Origin: Elusimicrobiota bacterium | GTDB lineage: Bacteria; CG03; SLGR01; JAGXOG01 | DNA length: 64,000 nt | Reading direction: 5' to 3' | NCBI GenBank assembly: GCA_051745145.1 | Contig: JBNJDT010000001.1 | Location: 25,899-89,898 of the forward strand | Shown here: piece by piece, positions 1-64,000 of the stretch | Position numbering within the stretch: the stretch's first letter is position 1 | Layout: every line of letters starts with the position of its first letter | Made by a program: the position numbers and the translations under genes | The notes under the pieces: generated by a model | Seen by the model: only the letters and a program-made list of their open reading frames with translations | Databases searched by the model: none | Told to the model about the DNA's origin: nothing

Positions 1-708
1 GACCGGTTCCCGTCAGTCCACCGTCGCCTAAAGCTATTAAACTATTAGCTAATTGATACCCGGAACCGTACAAATTTTCAAAAGGCTTAAGAAACGAAAA
101 CAACCTCCTCCGGCGATAGTCATAGGCCAGTATAGCATAAGCAATAAACGGCACGGCAGAAAGCCCTACCAGAGCCATATGTTTAATCTTCACTCCGCCA
201 AAAAATAAAATTATACACGTTAAAATAAATATAAGAAAAGCCGTTCCAAAATCAGGTTGAGCATATATCAAGCCAATCATTAAAGCTACTAATCCAATAG
301 GACCTATGAGATTTTTATAAGAATTTTGTATTTTTGTATATTTTCGATCCATAACTGATGCCATATATATGACTACCACAATTTTTGCCAGTTCGGCTGG
401 CTGAATACCTATCCCCCCTATTCTCAGCCACCTTCTGGCTCCGCTTACCTGATGTCCGATGGCCGGTATTAAAACTCCAATCAACATAAATAAAATTATA
501 AATATGGCAACCCGGGATATTTTCGCCCAAATTTTATAATTAATTTTCAAACCGACACTAAAAGAAACACATCCAATTATTGCCCAAAATATTTGTTTTA
601 ACACAAAAAAATACATATTGCTGTATTTTTCGTAAGCCATAATAGCCGAAGTACTAAAAACCATTACCAATCCAATCATTATAAGTATAACAGTAACTGC
701 TAACATTA
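1..708 (-). CDS. ftsW: Cell division/peptidoglycan polymerase FtsW/RodA (SEDS family), N-terminal part; C-terminus lies beyond the window edge
   Basis: My own minus-strand translation from the ATG at 708 gives MLAVTVILIMIGLVMVFSTS...GARRWLRIGGIGIQPAELAKI, which are SEDS motifs. It is the last gene of the dcw cluster, directly after murD. Confidence 0.75.
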
Positions 709-729
709 CTCCATCATAGCTGTTATCCC

Positions 730-2076
730 TCAGCGAATTATTTCTTCTACCCATTTTTTAAATTTCCCCCCTCTCTCCCGGTAATTTTTAAATTCGTCAA
801 AACTCGCTCCTCCCGGGGAGAAAAGAACAGTATCCCCGGGCTTTATTTCAGATGCCATAAATTGGACAGCCTGTCTAAGGGTCTTTTTCTTATTGATATG
901 TATATCCCTATCAATATCATTAAGGTAATTACTCAGCCTGTGGCGGCCATCTCCAAAAAGTATTATCTCTCTTACTTTCTTATTTATCTCACTAATAATT
1001 TGATTGTGAAAAGAATTTTTCAGCTCGCCCCCCATTAAAAGAACAACAGGTTCCCCGTAACTTTCCAACGCTCTTAAAGTTGCGTCAGTATTAGTAGCCT
1101 TGGAATCATTGACAAATACCACTCCCCTTCTTTTCTTAAATTCCTCCAGCCTGTGAGCCGGTAAATTAAAGTTGCGTAATTTAATTTCGGTTTTTTCTAT
1201 TTCCTGTAATAACTTTGTGGCGGTCAAAGCCGCCATATAATTTTCAATATTATGATCTCCTCTTAAAGAAAAACCAGTTAAATCTGCCAGGTTCTCTTTT
1301 TCACCGGAGGCTCTTCGCCACATAATTACACCGTCTTGTAAGTAGCAACCAGGTTTTGAATGTTCATTTACAGAAAAGTAATATTTCTGACTTTTTAAAT
1401 TTTCTGTGAAAAGTTTTAAATCTTTTAAGTTGTCATTTATTACAGCTATCCCTTTAGAATCCTGGCGGAGAAACATTTTTTTCTTGGATTCCATGTAATT
1501 TTTAAAATTGCCATGCCATTTTAAATGTTCGGGAAATAAATTTAAAATTATTCCCACAGACGGTATTAACCCCGGGGTATAGGGGATTTGATAACTCGAT
1601 ACTTCCAGTACAATAATATCACCGGGTTTTATATTTCCTATCTGAGAAGTTAAAGGGGTACCTATATTTCCGGCAACAATCACCCTCCCGGATATTAAGT
1701 TCTCTATCATCCGGCAGGTTGTAGTTTTTCCGTTAGTTCCGGTAACGGCCACTACTTTTACATCCGGTAATTCCCGGCAGGCCACTTCCATTTCACTTAT
1801 CACGGGTATATTTTTCTTAGAAGCCTGCCCTAAAATATAATTGTCCGGGCTAACCCCGGGACTGGTTACAATAAGATCATACTTAAGGGGATCTATATTT
1901 TCGGGTTCAGTATCCATAATTAAATTTACCCGGTCCCCTATTCTATTTTCAGCTGTTTTTATATATTTCCTATCATAACAGGTAAGCTTTGCCGAGCGGG
2001 CTATAAAAAATTCAGCAGCTGAAAGGCCGCTTTTTCCCAGTCCAATTATAAGTATTTTTTTATCCTTATAATTCAT
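730..2076 (-). CDS. murD: UDP-N-acetylmuramoylalanine--D-glutamate ligase
   Basis: 448 aa. It has the Mur ligase P-loop GTNGKTTT and sits in dcw order between mraY and ftsW. Confidence 0.9.
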   Translation of the reverse strand: MNYKDKKILIIGLGKSGLSAAEFFIARSAKLTCYDRKYIKTAENRIGDRVNLIMDTEPENIDPLKYDLIVTSPGVSPDNYILGQASKKNIPVISEMEVACRELPDVKVVAVTGTNGKTTTCRMIENLISGRVIVAGNIGTPLTSQIGNIKPGDIIVLEVSSYQIPYTPGLIPSVGIILNLFPEHLKWHGNFKNYMESKKKMFLRQDSKGIAVINDNLKDLKLFTENLKSQKYYFSVNEHSKPGCYLQDGVIMWRRASGEKENLADLTGFSLRGDHNIENYMAALTATKLLQEIEKTEIKLRNFNLPAHRLEEFKKRRGVVFVNDSKATNTDATLRALESYGEPVVLLMGGELKNSFHNQIISEINKKVREIILFGDGRHRLSNYLNDIDRDIHINKKKTLRQAVQFMASEIKPGDTVLFSPGGASFDEFKNYRERGGKFKKWVEEIIR

Positions 2077-2077
2077 T

Positions 2078-3163
2078 TTATCTCAATTTTAAAGTAGCCA
2101 GCGCCAGAAAACAGAGCATTATAGCTATAATCCAGAATCTTATTACCACCTGGGGCTCACTCCATCCTTTTAATTCAAAATGATGGTGCAGCGGGGCCAT
2201 CTTAAATACCCGTTTACCCTTCCATTTATAACTGGTTACCTGAATCATAACAGAAAGAATTTCAATTAAAAATACTCCCCCTACAATAATTAGAAGGATT
2301 TCCTGTTTAATTAACAGGGCGCTTACTCCCAGCACCCCGCCCATAAAAAGAGAAGCTGTGTCTCCCATAAATACTTGGGCCGGAAAAATATTATACCATA
2401 AGAACCCGAACCCTGCGCCGGCAAGGGCCGCTAAATAAACCGTCATCTCGCCCGCTCCCTTAACATACGGTAAAAAAAGATAAGAACTAAACTCTATATT
2501 TCCGGCAATATAAGAAAGAGCCGCATAAGTAAGGGAAGCAAAAATTATACATCCTATGGCTAACCCATCCAGTCCGTCTGTAATATTAACAGCATTAGAA
2601 GTACCTACTACAGTTATCATAACAAAAGGAATATATAAAATTCCGAGGTTTAAAAACGTATTTTTCATAAATGGTAACGTCAGGCTATAGGGCTGACTCT
2701 TAAAAGTTGGATTATAATATAAATAAGCGGCCAGTCCCAGACCCAGTAATAGCTGCCCTACTAATTTAACGGTCGGACTAAATCCCTCCGCTTCGTTTTT
2801 ATAAACCGATAAATAATCATCAGCCAGACCTATTATCCCCAACCAAATAGTACTTATAAAAAGTATTATTATAAAATCATTATTTAATTTACACCACAGT
2901 AAAGCTGATAATACTAAAGAAAGTATAATTATTATCCCCCCCATTGTGGGAGTCCCCTCTTTTTCGTGGTGTCTTTGAGGACCGTCCTCCCTTATAATTT
3001 GAAGTTTTTTCCTGTTTTTAAGCATCCTTATTAATTTGGGAGCAAAAATAAAACTAACCGTCAGGGACGTGATAAATGCCCCCGCTGTTCTAAAAGTTAT
3101 ATATTGTAAAACATTAAAAGGAAAAAAAAGATCCTTTAACGGAAATAATAAATGGTAAAGCAT
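2078..3163 (-). CDS. mraY: Phospho-N-acetylmuramoyl-pentapeptide transferase
   Basis: 361 aa polytopic membrane protein with MraY-type motifs (NAVNITDGLDGLA, MGDTGSL-like MGDTASLFMGG). Confidence 0.9.
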   Translation of the reverse strand: MLYHLLFPLKDLFFPFNVLQYITFRTAGAFITSLTVSFIFAPKLIRMLKNRKKLQIIREDGPQRHHEKEGTPTMGGIIIILSLVLSALLWCKLNNDFIIILFISTIWLGIIGLADDYLSVYKNEAEGFSPTVKLVGQLLLGLGLAAYLYYNPTFKSQPYSLTLPFMKNTFLNLGILYIPFVMITVVGTSNAVNITDGLDGLAIGCIIFASLTYAALSYIAGNIEFSSYLFLPYVKGAGEMTVYLAALAGAGFGFLWYNIFPAQVFMGDTASLFMGGVLGVSALLIKQEILLIIVGGVFLIEILSVMIQVTSYKWKGKRVFKMAPLHHHFELKGWSEPQVVIRFWIIAIMLCFLALATLKLR

Positions 3164-3164
3164 A

Positions 3165-4502
3165 TTATTTAAACTCCCTTAATATTTCATCAAATTTCTC
3201 TCTCCGGGAAGCTTTTAAAACTATAACAGAATTTTCATCAGATACTTTTCGTATAATATCAGCTGCTTCTTTTTTAGTTTTAAACAGATAAATACCCCCA
3301 TCTTTCATACCCCCGTCTTGAGCACCCTGCCTTAGCTCTTTCCCGTTTCTGCCGGAACTTAAGATATATTTAACATTAGGTATTTTTCCGATAAATTCAC
3401 CGACTTCCCGATGCAGCTTGGGGGCGTATTCTCCCAGTTCATGCATCTCTCCTACAACGGCAACTATATTTTTATCCGGATACATTGAAGCAATTTCCCG
3501 GAATAATTCTTTCACCGCTGTGGGATTAGCATTGTAAGAATCATCGATAAATTTTATCCCGGCTAGATTAACTTTTTTCATTCTGTGGGCCCGGGTGTCA
3601 AATTTTTTTATTGCCGTTTTTATATTCTCTTTTTTAATATTAAAAATTTTCGCCATTGCTATAGCGGCAAGAGCATTATACACATTGAATTTACCCGGAA
3701 TCTTTATACTATAGTTTTCTCCGTTAATTTTAAACCGACTGCCCTCCATATTACAGCTAATTAAATCGGCCTTTATATCCGCTCCATTTTTAAAGCCAAA
3801 ACCCAGCTTGTTAATACCGTAGTTTTCCGCTTTTTCTCTTACGTTTTTCTGATCGTAATTATATACCAGATAACCGGATTCACTTATATTATCTACAAGT
3901 TCAAACTTTGTTTTAAGTATATTCTTGTAACTTCCAAAATAACCTATATGGGCATCGTTAACATTAGTTATTACTCCCACATCAAGATGAATCAAATCAG
4001 AAAGCTTTGCTATTTCCCCCCGATTATTGGCCCCCATTTCAAATACACCGATTTCTTTTTCCGGCTCTATATTAAGTAATGTAAGCGGAATGCCAATATT
4101 ATTATTAAAACTTTTCGGCGTAGCAGCCACGTTTACCTCAGTACTCAATAACTTTTCAGTTAACCCCACTGTTGTTGTCTTTCCCGACGAACCGGTAATC
4201 CCCACAGCAGATAATTTTAATATTTTTCGATAATTCCGGGCCGCTTCCCAGAGAGCCTTAAGTGTTGAAGACACAACGATATCACATTTTTGCTGTTCCC
4301 CTATTGTATATCCCCCTTTTTCCCGGACTTCTTCTACATAATCATGTCCATCATTGTTCTCACCTTTTAAACAGAAAAAAAGACTTCCCTCAAAAGCCTG
4401 GCGGGAATCAATTACGGCTCCATTAACTTTCAGATGATCAGCTCTATTTAATTCCCCCTCCGTCCATGCGGCAATCTTTCCTAATTTAATTTTTTTCATC
4501 AA
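3165..4502 (-). CDS. murF: UDP-N-acetylmuramoyl-tripeptide--D-alanyl-D-alanine ligase
   Basis: 445 aa. Mur ligase P-loop GITGSSGKTTT. It sits between murE and mraY. Confidence 0.85.
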   Translation of the reverse strand: MMKKIKLGKIAAWTEGELNRADHLKVNGAVIDSRQAFEGSLFFCLKGENNDGHDYVEEVREKGGYTIGEQQKCDIVVSSTLKALWEAARNYRKILKLSAVGITGSSGKTTTVGLTEKLLSTEVNVAATPKSFNNNIGIPLTLLNIEPEKEIGVFEMGANNRGEIAKLSDLIHLDVGVITNVNDAHIGYFGSYKNILKTKFELVDNISESGYLVYNYDQKNVREKAENYGINKLGFGFKNGADIKADLISCNMEGSRFKINGENYSIKIPGKFNVYNALAAIAMAKIFNIKKENIKTAIKKFDTRAHRMKKVNLAGIKFIDDSYNANPTAVKELFREIASMYPDKNIVAVVGEMHELGEYAPKLHREVGEFIGKIPNVKYILSSGRNGKELRQGAQDGGMKDGGIYLFKTKKEAADIIRKVSDENSVIVLKASRREKFDEILREFK

Positions 4503-4550
4503 ACTTATTATATCGGGTTTCCTGGTATCAAATTAACAGATACAATAATT

Positions 4551-6008
4551 TTAAAGATATTTTCTAACTACTTTTCTATCTGAAAAAGGAAATTTTTTAT
4601 CTTTAAAGATCTGGTATTCTTCATCTCCTTTACCGGCTATTAATATACAATCATCTGTTCCGGCTCTGGATACTGCTTCCTTTATCGCTTTCTCCCTGTC
4701 TTTTATAACATAATAAGGGGTAGATGTTTTTCGCAAACCCAATTCTATATCCAATAAGATATCAACCGGATTTTCCCACCGGGGATTATCTGAAGTCACG
4801 TAAACAACATCGGCATAATTACCGGCAATTTGTCCCATAAGCGGTCTTTTTTCCCTATCCCTATCTCCGCCGCAGCCAAACAGACAGATTAGTCTGCCCG
4901 TATTTAATTCCCTTAACGTTCTTAATACATTATCCAGGGCGTCCGGAGTATGGGCATAATCTATTACTACGGATTTATTATCCTCCCCCTCTGATCTTAC
5001 TATCTCCAGTCTTCCTTTTACCGGAGAAACTTCTGATATAACTTTACATACCTGTTGCATATCTTTACCTCCTTCTATTCCTGCCGCTATGGCAGCCAAA
5101 CTATTATATATATTAAATTCTCCTATAAGTTTAGTTTTTATCTTTTTCTCTAAATTTCGGTTTTTTAAGATAAATTCACTTTTAACCATATCTAATTTTT
5201 TAAGTTCTGCCCGATAATCCGCCTTTTCTTTAATTCCGTAAGTGACAGTCTTATAATTACTCGCCGAACAATGCTCTTTAACTAACCGGGTCCCATATTT
5301 ATCATCATTATTTACAATTGCCACTCCCTCCGGACTCAATAAATCAAATAAATGTTTCTTACTTTTGAAATACCCCTCAAAACCTCCGTGAAACTCCAGA
5401 TGATCTCTGGTAAGATTGGTAAATACTGCTGTATCAAATTTTATATCTTCAACCCTTTTTAGAGAAAGAGCGTGGGAAGAAACTTCCATAACTATATTTT
5501 TAACCCCCTGGTCTAGTAATTTTTTAAATAATCTATGTAATTCATTAGGTAAAGGAGTGGTCATATCGAAATTTCCGGTCTCATTTTTATAAAAATACCC
5601 GGAAGTTCCTATAAGAGCGGTGCACTCCTGTTTTTTAAGTATTCTGTATATTAAATTTGTAACTGTCGTTTTCCCGTTAGTTCCCGTCACTCCCGTAAAA
5701 GATATTTTTTTTGCCGGAAACCCATTAATAGCTGCCGACCATTTAGAAAGAACCCGGCGGGGTTCATCTACCACTATGTCGGGGATATAACTATTACCGG
5801 TATTCTCATCGCTGACCACCGCTAACGCCCCATTTGAAGCAGCTTCTTTTATATATTCTTTGCCGTGGGTTTTCGAACCCGGAAAAGCAAAAAACAATCC
5901 GTCTTTTTTTACTTTTTTAGAACTTGTATAAATATCATTTATTTCAATATTAAAGTCCCCGTCGAAAAAATCAGGCTTATAGTATTCAAATAAATCAGCT
6001 AATCTCAT
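4551..6008 (-). CDS. murE: UDP-N-acetylmuramoyl-L-alanyl-D-glutamate--2,6-diaminopimelate ligase
   Basis: 485 aa. P-loop GVTGTNGKTT, with Mur ligase central and C-terminal domains. Confidence 0.85.
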   Translation of the reverse strand: MRLADLFEYYKPDFFDGDFNIEINDIYTSSKKVKKDGLFFAFPGSKTHGKEYIKEAASNGALAVVSDENTGNSYIPDIVVDEPRRVLSKWSAAINGFPAKKISFTGVTGTNGKTTVTNLIYRILKKQECTALIGTSGYFYKNETGNFDMTTPLPNELHRLFKKLLDQGVKNIVMEVSSHALSLKRVEDIKFDTAVFTNLTRDHLEFHGGFEGYFKSKKHLFDLLSPEGVAIVNNDDKYGTRLVKEHCSASNYKTVTYGIKEKADYRAELKKLDMVKSEFILKNRNLEKKIKTKLIGEFNIYNSLAAIAAGIEGGKDMQQVCKVISEVSPVKGRLEIVRSEGEDNKSVVIDYAHTPDALDNVLRTLRELNTGRLICLFGCGGDRDREKRPLMGQIAGNYADVVYVTSDNPRWENPVDILLDIELGLRKTSTPYYVIKDREKAIKEAVSRAGTDDCILIAGKGDEEYQIFKDKKFPFSDRKVVRKYL

Positions 6009-6010
6009 TT

Positions 6011-7699
6011 TTACTTTTTCCGTACCATATAATTCTCACCAATTACATTAGAATAACTTAAAGCGGACCGGGCAATTTTAGAAAATACGGGTGCCGCCAC
6101 ATATCCTCCCCAGTGTAACCTGCCCGCCGGCTCATCAAAAATTACCAGTATTGTATATTTAGGATCATCAACCGGAACAAACCCGCCGAAAAGAGCCACA
6201 TATTTATCCTCGGCATAATTCCCGGTACCCGGTTCAGATTTCTGGGCGGTGCCGGTTTTTCCTGCTGTTTTGTAACCCGGTACTTTCCCCTGAGAACCAG
6301 AGCCGTTCTCCACAACCTGATAGAGAATTTCTTTCATTTTTTCAGCCACACCGCTACTTATTACTCGCCTTACAGGCATAATTTCATAATTACGGCTGTT
6401 TTTTTCAGAAACCACTTCTTTTACAATACGGGGTTCATACAAAATGCCCCCGTTCGCTATAGTGGAAAAAGCCCCTACTAGTTGGATGGCGGTAACCCCC
6501 ACTTCCTGACCAAACGAAATACGAGAAACACTGGTACCCGACCATCTATCAGGCTTTCGTAAAATACCTCTTACTTCCCCGGGAAGACGAATCCCAGTAA
6601 AATTTCCGAATCCAAAATCCCGGCCATATTTATACAATAATTTTTCACCTAATCTATCTCCTATCTTTGCCAGTCCAATATTAGAAGAATAGAGCATACA
6701 CTCTTTAAAAGTGAGTTCATCATAGGGATTAAAATCTCTAATGGGAAAACCCCCGACTTCGTATTTCCCGCCTTCACAATCTATGACTTCATCGGGTTCT
6801 ACTAAATCTTCTTCAAGAGCAGCAGCGGCGGTAACAATCTTAAAAGTGGACCCGGGTTCAAATATATTGGAAACCGCCTTATTTTTTAACTTACTATTAT
6901 CTTTACTTACCCCCCGGTTATTATCCCCCCCCGGGTAAGTAGCCATAGCTAAAATTTCACCGGTATGGGGGTCCTGTATTATTCCCATAGCCCATTTAGG
7001 ATCATATTTTTTAAATCCTTTTTTTAACTCACGATGGACAATATACTGCAAATTTGTATCAAGCGTCAGAGTTATCTCTGCCGGTTTGTAAGCCGCTTTT
7101 TCTTTGTTTCTTATAATCCTTCTTCTGGCAGCATCAACTAATACTTTACTATCCGATTTTTTTTGTTTTAACTGCCGGTTAAAATTAAATTCAATCCCGG
7201 AAAGTCCCTGATTATCCATTCCCACCCAGCCTATAACCGAAGAAGCCAGAGGTGCCCGGGGATAAAAACGGGAATTTTCTTTTTCAATAACTAAACCTGA
7301 CGAGGTATAATCATCCAACTGTTCTATTTTATAAGGTGAAACTTTACGGGCCAGCCAGAAGAATGAATTACGTGAGCTGAAAAATCTGCTAATTTTTTTA
7401 TAGCCTATATTTAAATTATTACTTAAATTTCTCTTTAAATTAACTCCGGCTTTACTTTGAGCAGGGTTATACCCTATTGAATAGGAGTGTTTATTTATGG
7501 CCAACTTTTCTCCGGTTCTGTCATAAATATTCCCCCGTGAAGGAGAAGATACGGATTTACCGGTTGTATAACGATTTCTGGCTTTTTTGGCATAATAATC
7601 ATGTCTTACGAACTGCACAAATAAAAGCCGGATTCCCAACCCTCCAAAAAACAAAAAAATAAAAAAGAAGACTAAACTTAAACGCGCTTTAATTTTCAT
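6011..7699 (-). CDS. ftsI: Penicillin-binding protein transpeptidase (FtsI/PBP3-like)
   Basis: 562 aa. N-terminal TM anchor and the SxxK (GSTFK), SSN and KTGTA transpeptidase motifs. It follows ftsL in the dcw cluster. Confidence 0.85.
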   Translation of the reverse strand: MKIKARLSLVFFFIFLFFGGLGIRLLFVQFVRHDYYAKKARNRYTTGKSVSSPSRGNIYDRTGEKLAINKHSYSIGYNPAQSKAGVNLKRNLSNNLNIGYKKISRFFSSRNSFFWLARKVSPYKIEQLDDYTSSGLVIEKENSRFYPRAPLASSVIGWVGMDNQGLSGIEFNFNRQLKQKKSDSKVLVDAARRRIIRNKEKAAYKPAEITLTLDTNLQYIVHRELKKGFKKYDPKWAMGIIQDPHTGEILAMATYPGGDNNRGVSKDNSKLKNKAVSNIFEPGSTFKIVTAAAALEEDLVEPDEVIDCEGGKYEVGGFPIRDFNPYDELTFKECMLYSSNIGLAKIGDRLGEKLLYKYGRDFGFGNFTGIRLPGEVRGILRKPDRWSGTSVSRISFGQEVGVTAIQLVGAFSTIANGGILYEPRIVKEVVSEKNSRNYEIMPVRRVISSGVAEKMKEILYQVVENGSGSQGKVPGYKTAGKTGTAQKSEPGTGNYAEDKYVALFGGFVPVDDPKYTILVIFDEPAGRLHWGGYVAAPVFSKIARSALSYSNVIGENYMVRKK

Positions 7700-7755
7700 A
7701 ACTAATATTAATCGTAGAAACTATAATTTTAATATAGTAAAAAATTGTTATATTT

Positions 7756-8142
7756 TTATTCGGCACGTGCTTCTCCGGGAGAAAACAAATTTTTAATATA
7801 TACTAATAAAGAATCCGCCTGCAAATTATAATCTTTAATCTCCTGTTTATTTACCCGGAGAACTTCAATATCAGACGGCTCAGGCAATTGCATATTAAAA
7901 TCATCTCTGGCTTTCCTATCTATATTTGCCAGTGAGCAACGGGAATGTACTTGTTTCATAAGATCCTGATTTTTTACTTCACACCTTTTTATTTCTTGTT
8001 TTAAATCCGTTATTTTATACCCAAGTTTAAATATCATTACTCTCTGCCACGTAATTAGCATTACCACTCCTATTAAAAAAACAAATAATACCCGCATAAT
8101 ATTTTTTATTTTTTTTCCGGCACCTTTTCGCAACCTTCTCAT
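7756..8142 (-). CDS. ftsL: Cell division protein FtsL-like (bitopic, coiled-coil)
   Basis: 128 aa with a single TM (VLFVFLIGVVMLITW) followed by a coiled-coil region. It lies between rsmH and ftsI, and overlaps rsmH by 4 nt. Confidence 0.5.
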   Translation of the reverse strand: MRRLRKGAGKKIKNIMRVLFVFLIGVVMLITWQRVMIFKLGYKITDLKQEIKRCEVKNQDLMKQVHSRCSLANIDRKARDDFNMQLPEPSDIEVLRVNKQEIKDYNLQADSLLVYIKNLFSPGEARAE

Positions 8143-9116
8143 CTTTTAACTATCTCACACGCCCTAAGATGAGCACTCCGTGCCGACCGATTTTTATTAA
8201 CTTCCCTTTCAGTCGGCTGCAGGCCAGATTCTTTCAGAATTTTTATCCTCGGCGTTATAGTATCAGCTCCACAGCGACACACAGGGAAATCAGGCGGACA
8301 TTCACATTTTCCGGAAAATTTTCTAAATATACTTTTAACTATCCTATCCTCTAAAGAATGGTAAGTTAATACTGCTAATCTGCCCTTATGACCATCGGAA
8401 GCAGAGCAAGACAGTAATTTCAAACACTTTGGTAAACTCTCTTTAAGGATATTAAGTTCATTATTTATAAATATTCTTAATGCCTGAAAAGTTTTTGTCG
8501 CCGGATTTCTTCCTTTCGGCGTTGATCTTTTTGCCTTACTGACTATGGATTGCAATTCTCGCGCGGTCATGATCTTTTTATTTTTCCTATACTCCTGAAT
8601 TTTTTTTGCAATACGTTTAGATTCATACTCCTGTCCGTAATTTTTTAACACCTTTTCAATCTCTCCTGCCGGTGCTTTATTAATCCACCCATGAACCGGC
8701 ATTCCGAAATTAGTATTATAGCGCATATCCAACTTTTCATTACTTTTAAAACTAAATCCTCTTTTTTTAGTGGCAATTTGCCTCTGAGAGAATCCCAGAT
8801 CTAATAAAATACCATCTACACAATCTATATTCAGTTTACCGAGTATCTTATCTAAATTTTCATAACTTCCATTAAATAATTTGAAACTTGCTTTTTCCTT
8901 CTGAATATCAGACAATCTTTTTTCAGCTACTTTCAACATTTCACTGTCTCTGTCTATTCCTATTAGCAAGCCGCCGGGCGTTAACCTTTTTAAAATTAAT
9001 TCAGAATGTCCCCCTTCCCCTACAGTACCGTCAACAATTATATCGGCCGCATCGTTACAGAGAACTTTGATAACTTCTTTTGCAAGAACCGGCTTATGAT
9101 AATAATTTGTTTTCAA
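8139..9116 (-). CDS. rsmH: 16S rRNA (cytosine1402-N4)-methyltransferase
   Basis: 325 aa. N-terminal HKPVL...DGTVGEGGHS SAM-binding motif typical of MraW/RsmH. Second gene of the dcw cluster. Confidence 0.9.
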   Translation of the reverse strand: MKTNYYHKPVLAKEVIKVLCNDAADIIVDGTVGEGGHSELILKRLTPGGLLIGIDRDSEMLKVAEKRLSDIQKEKASFKLFNGSYENLDKILGKLNIDCVDGILLDLGFSQRQIATKKRGFSFKSNEKLDMRYNTNFGMPVHGWINKAPAGEIEKVLKNYGQEYESKRIAKKIQEYRKNKKIMTARELQSIVSKAKRSTPKGRNPATKTFQALRIFINNELNILKESLPKCLKLLSCSASDGHKGRLAVLTYHSLEDRIVKSIFRKFSGKCECPPDFPVCRCGADTITPRIKILKESGLQPTEREVNKNRSARSAHLRACEIVKR

Positions 9117-9125
9117 ATTGTTAGC

Positions 9126-9602
9126 TTATATATTTAAATCGACAATATTTTCGGCTAAATCAGAAAATTGGTCTTCTTTTGAAGCAGAATATTTTTCCCA
9201 CCGGCCGGGATTCCAAATTTCCAGCCTGTTTAACATTCCAATTATGACTCCTTTATCTTCCAACTCTGCATATTTAGCTAAATTTTCTGGGATAAGTATT
9301 CGCCCCTGCTTATCTGAACTAATATTTTTGGCGCCGGACAAAAATACTCTCAAAAACCCCCTGCTGTCTTTTTTAGTAAGAGGGATCTCTTTTATTTTCT
9401 TAGTTATTTTTTCCCACTCTGTATCGGGGAATAAAAAAAGGCATCTTTCCATTCCTACTGTAACTACCCAATCCCGGGTAATTTTTAAGTCTGACGGAAT
9501 AAAAAGACGCCTCTTTGTATCTATTTTATGTGTATATTGTCCTATTAATTTATCTGATTTCACCACTTTGCTCCATTTCGCTCCACCGTTTTTTTTATAC
9601 AA
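9126..9602 (-). CDS. mraZ: Transcriptional regulator MraZ (division/cell wall cluster regulator)
   Basis: 158 aa with a duplicated MraZ/SpoVT-AbrB-like fold and a DxxxR-like segment (IDTKRRLFIP). The codon at 9600-9602 is TTG, so the true start may be downstream of the annotated position. Confidence 0.75.
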   Translation of the reverse strand: MYKKNGGAKWSKVVKSDKLIGQYTHKIDTKRRLFIPSDLKITRDWVVTVGMERCLFLFPDTEWEKITKKIKEIPLTKKDSRGFLRVFLSGAKNISSDKQGRILIPENLAKYAELEDKGVIIGMLNRLEIWNPGRWEKYSASKEDQFSDLAENIVDLNI

Positions 9603-9686
9603 AAAAAACTAAATTATGTCAAGATTTTTTAATTAATATTAAGGAGGGAAATTATAAAATTAAAGTTGGGGAGTTATCCACTAAAA

Positions 9687-10118
9687 CTATTCGCTGAATT
9701 TTTGTTTTATTTTTTGATCTTCCCGGGATAAATCTTCCAGTTTTTCAGCAATACTGTTTATCTCATCAGCTATTTTTAAAAATTCATCGGCGGTTCTGAG
9801 TTGAAGATTAATATCAAAATTTCCTTTTCGAATATTTTCCAGCGCCCACTCCACTCTTTTTACGGGTCCAATAACTTTATGAGAGAGGAAAATACCCGCT
9901 AAAAATGTGGCCCCCAGTAATAACAGGACCCTTATAATATAAGCATCCCACTGCACTAATTGATTTAATCTTTCCGGAGTAACTTTAGTAGAAAGCTCCC
10001 AGTAAGTCAAGCCCCCTATAACACCGGCTCCGATTAAAACTGCCAGCATCATTACTAAAGTAAATTTCAACTGGTATTTTTTTTCAGTAAGATATATTTT
10101 TCTTTTATATTTAACCAA
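9687..10118 (-). CDS. Small membrane protein with two TM helices and a HAMP-like domain
   Basis: 143 aa. TM1 and TM2 are followed by an amphipathic HAMP-like segment (GPVKRVEWALENIRKGNFDINL...ADEFLKIADEINSIAEKL). No output domain. Confidence 0.4.
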   Translation of the reverse strand: MVKYKRKIYLTEKKYQLKFTLVMMLAVLIGAGVIGGLTYWELSTKVTPERLNQLVQWDAYIIRVLLLLGATFLAGIFLSHKVIGPVKRVEWALENIRKGNFDINLQLRTADEFLKIADEINSIAEKLEDLSREDQKIKQKFSE

Positions 10119-10191
10119 TCGATTTACCTCCTGTTGCCATTTTTTTTAAAACCCAATTTATATTCAATTTGTATGCCTGTAAAACTAAAAA

Positions 10192-10431
10192 GAAACTTCT
10201 GTAAGCCGGATTCTGTTTTAACGGTCATTTATCTGGGCGGTCTACCCAAAGCTCAAATGCCACGGGCCGCGGCTCGCTTTCTATTTGACCTCGCTTTTTC
10301 CGGGGTTTAACCTTTTCACTACGGCATTTCCGTACTTAGTTTCTGTGTCACTTTCCCGAAATGCCCTGTAAAGTCCGGACTTTCCTCTCCCTAATTAATA
10401 TCTAATCAGAGAGCGACCGATCAGAAGTTTC
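10192..10431 (-). ncRNA. rnpB: RNase P RNA (bacterial type A-like, minimized, about 240 nt)
   Basis: The minus-strand transcript contains the universal P4 strands GGAAAGUCCGGAC...UACAGGGCA and ACAGAAUCCGGCUUACAG. A perfect 10-bp P1 stem (5' GAAACUUCUG with 3' CAGAAGUUUC) delimits the molecule. It sits in a GC-elevated 364-nt intergenic gap. Confidence 0.8.
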
Positions 10432-10482
10432 TTTTAATTATTATTTAACTTTACTCTGAAATTTTAAATCCTGCGGCCAATG

Positions 10483-10872
10483 TTATTTACGTGATTCTAG
10501 TATTCCGGTGGCCAGACGGTGGGGAACTTTAGTATGCTCCCTGTTTAAAAACTCGTAATTTATACTGTTAAAATCCTTCTCTACTTTTTTTATTCTATTA
10601 TATATTTTTTTTAAATTCAAGTTATTTACTTTATATTTTCCATTTAATTGCCGTATTATCAACTGAGAATCGGAATATACTTTTAAGTTTTTTACTCCTA
10701 AATCCACACTTCTTAAAAGTCCTTCTTCAATAGCTCGGTATTCAGCTACATTATTGGTAGTATGTCCCAGAAAAACGCCGGATTTATATATCTCTTCTTC
10801 GGTAGCATTATACAGAACTACACCTAAGGACGACGGACCGGGATTACCCCAGCTTGCGCCATCCGCATACAT
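10483..10872 (-). CDS. rnhA: Ribonuclease HI-like
   Basis: DGASWGNPGP...TNNVAEYRAIEEGL...SDSQL RNase H motifs. The open frame extends to 10974, but that would overlap the upstream gene by 74 nt. The Met start at 10872 is preferred. Confidence 0.75.
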   Translation of the reverse strand: MYADGASWGNPGPSSLGVVLYNATEEEIYKSGVFLGHTTNNVAEYRAIEEGLLRSVDLGVKNLKVYSDSQLIIRQLNGKYKVNNLNLKKIYNRIKKVEKDFNSINYEFLNREHTKVPHRLATGILESRK

Positions 10873-10900
10873 TACGTACCCTTTATCTTTTTTAGAAATT

Positions 10901-11614
10901 TTATTTTTTTTCAATATAGAGAAATCTATAGCAATTTTCACACCGGGGTAATTTTTTGCCGGATTTTGCTTCATTTATCTTTTGGGGAGTTAACTGTGAA
11001 TGGCAACCCGAGCAACTCATTTTTTCCACTTTAACCAGAGCATTGCTTTTTTGGGATTTAATTTTATCATATCTTTTTAAAATATTATCTTCAATTTCTT
11101 CTCTGCACGGTTCTATTTTTTCTTCAATTTGCTCCAGGTTGGTCTGTAATTTTTTTTCTTCGTTCTTTAGAGTTTTTTGAGTGGCTTTTATCTCTTTATT
11201 TTTCTGCTCAAGCTTTTTTTCTAATTTTTTTATACTTTCTTCATTTTTATCAATTTGTTCGTAACAACTGAGAATTTCATTTTCTATTTCATCTATTTCT
11301 TTTTCCTTGTTTTTAATCTCCTGTTGCATTTTACGGTAAGCTTCATTACTCTTTAAAGTGTTTAATTTCCCCTTGTGATCAACAATAAAATCATGAGCAT
11401 CCGACTGGTCCATCTCTTTAGTATTTAAAATATTTTTTGTTTCTTTTAAATCTTCCCGGGCCTGTTTTAACCTAACTTTAACATCGTCGGCTTCTTTTTT
11501 TTCTGCTTTAATTAAACGGGGGATTTCATTAAGGCGTTCCAGAATATCATTTCTGATAAGATCTAATTCCTGAAGTTTTTTTAAATTTTCTAACGTTGAT
11601 TGTGTTACTTCCAT
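10901..11614 (-). CDS. Coiled-coil protein with C-terminal C4 zinc ribbon (COG1579-like)
   Basis: Long charged coiled coil, then CSGCHSQLTPQ...CENCYRFLY. The ORF-track start at 11662 is a TTG that overlaps tRNA-Val, so the ATG at 11614 (MEVTQSTLENL) is preferred. This is the conserved neighbour of rnhA/rnpB in many bacteria. Confidence 0.65.
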   Translation of the reverse strand: MEVTQSTLENLKKLQELDLIRNDILERLNEIPRLIKAEKKEADDVKVRLKQAREDLKETKNILNTKEMDQSDAHDFIVDHKGKLNTLKSNEAYRKMQQEIKNKEKEIDEIENEILSCYEQIDKNEESIKKLEKKLEQKNKEIKATQKTLKNEEKKLQTNLEQIEEKIEPCREEIEDNILKRYDKIKSQKSNALVKVEKMSCSGCHSQLTPQKINEAKSGKKLPRCENCYRFLYIEKK

Positions 11615-11652
11615 TAATAGCACCTTTTTTGAATTAAATTTTTCACTTTCTA

Positions 11653-11728
11653 TGGTGGGCAATGCAGGATTTGAACCTGCGGCCTTTCGGATGTGAACCG
11701 AACACTCTCACCACTGAGCTAATTGCCC
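11653..11728 (-). tRNA. tRNA-Val (anticodon CAC)
   Basis: Manual fold of the minus-strand sequence GGGCAAUUAGCUCAGUGGUGAGAGUGUUCGGUUCACAUCCGAAAGGCCGCAGGUUCAAAUCCUGCAUUGCCCACCA. Acceptor, D, anticodon (loop UUCACAU) and T arms all pair. CCA is encoded. Confidence 0.85.
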
Positions 11729-11752
11729 GTGTTAGCTTAAAAACTTTAAATA

Positions 11753-11829
11753 TGGTGGGCCCACCAGGACTTGAACCTGGGACACCCTGATTATGAGTCA
11801 GGTGCTCTAACCAACTGAGCTACGGGCCC
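11753..11829 (-). tRNA. tRNA-Met (anticodon CAU, elongator-type; could be tRNA-Ile2/lysidine)
   Basis: Minus-strand GGGCCCGUAGCUCAGUUGGUUAGAGCACCUGACUCAUAAUCAGGGUGUCCCAGGUUCAAGUCCUGGUGGGCCCACCA. Cloverleaf with anticodon loop CUCAUAA. The anticodon stem lacks the three G-C pairs of an initiator tRNA. Confidence 0.8.
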
Positions 11830-11883
11830 ATTAATTTTATTTTTTATATTTTTTTTATAGAAATGTCAAATTGAAAACTTTTA

Positions 11884-13128
11884 TTACCTAATAATCATAA
11901 GAACAGTTTCCAGAGGACCGCGTTCTGTTATAAGTTTAAGGCTCGTCAAAGTAAATATTTCTTTTTCGCCCAGAGTGATTGTTTCAATATCTTCCTCTCT
12001 TGAAAATAACCTGGAAATTTCTTCTTTTAAAATTTTTAAATTAATATCTTTAACTCCTGCTCTTTTTAAGGTACCAATAAAATTTTTATTAATTTTATGA
12101 GGTACCTTATGGGGAGTTATAGTTTCAAAATATCTATTCATATAAAATATTTTAAAATCCTTATTTACTATACCTATACCCAGTGGAATATTATTTATTA
12201 AGCTTAACGCGTAAGAAGAAGAAAGAGTTTTCTCTGGTTTATAAACATCAACTTCAATTCTTCTGGCATCCGTAATTTTAACTTCAATTTCTCTGGAATC
12301 TTTGATTTCTTTTAATTTAAAATCATTGAGTCTTTTTAATTTTAAACAATTTACAGCTTTATTTAAGAACATATTTATATCATCAATATCCTGGGGATAT
12401 CTAATAAAAGAGGTCGCCCCACATCTTATTGAATTTACCGGCAAATTATTTTCTTCGTTTTCCCCCAATACTATTACTTCAACCGAGACATTTAAATTAT
12501 TAATATTTTCTAATAATTCCAGGTTTTCTTCCTCTCTAAAATCCAGTATAACAACATCTATAATTCCTTTTCTCAATCTGTTAAATAACTTATTTTTATC
12601 TCCATCAACCTTAAGATCAAATTTTTGACTATTTATATTTTTACTCAACCTATCTAAAATCTCTTTTTCTTCCCCAAAAAATAAAATTTCAAACCGTCCG
12701 GTAGTTATATGCATACTTTTGTATATATTAAATGCTTTATTTACTGAACTTAATATTTTCTGCTTTTTTAAAGGTTTTCTATAATAATCGGCCGCGCCTT
12801 TTTGAATTACTTCCACCGTAATATCGTAATCTTCATAACCGGTAATTACTATTGTCTGAGAAATAGGATTTATTTTATTTATTTTTTCCAAAACATAGTC
12901 CCCGTTTTTGTCGGGTAATTTGTAATCTAGAATTATTACGCCATATAAATTATTTCGAAATTTTTCAATTGCCTTTTGAGCAGTTCCGGCGGTATCGGTA
13001 TTATACCCTTTGCTCTCTAGTAATTGGGAAAGATAGGTTCTTATATCCGGCGAGTCTTCTACAATCAGTATATCATTACTGACTTCGGTTTTTTTATCAA
13101 TACCTATTTCTTCAGTTATATACTTCAT
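11884..13128 (-). CDS. Orphan response regulator with two receiver (REC) domains and a C-terminal PAS-like domain
   Basis: 414 aa. CheY-like REC1 (ILIVEDSPDIR...VILDYKLPDKNG), a second REC-like block, and a PAS-like tail (PLGIGIVNKDFKIFYMNRYFETI). No DNA-binding or enzymatic output is visible. Confidence 0.6.
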   Translation of the reverse strand: MKYITEEIGIDKKTEVSNDILIVEDSPDIRTYLSQLLESKGYNTDTAGTAQKAIEKFRNNLYGVIILDYKLPDKNGDYVLEKINKINPISQTIVITGYEDYDITVEVIQKGAADYYRKPLKKQKILSSVNKAFNIYKSMHITTGRFEILFFGEEKEILDRLSKNINSQKFDLKVDGDKNKLFNRLRKGIIDVVILDFREEENLELLENINNLNVSVEVIVLGENEENNLPVNSIRCGATSFIRYPQDIDDINMFLNKAVNCLKLKRLNDFKLKEIKDSREIEVKITDARRIEVDVYKPEKTLSSSYALSLINNIPLGIGIVNKDFKIFYMNRYFETITPHKVPHKINKNFIGTLKRAGVKDINLKILKEEISRLFSREEDIETITLGEKEIFTLTSLKLITERGPLETVLMIIR

Positions 13129-13242
13129 TTATATATAAATGCTAACATGAAAATTTTTAAAATTCAAATAAACTTATCTTTTATGTATAACTATAAATAT
13201 TTTTTAAACTTCTTGTAACTCAATAATACCGCATTCGCGTTA

Positions 13243-16155
13243 TTATTTTTCTATTGATAAATTACATAATTTTCTGTACGGACAATAACGGCAAGATTTA
13301 CCTTTACGCGACGGGAATTTTTCATACTGGATTCCTTTTATTAAACTATTTAACCGCCGATTTAAGAATCTTATTTTATTTACTAAAACCAACTTATTAA
13401 GATTTACAAAATATAATTTACATTTAATATTCTTTAAATTAAATACCTCTTTAAGGGCTTTGGTATATATGGATAGCTGCAGTTTATAAGGAGCTGTATG
13501 AGCCGTTGAGGAAGTCTTATAATCTATTAAAACGGTACTTCCGGATACATTATCCACCCTGTCTACCGTACCTTTTATATAGCAGTTATTATATTTTAAT
13601 ACAAAAGGTTTTTCCGAATAAATAATATCCTTTTTTGAATTTAAAATACCTGACTTATAAATATTTTCTACTGCGTTCTTAACCTTTTTCTTATAAAATT
13701 TTTGATATATATTTTTTTTAATTCCACTTTTTAGTATAAGTTCTCTGATTTTTTCTTCCATTTCCAACCGGCTTTCAAAATTTTTTAGTTTAACGTATTC
13801 CTCTAGCATACGGTGTACAGATGACCCAAAAAGCGTCGGAGAAAACTCTCCTTTTCCCGGTGGTTTTGGAACTCTGTGTTTATATCTAAATTTATATAGC
13901 AAAGGACAATTGGAATAAGTCTCCAGTTCGGTAACTGAAAATTCTTTTTTTACTTCTCTATTTTTAAAATAAACCGGCAACCCTAAATTATTTATATATT
14001 TTTTAATATCTCTAGATTTCATTGTCTTTTTCAACTCTTTTTTACTTTTTGAAATAATGCCAGAGTCTTTTCGACGATCTAACTTAGGATTTTTTTTAAT
14101 GCGGGTTATATTCTTTTTTAAACCGTTTTTTAATTCAAACTTTTTTTCTTTTTTAGTTAAAAAATAGTTCATAAACTTGGATATTTTCCCACGAAAATTC
14201 TTTTGACCGGTTATTATAAGCTTTTCCTGCGCTCTGGTCAGTGCAACATATAGCAATCTTCTTTCCTCCTGGTTATGATTTTTGTAAAGCCGGGGTTTTA
14301 AGTAAGTTGAATATAGAGAATTTCTATCATTATCTCTAATTACTAAACCCAGTTTTTTATTGAAATGATATCTATCCATTTTTTTCTGACCAGGAAAATT
14401 AGCTCTGGATATGTTAGAGACAAAAACTACCGGAAATTCCAGGCCTTTAGCTTGATGAATTGACATTAAATGTACTACCTCCTCAACCTGGGGCCGGGCC
14501 TCCGGTTCGCCTATTTGGGCCTGCTCTATCTTTCTTAAATGGTGGGCGTAATCAATCAAAGTGGTAAATACATTTTTTTGGGCATAGCTGCGGGCCTTGC
14601 TTATAAATTTTTTAATATTGGTCATCTCTCTGGAACTTTTACCGCCCGGTCTGGATAAGGCCCAGTATATTAAACCGCTTTTTTCCAATAATTCATTCAG
14701 TAAAGTAACTATATCGGTACTGTTTCTCTCAGAACGAAAATATCTGATTAAATTCACTAATCTTTCTGCAGCTTCTAAATTGCTGTTTTTAAGGTTTTCA
14801 AAAAGATTTCTATCTTTCCCATTAGCCCCGGCTATTTTTGCTATTTCTGAATCTTTTACCCCAAAAGCCGGTGACCGCAATATTCTTACAAGCTCACGTT
14901 CAGAAAAAGGATTTTCAATTAGAATTATAAACGATATTAGATCCTTTATTTCCGGCTGTTTATAAAAACCAGTTCCCCCTATTGTTACACTGTTTATATT
15001 TAAATTTCGGAGAGCTTCTTCATAATCCTGACAGTTTTTAACACCTCTGAAAAGAACTACTATATCCTGGGGATTATATCCTTCCGACAATAATTTTTTA
15101 ACTCGCAAAGCAACAAATTCTGCTTCTTTTTTACGATCTTCTCCTAAAAATAATTCCACATTTCCTTTACCGGGAATTGAACATTCTATGGGATGATAAG
15201 ACGTTAACTCTTCTTCAAATACAGTATTTATTACTTGTGGAATGGGCTCTTGCGACCTAAAATTTCTAGTTAAAACCACCTTTCTATTATCCGGTAATTC
15301 ACTATAATAATCCATAATATGCTGGGGTCTTGCTCCACGAAAGCCATATATTGATTGCTGCTCATCCCCTACGGCAAAATAATTATTTTGAGGCTGGGCA
15401 ATAACTTTTAATAAATTTACCTGAGCAGGATTTGTATCCTGATATTCATCTACCAGTATATATTTATATTTTTCCTGTATTTCTTTTTTTATACGGTTAT
15501 CACTTTTAATAATAGAGTAAGTTGTCGTAAGTAGTTTACCAAAATCCATAAAATTATTTTCACTTAATTTAGTTTCATAATTTTTATATAAAGCATAAAT
15601 TGCCCGATGAATATTCGGATTATTTTTTTTATTACTTTTAAAATCCTTAGGTGTTATCAGTCTTTGCTTGAGTTTATTTATAAGCGCAAATGCATCTGCA
15701 AGAAAATCTTCCCTGGACTCATCTATATCCAACGACCAATCTATCTTATTTTCTAGAATATTAAGCCCTACTTTTCTAAAAAACAAGTTAGATTCTACCG
15801 CATCTAAAACTCTGAACTCCGGATCTATCCCAACCCGGAAAGAATTTTCTTTTATAAATCTGGAACAGAATCCATCAATCGTTGAGATTTGAGCACTTCT
15901 TAAAACATCTTCCGAGATTTCATTGGAAAGTCTCTCTTTCATTTCACTGGCGGCTCTTTTTGTAAATGTTACAGTAAGTATAGAACTGCATAACTCTTGT
16001 GCGGAAATATTTTTCTCTAAATTATTCTCATAAATATTTATATATTTATTTACCAGAACCCTGGTTTTCCCGGTACCCGCACCGGCTTTAACTACAAATT
16101 TACCCGGGGTGGATTTTACGGCTTTGAATTGCTGATCAGTAAATTTTTTATTCAT
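13243..16155 (-). CDS. UvrD-family helicase fused to a C-terminal PD-(D/E)xK nuclease with 4-Cys (Cas4-like Fe-S) motif; AddA/RexA-like
   Basis: 970 aa. Walker A AGAGTGKTRVL, UvrD motifs (VDEYQDTNPAQ), C-terminal nuclease (VLIDYKTS) and Cys cluster CPLLY...CRYCPYRKLC. Confidence 0.7.
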   Translation of the reverse strand: MNKKFTDQQFKAVKSTPGKFVVKAGAGTGKTRVLVNKYINIYENNLEKNISAQELCSSILTVTFTKRAASEMKERLSNEISEDVLRSAQISTIDGFCSRFIKENSFRVGIDPEFRVLDAVESNLFFRKVGLNILENKIDWSLDIDESREDFLADAFALINKLKQRLITPKDFKSNKKNNPNIHRAIYALYKNYETKLSENNFMDFGKLLTTTYSIIKSDNRIKKEIQEKYKYILVDEYQDTNPAQVNLLKVIAQPQNNYFAVGDEQQSIYGFRGARPQHIMDYYSELPDNRKVVLTRNFRSQEPIPQVINTVFEEELTSYHPIECSIPGKGNVELFLGEDRKKEAEFVALRVKKLLSEGYNPQDIVVLFRGVKNCQDYEEALRNLNINSVTIGGTGFYKQPEIKDLISFIILIENPFSERELVRILRSPAFGVKDSEIAKIAGANGKDRNLFENLKNSNLEAAERLVNLIRYFRSERNSTDIVTLLNELLEKSGLIYWALSRPGGKSSREMTNIKKFISKARSYAQKNVFTTLIDYAHHLRKIEQAQIGEPEARPQVEEVVHLMSIHQAKGLEFPVVFVSNISRANFPGQKKMDRYHFNKKLGLVIRDNDRNSLYSTYLKPRLYKNHNQEERRLLYVALTRAQEKLIITGQKNFRGKISKFMNYFLTKKEKKFELKNGLKKNITRIKKNPKLDRRKDSGIISKSKKELKKTMKSRDIKKYINNLGLPVYFKNREVKKEFSVTELETYSNCPLLYKFRYKHRVPKPPGKGEFSPTLFGSSVHRMLEEYVKLKNFESRLEMEEKIRELILKSGIKKNIYQKFYKKKVKNAVENIYKSGILNSKKDIIYSEKPFVLKYNNCYIKGTVDRVDNVSGSTVLIDYKTSSTAHTAPYKLQLSIYTKALKEVFNLKNIKCKLYFVNLNKLVLVNKIRFLNRRLNSLIKGIQYEKFPSRKGKSCRYCPYRKLCNLSIEK

Positions 16156-16156
16156 C

Positions 16157-18895
16157 TTATCGTTTGCACAGTCTTCTGTAGTAACAAAACCGGCATTTAC
16201 TGCTTTTACTAGGGGCTTCTTGAAAATTGCCTTTTTTAATTTCCGCCACGGTACTCTTTAAAGTTTCTCTGGCCTTATGGGAAATCCGGGATGCTCTTTC
16301 CTGAGTAAAATCAATATTAACTTCCATTTTTTCGGCTTTTTTTCTCAATCTTAAAACAGTAAAGTATTGTGAATTTACCGCCCATTTATAAATGGGAATC
16401 TGAAAGTTCTCCCCTCTTTCTACAGCATTTAATAACCCCCTCTTTCCCGGAACTCTTTTACCCGTTTTATAATCAACTGTTCTCGTCTTACCGGAGGGGA
16501 GTTTATCTTCACGGTCAACTCTACCTCTTAATTTTATATTTTCCACTTCAGTATAAAATTTTTTTTCTGTATTTTTAACTTTAAAATTTTCCGCGCCCGG
16601 ACCGGTAAAATATTCTTCCACTATATTTAAAGTTTTTTTATACAAATTTCTACTTTCAAATTCCGAGTAAAACTCAAATCCCCCCCATATATCTTTTAGT
16701 TTATTTAAGGCTTCTTTTTTATTATCAATTCCCGCTTCATATAATTTTTGAAAAACTCCGTGAGCCACAATTCCAAATGATTTATATATAGAATCCGGTT
16801 CATTTAATCCCACTACATACCTATAAAAAAGTATACGGGGACATTTAACATAACTTTCTAAAAGTGTATAGGAGAATATATCCGGTAAATTATCTTTAAC
16901 TCTATTAAATAGCCGTTCATATTTATAATTTTTAACTTGTCTCAGTAAATTGAATTTTTCGCTAACATCTTCGTCTTCGGAGACCACATCTTCTGCTTTT
17001 TTTGTTATCCCGTCTTCAGCTATTTTAGAAATAAGATCAGAATCATTAATAATAAATTCTGATTCTCCGTGACTTACAGGCTGTAACTGTTCTTTCTCTA
17101 AAAATTCAGATCTGTTTTTGACATTCCCGGAATTTTCAAAATTATACCAGGTATATATTACTTCACTACTAGCCCGACTTTGAGCTATTTTGTAAAGCCT
17201 TTTTTCAAACTTATATCTTTGCTCAACATTAAAAACCGGTTTAATATTCAGGACTTTATAATCTTTAACTTTCAGCAGCGGATTTTCAAAAAACGGCCTG
17301 GGAAACGTATCTTCTACCATATCTATAAGATAAACTATTTTACATTCTAAATTTTTCGCCTGCTGAACCGTCATAATTTTTACTGCCTCTATATCTGGAA
17401 CATGGGGAATATTTAAATCTTTTCCAAATCCGCTAAGCAATTCATAGAAATTATCCATAAGCAATTTAAAAGTAAGTTTTTTTCCTTCCAAACTTTCATA
17501 ATGCTGTGAATAATCTTCTACAATCTTATAAAAATACCCATATAATTCAGCACCGAATTTATTATTAGCGGCTCTTTTTAAAAAACCGAATTTTTCCATA
17601 ATGTAATATATAAATTCTAAGGCATCCTTGTTTTTAGATTCCCTCCTAAGATTATCCATATATAAATTAAATTCTCTAAATTTTTCCGGATAATTTTCTT
17701 CCATAACAGTAATTAGGGATTTCGATTTCAAAATAGCTTTATTCTGTAATTTGTCTATTTTTTTATCTTCAATAATCCCAGATATTTTCAACATTCTTCT
17801 CAACTTAATACCCTGTAAATCTTCTTTACCATCTATATAAGCTAAAATTGACATCATCTCTATTACTTCCGGTTGTCTGAAAAAACCTATGCCCCCCAGT
17901 GTTACGCTATTTATACCCTGACTTTTTAAAGCCTGAGTAAAAAGTTCCATATTTTCTCCTACAGACCGGCCGATTATAATGATATCCGAAGGGGTTACCT
18001 CTTTTTTCTTTAACTTTATCGCAATATCGGCGGCAACTTTTTTAGCCTGTTCATCTCTTGTTGAGGCTTCAATAAATTTTTTTTCAAGCCCGGACTTACT
18101 TAATTTTTGTTTCATGGTTTTTATCTCAAAATCAAACTTTTGAGTTAACTTTTGTTTCAACTTATATGGCCGGGCACCCCGAAAACTATATACAGAAATT
18201 AAAGGCGATAAAGATATAAAAGCATGCTCTGCATTTTCTCCTATCCGGGAAATTATATCCCCCATTATTAAATCCATATCTTCGGTTTCATAACTTATAA
18301 TTATCTTAAATTGAAATAGATCGGGATGGTTTTTAATCATTTTCCGGGTACTCAAATGTAAATCCACAAAATCAGCGTAATTAAGCTTTTTAAGTTCCCG
18401 TTGGTAAAGTTGTAGTATCTTTTTTAATTCTAAATACTTTTGCTTTTGTGAACCTTTTGCATCTTTGATTTTTTCTGTCCAGTTAGGGTTTCTCTTGGCA
18501 ATATCTATAAAATTCGATATCTCTCTTACCAATCCCTCTTTATTCCCAGCAGTTTTAAAAAATCTTAAATTTAAATTTCTTTTTAAAAGAGTCCGGACAA
18601 TTAGTCTTTTTTCAAAATCCGTAATAATTTTAAAGCCGGGATTGAGATCTGTATAAAAATAATTTTCTCTTAAAACTTTTTTACAAAAAGAAGTACCACT
18701 TTCTATCCATAACTCACTGTAAGAATTTAAAATATTCTTTGCACACTCTTTAAAATTTTCTGCTGATTTTACAGAATTGGTTAAGATAAGTATATTCTCT
18801 GTTGAAATATTCCTTTTTAAAAAATTTTTTAACTTTGTTTTAAGATAACTTTTTTTGCCCGAGCGGGGAGGTCCCTGTATAAGTTCAAAGACCAT
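16157..18895 (-). CDS. AddB/RexB-like helicase-nuclease subunit with Cas4-type Fe-S nuclease domain
   Basis: 912 aa. Degenerate N-terminal P-loop (GPPRSGKKSYL). C-terminal RecB-like nuclease (RVDREDK...VDYKTGK) with CPRILF...CRFCYYRRLC. It sits directly upstream of the AddA-like gene with a 1-nt gap. Confidence 0.65.
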   Translation of the reverse strand: MVFELIQGPPRSGKKSYLKTKLKNFLKRNISTENILILTNSVKSAENFKECAKNILNSYSELWIESGTSFCKKVLRENYFYTDLNPGFKIITDFEKRLIVRTLLKRNLNLRFFKTAGNKEGLVREISNFIDIAKRNPNWTEKIKDAKGSQKQKYLELKKILQLYQRELKKLNYADFVDLHLSTRKMIKNHPDLFQFKIIISYETEDMDLIMGDIISRIGENAEHAFISLSPLISVYSFRGARPYKLKQKLTQKFDFEIKTMKQKLSKSGLEKKFIEASTRDEQAKKVAADIAIKLKKKEVTPSDIIIIGRSVGENMELFTQALKSQGINSVTLGGIGFFRQPEVIEMMSILAYIDGKEDLQGIKLRRMLKISGIIEDKKIDKLQNKAILKSKSLITVMEENYPEKFREFNLYMDNLRRESKNKDALEFIYYIMEKFGFLKRAANNKFGAELYGYFYKIVEDYSQHYESLEGKKLTFKLLMDNFYELLSGFGKDLNIPHVPDIEAVKIMTVQQAKNLECKIVYLIDMVEDTFPRPFFENPLLKVKDYKVLNIKPVFNVEQRYKFEKRLYKIAQSRASSEVIYTWYNFENSGNVKNRSEFLEKEQLQPVSHGESEFIINDSDLISKIAEDGITKKAEDVVSEDEDVSEKFNLLRQVKNYKYERLFNRVKDNLPDIFSYTLLESYVKCPRILFYRYVVGLNEPDSIYKSFGIVAHGVFQKLYEAGIDNKKEALNKLKDIWGGFEFYSEFESRNLYKKTLNIVEEYFTGPGAENFKVKNTEKKFYTEVENIKLRGRVDREDKLPSGKTRTVDYKTGKRVPGKRGLLNAVERGENFQIPIYKWAVNSQYFTVLRLRKKAEKMEVNIDFTQERASRISHKARETLKSTVAEIKKGNFQEAPSKSSKCRFCYYRRLCKR

Positions 18896-20105
18896 GCCGG
18901 TGTATTTTTAAAGTATCCCGAGGATAAATTTTAGTTGAGGCAAGATTATTCCACTTTTTTATTGCATTCATGCTCACATTAAACTTCCTTGATATTGTCC
19001 AAAGACTATCCCCTCGCCTTACTTTATAATATACCACCCGACGTTTCCGCCGGCTTATTTGTTGAGCGGTAAGATAATTTTCTTCGGAAAAATTTGCAAT
19101 AAATTGTTCGTAATTTTCAGCGGGTATTTTAATTTTATATTCTTTGCCCGGTGGAGTACACATCTGCTTTAATTCAGCATTTAATAATTGTATCTCCTGT
19201 ATATCTCCCCCACATAAATCAGCCACATTTCTTAAATCAATACTGTCTTCAACGGTATACTCTTTCCAATTGTATCCTTTTTCATAAAAAGATTCCATTC
19301 CAAATAATTCGGGCTCTTTTATAATAAACATAGCCGACATAATTTTTGGTACAAAATTTTCGGTTTCCCTCGGTAAAAAAAGTTCCCAGTAGTCATCTGT
19401 ACCCCATCTTTTTATTCTCCGCCGAACCCCACTAGCTCCATAATTGTAACCGGCCAGAGCCATTTCCCAGCTTCCCAACTGTTCATATAATGCTTTCAAA
19501 TATTTTGCCGCTGCCTTGGTCGCCTTGTACGGGTCTCTCCTTTCATCTATCCAGTAGTTGATTTTTAATCCCTGTTTTTTCGCAGTGGATTCTATAAACT
19601 GCCACATGCCCACGGCTCCCGCATGAGATTTTGCAAATGGCGAATAACCGGATTCAATAATAGGTACGTATGCTAAATCTTCCGGCAACTCATGTTCAGA
19701 TAAAATCTTTTTCACATCATTTATATATTTTTTTGAGCGACCGATCCACTTGTTAAAATTTTTTGCCCCCCGGGTAGTATAATAATCTATCCATTTTTCA
19801 ACTCTAGAATTCCAGACTAATGGAAAAAGCTCTGTCTCTATATAGGTATTGCGGGAAAACGGTGATTGATTGGCTTTTAATCTCAGTAAAGCTACCTGAC
19901 TGTGAAATTTTTCATATTCAGAATCACTCAGTTTTTCTTTGTTCTCTATAACTTTCTGAATAACATAATCACATATTTCTCTTACAGATTCAATGTTATT
20001 ATCTTCTAACTCACTTTGAGCTGCTTTTAAATTTTCGCCTATATTTGACCTTGTAGAATCCAAATCAAAGTTATCCTTAATTTCTACCCGTGACTGACCA
20101 TTCAA
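18885..20105 (-). CDS. Lytic murein transglycosylase (SLT domain) with C-terminal LysM domain (MltD-like)
   Basis: 406 aa. SLT catalytic motif ESGYSPFAKSHAGAVGMWQF and a C-terminal LysM (YYKVRRGDSLWTISRKFNVSMNAIKKWN). Confidence 0.75.
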   Translation of the reverse strand: MNGQSRVEIKDNFDLDSTRSNIGENLKAAQSELEDNNIESVREICDYVIQKVIENKEKLSDSEYEKFHSQVALLRLKANQSPFSRNTYIETELFPLVWNSRVEKWIDYYTTRGAKNFNKWIGRSKKYINDVKKILSEHELPEDLAYVPIIESGYSPFAKSHAGAVGMWQFIESTAKKQGLKINYWIDERRDPYKATKAAAKYLKALYEQLGSWEMALAGYNYGASGVRRRIKRWGTDDYWELFLPRETENFVPKIMSAMFIIKEPELFGMESFYEKGYNWKEYTVEDSIDLRNVADLCGGDIQEIQLLNAELKQMCTPPGKEYKIKIPAENYEQFIANFSEENYLTAQQISRRKRRVVYYKVRRGDSLWTISRKFNVSMNAIKKWNNLASTKIYPRDTLKIHRHGL

Positions 20106-20163
20106 AAAAGTACATCCGGATATTATAAAAAATATTCCCGGCAGTAAAAATTTATAAAAATTA

Positions 20164-20406
20164 TTAATTATTTTCTTCTTTTTGATGTTTTTCTTTAGTT
20201 CTCTTTTTGAGTTTTTCCTGAAGATTACTTATCTCCTTTCTCTTCTGTTCTTCTCTTTCAGAATTAAGTTCAAAATTTATATCCAGACAAGCTCCCTCGT
20301 AGACATCAATATCGAACTGTTCCACCGGAATAAGCATCTTTCCGCCATTTTCTACTTCTATAACAACAGTTTCACCATCCTCAATCCTGTCAATAACTGC
20401 TCTCAT
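20164..20406 (-). CDS. Small DUF3006-like protein
   Basis: 80 aa. The N-terminal beta-rich segment MRAVIDRIEDGETVVIEVENGG...IPV resembles the DUF3006 family. Charged C-terminal tail. Confidence 0.35.
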   Translation of the reverse strand: MRAVIDRIEDGETVVIEVENGGKMLIPVEQFDIDVYEGACLDINFELNSEREEQKRKEISNLQEKLKKRTKEKHQKEENN

Positions 20407-20455
20407 ATTAAACTCCTCTTAAAGTATTTTATAATTACAGTAAACAAGTTAAAAA

Positions 20456-21496
20456 CTATTTCTCGTCCGTCGGAGTGGCATACTCTATAGTTCTTATGGG
20501 AAACGGAATAACTATTCCCTCCCTATTATATCTTTTATGTAATCTCTTTATAAATTCATGCTGTAACGTAAATCTGTTAAAATATTCTTTAACTCTTAAG
20601 ATTATCTTTAAATCAATAGAGGAATCGTTAAAAGTAGTAAATCTTACTTTGGGTTCAAAAGTACCGTCTCCCCCTTTTATATCTTTTAAAACCTGCTTCG
20701 CTATTTCTATAGTTACTTTTTCTACTTTTTCCAGGTCACTTTCATAGGATACACCTACCGGGATTCTCAAAATACAATTTTTCCCGGATAAATTATAATT
20801 TGTAACAATTACATTGCCCAGGGTAGAATTTGGTATTACTATCATATTTTCTTCCCTGGTCTTTATTGTTGAATTCCTCCAGGTTATATCTACAACTTCT
20901 CCCTGTTGCCCGGATTCTAACATAACAAAATCACCTACCCGGACCTGGCCGGCAAAAATTATTTGTAACCCGGCAAAAAGGTTTGATAAAGTTTCCTGAA
21001 GGGCTAAAGCCACAGCCAGTCCTCCTACACCCAGTGCTGTTATAAGAGGAGTTATCTTTATGCCCAGACTCTGAAATACTAATAACAAGCCTACTACAAA
21101 TACCGCTATCTTTATAAGAGTTACAACTATAGTAGTTGACTGGAGTCCGGACTGGGCCCTATCTGCATAATATTTGGCCAAATTTGCTATTACCTTTATT
21201 ACTGCAAAAGTAACTGTAGTAATAAATAATATTACAATTGTATTTGTAATAAATCCGCCGGTTTTAGCGGAGACCCCAAAGAATGGAAATGCTATTCTTG
21301 CGCCGACAAGAAAAAACCAGAAACTTATATATGATTTAAAAGGTTCTATAACATACTTCCAAAATTCGTTTATTTTTGTTACAGCTTTTACTAAATAATT
21401 AAACAAAAATTTTTTTATCACCACTCCCGCTAACCAGAAAGAAAATACTATGGCAACAGGTGTAATAAACGAAGGATTTAAAAATTTTTCAAGCAT
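20456..21496 (-). CDS. mscS: Mechanosensitive ion channel (MscS family)
   Basis: 346 aa. N-terminal TM helices, then the conserved MscS beta-domain (GDFVMLESGQQGEVVDITWRNSTIKTREENMIVIPNS). Confidence 0.8.
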   Translation of the reverse strand: MLEKFLNPSFITPVAIVFSFWLAGVVIKKFLFNYLVKAVTKINEFWKYVIEPFKSYISFWFFLVGARIAFPFFGVSAKTGGFITNTIVILFITTVTFAVIKVIANLAKYYADRAQSGLQSTTIVVTLIKIAVFVVGLLLVFQSLGIKITPLITALGVGGLAVALALQETLSNLFAGLQIIFAGQVRVGDFVMLESGQQGEVVDITWRNSTIKTREENMIVIPNSTLGNVIVTNYNLSGKNCILRIPVGVSYESDLEKVEKVTIEIAKQVLKDIKGGDGTFEPKVRFTTFNDSSIDLKIILRVKEYFNRFTLQHEFIKRLHKRYNREGIVIPFPIRTIEYATPTDEK

Positions 21497-21711
21497 AATT
21501 TTCTCCTAACGATAAAATTATATACAGGCATTTAAAATCTAAATGCCGTACTAAACTTCTTAAATTTTAAGCCTATTTAAATAAAATTCTACTTATATTA
21601 TTTTGATTTTATAAAATTTATCTTTCTATAGCAAATTTTATAAAAATTTCACTTTTTAAAAAATTTTTGTTATCTTTAAAAAGGTAATTGTAAAATATAA
21701 GGAGATATTTA

Positions 21712-22224
21712 ATGAGTATTTTAACTAAAAATCAAATACTAAAAGAAATTCAAGAAGGTAATATTAAAATCAATCCGTTTAATAAAGAGCGGATAGGACC
21801 CGCCTCAATAGACTTAAGTCTAGATAATAAATTTCGGGTTTTCAAAAAAATTCACGGTACTTTTGCAGTAAAGGAAGAAGCAAATCACGAAGATGTCACT
21901 GAATATATAGAAGTTGAGGATTATTTTTTATTAATGCCCGGTGAAAGTGTCTTGGGAATTACTAAAGAAAAGATATGCCTTCCTCAAGACATTTGCGGAT
22001 GGCTGGAGGGACGGAGTACTTTTGCACGCCTGGGCCTTACAGTCCATGTAACCGCAAGTTTCATGCATCCCGGTATCAAAAGCAAGCAGGTTCTTGAGAT
22101 AAATAATGTTTCCTCAATACCTTTAGAACTTTATCCGGGTACGTATATCTGTCAGTTTATATTTCAGCGCTGCGAAGGCAAAGCTAAATACACAGGCAAA
22201 TACCGAAAACAGGAAAGACCGTAA
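21712..22224 (+). CDS. dcd: dCTP deaminase
   Basis: 170 aa. The N-terminus (ILTKNQILKEIQEGNIKINPF...IGPASIDLSLDNKFRVF) is typical of the dCTP deaminase/dUTPase fold. Confidence 0.8.
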   Translation: MSILTKNQILKEIQEGNIKINPFNKERIGPASIDLSLDNKFRVFKKIHGTFAVKEEANHEDVTEYIEVEDYFLLMPGESVLGITKEKICLPQDICGWLEGRSTFARLGLTVHVTASFMHPGIKSKQVLEINNVSSIPLELYPGTYICQFIFQRCEGKAKYTGKYRKQERP

Positions 22225-22242
22225 AATTTATTATATTTTTAC

Positions 22243-22686
22243 TTACTTAAGTTCCTCGATTTTTTTCTGTATTTTTTCCTGTCCTTCCGGAGAACCTAAA
22301 AATCCTGGTTTTTGCTGCTCAAATTCTTGAAGTTCCTCTTCAGTAATTCCAAGCTGCTCTCTTACTTCTTTAGCTTCTTCTTTAAGCTGCGACTGCAACT
22401 GGTCTACTTTTTCAGAATCTCCTTCCCCCATAGCTTCGGCAAATTCATCTTCGTGCTCCTGCTGTTTGAGCTGCATACGGGCAGAATATTCTATGTAATC
22501 CTCTTCCGATAAGGAAACTTCAACATCGGCTTGGGCTTTTTTATCCGGTTCTTCTTTTTTGGACCGTTGCGGAGTTTCTATTTTTTCTCCCTCTTTACCT
22601 TCTCCCTCTTCACCGCCGTTGCCGCATCCGGCAACAAGAAAAAACACGGCAACTGTCAACCCCAACAAGATTTTTCCAATTTTCAT
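22243..22686 (-). CDS. Acidic low-complexity lipoprotein
   Basis: 147 aa. Signal peptide with lipobox LVAGC, then an E/K/Q-rich region. Confidence 0.5.
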   Translation of the reverse strand: MKIGKILLGLTVAVFFLVAGCGNGGEEGEGKEGEKIETPQRSKKEEPDKKAQADVEVSLSEEDYIEYSARMQLKQQEHEDEFAEAMGEGDSEKVDQLQSQLKEEAKEVREQLGITEEELQEFEQQKPGFLGSPEGQEKIQKKIEELK

Positions 22687-22754
22687 TTTTTCCTCCTTTT
22701 TCCCGTTAAAAAATATTTTTTTGGGTCTTTACTTGTTTATTATAATAATTTTAT

Positions 22755-23273
22755 CTATTCTATGCCAATCCCTGCCGGAGCATTTCCCCCTGGAGTAGAC
22801 GCTCCTTCTTCAATATCTAATTCTTCTAAAATTTCTTCGGTAACATCCCGAGCTCCGGCAAATAAGACATTCTCATCCATTACATAGTCATAGCCTTTTT
22901 CCTCGGCTATATTCCCGATATCCTCCTGCAATGATTGTGTAGCTTCTGCTTCTAAACGAACTCCGAGTTGCTGTAGTTGCTGCTGTATCATCTGCTGTCC
23001 CATACGCTGTTCATCTTCATCCATTTCCTGCAACCGTTTTTGCAGCTTCTGCTGCTCTTTTTGAAACTCATTCTGGGCCTCTAAAAACGGGGGATACTTT
23101 TCAAGAATTCGATTTGTATTAACTGTGACAATAGTTAGCGAATCCTCGGCAAAAGAAACTGCTGATAATCCTGCAATAATTAATAGTACCGCGAAAAAAA
23201 ACCTAAAATTTTTACATATTTTTAAAATACTTGACTTGCTCATTAAAATTTCCTCCTTAACTTTTTCTACCAT
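22755..23273 (-). CDS. skp: OmpH/Skp-like periplasmic chaperone
   Basis: 172 aa. Signal peptide, Q/E/K-rich coiled coil and the C-terminal Skp signature (EEKGYDYVMDENVLFAG). Confidence 0.65.
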   Translation of the reverse strand: MVEKVKEEILMSKSSILKICKNFRFFFAVLLIIAGLSAVSFAEDSLTIVTVNTNRILEKYPPFLEAQNEFQKEQQKLQKRLQEMDEDEQRMGQQMIQQQLQQLGVRLEAEATQSLQEDIGNIAEEKGYDYVMDENVLFAGARDVTEEILEELDIEEGASTPGGNAPAGIGIE

Positions 23274-23338
23274 ATAATTCTTATCTATAAATTATAATAT
23301 ATAAAATAAAATGTCAAAAAAAATAACTTCTTACTTAT

Positions 23339-24595
23339 TTATATCTCTGTTAGTGAAATACTGTTAAACTTTTCTTTTAAAAGTTCATCCCTCTCTTGAA
23401 ATAGGTTTTCTATTTTATTGTATTTATTACTGTTATTAAACTCCGCTTTGTTAACCCCCTCACTGTTAAGGGCATTTACTACCTGCCAGGCGGTTACCTC
23501 TTCATCCTCCCCTGCCGGTTTAAAATAACGGGTTTTTTGTTGGTGGAATTCTGTTAATATTCCGACCTCGGTAAGCTCATAGAGAATCCGGTTAATCAGT
23601 TTAATCGGCCCCCCGGCTTTTTTTACAATCTCTTCGGCTGAAAGCGGATCCCCTTTTTCCTGACAATTACGATAAATTATAGATGAGACCAGCAATGCAG
23701 CTTTTTCTTTTAAAGAAAAACTTATATCGCCCGGACGTCCTTCACGCTTATAGATTTTATAATTCTGAACGGCAAAAGACGTTTCCGCCCCAATTAGTAT
23801 TACAATCCAGCTTATATAAACCCATAAAAAAACAAGAACAAACTGAGAAAAACTACCGTAAATAAGATTAAACTCGGTTGCTGCTGCCGTTGCCCATATT
23901 AGATATATCCTGTAAGAAATATGCCATAATATCCCGGCGGTAATTCCGCCGGCTAGTGCAGCTTTGATCTTTATTCCAACCACCGGAAAAGCAAAATATA
24001 AAAATGAAAACCCAACCATTGTAATTACTACTGGGAAAAGCCCGCTGCTCACCGGAAACACATTACCGGCAAAATTCATGGCCCCGGATAATCCAACAGT
24101 TATTACAACCGGTAGAATTATAATCGCGGATATATAATATATCAACTTTTTATACAGAGCCCTACTTTCTTTCACCCCCCATATATCATTAAAAGCTTTT
24201 TCCACGTTAAGCAATAAAAAAACAGTAATTTTAAGCAGTAACACCGCACCGATAATACCGAGGGCACTTAGCTGTGCTGTATCCACGTAATTTATGATTT
24301 CCGAAGCAAGTTCGGGATCAAATATAACCTTATTTATAAAATCGGCACCGTAAGTTCTCTGTATTCCCAATTTCTGTAATACGGTAAAAATAACAGCGGC
24401 CGTAGGAATTACGGCAAGTAAAGTATAATAGGTTAGCGAAGAAGCAAGCATATGGCATTTATCACGGACAAAATCTTTGGAAATTATTATTATTATTTTT
24501 AAAACTCTAAATAGAAAACCGCGTATGCTACCATACTTTTCGGTATTTATTACCCATATTTTTTCATTTATAAAATTCTTTATTTTTGACGTCAT
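23339..24595 (-). CDS. YihY/BrkB family membrane protein with C-terminal winged-helix-like extension
   Basis: 418 aa. YihY motif (SLTYYTLLAVIPTAAVIF) and six TM helices, plus about 130 aa of cytoplasmic tail. Confidence 0.65.
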   Translation of the reverse strand: MTSKIKNFINEKIWVINTEKYGSIRGFLFRVLKIIIIISKDFVRDKCHMLASSLTYYTLLAVIPTAAVIFTVLQKLGIQRTYGADFINKVIFDPELASEIINYVDTAQLSALGIIGAVLLLKITVFLLLNVEKAFNDIWGVKESRALYKKLIYYISAIIILPVVITVGLSGAMNFAGNVFPVSSGLFPVVITMVGFSFLYFAFPVVGIKIKAALAGGITAGILWHISYRIYLIWATAAATEFNLIYGSFSQFVLVFLWVYISWIVILIGAETSFAVQNYKIYKREGRPGDISFSLKEKAALLVSSIIYRNCQEKGDPLSAEEIVKKAGGPIKLINRILYELTEVGILTEFHQQKTRYFKPAGEDEEVTAWQVVNALNSEGVNKAEFNNSNKYNKIENLFQERDELLKEKFNSISLTEI

Positions 24596-24729
24596 TTTAA
24601 TATTATTTATTTTTTAACCGAACTGCTTTTGTTTATAATATTTTAAATAGTAAAGCATTTTTCAGAAAATTGCAAAATCTTTATGCCGGTTTAAAATTCA
24701 GTTCGCTGAATAATTTTGAAATTCCTCTT

Positions 24730-25098
24730 CTAATAACCTCGTTTTTTGAGCTGGTCTTCATCAAAACCAAAGTAATGTGCTGTTTCATGAATAACTGTAT
24801 GGAAAATCTTCTTTTTCATTTCTTCGGTAAGTTCAACGCCGAAAACTTCCTCAAAACTTTCCTTATAAATTTCAATACGGGTGGGCTCTGTTTGAACTGA
24901 AAACGTCTTTCTATCTTTTCGGGCAATACCTGTAAATATACCAAACACAATTTTACCCGGATGACGCTCCCTGACCGCCCGGGGTACTTTTTCTCTGGGG
25001 AGAATATTTATTTTTTCTTTATTCAAAATTGCCCTGTACTTTTCAGGCAATTTTAAGACAACCCTGTTGACGGCTTTTTCAAATTTCTGGAATTTCAT
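24730..25098 (-). CDS. Small zincin-like metallopeptidase (DUF1025-type)
   Basis: 122 aa with HExxH (HETAHYFG) near the C-terminus. Confidence 0.5.
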   Translation of the reverse strand: MKFQKFEKAVNRVVLKLPEKYRAILNKEKINILPREKVPRAVRERHPGKIVFGIFTGIARKDRKTFSVQTEPTRIEIYKESFEEVFGVELTEEMKKKIFHTVIHETAHYFGFDEDQLKKRGY

Positions 25099-25360
25099 TT
25101 GATTTGCTTTTAACTAACATACCACCTGCAGGAGACGGCCCGCAGCCTTTATTGAGTTTCAAAACTGTTTCTACCTGAGTAATAATGGCATGCAATTTTA
25201 TTTTTCAAATTCCACCGGGTCAGCAGCTTTATTCCAAAGCAGATTTAAATATAAAGTAGATGAATGATTATTCCCGCTATAATATAGAGAGAATACGTAC
25301 TCCACTCCTCTTATTTTCCTGTAGTTTAAACACTAAATAACTATTTAATTTTCAGTAAAT

Positions 25361-26554
25361 TTATTTTTCTATAAATTTTTTAAACTTAGTTAATCCTTCT
25401 TCCATTTCTTCAGCTGATATTCCGGAATAGGCAAATCTAATATATTTCTCGGTCTCTCCCGGCAATTTTTTACCGAAATGTAATCTGGTGCAAAAAGATA
25501 CTCCGGTTTCATGAAGCACAGTTTTTCTAAATTCCGAATAAGTATCTATTCCCAGTTTATCCATAGCCTCCGTTACATTGGGGAATAAATAAAAAGTCGT
25601 CTGGGGTTTAAAACATTTCACTTCTTTAATAGAATTTAAAATTTCAAATCCCACGTCTCTTCTTTTTTCAAGGGTATTCAGTATATTTTTTACCCCGGAC
25701 TGGTCACCGGTAAGTCCTTCAAGAGCACCGTACTGAACAAAATGATTAGAACAGGACTCGTCATTAGTATTTAATTTTCCTACAATCGGCGCTATATCAT
25801 CGGGGGCAATAGCCGCTCCCAATCTCCAGCCGGTCATAGCAAATTTTTTAGAAAATGTATAGGCAATTACACACCTTTCCTGCATTCCGTCAAGGGAGGT
25901 TAGCGATTTTGATTTTCCCGAATACCTAATATCAAAATAAGCTTCATCACAGAGCACATATAAATCATGCTTCCTGACCAAACCAGCAATCCTTTCTAAT
26001 TCCTCTTCGGAAGCTTCGGCAGCCATGGGATTTTGAAAATCGTTAAAAATTAAAATTTTTGTGTTCTCTGTAATAGAATTTTCCAGACCGTCAAGATCAA
26101 GTTTGAAACCTTCTTTTCCTTCCCTATAAGTATAGGGCACCGGAATACCTCCATGAAACTCTATCTGGGATTCGTAAATCGGATAACCGGGGTTGGGATA
26201 GAGGACTTCATCGCCAGGATTCATCAAAGCCAAAATAAATTTCCCTATAACAGGTTTTCCGCCGGGTTGAATGATAACATTTTCCATACTGTAGTCAGTA
26301 TTATGGGATTTATTAATATCTTCTGCCAGGGCCTCTCTGAGAGAATCAATACCCGCATTAGGGCAGTAACCCGTCTTACCATCTTTTATAGCTTTAAAAG
26401 TGGCTTCCTGTATATTTTTCGGGGTGGGTAGATCAATATCTCCAAGATGAAAGGGGTAAATTTTATTTCCCTGAGCCGCAAACTCCGAAGCTTCCTGAGA
26501 TACGGCAAATGCCGTTTCTGTTCCTAAACGTCCAATTCTTTTTGCTAATTTCAT
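25361..26554 (-). CDS. PLP-dependent aminotransferase, class I/II (aspartate aminotransferase-like)
   Basis: 397 aa. PLP-lysine region FSKKFAMTGWRLG, with conserved NPxGxP-like and DExY segments. Confidence 0.8.
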   Translation of the reverse strand: MKLAKRIGRLGTETAFAVSQEASEFAAQGNKIYPFHLGDIDLPTPKNIQEATFKAIKDGKTGYCPNAGIDSLREALAEDINKSHNTDYSMENVIIQPGGKPVIGKFILALMNPGDEVLYPNPGYPIYESQIEFHGGIPVPYTYREGKEGFKLDLDGLENSITENTKILIFNDFQNPMAAEASEEELERIAGLVRKHDLYVLCDEAYFDIRYSGKSKSLTSLDGMQERCVIAYTFSKKFAMTGWRLGAAIAPDDIAPIVGKLNTNDESCSNHFVQYGALEGLTGDQSGVKNILNTLEKRRDVGFEILNSIKEVKCFKPQTTFYLFPNVTEAMDKLGIDTYSEFRKTVLHETGVSFCTRLHFGKKLPGETEKYIRFAYSGISAEEMEEGLTKFKKFIEK

Positions 26555-26778
26555 TTTTTCCTCCGTATTCTTTACTAATTATCTTTTTCCTTTTGATTTT
26601 TTATGTTATAAAAAAATTATAAAAAATTCAACTAATTAGACATAATTCATTAAGTATAATTGTGAAATTTGATAAATACTTTTAAAGCATTATGGTATTA
26701 ATTAGTTATCCGGTATATACAGCTATTTAATAGATTAAAGAACTGAAAATATACATTTATATTTAGGAGTTAGCCAAA

Positions 26779-28083
26779 ATGTCAGATAAAAAAAATGTTA
26801 AAGAGACAATAGATAATAATAATCGCGAAAAATCAGAATGGAAAGACTATCAATGGCATTTAAAACATTCCATTAAAGATATAGAAACTTTTCAAAAATT
26901 AACGGGTATAGAATTTAACAAAGAGGAGAAAGCAAAACTAAAAAAAACTCTACAAAAATTTCCGCTTTCTATTACCCCTTATTATCTATCTTTAATTAAA
27001 AAAGAAAATTATAAAAAGGATCCCATATTTAAACAGGCTTTTCCCGATCCCAACGAACTTATAGTGACTAAATACGATATGGAAGATCCCCTCCATGAAG
27101 ATGAAGATAAGCCTGTACCGGAAATTACCCACCGGTATCCGGATAGAGTATTATTTACAATAAGTAACCAGTGTTCCATGTACTGCCGGCACTGTACCCG
27201 GAAAAGAAAAGTTGGGGATACAGATTATATTCCCTCTAAAAAAACTGTCAAAAAGGGAATTAAATATATTAAAGAGACCCCCCAGATCAGAGATGTAATT
27301 TTATCCGGCGGAGATCCCTTAATGCTTTCCGATGACTATCTGGACTGGATCCTTACTGAAATAACTAAAATACCCCACGTTGAAATGGTAAGGATCGGTA
27401 CCCGATTTCCGGCGGTTTTGCCATTCAGAATAACAGATAGTCTGGTTGAAATTTTAGCTAAACATCATCCCCTGTGGTTAAATACCCAGTTTAACCACCC
27501 GCGGGAGCTAACTTCCTCAGCTCAAAAGGCGCTGAAGAAACTGGCCGATGCCGGAATTCCTCTGGGAAATCAGTCGGTATTACTGGCCGGCGTTAATGAT
27601 TGTCCCAGGATAATTAAAAATCTCATGCATAAGTTGCTTCAAAACCGGGTTAAACCATATTATTTATACCAGTGTGATTTAACTGAAGGACTCTTTCATT
27701 TTCGGACCCCCGTAGGGAAAGGAATCGAAATAATCGAAAACATGATAGGTCACACAAGCGGACTGGCTGTACCGACTTATGTTATAGACGCTCCGGGAGG
27801 CGGGGGTAAAATACCGGTTATGCCAAATTACCTTATTTCCTGGTCAACCCGAAAAGTAGTCTTGAGAAATTATGAGGGAAATATAACTACTTATAAGGAA
27901 CCCGATTCTTACGAACCGGTATTTTGCGACCGTAATTGTGATGGCTGTAAACTTCAGCTGGATCTTGAAGGGGCTGCAGAATATAAATCCCGGGGAATAG
28001 TAAGCTTATTATCACACCATGATAACACTTCTTCCCTCATACCCGAAGGAACTGATAGAATAAATAGAAGAACAGATACCTAA
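26779..28083 (+). CDS. kamA: L-lysine 2,3-aminomutase (radical SAM)
   Basis: 434 aa. Radical-SAM [11 protein letters not shown] motif identical to KamA. Full KamA length, with conserved PLP-binding region. Confidence 0.85.
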
Positions 28084-28084
28084 T

Positions 28085-29413
28085 ATGACTGAAAAAATAC
28101 TCCTAATAGGAAGCTGGGCTAAAGAGCAGATAACAATAGAAAATATAAAACAAAGTTCTACTTACCGGGTATTCTGTTATCTAAGTACTAAAAATCCGGG
28201 AATACTTAAACTGGCCGACGGGTATAAAATCGGAAGTTTATCCGATAATAAAAACATAATTCAATACGCCCGGGATATCAAACCGGATTTAGTGCTAATT
28301 ACTACAGCCTCCCCCCTTTCAAATGGACTCACTGACGTACTCGAACGGGCCGGCTTTTCCGTATTTGCTCCCAGTAAACAGGCCGCCCGGCTGGAAATAG
28401 ATAAAGCTTACGCCAGAAATATTTTAAAAGAAATTGATATGGATATAGTTCCAAAATTCGGAGTTTTTAAGAAAATAGAAAAAGGCATAGAATTTGCCGG
28501 AAAATTAAACTGGGATGTAGCCGTTAAACCGGTGGGACTTACCGAAGGTCTGGGGGTAAAAGTTTCAGATGAACAGCTCAAAACCAAAGAGGATATAAAG
28601 AATTATATCCGGGAAATTTTAAATAAAAAAATAAGCGGAAAATCAAAAGTTCTTATAGAAAAAAAGTTAACCGGAGAAGAATTCACAATACAGTGCCTGG
28701 CATATGACGGAACAATTATTCCCACTCCGGCCGTTCAGGATTTTAAAAAATTAAAACCCAATGATAAAGGGCCAAATACGGCAAGCATGGGCTCTTACTC
28801 GGATACAAAAAAAATACTTCCCTTTTTAACACCAGAAGAATACCGATACTCTCTTAAAATAATTCAAAAGACTGTGAATTATTTTACTCAAAAAACAGGC
28901 AAAGATTGCCGGGGGTTTTTATACGGCCAGTTTATTCTAACCCCTTCGGGTATTAAAGTTGTGGAGTATAATTTCCGGCCCGGAGATCCGGAATGGATGA
29001 ATACTCTTACAGTTCTTAAAGATAATATAGCTGATAAAATTTTTAGTTTAATGAAAGGTAATGATATAAAATTAAATTTTAAGAATCGGGCCACCGTCTG
29101 CAAATATATAGTGCCCCGGGACTATCCCCGGAAATTATATCAGGAACTGGATATTGCCTTTCCTGAAGATAAATTAAAGGATTTGGGAGTAAATTTCTAT
29201 TACAGCGGGGGAATAGTTTCGGGGAACAGGTTAAATGTAGGTAAAGAAAGAGGAGTTGCTTTTATAGGTCAGGGGAATTCCATTGCTAAAGCAAATAACA
29301 GTGTAGAAAAAGCTATCTCATTGATAAAAGGTAATTTTAGATACAGATGCGATATCGGCTCTGAAAAATTAATTAATTCTAAGAAAAAGTATGTGAGGGA
29401 GGCAATAAGATAA
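28085..29413 (+). CDS. PurD-like ATP-grasp ligase (divergent; the canonical GSGGREHA motif is replaced by GSWAKEQI)
   Basis: 442 aa. GARS-like N domain, ATP-grasp B domain (VAVKPVGLTEGLGVKV) and C domain. It is 2 nt downstream of kamA and 3 nt upstream of the GNAT gene. Confidence 0.6.
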   Translation: MTEKILLIGSWAKEQITIENIKQSSTYRVFCYLSTKNPGILKLADGYKIGSLSDNKNIIQYARDIKPDLVLITTASPLSNGLTDVLERAGFSVFAPSKQAARLEIDKAYARNILKEIDMDIVPKFGVFKKIEKGIEFAGKLNWDVAVKPVGLTEGLGVKVSDEQLKTKEDIKNYIREILNKKISGKSKVLIEKKLTGEEFTIQCLAYDGTIIPTPAVQDFKKLKPNDKGPNTASMGSYSDTKKILPFLTPEEYRYSLKIIQKTVNYFTQKTGKDCRGFLYGQFILTPSGIKVVEYNFRPGDPEWMNTLTVLKDNIADKIFSLMKGNDIKLNFKNRATVCKYIVPRDYPRKLYQELDIAFPEDKLKDLGVNFYYSGGIVSGNRLNVGKERGVAFIGQGNSIAKANNSVEKAISLIKGNFRYRCDIGSEKLINSKKKYVREAIR

Positions 29414-29415
29414 AT

Positions 29416-29919
29416 ATGAAAAATTCAGATTTTAATATTCGTGAAGCTAAAGAAGAAGAATTTTTAAAATTGCATAAATTTGTGGCCAACTGCCCTCCCC
29501 TGGAACAGTATCCGGTTCACTTATACAAATTAACGCTCAGGTATTTTCGAAATACGTGTTTTATCGCAGAATTAAACGGCAATTGGGCTGGTTTTCTTAC
29601 AAGTTTTATCTCCCAGGTAAATCCGGAAAATTTATTTATGTGGCAGATAGGCATTCATCCTGATATGCAGGGTAAAGGACTTGGCAAAAAAATTTTAAAA
29701 GCAGCAGAAAAAAAATTAAAGAAAAGAGGAATCAAAAAAATAGAATTAACCGTGGATCCTGAAAACAGTCCTTCCCAGAAATTATTTACCGGCATGGGGT
29801 ATAAAAACATAAGTAAAGATGAAGGGGAATGTGTAAATATTAATAATACACCGGCAGTTAAAGATTTTTACAAACCGGGCAGACATTTTACGGTTTTTCA
29901 AAAAAAATTAAATATTTAG
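29416..29919 (+). CDS. GNAT family N-acetyltransferase
   Basis: 167 aa. Acetyl-CoA-binding motif QIGIHPDMQGKGLGKKIL. Last gene of the kamA operon. Confidence 0.75.
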   Translation: MKNSDFNIREAKEEEFLKLHKFVANCPPLEQYPVHLYKLTLRYFRNTCFIAELNGNWAGFLTSFISQVNPENLFMWQIGIHPDMQGKGLGKKILKAAEKKLKKRGIKKIELTVDPENSPSQKLFTGMGYKNISKDEGECVNINNTPAVKDFYKPGRHFTVFQKKLNI

Positions 29920-29939
29920 AATAGTAAAATTTTATTTTT

Positions 29940-31640
29940 TTATCTATCAGTATATAGATATCTTTTTATTTTGCGGGTAGTTGTTTTCTGAAATTCTTCC
30001 TGCTGAATTTTAAAATATTTCACTTTCTTAAAAGCCGGTAAGTTTTCAGTATATTTTTTTATTTCTTGATTTATTATATTATAAATGGACTCTTTACTCT
30101 CTTCAACTTTCTTCTCGCTAAAATACTTATCTAAATTTTCATGATCCGGATAAATAAGAGCAGCTACTTTCTCATTTTTATTATCCATTTCCTTACCATA
30201 CACCATTGCTTCACTTATATAATCGCTGTGTTGTAACTTTGCTTCAATTTCTTCGGGGTATACATTTTTACCCGCCGCAGTAACAATAACGTTTTTAGAC
30301 CGGCCCTTAATGTACAGACAATTATTATCATCGATATAACCTATATCGCCAGTTTTGAGCCAGCCGTTATCCATAACTTTTCGAGTAGCTCTATCATTTT
30401 TAAAATAACCGCTCATTACGTTATCCCCCTTTGCTTCAATCTCCCCGTAACCTTTTTCGTTTTTATTTTTTATTCTAAGTTTAACTCCGTCAATTGGTTT
30501 GCCTACCGATTCTAAGCCGGCAGGAACTCTGTAATTTACGGTTAAAACCGGTGCCGTTTCTGTTAAACCATACCCCTGTACAAACTCTATCCCCAGCATA
30601 TCAAAAAAATCGCCGGTTGAGGGTACCAGCGGAGCTCCGCCGGAAACCATTAACCTGAGTGTACTGAGACCCGCTTTCTGCCTAACATTTTTAAATACCG
30701 CAGAACCGGCATTAATATTAACTTTATTTAAAACTTTATTAACCCCTTTAAAAGTTGTGAAAATTACCCGTTTTAAAATAGAAGAATTTTTTACTTTTCT
30801 GTTTATTGCATTTTTAAAAGAATCAAAAAGAGCCGGGACCCCAAGCATTACAGTAACTTTTTGGTCTTTCATATACCGGACAATTTTAGTGGCCCGAAGA
30901 GTATTAGAAAAAACTACTTTACTTCCCACCGCTAACGGGATTAACATGGTACCTGCGGCCGGGAATGCATGGAATAACGGCAAAATAGCTACAAATACAT
31001 CGTCTTTTTTAAATTTTATTATAGAAGGTATAGCATCTATCTGATGAAGTAAATTACCGTGAGTAAGAGAAACGCCTTTCGGAGACCCGGTTGTACCGGA
31101 AGTATATAAGATCGCCGCCAGATCATTCTTATCTCTTTTTTCTAAACCCGGATAATTGTCTATACCTTTTATATTAGTTTCGTTTTTAAGAATATTTTTT
31201 AAGCTCTTCTCCCCGTTATAGGGCCGGGATGTATCAGTTACTATAGCTTCTTTTATATTTAAACCCGATCTTATCTCCAGGTTTAAGCCATCATAAATTT
31301 TTGAATCCGTAAATAGAATATCGGCCTTGCTATGCCTCAGAAAATGGATATTATCACTGGCATGTAATTTAGTATCCAGCGGCACTACGGGAATACCTAA
31401 AAAATGGGCGGTAAAATATACTACTGTCCAGTAATGAGAATTTTCAGCTAACAGGGCTATCTTAGAATTATCATCTATTATACCGGCTTTTAATAAATAG
31501 CCGGAAAGCTTTAATACATCCTCCCTGAAATCCCCGTAAGTATATTTTTTATACCCATCATCGACCGGTTCTACATGGGCAATGCCGTCATTATAGAATT
31601 CTGTCCTATCAAGAAAAAATTGAGCTAAATTTTTATACAT
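29940..31640 (-). CDS. AMP-dependent synthetase/ligase (long-chain acyl-CoA synthetase-like)
   Basis: 566 aa. AMP-binding motif YTSGTTGSPKGV and a C-terminal adenylate-forming domain. Its start abuts the phoH2 stop. Confidence 0.8.
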   Translation of the reverse strand: MYKNLAQFFLDRTEFYNDGIAHVEPVDDGYKKYTYGDFREDVLKLSGYLLKAGIIDDNSKIALLAENSHYWTVVYFTAHFLGIPVVPLDTKLHASDNIHFLRHSKADILFTDSKIYDGLNLEIRSGLNIKEAIVTDTSRPYNGEKSLKNILKNETNIKGIDNYPGLEKRDKNDLAAILYTSGTTGSPKGVSLTHGNLLHQIDAIPSIIKFKKDDVFVAILPLFHAFPAAGTMLIPLAVGSKVVFSNTLRATKIVRYMKDQKVTVMLGVPALFDSFKNAINRKVKNSSILKRVIFTTFKGVNKVLNKVNINAGSAVFKNVRQKAGLSTLRLMVSGGAPLVPSTGDFFDMLGIEFVQGYGLTETAPVLTVNYRVPAGLESVGKPIDGVKLRIKNKNEKGYGEIEAKGDNVMSGYFKNDRATRKVMDNGWLKTGDIGYIDDNNCLYIKGRSKNVIVTAAGKNVYPEEIEAKLQHSDYISEAMVYGKEMDNKNEKVAALIYPDHENLDKYFSEKKVEESKESIYNIINQEIKKYTENLPAFKKVKYFKIQQEEFQKTTTRKIKRYLYTDR

Positions 31641-32981
31641 TTACAGTAATTCCGCCGCCAGACCGGCCAGATTACTCCTCTCGCTTTTAGATAAGGTAAC
31701 ATGCGCAAAAATATCCTGTCCTTTAAATCTTTCCGCCAGATATGTCAACCCGTTAGAAGCAGAATCCAGATAGGGGTTATCTATCTGGTAGGGATCCCCG
31801 GTAACAACCACTTTAGTATTTTTGCCGGCTCTGGAAACTATAGTCTTTATTTCCAGTGGAGTCAAATTCTGTGCTTCGTCAATTATCATAAACTGCTGGG
31901 GGATACTTCGCCCTCTTAAATACGTCAACGCCTCAATCTCTATTTTTCCGGTATCAAAAAGGTTATCCACTACATCCGAAGGTTTTAAATTTACATTGTT
32001 TTTCTTACTCTTACCGAAAGTTTTACCACTTTCTTCAACTAAAAATTCCAAGTTATCGTAAAAAGCTCCCATCCAGTTGGCAAGTTTTTCTTCTTTTGAA
32101 CCGGGTAGATAACCGATATCTTTTCCCATGGGAACAACTGGTCTGGATATCATAACCCGCCGGTATTTTTTTTCATCAAAAGTTAAATGCAGACCGCAGG
32201 CAAGAGCTATTAAGGTTTTTCCCGTGCCGGCCACCCCCAGCAAAGTTACCAGTTCAATATCGTCATTTAACATTGCTTCAAAAGCAAACTGCTGTTCTAC
32301 GTTTAAAGCTTTCAGACCCCACGGTCGACTCTGTGCGTGAGTAAGCTTTACTATAAGATCCTCCCGGGGCGAATACCGTCCCAGACCTGTCTTTTTATTA
32401 TCAGACTGTGATCTTAATTTTATAAATTCCTGTGGCGAAAGCTGTTTCTCTATATCCGCGGGAATGGGCATCTTCTTCTGGCTGAGAAATTCATCCACAA
32501 GGTTATCTTTTACTTCTAATTCTCGCCACCCGGAATATAATTCTTCAAACCGGACCTTAGCTTTTTCAAAGTCCTGAACTTCTAAACCCAGCACCTCTGC
32601 TTTTACCCGCATATTAATATCTTTAGATATAAATATTACATTTTTACCGCTCTCTTTTAGGCCCAGGGCCACGGCAAGTATCTCATTATCAGCCTTTTTT
32701 ACCAGGGAAGTGGGAATATCGGCTTTTTTATCTGCTTCAATTCTTATGATTCCCCCTTTATCGGTCTTTACGCCTTCAAAAAGTTTGCCCTTATTTCTTA
32801 AATTATCCAATCTCCTGGTTATCAGGCGGGCATTCCGGCCCCGTTCATCCGATAATTTTTTTAATTTGTCAAGCTCCTCTATTACTGTAAGAGGTAAAAC
32901 AACTTCATTATCTTCAAAGTTATAAAGACTTCCCGGGTCATGGATTAAGACATTGGTATCCAGTACAAATGATTTATTCAT
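31641..32981 (-). CDS. PhoH2: N-terminal PIN domain fused to PhoH-like ATPase
   Basis: 446 aa. PIN (VLDTNVLIHDP...D), then Walker A GVAGTGKTLIA and Walker B MIIDEAQN of the PhoH family. Confidence 0.8.
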   Translation of the reverse strand: MNKSFVLDTNVLIHDPGSLYNFEDNEVVLPLTVIEELDKLKKLSDERGRNARLITRRLDNLRNKGKLFEGVKTDKGGIIRIEADKKADIPTSLVKKADNEILAVALGLKESGKNVIFISKDINMRVKAEVLGLEVQDFEKAKVRFEELYSGWRELEVKDNLVDEFLSQKKMPIPADIEKQLSPQEFIKLRSQSDNKKTGLGRYSPREDLIVKLTHAQSRPWGLKALNVEQQFAFEAMLNDDIELVTLLGVAGTGKTLIALACGLHLTFDEKKYRRVMISRPVVPMGKDIGYLPGSKEEKLANWMGAFYDNLEFLVEESGKTFGKSKKNNVNLKPSDVVDNLFDTGKIEIEALTYLRGRSIPQQFMIIDEAQNLTPLEIKTIVSRAGKNTKVVVTGDPYQIDNPYLDSASNGLTYLAERFKGQDIFAHVTLSKSERSNLAGLAAELL

Positions 32982-33916
32982 AAGATATCACCTAACTCCT
33001 CTTTATCCAATTCATAAAATTTACACCATTTACAAAACCGCTTTTGATCGGTCAGAGGGAATTTCTCCTTGGCACAGGGGATATTTTTATCGGGATCTTT
33101 TAAATACTTTTTCATATCCTCTATACTCCGGGAAACTTTCTCTTTTGCCTCTTCCAGAGATTTTTCGGTTATCTTTACTTCTCTTGTACTGCCGTTTAAA
33201 AGATATTCCACTCTTCCCTTCATAAGATCGGCCGAAATACCGAATTTATTTTTAATATAAAGGGCGTATAAATTAAGTTGATCGTCGTGTTTATCGTATT
33301 CTTTACCGGTTTTCCAATCCACTACATACCAATCTCCCGCCTCATCGGTATAAACTAAATCCGGAATGGCGTATACCGGTGTACCCTTAAAGTTGAATGT
33401 ATCCATATTTTCCACCATCTCCAAACTGCAAGACTGCTTTACCAAGTCATTAATAGACGGTGATTCATAAAGATTATCCACTGCCTTATATAGTCTGTTT
33501 TTTATCTTTTTTATTAAATTATCCGACAGTCCATTGCCATAGTAAAACTCCTGCAGCATAAAATATTGATTGGGACTGGCCTTCCACTTATGCGGTTCCC
33601 GGGACTCTTTCCAGGCCTGATTAAGCAGATACCTTACCTTGTCTATTAACTTTTTTTTGTCCGGATATTCTCCGGTACTATCTACAATTTTACAAGCATA
33701 TTCAGCTACTTCATGAACGGCACTTCCCAGTATAAGATATATTCCGGTAAGTTTCTTAAGCCGGTAGGCCAGTTTACACTCTTCGGGGGCACTGTCCTCC
33801 CACCCGTTGTGAGCTAAATAATAATTGTAATAGTATTTTCTTTTACATTCCTGAAAAGTATTATTCCTTGAAGACGACCAGCTCCACGGAGGATATTTTG
33901 TTCTTTGATATGTCAT
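32978..33916 (-). CDS. Cas4-like PD-(D/E)xK nuclease with 4-Cys (Fe-S) cluster
   Basis: 312 aa. N-terminal Cys (QECKRKYYY), nuclease core IPDLVY...WYVVDWKTG, C-terminal CAKEKF...CKWCKF. Its stop overlaps the phoH2 start by 4 nt. Confidence 0.65.
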   Translation of the reverse strand: MTYQRTKYPPWSWSSSRNNTFQECKRKYYYNYYLAHNGWEDSAPEECKLAYRLKKLTGIYLILGSAVHEVAEYACKIVDSTGEYPDKKKLIDKVRYLLNQAWKESREPHKWKASPNQYFMLQEFYYGNGLSDNLIKKIKNRLYKAVDNLYESPSINDLVKQSCSLEMVENMDTFNFKGTPVYAIPDLVYTDEAGDWYVVDWKTGKEYDKHDDQLNLYALYIKNKFGISADLMKGRVEYLLNGSTREVKITEKSLEEAKEKVSRSIEDMKKYLKDPDKNIPCAKEKFPLTDQKRFCKWCKFYELDKEELGDIL

Positions 33917-34041
33917 TTATTACCTTCCCGTATTATATATTTATTTACACTTAACATTTAATTCCTAATTATAGCAATTATTTTAAAAAATCTCAATTTT
34001 GCTCTAAATATATAAACTGATTTTTAAAATATAATATAATT

Positions 34042-34800
34042 TTATCCGGATATTTCAAAAAATTTTCTGGCATTATTGAAAGTAAGTTTTTTTATCTGCT
34101 GCGGAGTTTTACCTCTAATTTCACTTAAACAGCGGGCCGTATATTTTACATAGCCGGGCTGGTTACGCTTTCCTCTTAACGGAGAGGGCGAAAGATACGG
34201 TGAATCAGTTTCCAACAACAGTTTATCCACAGGAATTCTTTTTACCGCAGCCCTTAGAGAATCAGTATTTGAGAAAGTTACTACTCCTCCGAGTGCTATA
34301 TAATACCCTCTTTTAAGTAATTCATCTAATTCCCCGGACGTCCCTGTAAAACAATGAATGAGTATCTTTTGGTCTTTAAAGTTATCTAAAATATTTAACG
34401 TATCTTTAAACGCCTTTCGGGAATGAATTATCACAGGCAAGTTTTTGTCCCGGGCGAGATCAAGCTGTTTTTCAAAGACTTTTCTTTGTATTTGGGTGGA
34501 GGAATTTTTGTAATAAAAATCAAGGCCTATCTCTCCAACGGCAACAATTTTTCTCTTATTAAAAATTTCATTCAACGTATCACTGTGTTTACTGAAATTT
34601 TTTACAGAATGGGGATGTATCCCGGCGGCCCCCCAGATATTCTTTTCTTCCAACAACCTGTTAAAGGTCTGTATATCCTCTCCGGGTTCAAATATACATA
34701 TAATACCCCCTAAATTTTTAATAATTTCAAACCGGTCTTTTTTAAACCTCTCATCCACCAAGTGCGCGTGAGTATCGAAATATCCGGTATCCGTATTCAT
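34042..34800 (-). CDS. tatD: TatD family metal-dependent hydrolase (DNase)
   Basis: 252 aa. N-terminal DTHAHL motif, with conserved His and Asp residues of the TIM-barrel TatD fold. Confidence 0.8.
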   Translation of the reverse strand: MNTDTGYFDTHAHLVDERFKKDRFEIIKNLGGIICIFEPGEDIQTFNRLLEEKNIWGAAGIHPHSVKNFSKHSDTLNEIFNKRKIVAVGEIGLDFYYKNSSTQIQRKVFEKQLDLARDKNLPVIIHSRKAFKDTLNILDNFKDQKILIHCFTGTSGELDELLKRGYYIALGGVVTFSNTDSLRAAVKRIPVDKLLLETDSPYLSPSPLRGKRNQPGYVKYTARCLSEIRGKTPQQIKKLTFNNARKFFEISG

Positions 34801-34801
34801 T

Positions 34802-35494
34802 TTAACCGTCTTCTATAAGTATGTCGTGAAGTTTTTTAAAATCGACAAATTTACTGCTCTTTTTATCCATAATTCTCATATTATCGCAGTTCATAGTATC
34901 TATGACAGCTACCCGGTTGTCTCTTTCCCCAAACTCCACTTTTATATCTACAAGTTCTAAACCGTATTTTTCCAGATCCTCATTTATTATCCGGGCCACT
35001 TTTTTAGTAAGGGCTTTAGTTTTTTTTAAATTTTGCGGTGAAATTATATCCAGTTCCAACAGAGTTTCATCATTTATAAGGGGGTCATGTTTTTTATCGT
35101 CTTTTATAGTTATTTCCACCAGATAATTCAGCTTTTTAAATTTTTCGATATAATTTTCATAACGCCTTAAAAAACTTCCAAATGCCCTAAGTCTACATAT
35201 AAACTCCAATCCCTGACCAAAAATTTTAGATTTTTCAACTAAAATCGCCGTTTTTTCTTCTATAGTTTCAAGATAGTGATTCTCAATTCCTCTATCGGAA
35301 AGAAGTTGAAAAAAATATTCGGTGAGTTTCATACAGTAGTATTTTTTACCTTCTATATTCCCTACGACCTGATCTCCCCCGGAATCAGGTTGACCGTTAT
35401 TTCCCAGCACGGTATCCCGGAACTTCATAAGCAGCCGGTTATTTGAATGGGGAATTACTACTTTTGTCTTGCCCTTATAGAGTTTTTGGTCCAT
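34802..35494 (-). CDS. purC: Phosphoribosylaminoimidazole-succinocarboxamide synthase (SAICAR synthetase)
   Basis: 230 aa. LYKGKTKVV..., LVDIKVEFG and a D...R.MD block align with E. coli PurC motifs. Confidence 0.75.
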   Translation of the reverse strand: MDQKLYKGKTKVVIPHSNNRLLMKFRDTVLGNNGQPDSGGDQVVGNIEGKKYYCMKLTEYFFQLLSDRGIENHYLETIEEKTAILVEKSKIFGQGLEFICRLRAFGSFLRRYENYIEKFKKLNYLVEITIKDDKKHDPLINDETLLELDIISPQNLKKTKALTKKVARIINEDLEKYGLELVDIKVEFGERDNRVAVIDTMNCDNMRIMDKKSSKFVDFKKLHDILIEDG

Positions 35495-37368
35495 TAACTT
35501 TTCAACTCAAAGGGAGAGATATAAGACCCGTATTTTTCTTCTGCTTCACGGAGGCGGGTCTTCTGCTTATTAAGAGCATCAAACAATTTTTGGGGAGTAT
35601 CTTTAATATCCTCATATATTTTTACTATTCTCTCTATTTTATCCAGGAGTTCGGGCACTCTTACGGTAAACTGCTCTTCATAATCCTTTTTACTGTAAGA
35701 TTTATTCAGAACCTCCCGGAAAAGCTCTTTTAAATCAGCATAGACAGGGATATATCCTGTAGGCGTCTTAATAGCCTCTACTTCGTCATTAACTCTAAGT
35801 TCCATCCATTTTAGCCAGACTTTTTTGTCTTCTATGGCATTTAAAAACTCCCCTTTATCATTTCTGAGAAAATAGTTTGCTGAAAAAATACTGGGAACAG
35901 AATCAATATTCTGGGGAACATTACAATTTTGCTCGAGGTATTCATTAATCGGCACCGACATAAAATCTAAATTTGACATAAGATTAAACTTTCTTACGCC
36001 CTCTTCTCCTAAAGTTGCCGCTGTAGTCTCCGATTCAAGAGTTGCCCCTTTGGTAAGAATGCCGTGCTCCCAGTTATAGGCTTCCTCTACGGGTACGCAG
36101 GTATCCGAATCTCTTCCCCCGTATATAACCCCGCCTACCGGCACCCCGTCCGGATCGTCGGCCCGTTCATCCTGATTATCCAGTTCACTTATACTTATAG
36201 TAAACCGGGCATTTTTATGGGATGGGGTTACCGGCCTGCCGTTTTCATCCTTTTTATCTTTATGCCACTCTCCGGAATAATTTATGCCGGACTCCGGTTT
36301 TTCCCGCTGATCGCCCAACCAGTAGGGTTTACCGTCTTTAATTAATACATTGGAAAAGATCACTTCCCCTTCGGAATTTATAGCATCCCAGATAACCGGC
36401 TGGCCCTCTTTGTTAACATCTCTTATTATGCCGAAAATACCTTTCTCAACATTTACAGCTCTCAATTTTCCGGCGATAGGACGCAAATAAGCTATATCAT
36501 CCCCCACTATAGTTTCTCCATTTATCATGGCCGTGGAAGTTTTCCCGCAGGCCGAAGGATAAGCTCCCGTAAAATATGTTATCCTCTCTTTGGGACCGTG
36601 TACCCCCATTACAAACATATGTTCGGTAAGCCAATCTTCAGATACGGCTTTATTAATTGCCAGTCTCATGGCCAGTTTCTTTAACCCTACCGTATTACCG
36701 GCATACTGGGTATTTGTAGTATAAACTGTATTTTCCCCAAGATCTATATAGACTCTGCGTTTGTCAATCTCTTTAGAAACTCCGTTTTCAAGTATTCCGG
36801 CAGTATGTACAAATTTAAAGAAATCCTCCCCCTCGCCGGTCTTTAAAAACTGGTCATACCCCGTTCTGTAAAGAATTCCTTCAGAATGCATAACGTAACT
36901 GGAATCAGTTATCTGAAGAGCGGGAAGAGAAAACTCCGAATTTCTGGGCCCAAGGCAGAAAAAACCCACATACATTTCTTTCCCTTCCATAGAATCTTTT
37001 AAATATTGGTGTACTTCCTTTAAACCTTCTTCTCTTTGGGTACTATTTATATTACTGCCTATTTCAGTCCGGGGTGTTACAAGATATTTAGTATTTTCCT
37101 TATCCCGGGCCTGGTCGTTTTTACCGTCAAAATGGACAGTATGACCATCGGTTTTCAACTCTTTTTCTTCACCGTTTTCTATGGCCTTAGTCCTAATGTA
37201 ATCAGCATCCTCCGGGGAATCTCCTCTCACAAATACAGAATCGGGATTACAGTGTTTTACATACTTTGCTATGAAATTCACAACTTTTTCGCCGGGAATA
37301 TTTTTCAGCTTCGCAAAACTCTCTTCACTACATTTTTTTCTTAAAAGTTTTTCAATTTCTTTGTTCAT
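35494..37368 (-). CDS. pckG: Phosphoenolpyruvate carboxykinase (GTP)
   Basis: 624 aa. GTP-PEPCK length and kinase-1a P-loop (YPSACGKTSTAM). Confidence 0.8.
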   Translation of the reverse strand: MNKEIEKLLRKKCSEESFAKLKNIPGEKVVNFIAKYVKHCNPDSVFVRGDSPEDADYIRTKAIENGEEKELKTDGHTVHFDGKNDQARDKENTKYLVTPRTEIGSNINSTQREEGLKEVHQYLKDSMEGKEMYVGFFCLGPRNSEFSLPALQITDSSYVMHSEGILYRTGYDQFLKTGEGEDFFKFVHTAGILENGVSKEIDKRRVYIDLGENTVYTTNTQYAGNTVGLKKLAMRLAINKAVSEDWLTEHMFVMGVHGPKERITYFTGAYPSACGKTSTAMINGETIVGDDIAYLRPIAGKLRAVNVEKGIFGIIRDVNKEGQPVIWDAINSEGEVIFSNVLIKDGKPYWLGDQREKPESGINYSGEWHKDKKDENGRPVTPSHKNARFTISISELDNQDERADDPDGVPVGGVIYGGRDSDTCVPVEEAYNWEHGILTKGATLESETTAATLGEEGVRKFNLMSNLDFMSVPINEYLEQNCNVPQNIDSVPSIFSANYFLRNDKGEFLNAIEDKKVWLKWMELRVNDEVEAIKTPTGYIPVYADLKELFREVLNKSYSKKDYEEQFTVRVPELLDKIERIVKIYEDIKDTPQKLFDALNKQKTRLREAEEKYGSYISPFELKS

Positions 37369-37453
37369 AATATTCTCCTATTTTTTTTACTGCTTTTAAT
37401 TAATTATACTCTGATATTTTAGGGGGTTTATTATCTAAATTTAAGACCATTTG

Positions 37454-38380
37454 TCAAATAAGAAAGATTAAATATATAATATATCCGGCTAAAAGTATGG
37501 CTCCGCCCCAGCGTTCTATCTTTTCCCCCAAAAAGGCCGCCGGAAATAAAAGTAAAGTAAATATCAAAACAGCAGGGGCCTGAAAAAGATATTCTCCTTT
37601 TACAATATTTACAGGTGAAATTATACTTGCCCCTCCGGCAATCAAAAATGTATTTATTATATTGGAGCCCACTATTGTACCCAGGCTTATTTCCGGTTTT
37701 TTCTTTATACTGCCTGAAAGAACAACGGCAACTTCCGGAAGAGAAGTCCCCACTGCCACGGCAGTTATTCCGATAATCGCCTCGGAAATTCCGAAATTCA
37801 CAGCAATTTCAGTAGCTGTATCTACAATTATCTTAGCTCCGAAATACAGACCGGTCGCCCCGGCAATAAAAAATATTATCCCCCAGCTTAAAGATTTTTG
37901 GGATACCCGGGCTTCTTTATCCAGCCGGGAATCCAATTTATGCCTGTATATTAGGAAAAAAACATATAAGACAAAAGCTATTATAAAAAATTTTCCTTCA
38001 AATCCTGTAAAAACCAGATCCCGGGTTACTATAAATAAACCCAGAGCTGAAATTAATAATATCCAGTAATCGTATTTTTTTACATCTTTTTCCACAGGTA
38101 CCGGAAACACAAAAGCTCCCAATCCCAGGGCCAATCCTATGTTTGCAATATTAGAGCCCACTACATTCCCCAGGGAGATATTGGAACTTCCCACACCGGC
38201 GGCCAGCCAGGATACTATTAATTCCGGCAAAGATGTGCCTACGGCTCCCACAGTTAAACCTATAATAAGAGTAGATACTCCCAGAGAACCGGCTATCATG
38301 CTCCCGCCTTCAATAAATTTATTTGCCCCAAACCACAAAAACATTATACCTAAAAAAAATAATGCTATTGAATACAGCAT
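37454..38380 (-). CDS. Ca2+/Na+ antiporter (CaCA family, YrbG-like)
   Basis: 308 aa. Two alpha-repeats with GTSLPEL/GTSLPEV motifs and about 10 TM helices. Confidence 0.8.
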   Translation of the reverse strand: MLYSIALFFLGIMFLWFGANKFIEGGSMIAGSLGVSTLIIGLTVGAVGTSLPELIVSWLAAGVGSSNISLGNVVGSNIANIGLALGLGAFVFPVPVEKDVKKYDYWILLISALGLFIVTRDLVFTGFEGKFFIIAFVLYVFFLIYRHKLDSRLDKEARVSQKSLSWGIIFFIAGATGLYFGAKIIVDTATEIAVNFGISEAIIGITAVAVGTSLPEVAVVLSGSIKKKPEISLGTIVGSNIINTFLIAGGASIISPVNIVKGEYLFQAPAVLIFTLLLFPAAFLGEKIERWGGAILLAGYIIYLIFLI

Positions 38381-38641
38381 TTTAAGCCGGAATTCCTATA
38401 TATATTACCGATGCTATAGTATTTTTTTTGGCCACTTTTTACCTAAAACTTCTTTTATATAATATGTTTATCATCTTTTTTCTCTGCAGTCCTGATTTAA
38501 CTTCCCGTAATTATAATTTAATATCCTGTTTTATTGTTCTAATTTTTTACATATCCCGAACTTTAAAGTCAAATTACCTTAGACCGCTGCTATTAACTCT
38601 AATAATTTTATATAGATAATTAATTTGCCTGACTTTTATAT

Positions 38642-38673
38642 TTGCAAAAAAAAAATAAAATTGTTATTATAAT
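38642..38673 (+). promoter_or_regulatory. Putative sigma70-type promoter for the giant adhesin operon
   Basis: TTGCAA, 17-nt spacer, then TATTAT (with TATAAT 3 nt further), about 90 nt upstream of the ATG at 38762 in an AT-rich leader. Confidence 0.3.
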
Positions 38674-38761
38674 GGGGAATAATGAGAATAATTAATTAAA
38701 ATTTTTATATTAATAATGCTATTATTTTATCTAAAATTTATTATTAGTTAAATGAAAATCC

Positions 38762-41700
38762 ATGATTTCCAAACTTAATTTTTTCCGGCACTTAACAGAT
38801 TTTCCAATCCGAATTCTTACTTGTAAGAAATTATCGCTAATTTTCTTGCTTTTAGCTGGCATTGTCGCCACCCCTGCACACGCTCAAGAACCTAAGCTGG
38901 TAGGGGCCCAGACCTATTCTGCGGCCGGCGTGCTAAACAGCGTCGCTACCGATTCCAATGATTACATATATTCTGCGGGAAAAAAGATTCCCGGGGACTA
39001 TGAGGCCACCACTGACTGGGTATATCTTAAAACCAGTTACCAAAAAGGCTGGTACTGGTGGTGGTATGACCGGTGGATAAATCACTTTACTCTGGTAAAA
39101 GATTTTTCCGGTGGTTTAAACGACGAGGCAACCTCTATAACTTTAGGGGATACCTATGCATACATGACCGGATTTGTCGAAGAATTACATACCTGGACTT
39201 ATGAATATGAAGATTTAGATGGAAACCAGCAGCAAGAAGAGGTCAGTATGCCCCTTCCCCAGGCTTACCTGTGGCAATACACCACAGGAGGCAGTCAAAA
39301 CAGGATGATTTCTCTACCAGGATACACCCAGTCCGAATTTATGGGCAGCAGTGTGGACAGCAGCAACAATATTTATACCGGGTATTACGCCGGCGAAATA
39401 ACAGATGACGACCCTGAAAACTTACAGTTTGAATACGAGATAGGTTTAATAAGTTTTTCATCCGGCGGTTCAGAAATTGACCGCCATCAATACGAGACCG
39501 GCACCGGCAGTTCAAACGATATGGAAAGTATCGACATTAATGAAACTTTTGTGCGGGGAAATTATGTCTATGTAGTCGGGGAACAGTCGGGCGATATGAC
39601 AAGAAAAGCTTTTGTCGCCAAACACGATATAAACACCCTAGATGAAGTCTGGTTTAAAACCGTTGGCGACTTTGATCTGGATGCCCAGGATAGTTCGGGG
39701 ATGGATGTAGCTGTAGATTCTAACGATAATGTATTTTTTACGGTTTCCTACTCCGATTATGCCCGGCTTATTAAACTTAATTCCGACGGTTCTTTAAACA
39801 GCCATAAAAAGGAGCAGGCATCAGGCACTACCCGCATGGGAGGATTAGCTTTAAAAGATGCCGATAATGAGATATATGTTTCCGGTGAATACGACGGTAA
39901 GGCAGCATTTTTTAAATACGATACCGACCTTAACCAACAATATATTTATGATGTATCCCAGGATGAGCCCAATGCTTACCCGACTGATGTCTCTATAAGC
40001 GCAAATAATGATATAGTTCTGGTCGGTACAGACGAAGTCGGGGACGAATCCCGGCTATGGGTAGCAAAATACAGGGAATTTGAATCTACCCAATTAATGC
40101 AACTGGAAGTTGACCCCGGATATTTAGAACCCTCATTCCAGGTGGAACAATCCACCTATGATGTTACGGTAAGCTCTGATGTAAATACAATTGATGTAAC
40201 CGCCACCCTGGCCGATGAAAGTTCTTCCTTAACTGTTGACGGTAAAAGTGCTGAAAGCGGAGAACCTGAAACAGTTGATCTTAACAATTCCACGGGTACT
40301 ACAACTGAAATAGATGTAGTAATTACAGATAATGACAGTAATACAGAGACTTACACTCTTTATGTATACCGATCCGGAGAAATACTTAATGACAGCGCCA
40401 AACTGGGTAATTTAACCGTAGATCACGGATTATTAAATCCGGGGTTTGCATCCGGTACTACCGAATACGATGTCGATGTAGCCTGGGATGTCGCAAGCAT
40501 AGGCGTAACTCCCACCCTTTCCGGGGATAATCCAAACGCCGTAATAGAAGTTAACCATAAACGGATAAACGACAATACTACTGAAGAAATCCCCCTTAAT
40601 GAGGGCGGTACGACCACGGATATAGAAGTTTTAGTTATTTCAGAGGACGGCAGTGCCCAGACAACATATACTATTACTGTCAACAGAGATGCGCCGTCGC
40701 AGGATGCGGATCTAAATGATCTGGACCTAAATCCCGGAAATTTAGAGCCGGGCTTTGATTCCCAGGATACAGACTACAACGTAAAGGTAAGTTCTGATGT
40801 TACAGCTACAGATGTAACTGCTACCCTATCCGATTCAGACGCTTCACTAACAATTGATGATAATCAGGCTACCTCCGGGAACCCGGAAACTATAACCTTA
40901 GGTGGGCCGGGATCAGAGACGAAAATAGATGTCATGGTTACCGCCGCCGACAATGAAACTACAAAAACTTATACCGTATATGTAAAAAGATCAGAACAGA
41001 TGCTTAATGACAATGCCAACTTAGATTATCTTATGATTACCCCCGGGGAGTTAGAACCGGGGTTTGATTCATCTACTCTTGACTATACTGTAGATGTCGC
41101 CCATGATGTTGAAGAAGTTGATTTAACGGCTTACCCTGAAGATATCCAGAACGCTTTTGTTTCAATTGACGGTACGCGCGCTGAAAACGGTACAAAAACT
41201 ATTAATCTTAATTCAGCAGGCTCTTCTACTGTAATAGATATTACCGTAAGCGCAGAAGACGGTGAAACCGAAAAATCTTATACCGTGACTGTAAATAGAG
41301 CTGCAGCTCCGCCATCTGATAACGCAAATTTATCCGGTTTAACGATATCCCCGGGTACACTTGACCCCGTATTTGACAGTTACATCACCGACTATGACGT
41401 TGAAGTGGCTTCTGATATCGGCAATGTCGATGTTTCTGCCACGGCGGACGATACAAATGCAACTCTAACCATTGACGGAGATAGCGTTAGCAGTAAAAAC
41501 ATAACTCTTAATCCTGCCGGGGAAACAAAAAATATAGATATTGTAGTTACCGCAGAAAATGGTTCCACTAAAGAATATTCCATACTGGTAAAAAGACTGG
41601 CTCCACCCTCCGGTGATGCCGACCTCGATGATCTGGACTTGGACCCTGGCAACTTAAAGCCGGCATTTTCTGCTGGTGAGACCAGCTACAACGTAAAGGT

Positions 41701-44062
41701 CAGTTCCGACGTTGAAAATACCGATGTAACAGCTTTTCTATCGGACAAAAACGCCGGGCTTAAAATTAACGGGGATCCTGTTTCAGGCGGCGAATCTGAG
41801 AGAGTTTATCTCAGTGGAGATGGCTCCACCACCACCATAACAATTAATGTTACTGCCGAAGACGGTACTACTACAAAAACTTATACTGTAGATGTATACC
41901 GACTGCACCGGTACGATGACCCTCTCAATGATGATACCGACCTGGAAGATATGTCAGTTAACCCCGGAGAATTAGAACCGGAATTCACTTCTTATACCAC
42001 AAACTACGAAGCCGAGGTGGCCCACGATGTTACCGAAGTAATTTTAACTTCTACCCGCTCCGATACAAACGCAATAGCCGAAATCAACGGCAGCCGGATA
42101 GATAGCGGCGAGCATAAAACAATTGCTCTTAATGACGAGACTACTACCACCGAAATAGATATTAAAGTTACAGCTGAGGACGGTGATACCCAAAAGACTT
42201 ATACCGTTACTGTCGAAAGAAATCCGTCTACTGATGCACGTCTAAATAATTTATCTATCGATCCGGGCAGTCTTTCACCGAGTTTCAGTACCGGAACTTT
42301 TAGCTACACCTCTAACGTGGGACCGGCAACAGGAACAGTAAACATAACCGCCGGACTATCCGATACTAATGCCTCTTTAAAAATTAATGGCTTTGCCGCT
42401 ACTAATAATCAGGCTGAAACTGTTTCTTTAAATCCAAAAGATTCAACAACTACTATAGATATTGTAGTTACAGCTGAAGACGAATCTACGACAAAAACTT
42501 ATACTGTTAAAATATACCGGGATCCTTCCGATAATACAGACCTTACCGAACTGGATCTGCATCCCGGAAATTTAGATTCTCCCTTTGATAATTCTACTAC
42601 TTTGTATACCGCAAAAGTAAGTTCTAATGTAGAGGAGACTGAAATAACCGCTACCCTTTCCGATGAAAACGCTGGTTTAAAAATTGACAACGCAACAGCT
42701 TCAAGCGGCGAAGCTGAAACTATCGAACTGGGAGTAAAAGGAACGACAACAACAGTATATACCACTATTACCGCTCAAGACGGGGTTTCCCAGGCTACTT
42801 ACACAGTAAAAGTTTACAGGTCAGAAAAAATACTTAACGACAACGCCTCACTTACAAATATGTATGTCGTACCCGGATATTTAGAGCCTAATTTTTCAGC
42901 CGGTATTACAGATTATGATGTAAATTTAGATTACGACGATGACGCTATCAGTATCACCCCTGTTCTATCAGATAAAAAAGCTATAGTAAATATAAATGAT
43001 AGTAGAGTTGAAAGCGGTAGCCAGAAGACGGTCAACTTAAACAACCCCGGATCGGAGACTGTAATAGATATTGTAGTTACAGCCGAAGACGGTTTTACAA
43101 AACGCAGCTACAAAATTACAGTAACAAGAGCGTCCGGACCCGGCTACCGGGCCCTCTTATCAGCCCTAAATTTAAATCCGGGAAATTTAGACAAACAATT
43201 TAATAAAAATATTACCGGTTATAAAACTAAGGTAAGCTCCAATGTCACAGCTATTGATATTACCGCTACTCTTTTAGATGAAAATGCTTCTATGTCTATT
43301 ATCGGGGATGAAACTGACAGCGGAACACCAAAAACCGTATCAATCGGCCGGAAAGGTTCAACGACAACTGTCGAAATACTGGTTACATCCGCCGACGGCG
43401 AAAACGAAAAGATTTACACTGTCAGTATAGTCCGGTCCACTGTAATGCTTAATGACAATGCCTTTTTAATAAACCTACTGATTACCCCCGGGGAATTAGA
43501 ACCGCTTTTTTCTAAAAATGCCACTAAGTATGAAGTTGAAGTAGAATACAACGTCGGCCAGATTCAAATTATCCCCTTTATTGCCGATAAAAAAGGAATT
43601 ATAGAAATTAATAATAACAGAACCGCAGACGGTAAACCGGAAACTATTGCTCTGGGGTCCCCGGGTACAGAAACTAAAATAACGGCCACGGCAACTGCCG
43701 AAAATGGCGCCAGCTCAAAAGAGTATCAAATCACTGTACTTAAAGGTATCTTATCGGAAGTGGAAGACCCCTACGATGAGGTGTACGTGGTGGGAGGTAA
43801 AGAAGGATTTATTAATCTGAATACCGGTGAAAAACCTAAAATTTATTTTACCGCCCAAGAAAGCGGAGAAGTAAGATATACTATCTACACCCTTAATGCA
43901 GATCTGGTTTATGAAGATGTAATGTATACCGGCAAAGGGGAAAATTATATTGAATGGGATGTAACTAATTTCAGGAATAATACCGTAGAACCGGGAATTT
44001 ATATTATACGGCTGGAAGGCCCCGGTTTTGAAGAACAGAGGAAAATACCTATTCTCAAATGA
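38762..44062 (+). CDS. Giant secreted cell-surface adhesin: signal peptide, SBBP-type beta-propeller, 13 tandem cadherin-like beta-sandwich repeats, T9SS-type (Por/FlgD-Ig-like) C-terminal sorting domain
   Basis: 1766 aa. N-terminal signal peptide (LLLAGIVATPAHA). SBBP-like propeller blades (e.g. SSGMDVAVDSNDNVFFTVSYSD). About 13 repeats of 95-100 aa of the form 'DLxxLxxxPGxLxPxFxxxxxxYxxxVxxxVxxxxxTAxxxDxxAxxxIxG...TYTVxVxR'. C-terminal about 80 aa (RYTIYTLNADLVYEDVMYTGKGENYIEWDVTNFRNNTVEPGIYIIRLEGPGFEEQRKIPILK) matches the secretion-system C-terminal sorting domain pattern. Confidence 0.75.
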   Translation: MISKLNFFRHLTDFPIRILTCKKLSLIFLLLAGIVATPAHAQEPKLVGAQTYSAAGVLNSVATDSNDYIYSAGKKIPGDYEATTDWVYLKTSYQKGWYWWWYDRWINHFTLVKDFSGGLNDEATSITLGDTYAYMTGFVEELHTWTYEYEDLDGNQQQEEVSMPLPQAYLWQYTTGGSQNRMISLPGYTQSEFMGSSVDSSNNIYTGYYAGEITDDDPENLQFEYEIGLISFSSGGSEIDRHQYETGTGSSNDMESIDINETFVRGNYVYVVGEQSGDMTRKAFVAKHDINTLDEVWFKTVGDFDLDAQDSSGMDVAVDSNDNVFFTVSYSDYARLIKLNSDGSLNSHKKEQASGTTRMGGLALKDADNEIYVSGEYDGKAAFFKYDTDLNQQYIYDVSQDEPNAYPTDVSISANNDIVLVGTDEVGDESRLWVAKYREFESTQLMQLEVDPGYLEPSFQVEQSTYDVTVSSDVNTIDVTATLADESSSLTVDGKSAESGEPETVDLNNSTGTTTEIDVVITDNDSNTETYTLYVYRSGEILNDSAKLGNLTVDHGLLNPGFASGTTEYDVDVAWDVASIGVTPTLSGDNPNAVIEVNHKRINDNTTEEIPLNEGGTTTDIEVLVISEDGSAQTTYTITVNRDAPSQDADLNDLDLNPGNLEPGFDSQDTDYNVKVSSDVTATDVTATLSDSDASLTIDDNQATSGNPETITLGGPGSETKIDVMVTAADNETTKTYTVYVKRSEQMLNDNANLDYLMITPGELEPGFDSSTLDYTVDVAHDVEEVDLTAYPEDIQNAFVSIDGTRAENGTKTINLNSAGSSTVIDITVSAEDGETEKSYTVTVNRAAAPPSDNANLSGLTISPGTLDPVFDSYITDYDVEVASDIGNVDVSATADDTNATLTIDGDSVSSKNITLNPAGETKNIDIVVTAENGSTKEYSILVKRLAPPSGDADLDDLDLDPGNLKPAFSAGETSYNVKVSSDVENTDVTAFLSDKNAGLKINGDPVSGGESERVYLSGDGSTTTITINVTAEDGTTTKTYTVDVYRLHRYDDPLNDDTDLEDMSVNPGELEPEFTSYTTNYEAEVAHDVTEVILTSTRSDTNAIAEINGSRIDSGEHKTIALNDETTTTEIDIKVTAEDGDTQKTYTVTVERNPSTDARLNNLSIDPGSLSPSFSTGTFSYTSNVGPATGTVNITAGLSDTNASLKINGFAATNNQAETVSLNPKDSTTTIDIVVTAEDESTTKTYTVKIYRDPSDNTDLTELDLHPGNLDSPFDNSTTLYTAKVSSNVEETEITATLSDENAGLKIDNATASSGEAETIELGVKGTTTTVYTTITAQDGVSQATYTVKVYRSEKILNDNASLTNMYVVPGYLEPNFSAGITDYDVNLDYDDDAISITPVLSDKKAIVNINDSRVESGSQKTVNLNNPGSETVIDIVVTAEDGFTKRSYKITVTRASGPGYRALLSALNLNPGNLDKQFNKNITGYKTKVSSNVTAIDITATLLDENASMSIIGDETDSGTPKTVSIGRKGSTTTVEILVTSADGENEKIYTVSIVRSTVMLNDNAFLINLLITPGELEPLFSKNATKYEVEVEYNVGQIQIIPFIADKKGIIEINNNRTADGKPETIALGSPGTETKITATATAENGASSKEYQITVLKGILSEVEDPYDEVYVVGGKEGFINLNTGEKPKIYFTAQESGEVRYTIYTLNADLVYEDVMYTGKGENYIEWDVTNFRNNTVEPGIYIIRLEGPGFEEQRKIPILK
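40100..43740 (+). repeat. Approximately 13 tandem in-frame about 290-nt repeats encoding cadherin-like beta-sandwich domains (inside the adhesin CDS)
   Basis: A periodic protein motif (PG.LEP.F......Y.V.V......I.V.A...D..A...I.G .. T.TY.V.V.R) recurs every 95-100 aa. The nucleotide copies are diverged rather than identical. Confidence 0.7.
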
Positions 44063-45033
44063 TTTTTTTTATGAAAAAATATAAAATATTTTCGTCTCTT
44101 ATTACTCTATTAGTTTTCATCTGCGCAGATACTTACGGAGAAAGCGGAGAAGCGGCGGGCATCACCTTAACTAAACCTGTAACAGCTTCCCAGGCAGTTT
44201 TATACAATGCGGTTTCCGGGGACACCGGTTTAAAAACTTTTGGAGTTAATCCCGCGGGCTTAACAGGCCTGGAAAAAAGAGAATTATCATTTATGTACAA
44301 CCGGGGACATTTTGAAGATGATTTTGTGTCGGCAACCTACGGACAGCAGATTTATTCAGTATATATCGGAGCCAATGTAATTTATAGAACCACCGGTAAA
44401 GTAGGTATTTATACCTCCGGCGGTGAATACGTAAAAGAGATAGGGCAGGAAGACACTGTTTTTTCTTTAACCGCTTCCCTGCCGGGGATACCCGGGTATA
44501 ACATGCCGGTGGGTATTAATTTAACTATGTTAGAATCCAGTATTTTTGGATATTCTGCTACATCTTATCTTATAGATGCCGGTACCCAGAAAACAATAAA
44601 TTTTAAAAATAGCAATTTGCGGTTAGGGGCTAGCCTGAGAAATCTCGGTACAAAACTTAAATATTTAGAAAAATATTCAGATATACCCTCTTCAATGCAG
44701 ACGGGTTTAAAATATTCTATAGCCATAGGGGAGGATAAATTATCTGCAAATTCTGATTTAAACTTCCCCCTTAATTCTAAAGATATTTATCTTATGGGGG
44801 GCTTGGATTATAAAGTGATTTTAAATACTGAAGGCACTTTTACCAGAGGTGGAGTTTTTGACAGTTTAACTTTTATGACAGGAGGAAAAATGAATATAAA
44901 TTCAGAAAATTCTAATCCCAGAATAAATTTAGGTTTGGAGATAGAAACAAAACCTTATACATTCAGCTATGTAATGAATCTGGTTCAAGACATTAATTTA
45001 GGTCACTATATATCTTTAGGATTTAAACTTTAA
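44059..45033 (+). CDS. Outer-membrane beta-barrel protein, PorP/SprF-like (candidate cognate partner of the upstream CTD cargo)
   Basis: 324 aa. Signal peptide (true start probably the MKKYKIF at 44071). The N-terminal region VNPAGLTGLEKRELSFMYNRGHF resembles the PorP/SprF INPAYAGS...LTGLYRNQW block. The protein is beta-strand-rich with alternating hydrophobics and ends in an aromatic/hydrophobic C-terminus (LGFKL). Its ATG overlaps the adhesin stop (ATGA). Confidence 0.45.
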   Translation: MIFFMKKYKIFSSLITLLVFICADTYGESGEAAGITLTKPVTASQAVLYNAVSGDTGLKTFGVNPAGLTGLEKRELSFMYNRGHFEDDFVSATYGQQIYSVYIGANVIYRTTGKVGIYTSGGEYVKEIGQEDTVFSLTASLPGIPGYNMPVGINLTMLESSIFGYSATSYLIDAGTQKTINFKNSNLRLGASLRNLGTKLKYLEKYSDIPSSMQTGLKYSIAIGEDKLSANSDLNFPLNSKDIYLMGGLDYKVILNTEGTFTRGGVFDSLTFMTGGKMNINSENSNPRINLGLEIETKPYTFSYVMNLVQDINLGHYISLGFKL

Positions 45034-45041
45034 GGTCTGCC

Positions 45042-46910
45042 ATGGCTATATTCGGAAAAGACAAGGAAAAATTCAAGGAATTGGAAGAACAGGTGGTCCG
45101 GTTAAAAAAAGAGATTTCTTCTTTAGAAAGCAAGGTCAAACAAAAAACCGGAAAAATACACCAATTACAAAGCTGGAAAAAGTTATATAAAAATTTTAAT
45201 AAGACTATCGGAATCCCTCTGGTTATCTTTTCCCCTGATTTAAAAGTAACTTTTATAAATGATAAAGCCGCAAGATTTTTTAATTCCAGGCCTTCCAGAT
45301 TAAGCGGTAAAAACTGCCATGAACTTTTCTTTCCAGATTCGGACGAAGAATATAATACCGATAAAAAATTCTTTAGTGATGTTCTACTCCACTCTAAAGA
45401 AAAATTATTTCCCTGCGGTCCAAAAAATAAAAAAGTAATATCAATTTTAGATTATAATCGTATATCAGGCACACAGGATAAAGACCACATTGACTATATA
45501 CTTTTTAAGGATTTAAGTTCTATAACCGGAATAAACGAGCTGTGGGAATACAGGGACGGTCAAAATTTAAAGGATGGTAAATTCACACTTCCGGTAGCCC
45601 CCAAAAGCATACCGGAAACCGGACTTAACAGAGAATTTTTGGCGGACCTTGTCTTAAAGATATTATATTCTTACGGAGAGCTGTCCGGAGAAAAAATAAG
45701 TAAAATTTTGTGTCTGCCTTTTAAAAACATAGTGGAAAATATACTTTCCTATTTAAATAAAGGCGATGCCTATATAACCAGTATTTCTGTTTCTAAAGAA
45801 AAAGTGGGCTCACCGGCGCTTTACCCCTATAAACTTACCCAGACCGGTTTAGCACGCACAAAAGAAATTATGGAAAGAAATAAGTATGTAGGGCCGGCCC
45901 CCGTACCTATTGAAAAATACCGCGAAATTATAAACAGTCAAAAAAGGCTGTCTCATGATGTCACTACCCAGGACATACAAGATTCACTTTCAGATTTAGT
46001 GCTCGGGCAAGATTTAATCAGAAAACTTACTATTGCGTTAACATCAAAAGAAACCGTCTTTCTTCACGGCCCACCGGGAAATGGTAAAAGTACTATTTCA
46101 AAAACCTGCAGCAATATTTACCGGGACAAAGTCCTTATCCCCCATGCTATAGAAGTTGATTCTCAAATAATAAAAGTTTTTGATCCGGTATACCATAAAA
46201 AGATATATAAAGATAACACCGGAGAGAATGAGCTGCATAAAAAAGGCTATATAAAAGAGAGTTTTTCGCTGTTTAAAAAGAAGAACCGCCAGTTTGACAG
46301 GAGATGGAATATGTGCAAAAGCCCTCTTATCGTAGCCGGCGGAGAACTTACACTGGATGATCTGGAATTAAAATACGATCCTATTTCTAAATTTTATGAG
46401 GCCCCCCTTCAGATAAAAGCAAACGGCGGAGCACTGGTAATAGATGACTTTGGCAGGCAAAAAGTAAGTCCCGAAGCCCTTCTAAACAGATGGATGGTCC
46501 CTCTTGAAGAAAAGATAGATTATGTAAGAATGCATACCGGCAAACAGGTAATTATTCCCCTGGACCAGATTCTACTGTTTTCCACAAATCTGAAACCCGA
46601 AAATCTGGGAGATGAGGCTTTTTTCAGACGTCTTAAAAATAAAATTTTTGTCAAGGATCCAACGGAAGAACAATTTCGCGAAATATTTCAGATGGCCTGC
46701 CGGGATTTTGATTTTAAAACTTCGCCTCAAATTGAAGAATATGTGATTCGAAAAATTAAAGATGCCGAGCTCAATTTAAGAGGATATATCCCCAGGGATC
46801 TGCTAAAGAATGCGGCGGCAATATCATCAATCGATGCCCCAAAAACCGAAAAGACAAAGCCCTTAAAAAAGGAAATTATTGACGAAGCATTTGAAAACTG
46901 TTTTCTATAG
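45042..46910 (+). CDS. AAA+ ATPase (helix-2-insert clade-like) with N-terminal coiled coil, PAS-like and winged-helix-like regions
   Basis: 622 aa. Walker A GPPGNGKSTI, Walker B ALVIDDFGRQ, then LLNRWMVPLEEK...IPLDQILLFSTNL (MoxR/ComM/McrB-like arrangement). The N-terminal 300 aa have a coiled coil and a PAS-like block (GIPLVIFSPDLKVTFINDKAARFF). It is 9 nt downstream of the PorP-like gene. Confidence 0.55.
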   Translation: MAIFGKDKEKFKELEEQVVRLKKEISSLESKVKQKTGKIHQLQSWKKLYKNFNKTIGIPLVIFSPDLKVTFINDKAARFFNSRPSRLSGKNCHELFFPDSDEEYNTDKKFFSDVLLHSKEKLFPCGPKNKKVISILDYNRISGTQDKDHIDYILFKDLSSITGINELWEYRDGQNLKDGKFTLPVAPKSIPETGLNREFLADLVLKILYSYGELSGEKISKILCLPFKNIVENILSYLNKGDAYITSISVSKEKVGSPALYPYKLTQTGLARTKEIMERNKYVGPAPVPIEKYREIINSQKRLSHDVTTQDIQDSLSDLVLGQDLIRKLTIALTSKETVFLHGPPGNGKSTISKTCSNIYRDKVLIPHAIEVDSQIIKVFDPVYHKKIYKDNTGENELHKKGYIKESFSLFKKKNRQFDRRWNMCKSPLIVAGGELTLDDLELKYDPISKFYEAPLQIKANGGALVIDDFGRQKVSPEALLNRWMVPLEEKIDYVRMHTGKQVIIPLDQILLFSTNLKPENLGDEAFFRRLKNKIFVKDPTEEQFREIFQMACRDFDFKTSPQIEEYVIRKIKDAELNLRGYIPRDLLKNAAAISSIDAPKTEKTKPLKKEIIDEAFENCFL

Positions 46911-47007
46911 TAAAAAATTTTGACAATTATATAACAATTTGCTAAAAAATAATTTGTTAGATTGTTTAATAGCGTAATACATACATATTTAAATTTTTAA
47001 AAAGGAG

Positions 47008-47658
47008 TTGGTCATGTTTTCTCGAAAAAAAGAAAAAAAAGTTCAAAAATTAATTAAAGAACACTTTAAAGCTGTCTCCCAGACAGTTAAGAGTATGGAA
47101 GATACAATAGAAAGCTACCTCAAAGAAGATATCGGAGAGCCCGGTGAATTTGCTTACAAAACTCATGAATTTGAAAGTAACGCCGACTCTTTAAGAAGAG
47201 AAATAATAGAGACCCTTTACAAAGGTGCTTTTTTCCCTTCCATTAGAGAAGATCTGGTAAATTTTGTGGCAAGACAGGATAATATCGCCGATGCGGCTGA
47301 ATCCTGCTGTGATTTTATCATTTCTCAACATCCGGAGGTTCCCGATAAATACACTGAAGATATTTTAAAACTAGCCCGGGCTTCTTATGAGACTCTTCCC
47401 CCCTTGGAAAAAGCAGTTACCCATTACTTTAACGACTATAAGGAAGTTAAAAAATATATTAAGGAAGTTAATACTAAAGAAGAAGATGCCGATACAATGG
47501 AATGGCATCTTACCGAAGAAATTTTTAAAAGTAAAGATATTTCCCTTGCCGAAAAAATGCATATTAACGAATTCATATTTCATATTGTGCATATATCCGA
47601 TATAATTGAAGATGCGGCCGATATGCTCGATTCGGTTATCATAAAGAAAAGTATTTAA
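47008..47658 (+). CDS. DUF47 (PhoU-like, TIGR00153) family protein
   Basis: 216 aa. Signature FESNADSLRREIIETLYKGAFFPSIREDL...NIADAAE typical of DUF47. Confidence 0.65.
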   Translation: MVMFSRKKEKKVQKLIKEHFKAVSQTVKSMEDTIESYLKEDIGEPGEFAYKTHEFESNADSLRREIIETLYKGAFFPSIREDLVNFVARQDNIADAAESCCDFIISQHPEVPDKYTEDILKLARASYETLPPLEKAVTHYFNDYKEVKKYIKEVNTKEEDADTMEWHLTEEIFKSKDISLAEKMHINEFIFHIVHISDIIEDAADMLDSVIIKKSI

Positions 47659-47697
47659 CTTTTTTATACATAAAAATATTCAAGTTTTACATTAAAG

Positions 47698-48060
47698 ATG
47701 GCTGAGCTGCTTGACAAAAATAAGAATCATATTGCTGAAGTTTCTATGGCGGATACTTTTTTAAAAAAGCTTCTGGGGCTGATGTTCAAAAAAGATATTC
47801 CCTACAATGTGGCTCACTATTTTCCGGGTACAGCTTTAATTCACATGTTTTTTATGAGATTTTCTATAGATGTCGTATATTTAAAGTCTATTAAAAAAAA
47901 ATCTGCACAGAAAAAATTTAAGATAGTGAAAATAGTTAAAGCTCTTAAACCCTGGAGGATTTCCGGCTCCCTGAAAGCTGATTCGCTTTTAGAATTAAAA
48001 GCCGGGAGTACGGCAGTAAAAAAAATAAAAAAAAATGAATTTGTCTTTATCAAAAATTAA
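47698..48060 (+). CDS. DUF192 family protein
   Basis: 120 aa. The GLMF...IDVVYL...LELKAGS pattern is consistent with DUF192 (COG1430). Confidence 0.45.
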   Translation: MAELLDKNKNHIAEVSMADTFLKKLLGLMFKKDIPYNVAHYFPGTALIHMFFMRFSIDVVYLKSIKKKSAQKKFKIVKIVKALKPWRISGSLKADSLLELKAGSTAVKKIKKNEFVFIKN

Positions 48061-48078
48061 TAAAAGTTTGAATATCCC

Positions 48079-48609
48079 ATGCTGAAAGAATATCTTACTC
48101 CCGTAAATATTACTCTTTTATTTTTAATTATTACAACTACCTTTACGGATTTAAAATATCAGAAAATTTACAACCATTTTACCTTTCCCTGCATAATATT
48201 GGGATGGGGCTTTAACTTAATGGAAAACGGATTTATTGAAGGTTTTTACAGAACTGCTTTTTTAGGATTTCTTGCCGGAGGGGCCCTTCTTTTCATTTTT
48301 TACATGGCCGGGGGGATGGGGGCCGGTGATGTGAAATTTTTAGCTGCAGTCGGCGCTCTTAAAGGCCCTCACTTTGTATTCAATGCTACACTTCACGGTG
48401 CTATATTAGGTGGTGTATTTACAGTGCTCTATCTATTATTTACCGGTCATCTTATTGAAACTATCTCCAACACTGCTACGATAATATACAGAACCTTGAC
48501 TTTAAAAAAATTAAATGTACAATCAAAAGAAATGGAGGGGGTTTATCTCCCGTACGGTTTTTTTCTAAGTTTAGGTGTAGTTTCCTGGTTTTTAATTAAT
48601 AAATTATGA
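48079..48609 (+). CDS. tadV: Type IV prepilin peptidase, short TadV/CpaA-type (A24 family)
   Basis: 176 aa polytopic membrane protein. Catalytic Asp motifs (TFTDLKYQKIYN...; GGMGAGDVKFLAAVGA). It lacks the N-terminal methyltransferase domain, as in the Flp-pilus peptidases. Confidence 0.7.
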   Translation: MLKEYLTPVNITLLFLIITTTFTDLKYQKIYNHFTFPCIILGWGFNLMENGFIEGFYRTAFLGFLAGGALLFIFYMAGGMGAGDVKFLAAVGALKGPHFVFNATLHGAILGGVFTVLYLLFTGHLIETISNTATIIYRTLTLKKLNVQSKEMEGVYLPYGFFLSLGVVSWFLINKL

Positions 48610-49751
48610 TAAAAAAAATTTTAAATAAAATTGTAGTAAGTGCGGCAATAAAATTAGGGGTAGTATCATTTTTTATTATTGCTATAATGCTGTTCTTTTT
48701 AATGAATACCCCTCTCGAGGAAACCCGCAAAGAATTAGACGGACAGCTCATTTCTATAGGTACAAATCTAGTTGAAGCCTACCAGACAGACACAGAAAAT
48801 GCCATTATTAAAAAAGATGATATAAGTCTTAATGAATATATGAGCCAGATAATGGGATTTCCAAGAACACGGTTTGCCATGGTCCTTGATCCGGACGGTT
48901 ATGTAAAAGCCCACAACGATATGCAAGAATGGGGAGAACAGTACAAAGACAGTGAAACTTTAGAAGTTTTGAGGGATCGGGAGTTTACAATATACAGGCG
49001 CCAGCATGACGGTGAACCTCTTTTTGAACTTGTGCAGCCCTTAAGAAGTTCCTACGGTGAATTTATCGGGGTTCTCCGGGTTGGGTTTTCGGCAGAAGGA
49101 ATAACCAGTACTATGGAAAGCTTAAAAGCCCAAACCCGTAAAATGATTGTCCTCTGGGCCCTTATAATAGCCTTTGTAGTGGGACTTGCATCCAAACAGA
49201 TAACTCTCTACGGCGCACCTAAAATAAAATATATTCTAAATACTATAATGGCCGAACGCTGGGATGAAGAGGAGAAAAAACAGTCTAAAATTATTGATAA
49301 AAAAGATGAGTGGGGCGCCCTGGCCAGACACTGTGATTACATGGCTAAACGTATAGAAGATGAGAAGGAAGTATATAAAGATAAAGCAGAGCAAACTTCT
49401 AAAAACCTGAAAAGTTTTATCCACAATATTGGAAAAGCTTTTAAATCCGGCGCGGTATTGGCAAATTCTGAGAATAAAGTTGTCTATATCAATGATACGG
49501 CCAGACATATTCTTTCTATAGATTCGGCCAGTGAAGTTCATGGCAATCACATAGCCTCAATCTTTAAATCCCGCAAACTTGTAGAATTATTCCAAAAAAG
49601 TCTAAAAAGCCCCAATCAATTGTTAACCAAAAAATTAGATGACCCGGAAGTCACGGTTTCCTGCGTAGGTATTCATTCTGAAGATGGCGATCTTATAAGT
49701 GTTCTTGTTCTTTTAGAACGAAGAAATGAGCCGCGGCCAGATTCAGCTTAA
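48606..49751 (+). CDS. Two-TM membrane sensor-like protein (periplasmic Cache-like domain plus cytoplasmic PAS-like domain, no kinase or output domain)
   Basis: 381 aa. TM1, a periplasmic region of about 150 aa, TM2 (MIVLWALIIAFVVGL), and a cytoplasmic PAS-like block (VVYINDTARHILSIDSASEVHGNHIASIF). It overlaps the tadV stop by 4 nt. Confidence 0.45.
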   Translation: MIKKILNKIVVSAAIKLGVVSFFIIAIMLFFLMNTPLEETRKELDGQLISIGTNLVEAYQTDTENAIIKKDDISLNEYMSQIMGFPRTRFAMVLDPDGYVKAHNDMQEWGEQYKDSETLEVLRDREFTIYRRQHDGEPLFELVQPLRSSYGEFIGVLRVGFSAEGITSTMESLKAQTRKMIVLWALIIAFVVGLASKQITLYGAPKIKYILNTIMAERWDEEEKKQSKIIDKKDEWGALARHCDYMAKRIEDEKEVYKDKAEQTSKNLKSFIHNIGKAFKSGAVLANSENKVVYINDTARHILSIDSASEVHGNHIASIFKSRKLVELFQKSLKSPNQLLTKKLDDPEVTVSCVGIHSEDGDLISVLVLLERRNEPRPDSA

Positions 49752-49803
49752 CTTATTTTTTTCTGTACTATTTTTAGTTTATAAATTACCAAGGTAAGAA
49801 TAA

Positions 49804-50991
49804 ATGTCCAATGACCCCTTAAATAAAAATACGCAATCTAATAAAAATTTAACTACTCTGGTACATTTACTGGCTGTAATTGTTATTACCGGTCTACTCT
49901 TTACCACTGCTGATATATATTTACAGTTTACCGACGTTGGGGAATCATTCCACAATAAAATATGGCCACCGGTTATTATAATTGACAGTAATCCCTCTAT
50001 GGCCGATATTAAATTATTAGATGAAAACAATGAAGTTTTGAAATCTGCAATCACTCCTTTACAAATAAGAGATATTCAACCGGGAAATTATAATTTAAAA
50101 TTATCTAAATTAAACTGGGGAGAAACTGCCCGAAAATTTACAGTAAAAAAGACAGATTCCGGTAAAAGACAATTTTCCATACCTGATTCCAAAAAACTGG
50201 ATAAGAATTACATTATCCCGTTTAAAGTAAAATTTTCCATTAAATCCCGTCCCCAAAAAGCTGACATCTTTATAGATGACAAAAAAGTGGGACAGACTCC
50301 CTATTCTGATTTTATAAATGTAGGAACTTACGATATCAGACTTGAAAAAGAAGGTTTTACTACTATCGGGGATCAATCGGCCAGTCTCGGCTCATGTATA
50401 ATAGATATGACCGCACGGCTGGACCAACAGGATCAGATGGATTCCCGTTTCTGGACCATTTCAGAAAAAGAAAATGTTCCCAAGCATCTAATTTTAACAG
50501 GCTTTTTTCGTAAAAATTATAAGATAACTTCCAACCCTTCTAATGCAAAAATTTATGTAAACTCAAAAATACAGGGAAAAACACCGATAAAAGATTTATC
50601 TTTACCGGCCGGCAGATACCATATAAAAATAATTAAAGGCGGCTACAATGAATGGTCCAAAATTGTAGAAGTTACGGGTAACGATACTAATTCTATAACA
50701 GCGAATTTAACTAAAAAAATCGCCAAGCCTAATGTTAATGTTTACAGAGGAAAACCGGGGAGCGGCGTAGCACCTCCTTCCGCAACAGGTTCTGATTCAC
50801 ATGAAGATATTTGGAACTTGGGTAATCAGGAAAATCTCCCCAATAATATTAACGGTCTTATGAATAAAATTCCCAATTTACCGATGCTTCCCAATAATTT
50901 ATCCAATTCAAGTGGCGGCTGCGAACCCTATACCGGTAATCTTAGCGATCTTGGTACTATCGGTCCTATCGGTGGCGGCTGCGGTAAATGA
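49804..50991 (+). CDS. Membrane-anchored protein with three PEGA domains and a Cys-containing C-terminal tail
   Basis: 395 aa. N-terminal TM anchor. PEGA repeats (IKSRPQKADIFIDDKKVGQTPYSDFINVGTYDIRLEKEGF; ITSNPSNAKIYVNSKIQGKTPIKDLSLPAGRYHIKIIKGGY). C-terminal GGCEPYTGN...GGGCGK. Confidence 0.65.
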   Translation: MSNDPLNKNTQSNKNLTTLVHLLAVIVITGLLFTTADIYLQFTDVGESFHNKIWPPVIIIDSNPSMADIKLLDENNEVLKSAITPLQIRDIQPGNYNLKLSKLNWGETARKFTVKKTDSGKRQFSIPDSKKLDKNYIIPFKVKFSIKSRPQKADIFIDDKKVGQTPYSDFINVGTYDIRLEKEGFTTIGDQSASLGSCIIDMTARLDQQDQMDSRFWTISEKENVPKHLILTGFFRKNYKITSNPSNAKIYVNSKIQGKTPIKDLSLPAGRYHIKIIKGGYNEWSKIVEVTGNDTNSITANLTKKIAKPNVNVYRGKPGSGVAPPSATGSDSHEDIWNLGNQENLPNNINGLMNKIPNLPMLPNNLSNSSGGCEPYTGNLSDLGTIGPIGGGCGK

Positions 50992-51069
50992 TAATGAAAA
51001 AAAATTTACAACATTTTTAGTAAGCCGGCTTATAAATAAAGGATAAAAATATTTTTTATATATCATGAT

Positions 51070-52425
51070 ATGAAAAAAGAAATTAAAATAACAATTCTTT
51101 TCCTCCTTTTTGGAATGATTCTTTCACTTAATTTTGGAAAAGTAGAAGATCCGGATTTATTCTGGCATTTAAAAACAGGAGAAGAAATAGCCGCAGAAGG
51201 TTTCGTCAGCAATGATCCCTTTTCCTGGACTTTCCCGGGAAAGGAATGGCTTAATCACGAGTGGTTAACTCAATTTATTTTTTATACAGCCTCCCCTTCC
51301 GGAAATTTACTTCCCCTTATATTTTTAAAAATTATCTTAATAACAGCTACTTTCGGACTCTTATTTTATTTAATAGCCCAAAAATCCAGCTTTACTACGG
51401 CCACTGTATATACGGGTTTAGGAGCTATGCTTTCTTCAATAGCTTTTACTATACGCCCCTGGATATTTTCCTATTTTTTACTTGTCCTTTTTCTTCTGGC
51501 TCTTGAAAAGAAAAAATTTTATTTTATACCTATTATTTTTTTACTGTGGATAAATTTCCACGGCATATTTATTTTTGCCCTGGGAATTCTTTTTGTAGAA
51601 GCCTTAAATGAAATTATTGTGAAAAAGCGCTACCGGCTTTCAAAAACTTTTGCTGCTTCTATCGGTATAATGCTAATAAATCCAAATGGTCTCAAAGGTT
51701 TACTTCATCCTTTCTCATATCTTTACGGCTCAACTAATATACATCTTAACTATATTATGGAATGGGCCAGTCCGGATTTTAAGGGAATATGGGGGGGGAT
51801 TTTTATCATTTTTATTTTTCTTTCTATTTTTGCCCTTACCTATTCGGAAGAAAAACCAGAATTTAAAAATATGTTTCTTTTTTTTGTTTTCATGGCCTCC
51901 GGCTTACTGGCGATAAGAAATATTCCTTTTTTTGTAATTATTACCGGCATTACCGTTTCAAAATCTTTTGACAGGATCCCCGCCTTCCAAAAACCCTTAA
52001 CAACCTACATCAGTATAGCCATTTTTACTCTCATTACTGTTATTTCTATTGAGGTACAGGTAAAAAAATTTTTTAACGACGGTTATATAAAAGAAAATAC
52101 TTTTCCGAGCAAACCTATAACAGATAAGCTCCAAGCTAACACCGAAAATCTTGTTCACCCCTATGATTGGGGCGGATATTTAATTTATCACAATATCCCG
52201 GTTTTTATAGATGGAAGAGCTGATTTCTATCCGGGTCAGTTTTTGGAAAATTTTTTTCTTTCAACCGAACTGAAAAAAAATCCGGAAAATTTTCTAAAAA
52301 AATACAAAATAAAAAAAATTCTATGGAAAACAGAAACACCCTTCTTTTACTATCTCAACAATTCCTCACTCTGGCAAAAAATTTATTCGGATGAAATATG
52401 TGCCGTATTTAAAAAAAATAAATAA
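51070..52425 (+). CDS. Polytopic GT-C-like membrane glycosyltransferase (PMT/ArnT-like), paralog 1
   Basis: 451 aa with more than 10 TM helices. First periplasmic loop has EDPDLFWHLKTGEEI (acidic DxD/ExD-type motif), then FSWTFPGKEWLNHEWLTQ. It is paralogous to the genes at 56407-57846 and 59373-60899. Confidence 0.45.
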   Translation: MKKEIKITILFLLFGMILSLNFGKVEDPDLFWHLKTGEEIAAEGFVSNDPFSWTFPGKEWLNHEWLTQFIFYTASPSGNLLPLIFLKIILITATFGLLFYLIAQKSSFTTATVYTGLGAMLSSIAFTIRPWIFSYFLLVLFLLALEKKKFYFIPIIFLLWINFHGIFIFALGILFVEALNEIIVKKRYRLSKTFAASIGIMLINPNGLKGLLHPFSYLYGSTNIHLNYIMEWASPDFKGIWGGIFIIFIFLSIFALTYSEEKPEFKNMFLFFVFMASGLLAIRNIPFFVIITGITVSKSFDRIPAFQKPLTTYISIAIFTLITVISIEVQVKKFFNDGYIKENTFPSKPITDKLQANTENLVHPYDWGGYLIYHNIPVFIDGRADFYPGQFLENFFLSTELKKNPENFLKKYKIKKILWKTETPFFYYLNNSSLWQKIYSDEICAVFKKNK

Positions 52426-52498
52426 TTGAAAGCATTCACTTTTTTTTAAAAACTTTATAACTGAATTAACTTTATTATTGCCTTTAGCAGTCCACAAA

Positions 52499-52558
52499 AG
52501 TACTAAAAAAAATAAGTACCTTAAACCGATTGACATAAACTATTAACTATATTATAGT
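52499..52558 (+). promoter_or_regulatory. Flp cassette 1 promoter: inverted repeat AGTACT-N10-AGTACC, then TTGACA, 17-nt spacer, TATAGT
   Basis: Seen directly in the sequence. -35 at 52530-52535 and -10 at 52553-52558. The inverted repeat lies immediately upstream (52499-52520). The SD AAAGGAGGT is 8 nt before the ATG. The same element layout is repeated before the other two cassettes. Confidence 0.6.
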
Positions 52559-52617
52559 TATAGTGAGACTAGGGAGAAAAGAATATATATTTAAATTTAA
52601 AAAAGGAGGTAAAAAAA

Positions 52618-52785
52618 ATGAAACATTTATTATGTGATGAATCAGGTCAGGGAATGACTGAGTACATTTTAATTGTTCTGTTAATTGCTATTGCCGCATT
52701 CGTTATCATGCAGGCATTTGGTAACACAATTTCAGAAGCCTTCAACGACGCTAAGAAAACCGTACAGAACGCAAGACCTGATTAA
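52618..52785 (+). CDS. flp: Flp/Fap family pilin (class III prepilin), copy 1
   Basis: 55 aa, MKHLLCDESGQGMTEYILIVLLIAIAAFVIMQAFGNTISEAFNDAKKTVQNARPD, with the Flp motif G/xxxxEY plus a hydrophobic stretch. Strong SD. The gene is missed by the 60-aa ORF track. Confidence 0.8.
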   Translation: MKHLLCDESGQGMTEYILIVLLIAIAAFVIMQAFGNTISEAFNDAKKTVQNARPD

Positions 52786-52813
52786 TCCCAAAATTAAGAA
52801 GGTAACAAGCATA

Positions 52814-52860
52814 CTTCCGGAGTTTTTTATAAAGCTCCGGAAGTTGCATTTACAATGGTC
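52814..52860 (+). terminator. Rho-independent terminator after flp copy 1
   Basis: CUUCCGGAGUUUUUUAUAAAGCUCCGGAAG hairpin (9-14 bp stem) followed by a U-rich tract. The sequence is conserved after all three cassettes. Confidence 0.6.
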
Positions 52861-53223
52861 AACAAAACCTTAAAATCAAACTCCAGTATCCACTTACCTG
52901 CTGCATACCGTAGCCGCAGGATATCCAGTTAAATCCTTCTCACCAGGATATGCCCTCCTGCTGTAATTATCAAAAGTACCCACTTTGCGGATATTATCAA
53001 CTTAAGATCATAAATCCGTAGTCTCCCTCCTGAAATTGAGAAAGATTGCCCGGTACCGGTTAAACTGCTCTTATCATTGTGAGCGGAGACCAGAATAATA
53101 GTTCTGCTGACAGTAAAGCTCTAATAATTGAAATAATACAGTCAAATTTCTATAACGTTAATTACTTCAAAAATGTAATTATTTAATAAATTATCCGGCC
53201 TATTTTTTCTAATATACCCTAAA

Positions 53224-53283
53224 AGTACTATAAATAATCAGTACCTTAAACCGATTGACATAAAAAGCTAACTGTATTATAAT
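53224..53283 (+). promoter_or_regulatory. Flp cassette 2 promoter: inverted repeat AGTACT-N10-AGTACC, then TTGACA, 17-nt spacer, TATAAT
   Basis: Perfect consensus -35 (53255-53260) and -10 (53278-53283). Conserved upstream inverted repeat at 53224-53245. SD GAGGAGGT. Confidence 0.65.
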
Positions 53284-53339
53284 TATAGTGAATTAAAGGA
53301 AAAGAGAGTGTAAGAGGAATTTAAGAGGAGGTAAAATAT

Positions 53340-53507
53340 ATGAAACATTTATTATGTGATGAATCAGGTCAGGGAATGACAGAATACATTTTAATTGTTC
53401 TGTTAATTGCTATTGCCGCATTCGTTATCATGCAGGCATTTGGTAACACAATTTCAGAAGCCTTCAACGACGCTAAGAAAACCGTACAGAACGCAAGACC
53501 TGATTAA
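53340..53507 (+). CDS. flp: Flp/Fap family pilin, copy 2 (protein identical to copy 1; synonymous nucleotide differences)
   Basis: 55 aa identical to copy 1. For example, GAATGACAGAATAC here versus GAATGACTGAGTAC in copy 1. Confidence 0.8.
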   Translation: MKHLLCDESGQGMTEYILIVLLIAIAAFVIMQAFGNTISEAFNDAKKTVQNARPD

Positions 53508-53535
53508 TCCTACAATCAAGAAGGTAACAAGCATA

Positions 53536-53577
53536 CTTCCGGAGTTTTTTTTAAAAGCTCCGGAAGTTGTGTTTTAT
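53536..53577 (+). terminator. Rho-independent terminator after flp copy 2
   Basis: CUUCCGGAGUUUUUUUUAAAAGCUCCGGAAG, then UUGUGUUUUAU. Confidence 0.6.
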
Positions 53578-53636
53578 ATCATAAATTTTTAAGTAACTAT
53601 TCTACAATTTCCTTCCGGTCTATTTTTAATAACAAA

Positions 53637-53696
53637 AGTACTATATATAATTAGTACCTTAAACCGATTGACATAAAAAGCTAACTGTATTATAAT
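53637..53696 (+). promoter_or_regulatory. Flp cassette 3 promoter: inverted repeat AGTACT-N10-AGTACC, then TTGACA, 17-nt spacer, TATAAT
   Basis: -35 at 53668-53673 and -10 at 53691-53696. Inverted repeat at 53637-53658. SD AAAGGAGGA. Confidence 0.65.
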
Positions 53697-53753
53697 TATA
53701 CTGTATTAAGGAAAAAGAGAATATAAGAGGAAATAATAAAGGAGGAAAAATAT

Positions 53754-53921
53754 ATGAAACATTTATTACGTGACGAATCAGGTCAGGGAATGACTGAGTA
53801 CATTTTAATTGTTCTGTTAATTGCTATCGCTGCATTTGTTATCATGCAGGCATTTGGTAACACCATTTCAGAGGCTTTTAACGACGCTAAACAAACTGTA
53901 GGGAACGCAAGACCTGATTAA
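53754..53921 (+). CDS. flp: Flp/Fap family pilin, copy 3 (variant: C6R, K47Q, Q51G)
   Basis: 55 aa, MKHLLRDESGQGMTEYILIVLLIAIAAFVIMQAFGNTISEAFNDAKQTVGNARPD. Confidence 0.8.
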   Translation: MKHLLRDESGQGMTEYILIVLLIAIAAFVIMQAFGNTISEAFNDAKQTVGNARPD

Positions 53922-53949
53922 TCCTAAAATTAAGAAGGTATAAAGCATA

Positions 53950-53990
53950 CTTCCGGAGTTTTTTTTAAAGCTCCGGAAGTTGTGTTTTTT
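53950..53990 (+). terminator. Rho-independent terminator after flp copy 3
   Basis: CUUCCGGAGUUUUUUUUAAAGCUCCGGAAG, then UUGUGUUUUUUAU. Confidence 0.6.
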
Positions 53991-54001
53991 ATAAGAATTT
54001 A

Positions 54002-55066
54002 ATGAAATTTTCACTCTTTGCTTGGGGGGGGATTCTTATTTTTTTGACTTCCTGTAAGTGCTTCCCTTTATCAAATACCCCCCAAATTCAAAAAAAATAT
54101 CAATATTCAAAAATAGACGGGAATATACCAATTATTTACTCTTCTCAATACGATATAACTTTATCGGGTCTTGAAAAACTCCATCCGTTTGACACTCAAA
54201 AATACAGCAAAAGTAAAAATTATTTAATTAGAAATTCGTCTCTACAGGAAAATCAGTTTTACGTTCCCAGAAAAGCAACCGAAAAAGATATTCTAAAAAT
54301 ACATACCAAGGATTATTTACAGACCCTCAATGATCCTAAAAATATAGCTAAAATTGCTGAGTTGTTTTCTCTGGCTTCACTGCCTATTAGGCAGCTTAAA
54401 GATGGAATACTAAAACCCATGCTATTTGCTACCGGAGGCACTCTACTGGCAACTGAATTATCATTAGATTACGGATGGTCAATTAATTTATCAGGCGGTT
54501 ACCACCATGCAAAAAAGGATCAGGGCAGCGGTTTTTGTTTTTACAATGATATTTCTATTGCAGTAAAAAAATTATTTGAGAAAAATCCTAAAATTATTGT
54601 GTTAATAATTGATTTAGATGTTCATCAGGGAAACGGAATTGCCGATACTGTTGGTAATATTCCCGGAGTATTTATATTCGATATTTATAACAGGGAAATA
54701 TTTCCCAGAGACGAAAAAGCAAAAAAATATATTGATTTTAATTTTCCGGTAAAATCCACCGTTACCGAAAAAGAATATTTAACCATTTTAAAAAAAGAAA
54801 TACCCGAAGCGTTAAAAAGCACAGACCCTGATCTGATAATTTATAATGCCGGTACCGATATATTCGAAAACGATAAAATTGGTAATTTAGATATTTCTTT
54901 TGAAGGCGTAATCAAACGGGACCAGATAGTATTTAATAATGCTCTGGAACAGAAAATCCCCATAACCATGGTCTTATCCGGAGGATACTCTCGGGAAAGC
55001 TACAGACTAATCGGTAAATCAATAGAAAATATATATAATAAGTGGCCTGAAATTTTTAAATATTGA
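54002..55066 (+). CDS. Histone deacetylase (HDAC)/acetoin-utilization AcuC superfamily deacetylase with lipoprotein-type signal peptide
   Basis: 354 aa. N-terminal hydrophobic segment ending LTSC (lipobox-like). HDAC catalytic motifs GGYHHAKKDQGSGFCFYND and IDLDVHQGNG. Confidence 0.7.
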   Translation: MKFSLFAWGGILIFLTSCKCFPLSNTPQIQKKYQYSKIDGNIPIIYSSQYDITLSGLEKLHPFDTQKYSKSKNYLIRNSSLQENQFYVPRKATEKDILKIHTKDYLQTLNDPKNIAKIAELFSLASLPIRQLKDGILKPMLFATGGTLLATELSLDYGWSINLSGGYHHAKKDQGSGFCFYNDISIAVKKLFEKNPKIIVLIIDLDVHQGNGIADTVGNIPGVFIFDIYNREIFPRDEKAKKYIDFNFPVKSTVTEKEYLTILKKEIPEALKSTDPDLIIYNAGTDIFENDKIGNLDISFEGVIKRDQIVFNNALEQKIPITMVLSGGYSRESYRLIGKSIENIYNKWPEIFKY

Positions 55067-55071
55067 AAATT

Positions 55072-56268
55072 TTAACTATTACCGCCTCTGTAAATATAAA
55101 TATGGGAAAGTACAAATATCCCCAATGTACTCAAAACAGGGGGCATAGAACTTAAAAGTATATTAAAAGAAGACGATGAGACTATATTTAAATCAGCCGG
55201 CCATCCCCAAATAACAATACAAATTAAAAAAAATGACCACCTAGGATATTTTTTCTCAAAAGGAATATAACGACTTAATATTATAAGACAGGGAAACAAA
55301 AGAACCTGGTAATTAATCCAGGATAACGGTGAGAGTAAAAGAGAAAGTGAAACAGATTTATTAAATAGATCATCCACAGGACCGGTCCATAACCGCGGAT
55401 AAAATACAATGCCTCCTAAAATAACCGCTAAGGTCCATCCCCATTTAGATATATTTAAGGCATAACTTAAGGATATAATAGAGTAATTGCCAATTTTTCC
55501 GTACCATAGCTGTGAACGAGGTATTATATCAGTTATATAATATAATACTTCCCTGAAACCTATAATATAAAATGAGATTAACAGAAGGCCGACCGTAGCT
55601 ATAGCCGCTTTCAAAAAATTTTTTTTATCCCTGTGCCCTGTCACCGCAAACCAAAGAAATGGAAATAATTTTAAACTCCCAGCTATGCCCCACAAAAAAT
55701 TACCGGTAAAGTTTTTTTTATTGCGCAGTTTATACCATCCCAAAACCCCAAACAATACAATCCACATTTCCATATGATTTCTCTTAAGTAAAAATAGAAA
55801 GGGTGCTGATCCTAAAAATATAATAGAAATAATAACAGATAATTTCTTAGAATACCCCATTTCTCTTGCCGTAAAAGTTAAAAGTCCCAATAATAATAGT
55901 ACAGAAAAAACTGCAAACATTATCCAGGACACTTTATATGGAAAAAGGGACAGGGGGCTTACAAAAATTATTCCGGTTGGCGGGATGGACGGATACAGGT
56001 CATACTCCCAGCCGAGTTCTTCATAAACATCTTTTTTCAAATCCTCATACATAGCTTCACCTGAAAATAATCTTTGGGCGGGAAAATAATAGTTGGGATA
56101 GTCTTCCGGGTCCGTACCATTAAGCGTTTTAGGAAATTCCCGAACAGAATACCCAAAAAAAGTTATAAGGGAAATCAAAGCAATTACAATACCCAGCCAA
56201 AAAGGAAAACTGTTTTTTTTAGCTCTTCCCTTTTCCCTTACATTTTTGTTTACATCACTGGCATTCAT
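55072..56268 (-). CDS. Polytopic membrane protein, putative glycosyltransferase (GT87/DUF2029-like)
   Basis: 398 aa with about 10 TM helices. Loop 1 is acidic (TDPEDYPNYYF...MYEDLKKD). It sits inside the glycosyltransferase island. Confidence 0.35.
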   Translation of the reverse strand: MNASDVNKNVREKGRAKKNSFPFWLGIVIALISLITFFGYSVREFPKTLNGTDPEDYPNYYFPAQRLFSGEAMYEDLKKDVYEELGWEYDLYPSIPPTGIIFVSPLSLFPYKVSWIMFAVFSVLLLLGLLTFTAREMGYSKKLSVIISIIFLGSAPFLFLLKRNHMEMWIVLFGVLGWYKLRNKKNFTGNFLWGIAGSLKLFPFLWFAVTGHRDKKNFLKAAIATVGLLLISFYIIGFREVLYYITDIIPRSQLWYGKIGNYSIISLSYALNISKWGWTLAVILGGIVFYPRLWTGPVDDLFNKSVSLSLLLSPLSWINYQVLLFPCLIILSRYIPFEKKYPRWSFFLICIVIWGWPADLNIVSSSSFNILLSSMPPVLSTLGIFVLSHIYIYRGGNS

Positions 56269-56406
56269 ATAAATAAATTAAAATACCTCTAATATTCGTC
56301 TATTCTACTAAATAAGAAGTTATAACCGGATTATACATATAACTCTTTTTAATTATAAAAATAAAAATATATATTAAAATTTTACATACCCCGCAATTTT
56401 ACTTTT

Positions 56407-57846
56407 TTACTTTTTTTCTAAAAGAATGAATAAACCTTTTTTATTCTTTGCCGTAATTTCCCAGTTATTTTCAATTAATTTTTTATAAAGCGGGGAATTA
56501 TAAGTAGGCACTATTTCCTTTATTATACTGTAATCAAATTCTCTTTTATCAGGATTTATTAATAAAACTGCGTCAGTGTTATATTTATCAAGAATTTTTT
56601 TCCAATTATTTTCGGCTGACAAAACTGTTAAATATTCGTGAAATAAATTTAAAGAATAAATCTCAAGTCGACTATCTATAAAAACTTTTTTTCCAGTAAT
56701 AAAATGCACCCAGCCGCCCAGTTCATAATAAGTAAAAACATTGAAATTCTGTTTTGTTTTCAATCTTCTGTTTATTTTAGGAGATAAAGGATATTTACCG
56801 GCAAGTGCATATTTTTTAGAATTATCCCCTACTTTAAAAAATACAATAATAAATAACATTCCCAATATTATAAAATTTATTATCGTTTTTCTGTTTTTTT
56901 TAACCTGATGCATCTTAATTTTAATTTTTTTAAAAACCGGGATTTCAAAATTTATAAATATTAAAAAACTGCTGATTAAAACTAAGTGATAATGCCTTAT
57001 TGCAGAATAGAAAAGTAACATAGATGCCATAAAGAGTAAAGTTTTCGGTAAAGTCTCCTCTTTTTTATATTTCAAATATCTATAAAATATTAACCCTGCC
57101 ATTATGAGTATTGAAAGCCTCATAAAAACCGGCGGCGTAGCCCACTCCCTTAAATATAAATTATGTCTATTCTGTAGAATAAACTGAAAAGGCACCCCAA
57201 GCAGCTTTATTCCATATGGATTAATTAATAGAAGTATTATAGTAAAAAATAATAGGCTAAAATGGGTCCGTAATTTTTTATACTGTTTAATTCTGATATA
57301 TTCAATTGCAAAAATAGCCCAGATAATAATACCCAGTACCCAGCCGCCGTGCAGATTAAACCATCCCCACATTATTATAGGAAAAGCATAATTGAATTTA
57401 TTTTCACTTTGAAAGAGCCAAAAAACAAATATAAAAAGAAAATTAGTTAGGATATAAGGGCGGGTATACCAAAACTGGTTAAAACCTAACAGTATCACTG
57501 CAAATAATATTACACCGTATAATTGATATAAGTTTTTTTTATTTATCAGGGAGAATAATATTATCCAGATCCCCGCCATGACCAAACCCCGAAATAAATA
57601 GAGTCCCTGAAAACCACTAACTTTGTAAATTAGATAAAATAAAGTTGAACCCAGCCATGAATGAGCAATCCATTTTTTTTTGTAATTTGTATAAGTAAAT
57701 GTATCTTCCTTGGGCACTTCACCCTCAGAATATACCTGTTTTCCGATAGATAGATGCCACCAGATGTCAGTTTCATTATTAAATTGTTTGACACTTAAAA
57801 AAGAGATACACACTAAAATAAAGAGTAGCGGGGGTATTTTATTCAT
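56407..57846 (-). CDS. Polytopic GT-C-like membrane glycosyltransferase (PMT/ArnT-like), paralog 2
   Basis: 479 aa. ETDIWWHLSIGKQV...TFTYTNYKKKWIAHSWLGS, the same motif architecture as paralogs 1 and 3. Confidence 0.45.
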   Translation of the reverse strand: MNKIPPLLFILVCISFLSVKQFNNETDIWWHLSIGKQVYSEGEVPKEDTFTYTNYKKKWIAHSWLGSTLFYLIYKVSGFQGLYLFRGLVMAGIWIILFSLINKKNLYQLYGVILFAVILLGFNQFWYTRPYILTNFLFIFVFWLFQSENKFNYAFPIIMWGWFNLHGGWVLGIIIWAIFAIEYIRIKQYKKLRTHFSLLFFTIILLLINPYGIKLLGVPFQFILQNRHNLYLREWATPPVFMRLSILIMAGLIFYRYLKYKKEETLPKTLLFMASMLLFYSAIRHYHLVLISSFLIFINFEIPVFKKIKIKMHQVKKNRKTIINFIILGMLFIIVFFKVGDNSKKYALAGKYPLSPKINRRLKTKQNFNVFTYYELGGWVHFITGKKVFIDSRLEIYSLNLFHEYLTVLSAENNWKKILDKYNTDAVLLINPDKREFDYSIIKEIVPTYNSPLYKKLIENNWEITAKNKKGLFILLEKK

Positions 57847-57862
57847 AAATACAAACGTATTT

Positions 57863-58573
57863 TTATTTTTCCCCTACCACAAGCATTGAATTGCCAAAAT
57901 TAAAATTTAAAATATTATCTACAATTTTAAGTACCGGTAAAAACTTATCAAAGAATATAATCTGAAAAGTAGATATTTTTTGCTTCTTCCTGATTTTACT
58001 GTTTAAAAACCATCCAAAAGCTCCCACTCTGTTAAAATACTGAAAGTGTTTTATCTTAAATCCGGCTTTGTTTACTTTATTAATTAAATCTTTTTTTTCA
58101 TACCTTCTGCAATGCCCCACATTCTCGTCAATGCTTCCAAATAACAGCTCATGGCTGGGTACAATAATTATTATATTGCCTTTCTGTTCCGTTAATTTAT
58201 ACATATTTGCCAGGGCTCGCTCATCCTGTTTAATATGTTCTAAAATATTTACGCAGAGTATAGATTTAAATTGAGTATTTATTTTAGCTAAAATTTGCGG
58301 GTTACTTATATCGCAATTTATTAGTTCAATATCAGGAAAATCAAGTTTCATATATTTTAGATATTTTTCATTAATATCAACTGCAGTAACTTCCCGGTTG
58401 CGATTTAAATACTGTGTTAAATTACCTATGCCGCAACCAATTTCAAGTACATTTGTATTGCTGAGAAATGGTTCAATTTTTTTAAAAAGCCAGTTATTAT
58501 AATTACTGCACAATGCCATTAATCTTAAAGTTATATAACTTATCTTTTCTTTTTTTCCTATTTTTTTATTCAT
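57863..58573 (-). CDS. Class I SAM-dependent methyltransferase
   Basis: 236 aa. Motif I VLEIGCGIGNLTQYL and motif II-like VDINEKY. Confidence 0.7.
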   Translation of the reverse strand: MNKKIGKKEKISYITLRLMALCSNYNNWLFKKIEPFLSNTNVLEIGCGIGNLTQYLNRNREVTAVDINEKYLKYMKLDFPDIELINCDISNPQILAKINTQFKSILCVNILEHIKQDERALANMYKLTEQKGNIIIIVPSHELLFGSIDENVGHCRRYEKKDLINKVNKAGFKIKHFQYFNRVGAFGWFLNSKIRKKQKISTFQIIFFDKFLPVLKIVDNILNFNFGNSMLVVGEK

Positions 58574-58629
58574 TTATTAACCTTATTAAATATTCAATCT
58601 CATTTCTATTTTCAGCAACAAGATTTACC

Positions 58630-59355
58630 CTAACAATTATAGTGTCCTAATAAATTTTTAATTTTTATTTTTATAAGTTCATATCCTATAAAAACAGAAT
58701 CTTTAAACGGTGATAATTTTGTTTCAAAGCTATTTTTCCAGACAATGGGGACCTCTTTAATTTTATAACCTTTTTTTTGCGAAATAAATAAAATTTCCGG
58801 GTCAAAACCAAAACCGCAAACAGTCTGACAGGAAAAAACATCTTTAGCTACTTCCCGTTTAAAAAGTTTAAACCCACACTGAGAATCTCTTATACCGGGT
58901 AATAACATTATTCTAACCAGCAGCCCAAAAAGTTTTCCCATTTTATCCCGGAAAAAATTTTGAGGAACTATTTTTTCCGATCCTGCAAGGCCCCGGGAAC
59001 CTATTGCAATATCATATTCTTTTTGAGTTATCTCCTTCTCTAATTTTTCATATTCTTCTATTGGAGTAGAAAGGTCAGCATCAGAAAATAAGATTAATTT
59101 CCCCCTGGCTTTAAGCATCCCCCACTTAACGGCGGCTCCTTTTCCACGATTCTTGAAAAAAGAATGAATTTTTAACGGTATATTAGTATTAAAATTTTTA
59201 ACTTTATTTACCGTTTGATCTTTTGACCCGTCGTCCACAATTATTATCTCAGTTTTAATACCCCGCCGGTCAATATAATCACTGATTCTATTTAAAGCTT
59301 TTATAATTCGGTTTTCTTCATTATAACACGGGATAACTATTGACAGTTCAGTCAT
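58630..59355 (-). CDS. GT2 family glycosyltransferase, polyprenyl-phosphate sugar synthase type (Dpm1/ArnC/GtrB-like)
   Basis: 241 aa. SIVIPCYNEENRI...IIVDDGSKDQT...SRGLAG, the typical dolichyl/undecaprenyl-phosphate hexose synthase fold. Confidence 0.75.
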   Translation of the reverse strand: MTELSIVIPCYNEENRIIKALNRISDYIDRRGIKTEIIIVDDGSKDQTVNKVKNFNTNIPLKIHSFFKNRGKGAAVKWGMLKARGKLILFSDADLSTPIEEYEKLEKEITQKEYDIAIGSRGLAGSEKIVPQNFFRDKMGKLFGLLVRIMLLPGIRDSQCGFKLFKREVAKDVFSCQTVCGFGFDPEILFISQKKGYKIKEVPIVWKNSFETKLSPFKDSVFIGYELIKIKIKNLLGHYNC

Positions 59356-59372
59356 TTATTTTAACCTCTCCT

Positions 59373-60899
59373 TTAATTCTTCCTCTTAAATAGAATTCCA
59401 GCCCGGCCGGATAATATTTTTTCCCAGTTTTTAGCATCTCGTAAAATTTCTATAATATACTCATTTTTATTTCTATTTAATATAACTGTTTTTACATCAT
59501 ATTTATCAAGGACTTCTTCCCAGCCTGCTTTCCCCTCATAAACTATCCAGTAATCACTCCATATATCTTTTGGAACTATATGCATTCTCGTACCAAAAAA
59601 AGGACTGTAATCGGGCCAGAGCCGCCATATGATATAACTACCCCAGTCACTGTAATTAAAAATATTTCCCGGCAAAGTATGTTTCTCCATATAATCGGCA
59701 ACTTCCACCGGCTGCTGACGGGGATCTATAAAATATTTCATTCTGCTACCGGGTAGTTTTTTTCTGAAGTAAGGAGAAAATATTATTACAGAACCTAACA
59801 TACAAAGCAAAATTATTCCATTAATATAACTATTACCCTTATCTTCTCCGGCTTTTAAAAAATATAATTTACTGTCTGAGGTAAGAGAATCAATAATTGA
59901 TTGGAAATGGCGGGCAAATACAGCGGAAAATATAATCCCCCACCAGATAACCATCCTCAGGTGCAGTAAACTCTGATAAGTAAAAAATAAAAATAAAATT
60001 ATCTCTTCAATTTTTATCTTTGTATTACTTTTCAATACTGTGCCAAACCCGGCGAGCAGGGAAATATAAAAGATAAGCCCGGTTGGGGTATTAATAGTCA
60101 AAGGAAGCCATTCTGCGGACCGATATGACGCCTTATCCATAGTGTTGAAAACACTTTCCCATATCCGTATTCCGTAGGGATTTAAAAGAGTAGCTAAAGA
60201 TACCGCAGCTAACAAAATAAAAAGAGACTGGATTTTTTTATCAAATATAATTTTTGTTAAAGTTTTTTTATTTAAATATATTTTTATGCTTTTTGAAACC
60301 AAAAATATCCCGATTAAGCCAATACCCGCCGGGAAACTATTGTGTAAATTTGCCCATAAAACCATAAGGAGAAAAAATATCCCGACCTGAGATTTTTTGA
60401 TTTTTTGACCGGCATACAAAAATGAAAAATAATAAATGAAAATCGGCAGTACAAACAACTGGGGCCGCAAATTCCAGTTAGTTAACCCGGTAAGTATGTA
60501 CATAAACGAGAACAAAAAGCAGACTTTATAATTAATATTCACACGAAGCAGTAGTTTTATAAATATATATAACGAAAGTAACAGAATGAAAGCATTTAAC
60601 AGGATAAGAATTTCCTTACCCCCGGCAGAGTGAAACACTGCCAGTACAACTTGAGAAAGCCAGCCGTGGTTAATATATTCCATGCCCGATAAAGTATGTG
60701 TGAATATATCTTGAGATAATACAGCCCCGTTTTCAATCATCACTTCCCCCATGCGAATATAATAACCTAAATCCTCCGGGGCTAAATAAGAACTAAAAAC
60801 ACCGATTAGCACAATAAAAAATGGGGTTGTATAGTAAAGTTTTTTAAGAGAGAAAAAAGATAAAAACTTTTCTTTTCTCATAATTACAATATATCCCAA
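59373..60899 (-). CDS. Polytopic GT-C-like membrane glycosyltransferase (PMT/ArnT-like), paralog 3
   Basis: 508 aa. APEDLGYYIRMGEVM...FTHTLSGMEYINHGWLSQ motif set. More than 10 TM helices. Confidence 0.45.
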   Translation of the reverse strand: MGYIVIMRKEKFLSFFSLKKLYYTTPFFIVLIGVFSSYLAPEDLGYYIRMGEVMIENGAVLSQDIFTHTLSGMEYINHGWLSQVVLAVFHSAGGKEILILLNAFILLLSLYIFIKLLLRVNINYKVCFLFSFMYILTGLTNWNLRPQLFVLPIFIYYFSFLYAGQKIKKSQVGIFFLLMVLWANLHNSFPAGIGLIGIFLVSKSIKIYLNKKTLTKIIFDKKIQSLFILLAAVSLATLLNPYGIRIWESVFNTMDKASYRSAEWLPLTINTPTGLIFYISLLAGFGTVLKSNTKIKIEEIILFLFFTYQSLLHLRMVIWWGIIFSAVFARHFQSIIDSLTSDSKLYFLKAGEDKGNSYINGIILLCMLGSVIIFSPYFRKKLPGSRMKYFIDPRQQPVEVADYMEKHTLPGNIFNYSDWGSYIIWRLWPDYSPFFGTRMHIVPKDIWSDYWIVYEGKAGWEEVLDKYDVKTVILNRNKNEYIIEILRDAKNWEKILSGRAGILFKRKN

Positions 60900-61021
60900 G
60901 CAGAAGGTTTTATTTGGACAAAGGCTGGAATACTCAATATTATAATTTTCATTTTGGCGGGAAGTTTATAAATGCAGCTGAATTTTTAAAAATGGTAAAA
61001 ATATAAAATCAGTTAGCTTTT

Positions 61022-61702
61022 TTAGGGGTGTTCATTTGTATCGGTCCAGTAAATAGGCATAAAAGTATCTATGGGCAACATATGTATAGCCATCCTGTTC
61101 ATCCAGGTTGAATTAGCTACGTAGTTTTCAGCGCCTAATTCATTCTCTCCGTCGCCCATCCACTCTTCCTCCCATTCCGGACCGCTGACCCCCATCCATC
61201 CCATACCTTCAGTAAAAAAATCCCAGACCTTATATTTATAAGTCATCCGGCAGTGGGCATAATTAGGTCCTAATGGCGACACATCCATATCAAGCATAGC
61301 AAGCATAGGTTCCATTCTAATCTGTAAATCCACCAGCAGTTGCATTATAGTAAACCCCCCAAAAACCATACCATTCCCCTCACCGGTTTCCACCTCCACT
61401 ATTTCTACCTGTTCGTTATCTATATATTTGCCCAACCACTCTTGAGCTAAATCATTGGCTTTTGACTCCATTGAACTCGCATCCGCATCGTCATCATATA
61501 CCGGTTCCCAGGCTGCCGCCCTGGAAATATTCTCAATCGTCACATCAGTTATAAACCACTGTCCGAACCACCATATTCCCATAAGTACAAGAAAATATAG
61601 AGGTGAGACCATCAATAACTCTAACATAGACTGACCTTTTTGATTTTTTATTATTTTTCTAAAAAAATTCATTAATCCGGCTCCACTAATTTTGCTCTCC
61701 AT
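61022..61702 (-). CDS. TadE/TadF-like pseudopilin
   Basis: 226 aa. The N-terminal KGQSMLELLMVSPLYFLVLMGIWWFG matches the TadE-like motif (G-Q-S-x-V/L-E-F/L then hydrophobic helix). Confidence 0.55.
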   Translation of the reverse strand: MESKISGAGLMNFFRKIIKNQKGQSMLELLMVSPLYFLVLMGIWWFGQWFITDVTIENISRAAAWEPVYDDDADASSMESKANDLAQEWLGKYIDNEQVEIVEVETGEGNGMVFGGFTIMQLLVDLQIRMEPMLAMLDMDVSPLGPNYAHCRMTYKYKVWDFFTEGMGWMGVSGPEWEEEWMGDGENELGAENYVANSTWMNRMAIHMLPIDTFMPIYWTDTNEHP

Positions 61703-62688
61703 CCCCCGCCTTTGGCCGCATCATAGTACGAATATATAGGATCCGAGGTACTGCAGCTGTCATTGGGCGTTGTAGTAGTAAACATGGGCCCGTCGCCTTT
61801 ATCGCCTACTTCGGTATTATATACTACCGCCCTGGACTCTGAAGTTACCCATCCAACATTGTCTTCACCGAATATATTTCCAAAAAATTCCGTATTTTTA
61901 CTAACTTCCCAGGTCTGTGACAAACTGTCTTTAAAAGCCTCTTCATCTTCTATATAAGCCCAACTGTCTAAATTGTCCGGGACAATTTCTTTTCCAATAG
62001 CCGGCCAATACTCGCAGCACTGACAGCTCGGCGGACTGCCGCAGGGCTCGCACATTACCTTGGTGGGATAAATCTTTATATCAAGTTCTTCCCGGGACAA
62101 ATTTAAACCATCCCATTCTGTTGCCTGAATATATACATCTCCGACAGGGAACCTTGACATTATAAAAGGCATAATTCCGCTGAACTGGTCTTCTTCAACT
62201 GATCTTAAAGTTCTCAGGGCAGCCCTCCGGGCCAACGCCTGGCCGTACCCCCTCATGGGGTCATCAGTTTCAGCATCCATTAAACTATCTATCATGGGGG
62301 TTATCGTATCGACGGCATCTTTTATATTTTCAGCTCTGGTATCGTTAGTATCCTTACAGCTGCATCCACAAATCTGACCGTCAAATGGCCATACAAATTT
62401 AGGAGAAAAATAAGAATCCAGTGAAAGTTTGACCGCAAGCTGACCGCTCAAGGCCCCTATTAAATTAAGAACTCTGGCCCGGGCCACTGCCCCGGTTAGA
62501 GCAGCGTTATCCGCTGCATTACCAACCTGAATTCTATTTCTCACTAACATCCCCACGTTTATCATGGTATACCAGAATAATACCAGCGAGAATATAGAAA
62601 AAGCACCGATTATTAACATCTGACCCCGACAATCCCGTTTAAGATCTTTCAGTTTACTTACAAATTTTTCATTTATTTTTCTAAGCAT
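61672..62688 (-). CDS. TadG-like Flp pilus assembly protein
   Basis: 338 aa. N-terminal RGQMLIIGAFSIFSLVLFW...VGMLVRNRIQVGNAADNAALTGAV, the TadE/G-like Tad domain. Cys-rich central region. Confidence 0.55.
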   Translation of the reverse strand: MLRKINEKFVSKLKDLKRDCRGQMLIIGAFSIFSLVLFWYTMINVGMLVRNRIQVGNAADNAALTGAVARARVLNLIGALSGQLAVKLSLDSYFSPKFVWPFDGQICGCSCKDTNDTRAENIKDAVDTITPMIDSLMDAETDDPMRGYGQALARRAALRTLRSVEEDQFSGIMPFIMSRFPVGDVYIQATEWDGLNLSREELDIKIYPTKVMCEPCGSPPSCQCCEYWPAIGKEIVPDNLDSWAYIEDEEAFKDSLSQTWEVSKNTEFFGNIFGEDNVGWVTSESRAVVYNTEVGDKGDGPMFTTTTPNDSCSTSDPIYSYYDAAKGGGWRAKLVEPD

Positions 62689-62707
62689 TTTATTTTTCCC
62701 TCATATT

Positions 62708-63250
62708 TTAATACGGAGTATCGGCATCGTATTCATCACCGCCATCCCATGTCTGGGGCATTTCCGCTATAGCGCTCTGCTGGATGGTTCCTAATGGATT
62801 ATTAAACATTACATCATCCATACCCCCGGTTACCATACTGGGACCTGAAAAAGGCATTGATAATTTATTGGGATGGGGGAAAAACGGTAGTTGTTTCCAT
62901 AAATAGTTCTGGCCCATTTCTACTTCCACCTGGTCGCTGTTATCATCCACCTGTTCAACAGAGCCCATCATGGGCAATATACCTCCCATACCCGGATGCT
63001 TTGCGAACATATTTTTAATATCGCTTCCAAAACCAAATGTATAGCCGTTATAGTCGTCAAGCACCTTCACCTGATTTGCTCTGGCTCCCCGATGCGCTGC
63101 AAGAATGGTAAGCAGCTTCCCGGTAACAAGCAACCCTATCTGCAAAGTCCCAAGAATTAAACTTATCATAAGCATAGTTGAAAATATAGTTTCAACCATT
63201 GCCTGACCGCTGTTTTTCAGTTTTTTAACTTTTTTATCTATCACGGCCAT
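62708..63250 (-). CDS. TadE-like pseudopilin
   Basis: 180 aa. GQAMVETIFSTMLMISLILGTLQIGLLV TadE motif. Confidence 0.6.
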   Translation of the reverse strand: MAVIDKKVKKLKNSGQAMVETIFSTMLMISLILGTLQIGLLVTGKLLTILAAHRGARANQVKVLDDYNGYTFGFGSDIKNMFAKHPGMGGILPMMGSVEQVDDNSDQVEVEMGQNYLWKQLPFFPHPNKLSMPFSGPSMVTGGMDDVMFNNPLGTIQQSAIAEMPQTWDGGDEYDADTPY

Positions 63251-63501
63251 TGTCCTCCATTTGTCATAAACGGCGGTACATACATCATGGGAGTAACGCC
63301 TTTTTTCATATTTTCATAAAAACTCTCGATTGCTGTTTTAAACCCACTGTCTATCCAGACTAAAGAGAGAGCAATAAGTGAGACAACAAGAATATATTCG
63401 GTCATCCCCTGGGCTTCTTCCTCTATGATTAATGCTTTTATAAGTTTAAACATTTCTTTTATCCTCAATATAATATTATAATAAAAGCGTTGTTTTGTCA
63501 A
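63241..63501 (-). CDS. Flp-like pilin variant (longer mature domain)
   Basis: The ORF contains EEAQGMTEYILVVSLIALSLV (Flp G/xxxxEY motif). The probable start is MFKLIKALIIEEEAQGMTEY at about 63453, giving a prepilin of about 70 aa. It overlaps the tadE start. Confidence 0.5.
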   Translation of the reverse strand: MTKQRFYYNIILRIKEMFKLIKALIIEEEAQGMTEYILVVSLIALSLVWIDSGFKTAIESFYENMKKGVTPMMYVPPFMTNGGQWP

Positions 63502-63549
63502 CCCTACAAAAGTACTATTTTTAAATCTTCCCTTATGAAATTTAGAGTC

Positions 63550-64000
63550 TCAACCGCTAATAAAAGAATAGGCCGAATGAAACTCTTCTACAGGCATCAT
63601 CCTATAGGAAGGTCCCCCTTTCTCTGTTTCCGGTTCTTTCCAGTCATGCTCTCCAAAAACCTCTTTATATACGAAATACTTTTTCCCCCCTACATCCTTA
63701 TACCCTATTATAGCTACGCTATGAACGCTAATATCCAAGGGAACTCCGAAGTTTCTGTAAATAATTCCGGCCAGTACTATCCCCCGGGATTCTAAGGCAT
63801 TTATTAAAGTTTTTTCATCGGCCCCCGTATTGGCAGAAAAAAGGACTTCATAATCTTTTATTCCGGAAGGATTTCTATGAATATTGTATTCAAAATCTTT
63901 GATTACAGGATCCCGCAGCTGTCCGGGTTCCCACTCGGACGACAGGACTTTAGCAAATCCTTCTAAAGAGCTATTCATAGGTTCTCCGGTAACATCGTCA
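63550..64000 (-). CDS. C-terminal part of a papain-like (C39-like) peptidase domain protein; N-terminus lies beyond the window edge
   Basis: The open frame runs to the window edge. The C-terminal HSVAIIGYKDVGGKKYFVYKEVFGEHDW resembles the catalytic His region of the Peptidase_C39-like fold. Confidence 0.3.
   Translation of the reverse strand, partial: DDVTGEPMNSSLEGFAKVLSSEWEPGQLRDPVIKDFEYNIHRNPSGIKDYEVLFSANTGADEKTLINALESRGIVLAGIIYRNFGVPLDISVHSVAIIGYKDVGGKKYFVYKEVFGEHDWKEPETEKGGPSYRMMPVEEFHSAYSFISG

Follow-up and report, generated by a model that had tools for sequence, protein, structure and literature searches.

Sugar decoration of Tad (Flp) adhesion pili has long been suspected. The Flp1 pilin of A. 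actinomycetemcomitans is reported to be glycosylated, with the enzyme not named (PMC6182317), and no glycan is visible in the cryo-EM map of the Caulobacter Tad pilus (PMC10710030). For type IVa pili, the pilin is glycosylated by TfpW, a GT-C enzyme encoded beside pilA (bioRxiv 10.1101/2020.04.19.049825). We have analyzed a 64,000-nucleotide stretch of DNA from an Elusimicrobiota MAG (hereafter, the window) that contains a cluster of putative glycosylation genes positioned among Tad genes. Since GT-C genes are present among Tad pilus genes in at least five bacterial phyla, the cluster provides the first concrete enzyme candidates for glycosylation of these pili.

The ORF coordinates given by the earlier, sequence-only reading were all borne out (Table 1). 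The same reading proposed a glycosylation island wrapped around Flp pilin genes, and the location within a Tad/Flp locus is confirmed by an A24 prepilin peptidase and TadE/TadG pseudopilins found alongside; no Tad motor or secretin genes were found inside the window. The DUF192 gene, which likewise closes Tad loci of Terriglobia, Pelotomaculum and Omnitrophota, heads a series of tightly packed genes that includes the prepilin peptidase gene (18 bp past DUF192 and overlapping the sCache-PAS gene by 4 bp) and ends with the gene of the 451-aa GT-C, 78 bp past the PEGA gene and 193 bp ahead of flp1. A homologue of the sCache-PAS sensor adjoins tadC in one related locus, L004 (BLASTP 1e-25), and an orthologue of the PEGA protein (46% identity) is encoded upstream of flp in L089, a close relative. 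On the opposite strand, a minor Flp-like prepilin gene heads a string in which tadE-tadG-tadE is followed, at gaps of 16-138 bp, by the remaining glycosyltransferase genes (first that of the 508-aa GT-C, 122 bp downstream of the tadE-like gene), with the GT87 gene as its final member.

Table 1. Positions of genes and cassettes in the window.
Feature	Position	Strand	Support or details
Cadherin-like surface protein, 1766 aa, 12 repeats	38762-44062		
DUF192 (COG1430)	47698-48060	+	Pfam PF02643, 8.5e-11
TadV-type A24 prepilin peptidase	48079-48609	+	Pfam Peptidase_A24, 4e-18
sCache-PAS membrane sensor	48606-49751	+	Pfam sCache_3_2 1.2e-9, PAS_9
PEGA-domain protein, three repeats	49804-50991	+	Pfam PEGA 1.3e-34
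GT-C paralogue 1, 451 aa	51070-52425	+	BLASTP paralogy, AF2 and Foldseek
flp1 cassette	52530-52785	+	promoter 52530-52558, gene 52618-52785, hairpin ~52813-52844
flp2 cassette	53255-53567	+	promoter 12/12, gene 53340-53507, terminator 53535-53567
flp3 cassette	53668-53980	+	promoter 12/12, gene 53754-53921, terminator 53949-53980
HDAC11-like (class IV) zinc deacetylase	54002-55066	+	Pfam PF00850 Hist_deacetyl, 3.7e-56
GT87-family GT-C, 398 aa	55072-56268	-	Pfam PF09594, E 1e-18
GT-C paralogue 2, 479 aa, divergent	56407-57846	-	BLASTP to 451-aa protein 3e-25
Class I SAM methyltransferase	57863-58573	-	Pfam Methyltransf_25/23/11, 6e-13 to 5e-12
Soluble GT2, 241 aa	58630-59355	-	Pfam PF00535, 9e-29
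GT-C paralogue 3, 508 aa	59373-60899	-	BLASTP 6e-18, 2e-19 to other two
TadE-like pseudopilin	61022-61702	-	Pfam TadE 4.6e-8
TadG-like pseudopilin	61672-62688	-	Pfam Tad 2.3e-5
TadE-like pseudopilin	62708-63250	-	Pfam TadE 5.2e-5
Minor Flp-like prepilin	63241-63453	-	translation contains EEEAQGMTEYILVVSLIAL; homologous to flp1

All three Flp pilin genes proposed earlier were found, and the minor Flp-like gene, homologous to a 68-aa gene of L089 (3e-25), was added as a fourth. The three Flp prepilins are 55 aa each and carry a G/QGMTEY processing motif (MKHLLCDESG/QGMTEYILIV... in flp1, which matches Pfam Flp_Fap with 1e-5, under the gathering score). The flp2 product is identical to that of flp1, and the flp3 product differs from it by three substitutions, C6R, K47Q and Q50G. 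The flp1 cassette, whose σ70-like promoter matches at 11 of 12 positions, is the first copy in a family of 275-nt repeats. Across all linked loci, no position with a conserved Ser/Thr was found in the Flp C-termini.

Four GT-C-like membrane paralogues had been counted from the sequence. Three of them (451, 479 and 508 aa) are polytopic and mutually paralogous, with 22-27% identity over nearly their full length (BLASTP E values 3e-25, 6e-18 and 2e-19). The fourth, of 398 aa, is a GT87 protein, as had been suggested (68 bits, the cut-off being 25), and shows no similarity to the other three by sequence or profile, so the count becomes three plus one. The three paralogues had no match in Pfam, NCBIfam or PDB sequences, and none of them belongs to PMT/GT39, ArnT/GT83, GT87 or YfhO, the families named earlier for their classification. 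They form a large uncatalogued family, lacking a Pfam or NCBIfam model, that comprises some 17,000 clusters at E<=1e-30.

A Foldseek search of the PDB with the AF2 model of the 451-aa protein (pLDDT 91.4, pTM 0.90) returned GT-C enzymes as all of the best 22 matches, with DPY19 at 1.5e-6, STT3 at TMq of up to 0.66, and also PglB, AglB, ArnT and ALG12. The independent model of the 508-aa protein (pLDDT 86.8) had DPY19 (3.2e-8) and then STT3/AglB as its best 15 hits. With both models, all significant matches were glycosyltransferases; transporters appeared only at E > 0.1 and with TM-scores <0.2. The predicted models thus agree with the earlier assignment of these proteins to the GT-C fold rather than to transporters or O-antigen polymerases. 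The closest folds of known structure, DPY19 and STT3/PglB/AglB, belong to enzymes that modify proteins and act on peptide acceptors.

The family is predicted to have 11 TM helices in an N-in/C-out topology, with K/R-rich loops on the cytoplasmic side. In 93 family members, D29, W65, R129, W160, N162, H164, W232, G368 and R383 are 100% conserved, and D27, D49, E231 and R283 are conserved in at least 94%. As had been anticipated for the acidic motif, all of these residues, D27/D29/D49 included, lie in predicted periplasmic loops. The invariant polar residues on the predicted periplasmic face are D27/D29, D49, H63, R129, N162, H164, E231 and R283, and a C-terminal domain motif, YDWGGY...DGRxD, is placed on the same side. 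The 451-aa protein is a canonical member with all family invariants, and the 479-aa protein retains those of the membrane core (D, D, H, W, R, W, N, H, N, P, E, W, R).

The soluble GT2 had been proposed to be a polyprenyl-P-sugar synthase, and its closest matches are indeed to such enzymes: P. furiosus Dol-P-Man synthase (DPMS; 5mlz, 3.7e-20), GtrB (5ekp) and ArnC in the PDB, and PgfS, ArnC, AglJ, Dol-P-hexose transferase and PpgS in NCBIfam, all under the cut-off. By sequence similarity, we consider it a candidate polyprenyl-phosphate-sugar synthase. The GT2 of Pelotomaculum bears a GtrA/DPMS TM domain (PF04138, 4.8e-24), and no flippase gene, GtrA-type included, is present at the locus studied here. 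The methyltransferase has no signal peptide and is therefore cytoplasmic. A GT2-methyltransferase-GT-C cassette in the gene order of the window recurs in at least eight Chloroflexota species.

The deacetylase had been correctly recognised. The protein is of the HDAC family (structure match PDB 9gz5, 1.2e-46), its N-terminus, MKFSLFAWGGILIFLTSC, contains a lipobox (LTSC) of a predicted lipoprotein signal, and many of its homologues have N-terminal signal peptides or lipoboxes. The gene is kept only in L089, where it adjoins flp (55% identity); none of the 80 wider loci surveyed contains it. The NCBI start of this gene, TTG at 54044, yields a 340-aa product that has lost the signal peptide; that of the 508-aa GT-C, ATG at 60881, yields 502 aa.

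To survey linkage, 80 species loci were scored for Tad core genes lying no more than 10 kb from a family member. Co-occurrence recurs across phyla, in 35 of the 80 loci (P(>=35/80) = 8e-38 at an assumed 2% background): Acidobacteriota 25/29, Elusimicrobia 2/2, Chloroflexota 6/35 and Bacillota 2/6. The related loci come, with one exception, from MAGs. Tad-linked members occupy at least six separate clades of the NJ tree. The linked lineages comprise Elusimicrobia, two clades of Acidobacteriota, two of Chloroflexota, Bacillota and Omnitrophota, with differing gene orders and orientations. In Omnitrophota, a Tad locus is headed by a GT-C-TPR fusion. TMTC is a protein-modifying GT-C with TPR domains, and the fusion is a feature that relatives of the family share with it and with TfpW, likewise protein-modifying. 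Of the 80 species, 18 have a GT2 gene no more than 1.2 kb from a family member, and GT87 genes lie alongside the family in 30 of the 80 loci.

We propose, with a probability of roughly one half, that the island is a lipid-carrier periplasmic glycosylation system that serves the Tad pilus and probably acts on Flp pilins. We infer donor class, enzymatic activity and acceptor, as well as roles for the methyltransferase and the deacetylase, as follows. At the cytoplasmic face, the soluble GT2 would charge polyprenyl phosphate with a sugar taken from a nucleotide sugar. Because SAM is confined to the cytoplasm, this would also be the step at which the methyltransferase may act, on the sugar or on the lipid-linked donor. 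Some flippase would then bring the sugar-loaded lipid to the other side of the inner membrane, and at the periplasmic face the four GT-Cs (three paralogues and GT87) would take it as donor. The most likely acceptors would be Flp pilins or Tad pseudopilins; before assembly, the pilins would be membrane-anchored, with a C-terminal segment of ~20 residues (GNTISEAFNDAKKTVQNARPD) in the periplasm. The presence of several GT-Cs would serve to attach or extend different sugars, and an N-acetylated sugar, once exported, may lose its acetyl group to the exported HDAC11-like lipoprotein. Counting against this reading are the Caulobacter map with no visible glycan, the lack of a conserved Ser/Thr position in the Flp C-termini, and the absence of a flippase gene and, inside the window, of Tad motor and secretin genes.

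The GT-C/GT87/GT2 set could instead build or decorate a non-pilin envelope glycoconjugate (a lipoglycan, an adhesin made of exopolysaccharide, or a surface protein other than the pilin, such as the neighbouring cadherin-repeat protein), Tad genes being adjacent through co-regulated or co-inherited adhesion functions. We regard this as a serious possibility, if a rather unlikely one. Tad genes are not found near 45 of the 80 family loci, including all 6 from Actinomycetota and most from Chloroflexota; the family at large is therefore not specific to pili. Some members belong to clusters with the look of envelope-glycan factories, namely L091 (GT87-GTC-GT87-GTC-GT87 with rmlABCD, the dTDP-rhamnose genes) and L092, in which two members adjoin genes of MurJ-like flippases. 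Multiple GT-Cs per locus (three plus one here, 3-5 in Terriglobia) are typical of stepwise polymer assembly, and, to our knowledge, the GT87 enzymes characterised to date act on lipoglycans (PimE). However, in most of the 25 Tad-linked Terriglobia species a GT-C gene lies 0-380 bp upstream of flp on the same strand, and in Chloroflexota L041 and L033 the distance is 80 bp; the linkage is repeated in several clades and five phyla, and the peptide acceptors of the nearest solved folds and the TPR fusions also argue for a protein target. The cadherin-like protein is not kept in related loci.

It is improbable that the adjacency has no functional meaning and arose from synteny inherited in a handful of lineages, or because the genes were carried along on a mobile "widespread colonisation island". 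It is true that 25 of the 35 linked loci are from one class, Terriglobia, with one shared gene order, and are therefore not independent, and that the three paralogues are arranged otherwise in the close relative. Yet the spread over five phyla with varied gene orders and orientations amounts to independent re-association, which is hard to explain absent selection; counting clades only (>=6 of ~12 at 5% background, the 12 and the 5% both assumed) gives P ~1e-5. Least probable is that the three paralogues are non-enzymes, i.e., structural or transport parts of the Tad machine, transporters or O-antigen-polymerase-like proteins sharing a GT-C-like scaffold. This would fit their lack of matches to curated glycosyltransferase families and the partial loss of the consensus (the 508-aa protein lacks W32/H33; the C-terminal motif is diverged in the 479-aa protein and lost in parts in the 508-aa one), but not the clustering of invariant acidic, basic and His residues at predicted periplasmic GT-C active-site positions, the significant fold matches, all to glycosyltransferases, or the repeated pairing of the family with a GT2 resembling Pren-P-sugar synthases.

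In the close relative L089, the GT2-methyltransferase-GT-C (479 aa) cassette is absent and the orthologue of the 451-aa GT-C is located elsewhere. The arrangement flp-flp-HDAC / GT87-GTC508-tadE-tadG-tadE is kept at 43-69% protein identity: GT87 is 59% identical, the pseudopilin orthologues are in unchanged order, and the orthologue of the 508-aa GT-C (61% identity) occupies the same place beside tadE.

The window is part of a 105.6-kb contig of an Elusimicrobiota MAG (locus tags ACQEQC_00355 to _00400), and every ORF named in the sequence-only reading is present at its coordinates. On the forward strand, genes for PhoU-div, DUF192, an A24 prepilin peptidase, an sCache-PAS sensor, a PEGA protein and a 451-aa GT-C protein follow one another with gaps of −4 to 78 bp; three flp cassettes and the HDAC gene come next. 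The cassettes are a tandem triplication of promoter, gene and terminator (275-nt repeat, 86-88% identity, window 52496-53987). Each has a near-perfect σ70-type promoter (11/12, 12/12 and 12/12 for flp1, flp2 and flp3), and there is a strong terminator behind flp2 and behind flp3 and a comparable hairpin behind flp1. The flp1-flp2 spacer is longer than the flp2-flp3 spacer (554 vs 246 bp), and therefore something has been inserted or retained after flp1. The reverse strand carries a minor Flp-like gene, tadE, tadG and tadE, followed by genes for a 508-aa GT-C protein (GTC508), the GT2, the methyltransferase, a 479-aa GT-C protein (GTC479) and the GT87, with gaps of 16-138 bp; no convincing terminator was found within this string from the minor flp to the GT87 gene.

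Features of the window discussed in the text (positions are those of the window)
Feature	Position	Strand	Remarks
Cadherin-repeat protein, 1766 aa, and overlapping 324-aa protein	38762-45033		12 cadherin-like beta-sandwich repeats (Pfam 2e-184) in the 1766-aa protein
PAS/ATPase protein, 622 aa	45042-46910		
DUF192 (COG1430)	47698-48060	+	
A24 prepilin peptidase, tadV	48079-48609	+	
GT-C paralogue 1, 451 aa	51070-52425	+	polytopic membrane protein
Three Flp prepilins, 55 aa each	between the 451-aa GT-C and HDAC genes	+	
HDAC-family enzyme	54002-55066	+	PF00850, 3.7e-56
GT87, fourth membrane protein	55072-56268	-	PF09594, E 1e-18, 68.4 bits vs cut-off 25
GT-C paralogue 2, 479 aa	56407-57846	-	polytopic membrane protein
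Class I SAM methyltransferase	57863-58573	-	
GT2, 241 aa	58630-59355	-	PF00535, 9e-29
GT-C paralogue 3, 508 aa	59373-60899	-	polytopic membrane protein
Minor Flp-like prepilin	63241-63453	-	

Flp prepilins with the G/XXXXEY motif, the A24 prepilin peptidase and the TadE/TadG pseudopilins mark the locus as a Tad/Flp (type IVc) one. A jackhmmer search with Tad seeds detected no CpaF/TadA ATPase, TadB/TadC platform, RcpC or secretin in the 64-kb window; given the length of the source contig, these genes may lie beyond position 64000. Tad genes of the rcpC, ATPase, platform and secretin types adjoin the GT-C gene in a related Tad locus (L004) and in a locus from Omnitrophota (L093). The minor Flp-like prepilin, which opens the tadE-tadG-tadE string and is kept in a locus of a close relative (L089), has Ala instead of Gly preceding QGMTEY (...EEEA/QGMTEY...) and a longer, Pro-rich C-terminus.

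The sequence-only reading had described four paralogous membrane glycosyltransferases. Three of them, the 451-, 479- and 508-aa proteins, align over almost their whole length (BLASTP E-values of 3e-25, 6e-18 and 2e-19; 22-27% identity) and are genuine paralogues. The fourth, which had been called GT87-like, indeed scores above the Pfam gathering threshold for that family; it has no BLASTP match among the other three, and comparison of the family profile with a 56-sequence GT87 alignment by hhalign was not significant (E 0.11 across 4 columns). The count is accordingly three paralogues and one GT87 rather than four paralogues. The three paralogues matched no Pfam-A or NCBIfam model at E<=0.1, and a Pfam scan of 37 family members gave nothing relevant even at E<=10, so that an assignment to PMT/GT39, ArnT/GT83, YfhO, DPY19 or GT87 is not supported. 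With GT66 also negative, the paralogues agree in structure and motifs with the GT-C superfamily only. PDB sequence searches with profiles of 3 and of 37 sequences returned only chance kinase matches (E>0.2). The exact 451-aa sequence is not on record in assemblies, and no close relatives of the 479- and 508-aa paralogues were confirmed in two metagenome scans. A profile search of 1.84 billion cluster representatives (clusters defined at 50% identity) retrieved 40,824 family members at E<=1e-3 and 16,906 at E<=1e-30; members are annotated at source as “hypothetical protein”.

All structures considered here are predictions. For the 451-aa protein, AlphaFold2 gave a confident model from an alignment of 37 sequences (pLDDT 91.4, pTM 0.90), and the model's top 22 Foldseek matches in the PDB were all GT-C enzymes, including DPY19 (E 1.5e-6), yeast and human OST STT3 (TMq up to 0.66), PglB, AglB, ALG12 and ArnT; the C-terminal soluble domain matched the AglB-S2 globular domain (3vu0, TMt 0.47). 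With a second, independent model, that of the most divergent paralogue (508 aa; pLDDT 86.8), the top 21 matches were again all GT-C, the first 15 being DPY19 (3.2e-8) and STT3/AglB, followed by AftA, AftB and Pmt. Foldseek probabilities of the GT-C matches were 0.94-1.00 for both models (1.00 for all but one), and transporters appeared only at E>0.1 with TM-scores below 0.2. The alternative set beforehand against a glycosyltransferase role, that of transporters or O-antigen polymerases, is thus ruled out by the two predicted models.

AlphaFold2 helices and the distribution of K/R charges predict about 11 TM helices, an N-in/C-out orientation and a loop of 58 residues after TM1; on the cytoplasmic side would lie the K/R-rich loops 147-149, 181-192 and 300-309. 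The GT-C superfamily is defined by 7-13 TM helices and an extracytoplasmic loop or domain after TM1, and the predicted layout of residues and topology in the paralogues is this arrangement (PMC11127046). Among 93 family sequences from eight phyla, D29, W65, R129, W160, N162, H164, W232, G368 and R383 (numbering of the 451-aa protein) are 100% conserved, and D27, W32, H33, D49, E231, R283, Y365, G369, D381 and D385 are at least 94% conserved. The acidic residues of the first extracytoplasmic loop, D29 (100%), D49 (98%) and D27 (94%), are placed by the topology outside the cytoplasm, in agreement with the periplasmic acidic loop-1 motif anticipated from the sequence; D29 and D49 are kept in all three window paralogues. 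All invariant polar residues are located in predicted periplasmic loops and helix ends (the 58-residue loop, FTIRP, WxNxH, NPxG...EW and IRN) or in the C-terminal domain of roughly 120 residues. The 451-aa protein has the full family consensus. Both other paralogues retain the membrane-core invariants, but their C-terminal motifs have diverged (YELGGW in the 479-aa and SDWGSY in the 508-aa protein), and the 508-aa protein diverges additionally at D27/W32/H33. Candidate catalytic residues are D29, D49, H63, R129, N162, H164, E231 and R283. Judged by the models, the three paralogues are members of a GT-C family that has not been catalogued.

The closest PDB sequence matches of the GT2 protein are the Pyrococcus Dol-P-Man synthase DPMS (5mlz; 3.7e-20), GtrB (2.3e-15) and ArnC (1.7e-12), and it carries the GT-A DxD motif (...LFSDADL...). 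Its best NCBIfam scores (PgfS 69 bits, ArnC 62, AglJ 60, PpgS 48.5, and also a Dol-P-hexose transferase) are far below the cut-offs of the named equivalogs, 325-529 bits. The earlier call of a polyprenyl-P-sugar synthase stands inasmuch as the closest relatives are such synthases, and no named equivalog cut-off is reached; the protein appears from these matches to be Pren-P-sugar-synthase-like, and the scores assign it no particular sugar. At 241 aa, it has no TM segment, and neither do DPM1/Ppm1-type enzymes. The methyltransferase has no signal peptide and would therefore act in the cytoplasm, where its substrate may be a nucleotide sugar or a lipid-linked donor.

The HDAC-family enzyme is HDAC11-like (class IV), and source names of its homologues include “histone deacetylase 11”. 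Its long ORF (ATG at 54002) starts MKFSLFAWGGILIFLTSC, a lipobox (ILIFLTSC), which is lost with the NCBI start (TTG at 54044). The protein is likely an exported lipoprotein: signal peptides or lipoboxes (e.g., ...LFFSCSC and ...VTACAC) are present at the N-termini of many homologues in several phyla, and a hydrophobic extension precedes the called start of the L089 orthologue. These N-termini suggest an exported subfamily of class IV HDACs. Clade A HDAC11s are reported to lack peptide deacylase activity, and non-peptidic substrates were suggested for them, a result limited to clade A (PMC13325672). The HDAC was rejected as a general component, being absent from all of the best 80 of at least 577 family loci, and an Omnitrophota homologue is not near Tad genes; it is retained as a lineage-specific component, kept in L089.

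Related loci, nearly all of them from MAGs, were collected by scanning one genome per GTDB species. Of the 577 or more loci obtained, the best 80, from 80 species, were analysed together with 10 kb of flanking sequence by jackhmmer with Tad and GT seeds and by a search for the Flp motif. Tad core genes lie within 10 kb of a family member in 35 of these best 80 of at least 577 loci (Acidobacteriota 25/29, Elusimicrobia 2/2, Chloroflexota 6/35, Bacillota 2/6, Actinomycetota 0/6). At an assumed 2% background, this corresponds to P=8e-38; since the background is assumed and the Terriglobia loci are not independent, the number of clades is a fairer measure, and an NJ tree distributes the Tad-linked members over six or more separate clades. 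Family genes recur next to flp genes in at least five phyla.

The gene order in Terriglobia is nearly constant, GT87-(unk298)-GT87-GTC-flp-rcpC-secretin-tadZ-cpaF-tadB-tadC-DUF192, with the GT-C gene 0-380 bp upstream of flp in most Tad-linked loci of this class among the best 80 of at least 577. In two Chloroflexota loci (L041 and L033), flp is 80 bp from the GT-C gene and divergently transcribed; Flp, RcpC/SAF and T2SSE of L041 were borne out by Pfam. The cultured Pelotomaculum propionicicum has tadG-rcpC-tadZ-cpaF-tadB-tadC...DUF192-GTC-GTC...GT2-GT87, its GT2 bearing a GtrA/DPMS TM domain, and in an Omnitrophota MAG a family GT-C-TPR fusion stands at the head of an rcpC-secretin-tadZ/cpaF-DUF192 locus. 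An 83-aa ORF behind the latter gene was considered and is not an Flp. L089 has retained the arrangement PEGA-flp-flp-HDAC / GT87-GTC508-tadE-tadG-tadE-minor flp, with protein identities of 43-69%; the GT2-MTase-GTC479 cassette is absent from this genome, and the 451-aa orthologue lies elsewhere, beside a GT2.

Partner genes recur as well. Among the best 80 of at least 577 loci, a GT2 gene is found within 1.2 kb of a family GT-C in 18 species, a DPMS/GtrB/ArnC-like GT2 adjoins family members in 18 to 24 species, as in the window, and GT87 genes accompany the family in 30 loci. A class I SAM methyltransferase (Methyltransf_23, about 1e-31) lies between GT2 and GT-C in at least eight Chloroflexota, the same order as in the window (58630 / 57863 / 56407), and GT2-MTase-GT-C is therefore a recurrent cassette, a reusable module.

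We propose that the island (51070-60899) encodes a lipid-carrier route of periplasmic glycosylation that serves the Tad pilus, a reading to which we assign a probability of about 0.5. The GT2 would form Pren-P-sugar at the cytoplasmic face, where the methyltransferase could methylate it; the lipid-linked sugar would be flipped by a further protein, and at the periplasmic face, the three family GT-Cs and the GT87 would take it up. Both the methyltransferase and the HDAC may have roles in the pathway. For a GtrA, SMR or MATE flippase, no free ORF was found in 51070-60899, where genes are 6-138 bp apart. Flp pilins, perhaps also pseudopilins, would be the most likely acceptors, because adjacency to flp is tight and recurrent, prepilin peptidase and pseudopilin genes are co-located, the nearest solved folds are those of peptide-acceptor enzymes, and relatives have TPR domains like the pilin-modifying GT-C TfpW. 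The C-terminal 20 or so residues of an anchored Flp (with T, S and T) would face the periplasm, the same compartment as the predicted GT-C active site. No Ser/Thr/Asn acceptor position common across phyla was found in the Flp C-termini of linked loci.

One can also imagine that the glycosyltransferases serve an envelope glycan unrelated to pilin. More than half of the family loci among the best 80 of at least 577 are not Tad-linked, the Chloroflexota locus L091 combines three GT87 and two family GT-C genes with rmlABCD, and family members in L092 adjoin MurJ-like genes; the tight adjacency to flp points to the pilin, and we regard an envelope glycan as rather unlikely. That the Tad synteny is meaningless is a still weaker proposition, very unlikely beside linkage arising in separate clades, and it is hardly credible that the three paralogues are non-enzymatic, with both predicted folds matching GT-C enzymes and invariant polar residues on the periplasmic side.

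In its working principle, the route proposed for the pilus has parallels in TfpW/pilA, in the Gtr/Arn three-component systems and in actinobacterial Ppm1 + GT-C mannosylation. In group IV Pseudomonas aeruginosa, TfpW, a GT-C encoded beside pilA, places D-arabinofuranose onto the type IVa pilin in the periplasm, using a polyprenyl-monophosphate sugar from separate genes, much as proposed for the island (bioRxiv 10.1101/2020.04.19.049825). Like the family, TfpW is a polytopic GT-C encoded beside a major pilin gene and has a conserved acidic motif. TfpW, as well as some family relatives, has a C-terminal TPR domain, whereas in the window proteins the C-terminal domain is small and of alpha/beta type; the pili differ in class (type IVa vs Tad/Flp, type IVc), and so do the donor routes (DprE1/E2 arabinose vs a DPM1-like GT2).

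The GtrA/GtrB/GtrC, ArnC/ArnE-F/ArnT and GT136 systems combine, as does the island, a GT2 Pren-P-sugar synthase with an extracytoplasmic GT-C (PMC11127046), and the window GT2 matches the GtrB and ArnC structures. However, these systems have a GtrA, SMR or MATE flippase, for which the island has no gene, and one GT-C instead of four; their targets are O-antigen or lipid A, not pili, and the window family is not represented among their GT-Cs. In the Arn pathway, ArnD provides a deacylase step, to which, by analogy, the HDAC-like enzyme could possibly correspond. In the actinobacterial Ppm1 + PMT + PimE-type scheme, a soluble or small GT2 makes polyprenyl-P-mannose, and GT-Cs, GT87 among them, use it on the outer side of the membrane. 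The window likewise has a true GT87 and a TM-less GT2, but in place of GT39/PMT the partners are the uncatalogued family, and the context, a pilus locus in a diderm Elusimicrobiota genome, is different.

The highest TM-scores of both predicted models were obtained with STT3/PglB/AglB of GT66 (0.62-0.66 for the 451-aa and 0.56-0.64 for the 508-aa protein), and archaeal type IV pilins undergo N-glycosylation dependent on AglB, a GT66 oligosaccharyltransferase. About 28 residues past the last TM helix, where OSTs have WWDYG...DG, the family has YDWGGY...DGR (more fully, YDWGGY...FIDGRAD). With a PglB sequence validated against PDB 5ogl and 3aag, the best local hhalign matches placed YDWGGY on WWDYGY...VDGGKH (E 0.063) and covered the EL1 catalytic Asp region (E 0.087), with probabilities below 1%; neither is significant, and none of the 37 members matched Pfam STT3 at E<=10. 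Family chains are about 450-500 aa with 11 TM helices as against 640-870 aa for the matched PglB/STT3/AglB chains, the genomic partner is a monophosphate-sugar synthase and not a PP-oligosaccharide pathway, and the window Flp contains no N-x-S/T sequon. The Tad system is reported to derive from archaea. We find it quite unlikely that the family is a miniaturised, very remote STT3/AglB/PglB branch, a dedicated Flp glycosyltransferase that would be the bacterial Tad counterpart of archaeal AglB pilin glycosylation, with YDWGGY...DGRxD as a degenerate WWDYG...DG re-tooled for a monophosphate-sugar donor; since neither PglB match is significant, the OST lineage is kept as a lead.

DPY19 (GT98), which gave the best Foldseek E-value for both models, glycosylates protein by C-mannosylation of Trp. 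Its donor is a lipid-monophosphate sugar, the matched entry 7zli being a Dol25-P-Man complex. It is, however, a eukaryotic ER enzyme with matched chains of 654-661 residues, compared with bacterial proteins of 451 and 508 aa; no Pfam Dpy19 match was found for the window proteins or, at E<=10, for the 37 members, and the C-terminus of window Flp has no WxxW motif.

Tad/Flp pili are widespread organelles of adhesion and colonisation, and glycans of other type IV pili influence adhesion, aggregation, phage susceptibility and immune recognition. We found no paper in which Tad pili are connected with a GT-C enzyme. Reports that Flp1 of Aggregatibacter is glycosylated go back about 25 years, with no enzyme named (PMC6182317), RcpC has been implicated in this only loosely and tentatively (PMC12307814), and the Caulobacter Tad pilus showed no glycan density (PMC10710030). 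If the Tad link is functional, type IVc pili would have a candidate pilin glycosyltransferase in this family, which would itself be a new GT-C family of the CAZy type with a defined set of candidate catalytic residues; a simple test system would also be at hand, since a pilin of roughly 45 residues is ideal for intact-mass MS.

Several further features of these loci were recorded. DUF192 genes recur at the edge of Tad loci in Elusimicrobia (here in the window), Terriglobia (nearly every locus; L006 16898-17281), Pelotomaculum (L082 8033-8395) and Omnitrophota (L093 9495-9836) and look like an unrecognised accessory gene of Tad systems. The unk298 gene (L006 7108-8004, with the same position in about 20 Terriglobia loci) is located between GT87 genes upstream of GT-C and flp and codes for a conserved polytopic membrane protein of about 298 aa, with no match in Pfam or PDB sequences; it may be a small GT-C-like enzyme or the missing flippase. 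C-terminal TPR fusions of family relatives are about 660-790 aa long (L093 1199-3469; proteins P0398, P0400-P0402 and P0404), an architecture that is also that of protein-modifying TMTC. The L091 cluster (6830-17310; Promineofilaceae), GT87-GTC-GT87-GTC-GT87 beside rmlA-D and without Tad genes, looks like an extracytoplasmic multi-GT-C glycan assembly line. In the close relative (L001 10001-14141), two genes come after the orthologue of the 451-aa GT-C (61% identity): a GT2, and then one for a 577-aa protein that matches the sulfatase superfamily weakly (E 0.007) and may be an LtaS/EptA-like transferase. In L004 (11431-12245), the GT-C and pseudopilin genes are separated by an inserted HepT/Pol-beta (MNT) toxin-antitoxin pair.

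Just upstream of the Tad island, the gene of the cadherin-repeat protein overlaps the start of that of a 324-aa protein with no Pfam match, and the two may be a surface adhesin and its partner; the giant protein was rejected as a conserved partner of the island, the pair having no counterpart in L004. Between this pair and the PhoU-div/DUF192/tadV genes lies the gene of the 622-aa protein, in which a coiled-coil N-terminus is combined with a PAS domain and a P-loop ATPase of MoxR/STAND-like type.

What the first reader, a model, noticed from the sequence alone, without database searches (positions are those of the whole stretch)
52440..54000. Three tandem autonomous Flp-pilin cassettes, each with a near-consensus sigma70 promoter, strong SD and terminator
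Each 55-aa Flp prepilin gene (copies 1 and 2 identical in protein, copy 3 with three substitutions) carries the same set of elements. These are TTGACA-17-TATAAT/TATAGT, an AAAGGAGG SD, a conserved 3'UTR and the same long hairpin terminator. This is a strongly insulated gene-dosage arrangement rather than one operon. The synonymous differences between copies 1 and 2 indicate long-term maintenance under purifying selection. The genes are below the 60-aa ORF threshold and would be missed by default gene callers.
Basis: seen in the sequence. Interest (0 to 1): 0.6.

Follow-up and report, generated by a model that had tools for sequence, protein, structure and literature searches.

The report
Three tandem Flp pilin gene cassettes
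An uncultured Elusimicrobiota bacterium carries three nearly identical, separately packaged copies of the gene for the small subunit of its adhesive Tad/Flp pilus; this is a real and tidy but fairly ordinary way to make a lot of one structural protein, and the public annotation already names all three genes.

Summary
ORFs at 52618-52785, 53340-53507 and 53754-53921 (+) encode 55-aa proteins; copies 1 and 2 are identical and copy 3 differs at three residues. Each sits behind TTGACA-17-TATAAT/TATAGT and a GGAGG Shine-Dalgarno site, and ahead of the same strong hairpin.

They are Flp (Tad, type IVc) prepilins:
- They carry the G/XXXXEY motif, with predicted cleavage at G10|Q11 and a 45-aa mature pilin.
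- A family profile hits the solved Caulobacter PilA and Flp pilins.
- A TadV-type peptidase, TadE/TadG-like pseudopilins and a fourth Flp-like gene lie in the window.

- Gene callers did not miss the genes. NCBI lists them as three consecutive "Flp family type IVb pilin" proteins.
- The near-identity of copies 1 and 2 reflects gene conversion, not long purifying selection. Their coding sequences are 99% identical, but their 5'UTRs are 68% identical. Evidence for purifying selection comes from copy 3 (dN/dS about 0.08).
- Copy 1's hairpin lacks a good U-tract, so insulation is incomplete.

Relatives carry 5-6 divergent flp genes packed in one operon. Multi-copy and separately transcribed Flp pilins are already known, so interest is low to moderate. 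Transcription is untested.

The parts
52496..52851 (+). Cassette 1. Inverted repeat 52500-52519, -35 at 52530-52535, -10 (TATAGT) at 52553-52558, SD 52603-52609, flp coding sequence 52618-52785, hairpin 52813-52844 with a U-poor tail.
52860..53195 (.). Unrelated spacer of about 310 nt between cassettes 1 and 2. Its core is 44% GC against 33% for the cassettes. It has no convincing ORF, no Rfam match, and only mild excess folding (z about -2.3). Unexplained.
53190..53603 (+). Cassette 2. Inverted repeat 53225-53244, -35 at 53255-53260, -10 (TATAAT) at 53278-53283, SD 53325-53331, flp coding sequence 53340-53507, hairpin plus U-tract 53535-53577.
53604..54000 (+). Cassette 3. Inverted repeat 53638-53657, -35 at 53668-53673, -10 (TATAAT) at 53691-53696, SD 53740-53745, flp coding sequence 53754-53921 (C6R, K47Q, Q50G), hairpin plus U-tract 53949-53990.
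48079..48609 (+). Prepilin peptidase of 176 aa with only the A24 domain (TadV/CpaA type). It is the likely processing enzyme for the Flp prepilins.
   Evidence: Pfam PF01478, E 4e-18. Its homologues sit next to flp genes in at least nine other loci.
63241..63453 (-). Fourth, divergent Flp-like prepilin of 70 aa (MFKLIKALIIEEEA|QGMTEYILVV...). It heads the pseudopilin operon. Its own TTGACA promoter-like site has AGTAC 10 nt upstream (63496-63516).
   Evidence: No Pfam hit at E <= 0.01.
61022..63250 (-). Three pseudopilin genes: TadE-like (62708-63250), Tad/TadG-like (61672-62688) and TadE-like (61022-61702).
   Evidence: Pfam PF07811 and PF13400 above gathering score. The same gene order follows the flp array in L002.
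51070..52425 (+). Uncharacterised polytopic membrane protein of 451 aa, directly upstream of cassette 1. It is found beside the flp-tadE locus in three related genomes.
   Evidence: 39-45% identity to neighbours of the flp operons in L001, L002 and L081. No Pfam or NCBIfam hit.

Best explanation
The region holds three paralogous, single-gene transcription units for the major Flp (Tad, type IVc) prepilin of an Elusimicrobiota bacterium.

Shown by sequence:
- A unit of about 360-415 bp has been duplicated as a whole. It comprises an upstream inverted repeat, a near-consensus sigma-70-type promoter, a purine-rich 5'UTR with a strong SD, a 55-codon ORF, and a 3'UTR with a GC-rich hairpin.
- The copies evolve in concert. 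The coding sequences of copies 1 and 2 have been homogenised by gene conversion.
- The protein is under purifying selection.

Inferred:
- Each copy gives its own abundant message of about 285 nt.
- The 55-aa prepilin inserts into the inner membrane. The TadV-like A24 peptidase (48079-48609) cuts it between G10 and Q11, leaving a 45-aa mature pilin that starts QGMTEY.
- The pilin is polymerised into a Tad pilus. The minor pilins would be flp4 and the TadE/TadG-like proteins at 61022-63453 (-), and the assembly machinery is encoded outside the window.
- Tripling the transcription unit raises the supply of the one subunit needed in bulk.
- The shared GTACT-N10-AGTAC repeat, centred about 56 nt upstream of the predicted start, would let one regulator switch all copies together.
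For: Flp identity:
- Pfam Flp_Fap E 1e-5 and 1.6e-6, covering 43 of 46 model positions.
- Thirteen of 14 aligned relatives hit PF04964.
- The family profile hits solved Tad pilins 8u1k (C. crescentus PilA) and 8u2b/8ucr at E 3e-5 to 6e-5, with their E5-Y6 aligned to the window's EY.
- NCBI names all three 'Flp family type IVb pilin'.

Context: an A24-only peptidase, TadE/Tad/TadE genes and a fourth Flp-like gene are in the window.

Autonomy of the units:
- The promoters score 12/12, 12/12 and 11/12. The two 12/12 sites are the only perfect matches in 64 kb.
- The hairpins have z-scores of -6.5 to -7.1.
- The repeat unit includes promoter and hairpin, and identity collapses to 42-50% outside it for copy 1.

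Concerted evolution and selection: mosaic topology with p = 8.7e-7, and dN/dS of 0.07-0.09 against copy 3.

Possible regulator site: GTACT-N10-AGTAC occurs exactly only at the three cassettes. AGTAC-N10-TTGACA recurs at the unrelated flp4 promoter.
Against: - There are no transcript data, so promoter and terminator activity are consensus matches only.
- Both Pfam scores (25.6 and 28.3 bits) are below the gathering score of 32.2, and no NCBIfam model hits.
- No TadA/CpaF ATPase, TadB/C platform protein or secretin is in the 64-kb window.
- Copy 1's hairpin lacks a proper U-tract.
- The sequence comes from a metagenome-assembled genome. Copy number and the mosaic pattern could be distorted by misassembly of repeats that share identical stretches of about 126 nt.
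- A dosage benefit is untested.
- Conservation of the inverted repeat among the three copies may just reflect shared ancestry.
Confidence: 0.65

Rival explanations
1. Termination cascade or read-through. The three genes are largely co-transcribed from the first promoter. The hairpins act as partial terminators or mRNA stabilisers that set the ratio of pilin message to downstream message. The internal promoter copies would contribute little.
For: Copy 1's hairpin has a weak U-tract. The HDAC-family gene at 54002 starts 21 nt after copy 3's hairpin and has no promoter-like site of its own, so some read-through is needed. From memory and not checked here: the A. actinomycetemcomitans flp-tad operon uses a terminator after flp-1 in this way.
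Against: The internal promoters are the best sigma-70 matches in the window, and the stretch from the inverted repeat to the -10 box is 97% identical between copies 2 and 3 while the adjacent 5'UTR has drifted to 80%. This fits conservation of the promoters. A 310-nt unrelated spacer separates copies 1 and 2.
Confidence: 0.15
2. Functional diversification rather than dosage. Copy 3 encodes a variant pilin. Its mature form differs at K47Q and Q50G in the C-terminal tail. It would be used under different conditions, co-polymerised, or used to vary a surface epitope or phage receptor.
For: Two of the three substitutions fall in the C-terminal part of the mature pilin and the third is in the leader. 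Differentially regulated flp paralogues are documented in Bdellovibrio (PMC5430801).
Against: The stretch from the inverted repeat to the -10 box is 97% identical between copies 2 and 3, which gives no sign of different regulation. Copies 1 and 2 are identical proteins. dN/dS is well below 1.
Confidence: 0.12
3. Assembly artefact. The true locus has a different number of copies, or the mosaic pattern comes from mis-joining reads of strain variants across the repeat.
For: The source is a metagenome-assembled genome. Copies share identical runs of more than 100 nt. No closely related genome or contig could be found for comparison.
Against: The three copies have distinct flanks, distinct 5'UTRs and a unique spacer. 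These are hard to produce by collapse or chimerism, and the contig is 105 kb with normal chromosomal genes around the locus.
Confidence: 0.05
4. The products are not pilins. They would be another kind of small membrane or secreted peptide that only resembles Flp through a hydrophobic helix.
For: The Pfam score is below the gathering threshold, there is no NCBIfam hit, and no core Tad machinery is in the window.
Against: The proteins have an exact G/XXXXEY motif. The family profile matches solved Tad pilins in register. The closest homologues sit at the head of flp-TadE-TadG-TadE operons. A TadV-type peptidase and pseudopilins are nearby.
Confidence: 0.03

Closest known systems
flp arrays of related Elusimicrobia-like genomes (L002 = HGW-Elusimicrobia-2, L001, L081)
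   Same: These hold the closest pilin homologues found (52-54% identity). There are several flp genes side by side. They are followed by TadE/Tad/TadE genes and sit beside an orthologue of the 451-aa membrane protein.
   Different: Those arrays hold 5-6 old, divergent paralogues (27-59% identity) packed -7 to 70 nt apart. In L002, the array read in full, they sit behind one promoter-like site with no internal hairpins. Here one paralogue, the counterpart of gene 4, sits apart from the pseudopilin operon and is present as three near-identical units, each with its own promoter and hairpin.
Haemophilus ducreyi flp1-flp2-flp3 (and A. actinomycetemcomitans flp-1/flp-2) in the flp-tad operon
   Same: Two or three tandem Flp prepilin genes with the G/XXXXEY motif (PMC3201912; the A. 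actinomycetemcomitans case is from memory).
   Different: Those genes are the first genes of the long flp-tad operon and share its promoter. The copies here are detached from the assembly genes, and each has its own signals.
Bdellovibrio bacteriovorus flp1-flp4
   Same: Multiple Flp pilin genes in one genome, some lying away from the tad operon with their own promoters (PMC5430801).
   Different: The Bdellovibrio paralogues are diverse, scattered and differently regulated (FliA-dependent or not). The copies here are near-identical, adjacent and share the same promoter architecture.
Major Flp pilin genes with a dedicated promoter (Bradyrhizobium bsl1442; C. crescentus pilA and P. aeruginosa flp from memory)
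   Same: The major pilin is transcribed separately from the machinery genes (PMC12918737). This matches the logic proposed here. The 45-aa mature length equals that of the solved C. crescentus PilA chain.
   Different: Those are single-copy genes. The regulators known there (CtrA and PprB, from memory) have different binding sites from GTACT-N10-AGTAC.

Membership tests
Flp/Fap pilin (Pfam PF04964; Tad / type IVc pilin) | Match to the family HMM at the curated threshold | tested here: inconclusive
   E-values are 1e-5 and 1.6e-6 over 43 of 46 model positions, but the scores of 25.6 and 28.3 bits are below the gathering score of 32.2. The database's precomputed annotation lists PF04964.20 for the copy-3 protein, and NCBI names all three Flp family type IVb pilin. 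There is no NCBIfam hit.
Flp/Fap pilin (Pfam PF04964; Tad / type IVc pilin) | Flp motif: Gly at -1, then XXXXEY, so that Glu5 and Tyr6 of the mature pilin are followed by a hydrophobic helix of about 20 residues | tested here: met
   The sequence reads MKHLLCDESG|QGMTEYILIVLLIAIAAFVIMQAF. E5-Y6 of the solved 45-residue chains 8u1k and 8u2b align with this EY.
Flp/Fap pilin (Pfam PF04964; Tad / type IVc pilin) | Very small prepilin (about 50-80 aa) with no globular head domain | tested here: met
   The prepilin is 55 aa and the predicted mature pilin is 45 aa.
Flp/Fap pilin (Pfam PF04964; Tad / type IVc pilin) | Dedicated TadV/CpaA-type prepilin peptidase (A24 domain without a methyltransferase domain) in the locus | tested here: met
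   The 176-aa protein at 48079-48609 has PF01478 only, E 4e-18. Its homologues are adjacent to flp genes in L003, L005, L009, L013, L059, L066, L084, L091 and L104.
Flp/Fap pilin (Pfam PF04964; Tad / type IVc pilin) | TadE/TadF/TadG-type pseudopilins encoded nearby | tested here: met
   PF07811, PF13400 and PF07811 match at 62708-63250, 61672-62688 and 61022-61702 (-), all above gathering scores.
Flp/Fap pilin (Pfam PF04964; Tad / type IVc pilin) | Core Tad machinery in the genome (TadA/CpaF ATPase, TadB/TadC platform, RcpA/CpaC secretin) | tested here: inconclusive
   None was found among the ORFs of at least 100 aa that were scanned, which covers nearly all non-overlapping ones in the 64-kb window. 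The rest of the 105-kb contig and of the genome could not be read.
Flp/Fap pilin (Pfam PF04964; Tad / type IVc pilin) | The processed peptide is polymerised into a surface filament | not testable with these tools
   This needs microscopy and mass spectrometry on the uncultured organism or on a heterologous host.
Autonomous (monocistronic) bacterial transcription unit | Own sigma-70-type promoter upstream of each gene | tested here: met
   This holds at the sequence level only. The sites score 11/12, 12/12 and 12/12 with a 17-nt spacer, and the two 12/12 sites are the only perfect matches in the window. Activity was not tested.
Autonomous (monocistronic) bacterial transcription unit | Intrinsic terminator (GC-rich hairpin followed by a U-tract) after each gene | tested here: inconclusive
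   Copies 2 and 3 have a hairpin followed by UGUGUUUUAU or UGUGUUUUUU and are called terminators. Copy 1 has the same hairpin followed by UGCAUUUACA and is not called.
Tandem paralogues under concerted evolution (gene conversion) | Discordant phylogeny between adjacent segments of the repeat | tested here: met
   In the flanks, sites where copy 1 is the odd one out number 27 against 9 for copy 3. In the coding sequence the counts are 0 against 14. Fisher p = 8.7e-7. Caveat: the source is a metagenome assembly.

The most novel reading that the evidence does not exclude
The three cassettes and the separate flp4-pseudopilin operon form a small regulon. An unidentified dimeric regulator would bind GTACT-N10-AGTAC, or the AGTAC half-site placed 10 nt upstream of -35. 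Recombination between the cassettes would change copy number, giving a heritable dial for piliation. The ORF-less, GC-richer 310-nt spacer would encode a new small RNA tied to this control.
Probability: 0.08. Interest if true: 0.5.

Novelty: new member of a known kind. Interest (0 to 1): 0.22.

Why it matters
Tad pili drive adhesion, biofilm formation and surface sensing. Elusimicrobiota are almost entirely uncultured, so a clean map of their pilin genes helps predict how they attach to surfaces or hosts. That map covers the likely processing site, the minor pilins and a conserved neighbouring membrane protein.

The locus is also a compact example of how a bacterium can amplify a whole promoter-gene-terminator module and keep the copies alike by gene conversion. 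The parts (promoter, UTR, terminator) could be useful as strong expression signals for this phylum.

It does not change what is known about Tad pili. Multiple and separately transcribed Flp genes are already documented.

Tried and rejected
- Exact-sequence look-ups of the pilins and of the neighbouring deacetylase-family protein found no contig on record. No annotated copy of the locus, or of the rest of the contig, could be read.
- Scans of genome and metagenome collections with the pilin gave nothing closer than 54% identity. The suggested comparison of cassette number across close relatives was therefore impossible. Only distant relatives could be compared.
- The spacer at 52860-53195 gave no explanation. 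There is no Rfam family at E <= 1 beyond chance-level hits. It has no similarity to the rest of the window or to the 80 loci held at that point. Six-frame translation gives no long ORF. Folding z-scores are only -2.2 to -2.4 on either strand. A minus-strand small RNA (promoter-like site 53161-53133, hairpin 52993-52977) was considered but has no support beyond consensus matches.
- The hairpin as a dispersed repeat element (REP or MITE-like) is rejected. The direct and inverted repeat scans found it only at the three cassettes.
- Homology between the 1766-aa cadherin-like protein and the 1713-aa protein next to the L002 array is rejected (E 0.72).
- GTACT-N10-AGTAC was sought in 160 related loci and not found. 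There is therefore no comparative support for it as a regulator site.
- A regular 414-nt tandem array is rejected. Tandem Repeats Finder reports none, and the spacings are 722 and 414 nt.
- The first literature query was too broad and returned irrelevant papers.
Full report
**Observation.**
Reading 52200-54300 and listing small ORFs confirms three 55-codon ORFs at 52618-52785, 53340-53507 and 53754-53921 on the + strand.
- Copies 1 and 2 encode the same protein (MKHLLCDESGQGMTEYILIVLLIAIAAFVIMQAFGNTISEAFNDAKKTVQNARPD). They differ by two synonymous changes.
- Copy 3 differs at C6R, K47Q and Q50G, plus 10-12 synonymous codons.
- A consensus scan finds TTGACA-17-TATAGT at 52530-52558 and TTGACA-17-TATAAT at 53255-53283 and 53668-53696. 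Over the whole 64-kb window the two perfect matches are the only ones. With up to one mismatch there are 6 sites against 0.97 expected, and no shuffle reaches 6.
- GGAGG lies 8 nt before each ATG.
- Each stop codon is followed, after a 27-nt conserved 3'UTR, by the hairpin ACTTCCGGAG-loop-CTCCGGAAGT. Its free energy is -26.4 to -28.7 kcal/mol and its z-score is -6.5 to -7.1. Searches found this hairpin only at the three cassettes.

So the description is accurate, with three qualifications:
- The start-to-start spacings are 722 and 414 nt, so the repeat is not regular.
- Copy 1's hairpin is followed by UGCAUUUACA and is not scored as a terminator.
- Copy 2's SD reads GAGGAGG.

**What the genes are.**
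- Pfam Flp_Fap matches both protein variants over 43 of 46 model positions (E 1e-5 and 1.6e-6). The scores, 25.6 and 28.3 bits, are below the gathering score of 32.2. No NCBIfam model matches.
- A search of the large protein collection finds the copy-3 protein itself, with precomputed PF04964 and the NCBI name 'MAG: Flp family type IVb pilin [Elusimicrobiota bacterium]'. It also finds relatives of 47-60% identity, many of them named Flp pilins.
- The cluster look-up shows that all three genes are annotated in NCBI under consecutive accessions MGM0440866.1, MGM0440867.1 and MGM0440868.1, on a 105,644-bp contig.
- An alignment of the window proteins with relatives has an invariant QGMTEYIL core.
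- A profile of that alignment hits the solved Tad pilins 8u1k (Caulobacter PilA) and 8u2b/8ucr at E 3e-5 to 6e-5. Residues E5-Y6 of those 45-residue mature chains align with the window's EY.
- This places the cleavage site between G10 and Q11, which is the classical G/XXXXEY Flp motif. It predicts a 10-aa leader and a 45-aa mature pilin.

**Context.** Scanning nearly all non-overlapping ORFs of at least 100 aa in the window shows these relevant genes:
- An A24-only prepilin peptidase of 176 aa at 48079-48609. Its homologues sit beside flp genes in at least nine other loci.
- On the minus strand, an operon-like run: a fourth, divergent Flp-like gene (63453-63241, found with a custom HMM; sequence), then TadE-like, Tad/TadG-like and TadE-like genes (63250-61022).
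- No TadA/CpaF, TadB/C or secretin gene. The assembly machinery must lie elsewhere, and this could not be checked.

The surroundings are ordinary chromosome. They include a cell-division and cell-wall (dcw) gene cluster, RNase P RNA, tRNAs and PEPCK.

**Anatomy of the repeat.** Aligning the three units shows that the duplicated module is a whole transcription unit. It starts at a conserved AAAAGTACT about 30 nt upstream of the -35 box and ends just after the hairpin. Identity differs by segment:

| Segment | c1-c2 | c1-c3 | c2-c3 |
|---|---|---|---|
| Inverted repeat to -10 box | 86% | 84% | 97% |
| 5'UTR | 68% | 67% | 80% |
| Coding sequence | 99% | 92% | 90% |
| Hairpin | 97% | 97% | 100% |

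- Outside the module, copy 1 is unrelated to copies 2 and 3 (42-50% identity). Copies 2 and 3 continue to align, so those two form a true 414-bp tandem duplication.
- The flanks group copy 2 with copy 3, whereas the coding sequence groups copy 1 with copy 2.
- Counting informative sites shows the switch. In the promoter, UTR and 3' flank, copy 1 is the odd one out at 27 sites and copy 3 at 9. In the coding sequence the counts are 0 and 14 (Fisher p = 8.7e-7).
- The simplest reading is gene conversion of the coding region between copies 1 and 2.
- The two synonymous differences between copies 1 and 2 are therefore too few to argue for long maintenance. They are fewer than the 32% divergence of the adjacent UTR would predict.
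- Purifying selection is nevertheless clear from copy 3. dS is 0.36-0.45, dN is 0.03 and dN/dS is 0.07-0.09 (p <= 3e-5).
- Caveat: in a metagenome assembly, mis-joining within repeats could mimic a mosaic.

- A perfect inverted repeat, GTACT-N10-AGTAC, lies just upstream of every -35 box (52500-52519, 53225-53244, 53638-53657). It occurs nowhere else in the window.
- Its proximal half-site sits exactly 10 nt from TTGACA. The same AGTAC-N10-TTGACA arrangement occurs at the promoter-like site of the otherwise unrelated flp4 gene. These are the only four matches in the window, even when one mismatch is allowed.
- This hints at a shared activator site centred near -56. There is no comparative support, because the motif is absent from 160 related loci.
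- Between copies 1 and 2 lies a spacer of about 310 nt with 44% GC. It has no convincing ORF, no Rfam match, no similarity to anything fetched, and only mild structure. It stays unexplained.
- The next gene, a lipoprotein-like deacetylase-family protein at 54002, begins 21 nt after copy 3's hairpin with no promoter-like site. Some read-through must therefore occur.

**Comparison with relatives.**
- No close relative exists in the genome or metagenome collections. The best is 54% identity.
- The nearest relatives are L001, L002 (HGW-Elusimicrobia-2) and L081. They carry five or six flp genes that are only 27-59% identical to one another and are packed -7 to 70 nt apart. In L002, which was read in full, they sit behind one TTGACA-17-TACAAT site and are followed by TadE/Tad/TadE. 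An orthologue of the window's 451-aa membrane protein lies next to each of the three arrays.
- The window's pilin is most like gene 4 of those arrays.
- Among 160 loci, other tandem flp pairs duplicate only the coding sequence.
- Relative to its nearest known kin, this genome has kept one Flp-like gene with the pseudopilins. It carries the presumed major pilin as three self-contained, near-identical units beside the conserved membrane-protein gene.

**Mechanism.**
Most likely (about 0.65): there are three monocistronic major-pilin genes. Their amplification supplies the subunit needed in large excess. TadV-like cleavage occurs at G10|Q11, and the pilin is assembled by machinery encoded elsewhere. 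The copies are kept alike by gene conversion and purifying selection.

The sequence anatomy, the family assignment, the selection and the conversion signal are shown. Promoter and terminator activity, processing, assembly and the dosage benefit are inferred.

Rivals are a termination-cascade or read-through arrangement (0.15), functional diversification of copy 3 (0.12), an assembly artefact (0.05) and a non-pilin peptide (0.03).

**Known precedents and novelty.**
- Tandem flp genes are known in H. ducreyi (PMC3201912).
- Bdellovibrio has four flp genes, with paralogues outside the operon that are differently regulated (PMC5430801).
- Bradyrhizobium has a Flp pilin with its own promoter (PMC12918737).
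- Sinorhizobium has orphan pilin paralogues (PMC10934763).

The combination of three near-identical, adjacent units, each with its own promoter and hairpin, was not seen in the 160 loci surveyed. It is a modest architectural variant of a known theme, and the public annotation already names all three genes. I file it as a new member of a known kind and score interest at about 0.2.

Noticed in passing
window 10187-10432 (-): The bacterial class A RNase P RNA matches the full 367-position Rfam model (137 bits) but is only 246 nt long. Model segments of 30, 44 and 24 positions are absent and one of 28 is halved. It looks like an unusually minimised RNase P RNA.
   Followed up: partly
window 51070-52425 (+), 59373-60899 (-), 56407-57846 (-); L001 13415-14821, L002 11321-12772, L081 8342-9745: This is a family of polytopic membrane proteins of 450-510 aa with no Pfam or NCBIfam match. 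The 451-aa member lies directly upstream of the flp cassettes. Its 39-45% identical orthologues lie beside the flp-TadE operon in three related genomes, and the window holds two further paralogues. It may be an uncharacterised partner of the Tad locus.
   Followed up: partly
window 55072-60899 (-): Between the flp cassettes and the pseudopilin genes lies a run of glycan-type genes: GT87, an unknown 478-aa membrane protein, a methyltransferase, GT2 and the 507-aa membrane protein. They might modify the envelope or the pilin.
   Followed up: no
window 54002-55066 (+): A histone-deacetylase-family protein (PF00850, E 4e-56) has a lipoprotein-like N-terminus (LFAWGGILIFLTSC). It starts 21 nt after the third flp hairpin and has no promoter-like site of its own.
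   Followed up: no
window 52860-53195: An ORF-less spacer of about 310 nt sits between cassettes 1 and 2. Its GC content is 44% against 33% for the cassettes. It has weak promoter-like and terminator-like sites on the minus strand (53161-53133 and 52993-52977) and no Rfam match. It could be a small RNA or a decayed gene remnant.
   Followed up: partly
window 52559-52617, 53284-53339, 53697-53753: The 5'UTRs of the three cassettes are purine-rich. They keep GGA motifs, one near the predicted 5' end and one in the SD, although the UTRs are only 67-80% identical overall. This recalls CsrA-type binding sites in flagellin leaders. It is from memory and was not tested.
   Followed up: no
window 38762-46910 (+): A 1766-aa protein has 12 cadherin-like beta-sandwich repeats (PF12733, E 2e-184). 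It is followed by a weak, sub-threshold PorV/PorQ-like outer-membrane protein and a 622-aa PAS plus P-loop ATPase protein. All three lie just upstream of the DUF47 and DUF192 genes and the prepilin peptidase gene.
   Followed up: no
window 63241-63453 (-): The fourth Flp-like prepilin has Ala rather than Gly at the predicted -1 position (EEEA|QGMTEY) and a longer proline- and methionine-rich C-terminus. It gave no Pfam hit at E <= 0.01, although it matched a family-specific HMM at 2e-10.
   Followed up: partly
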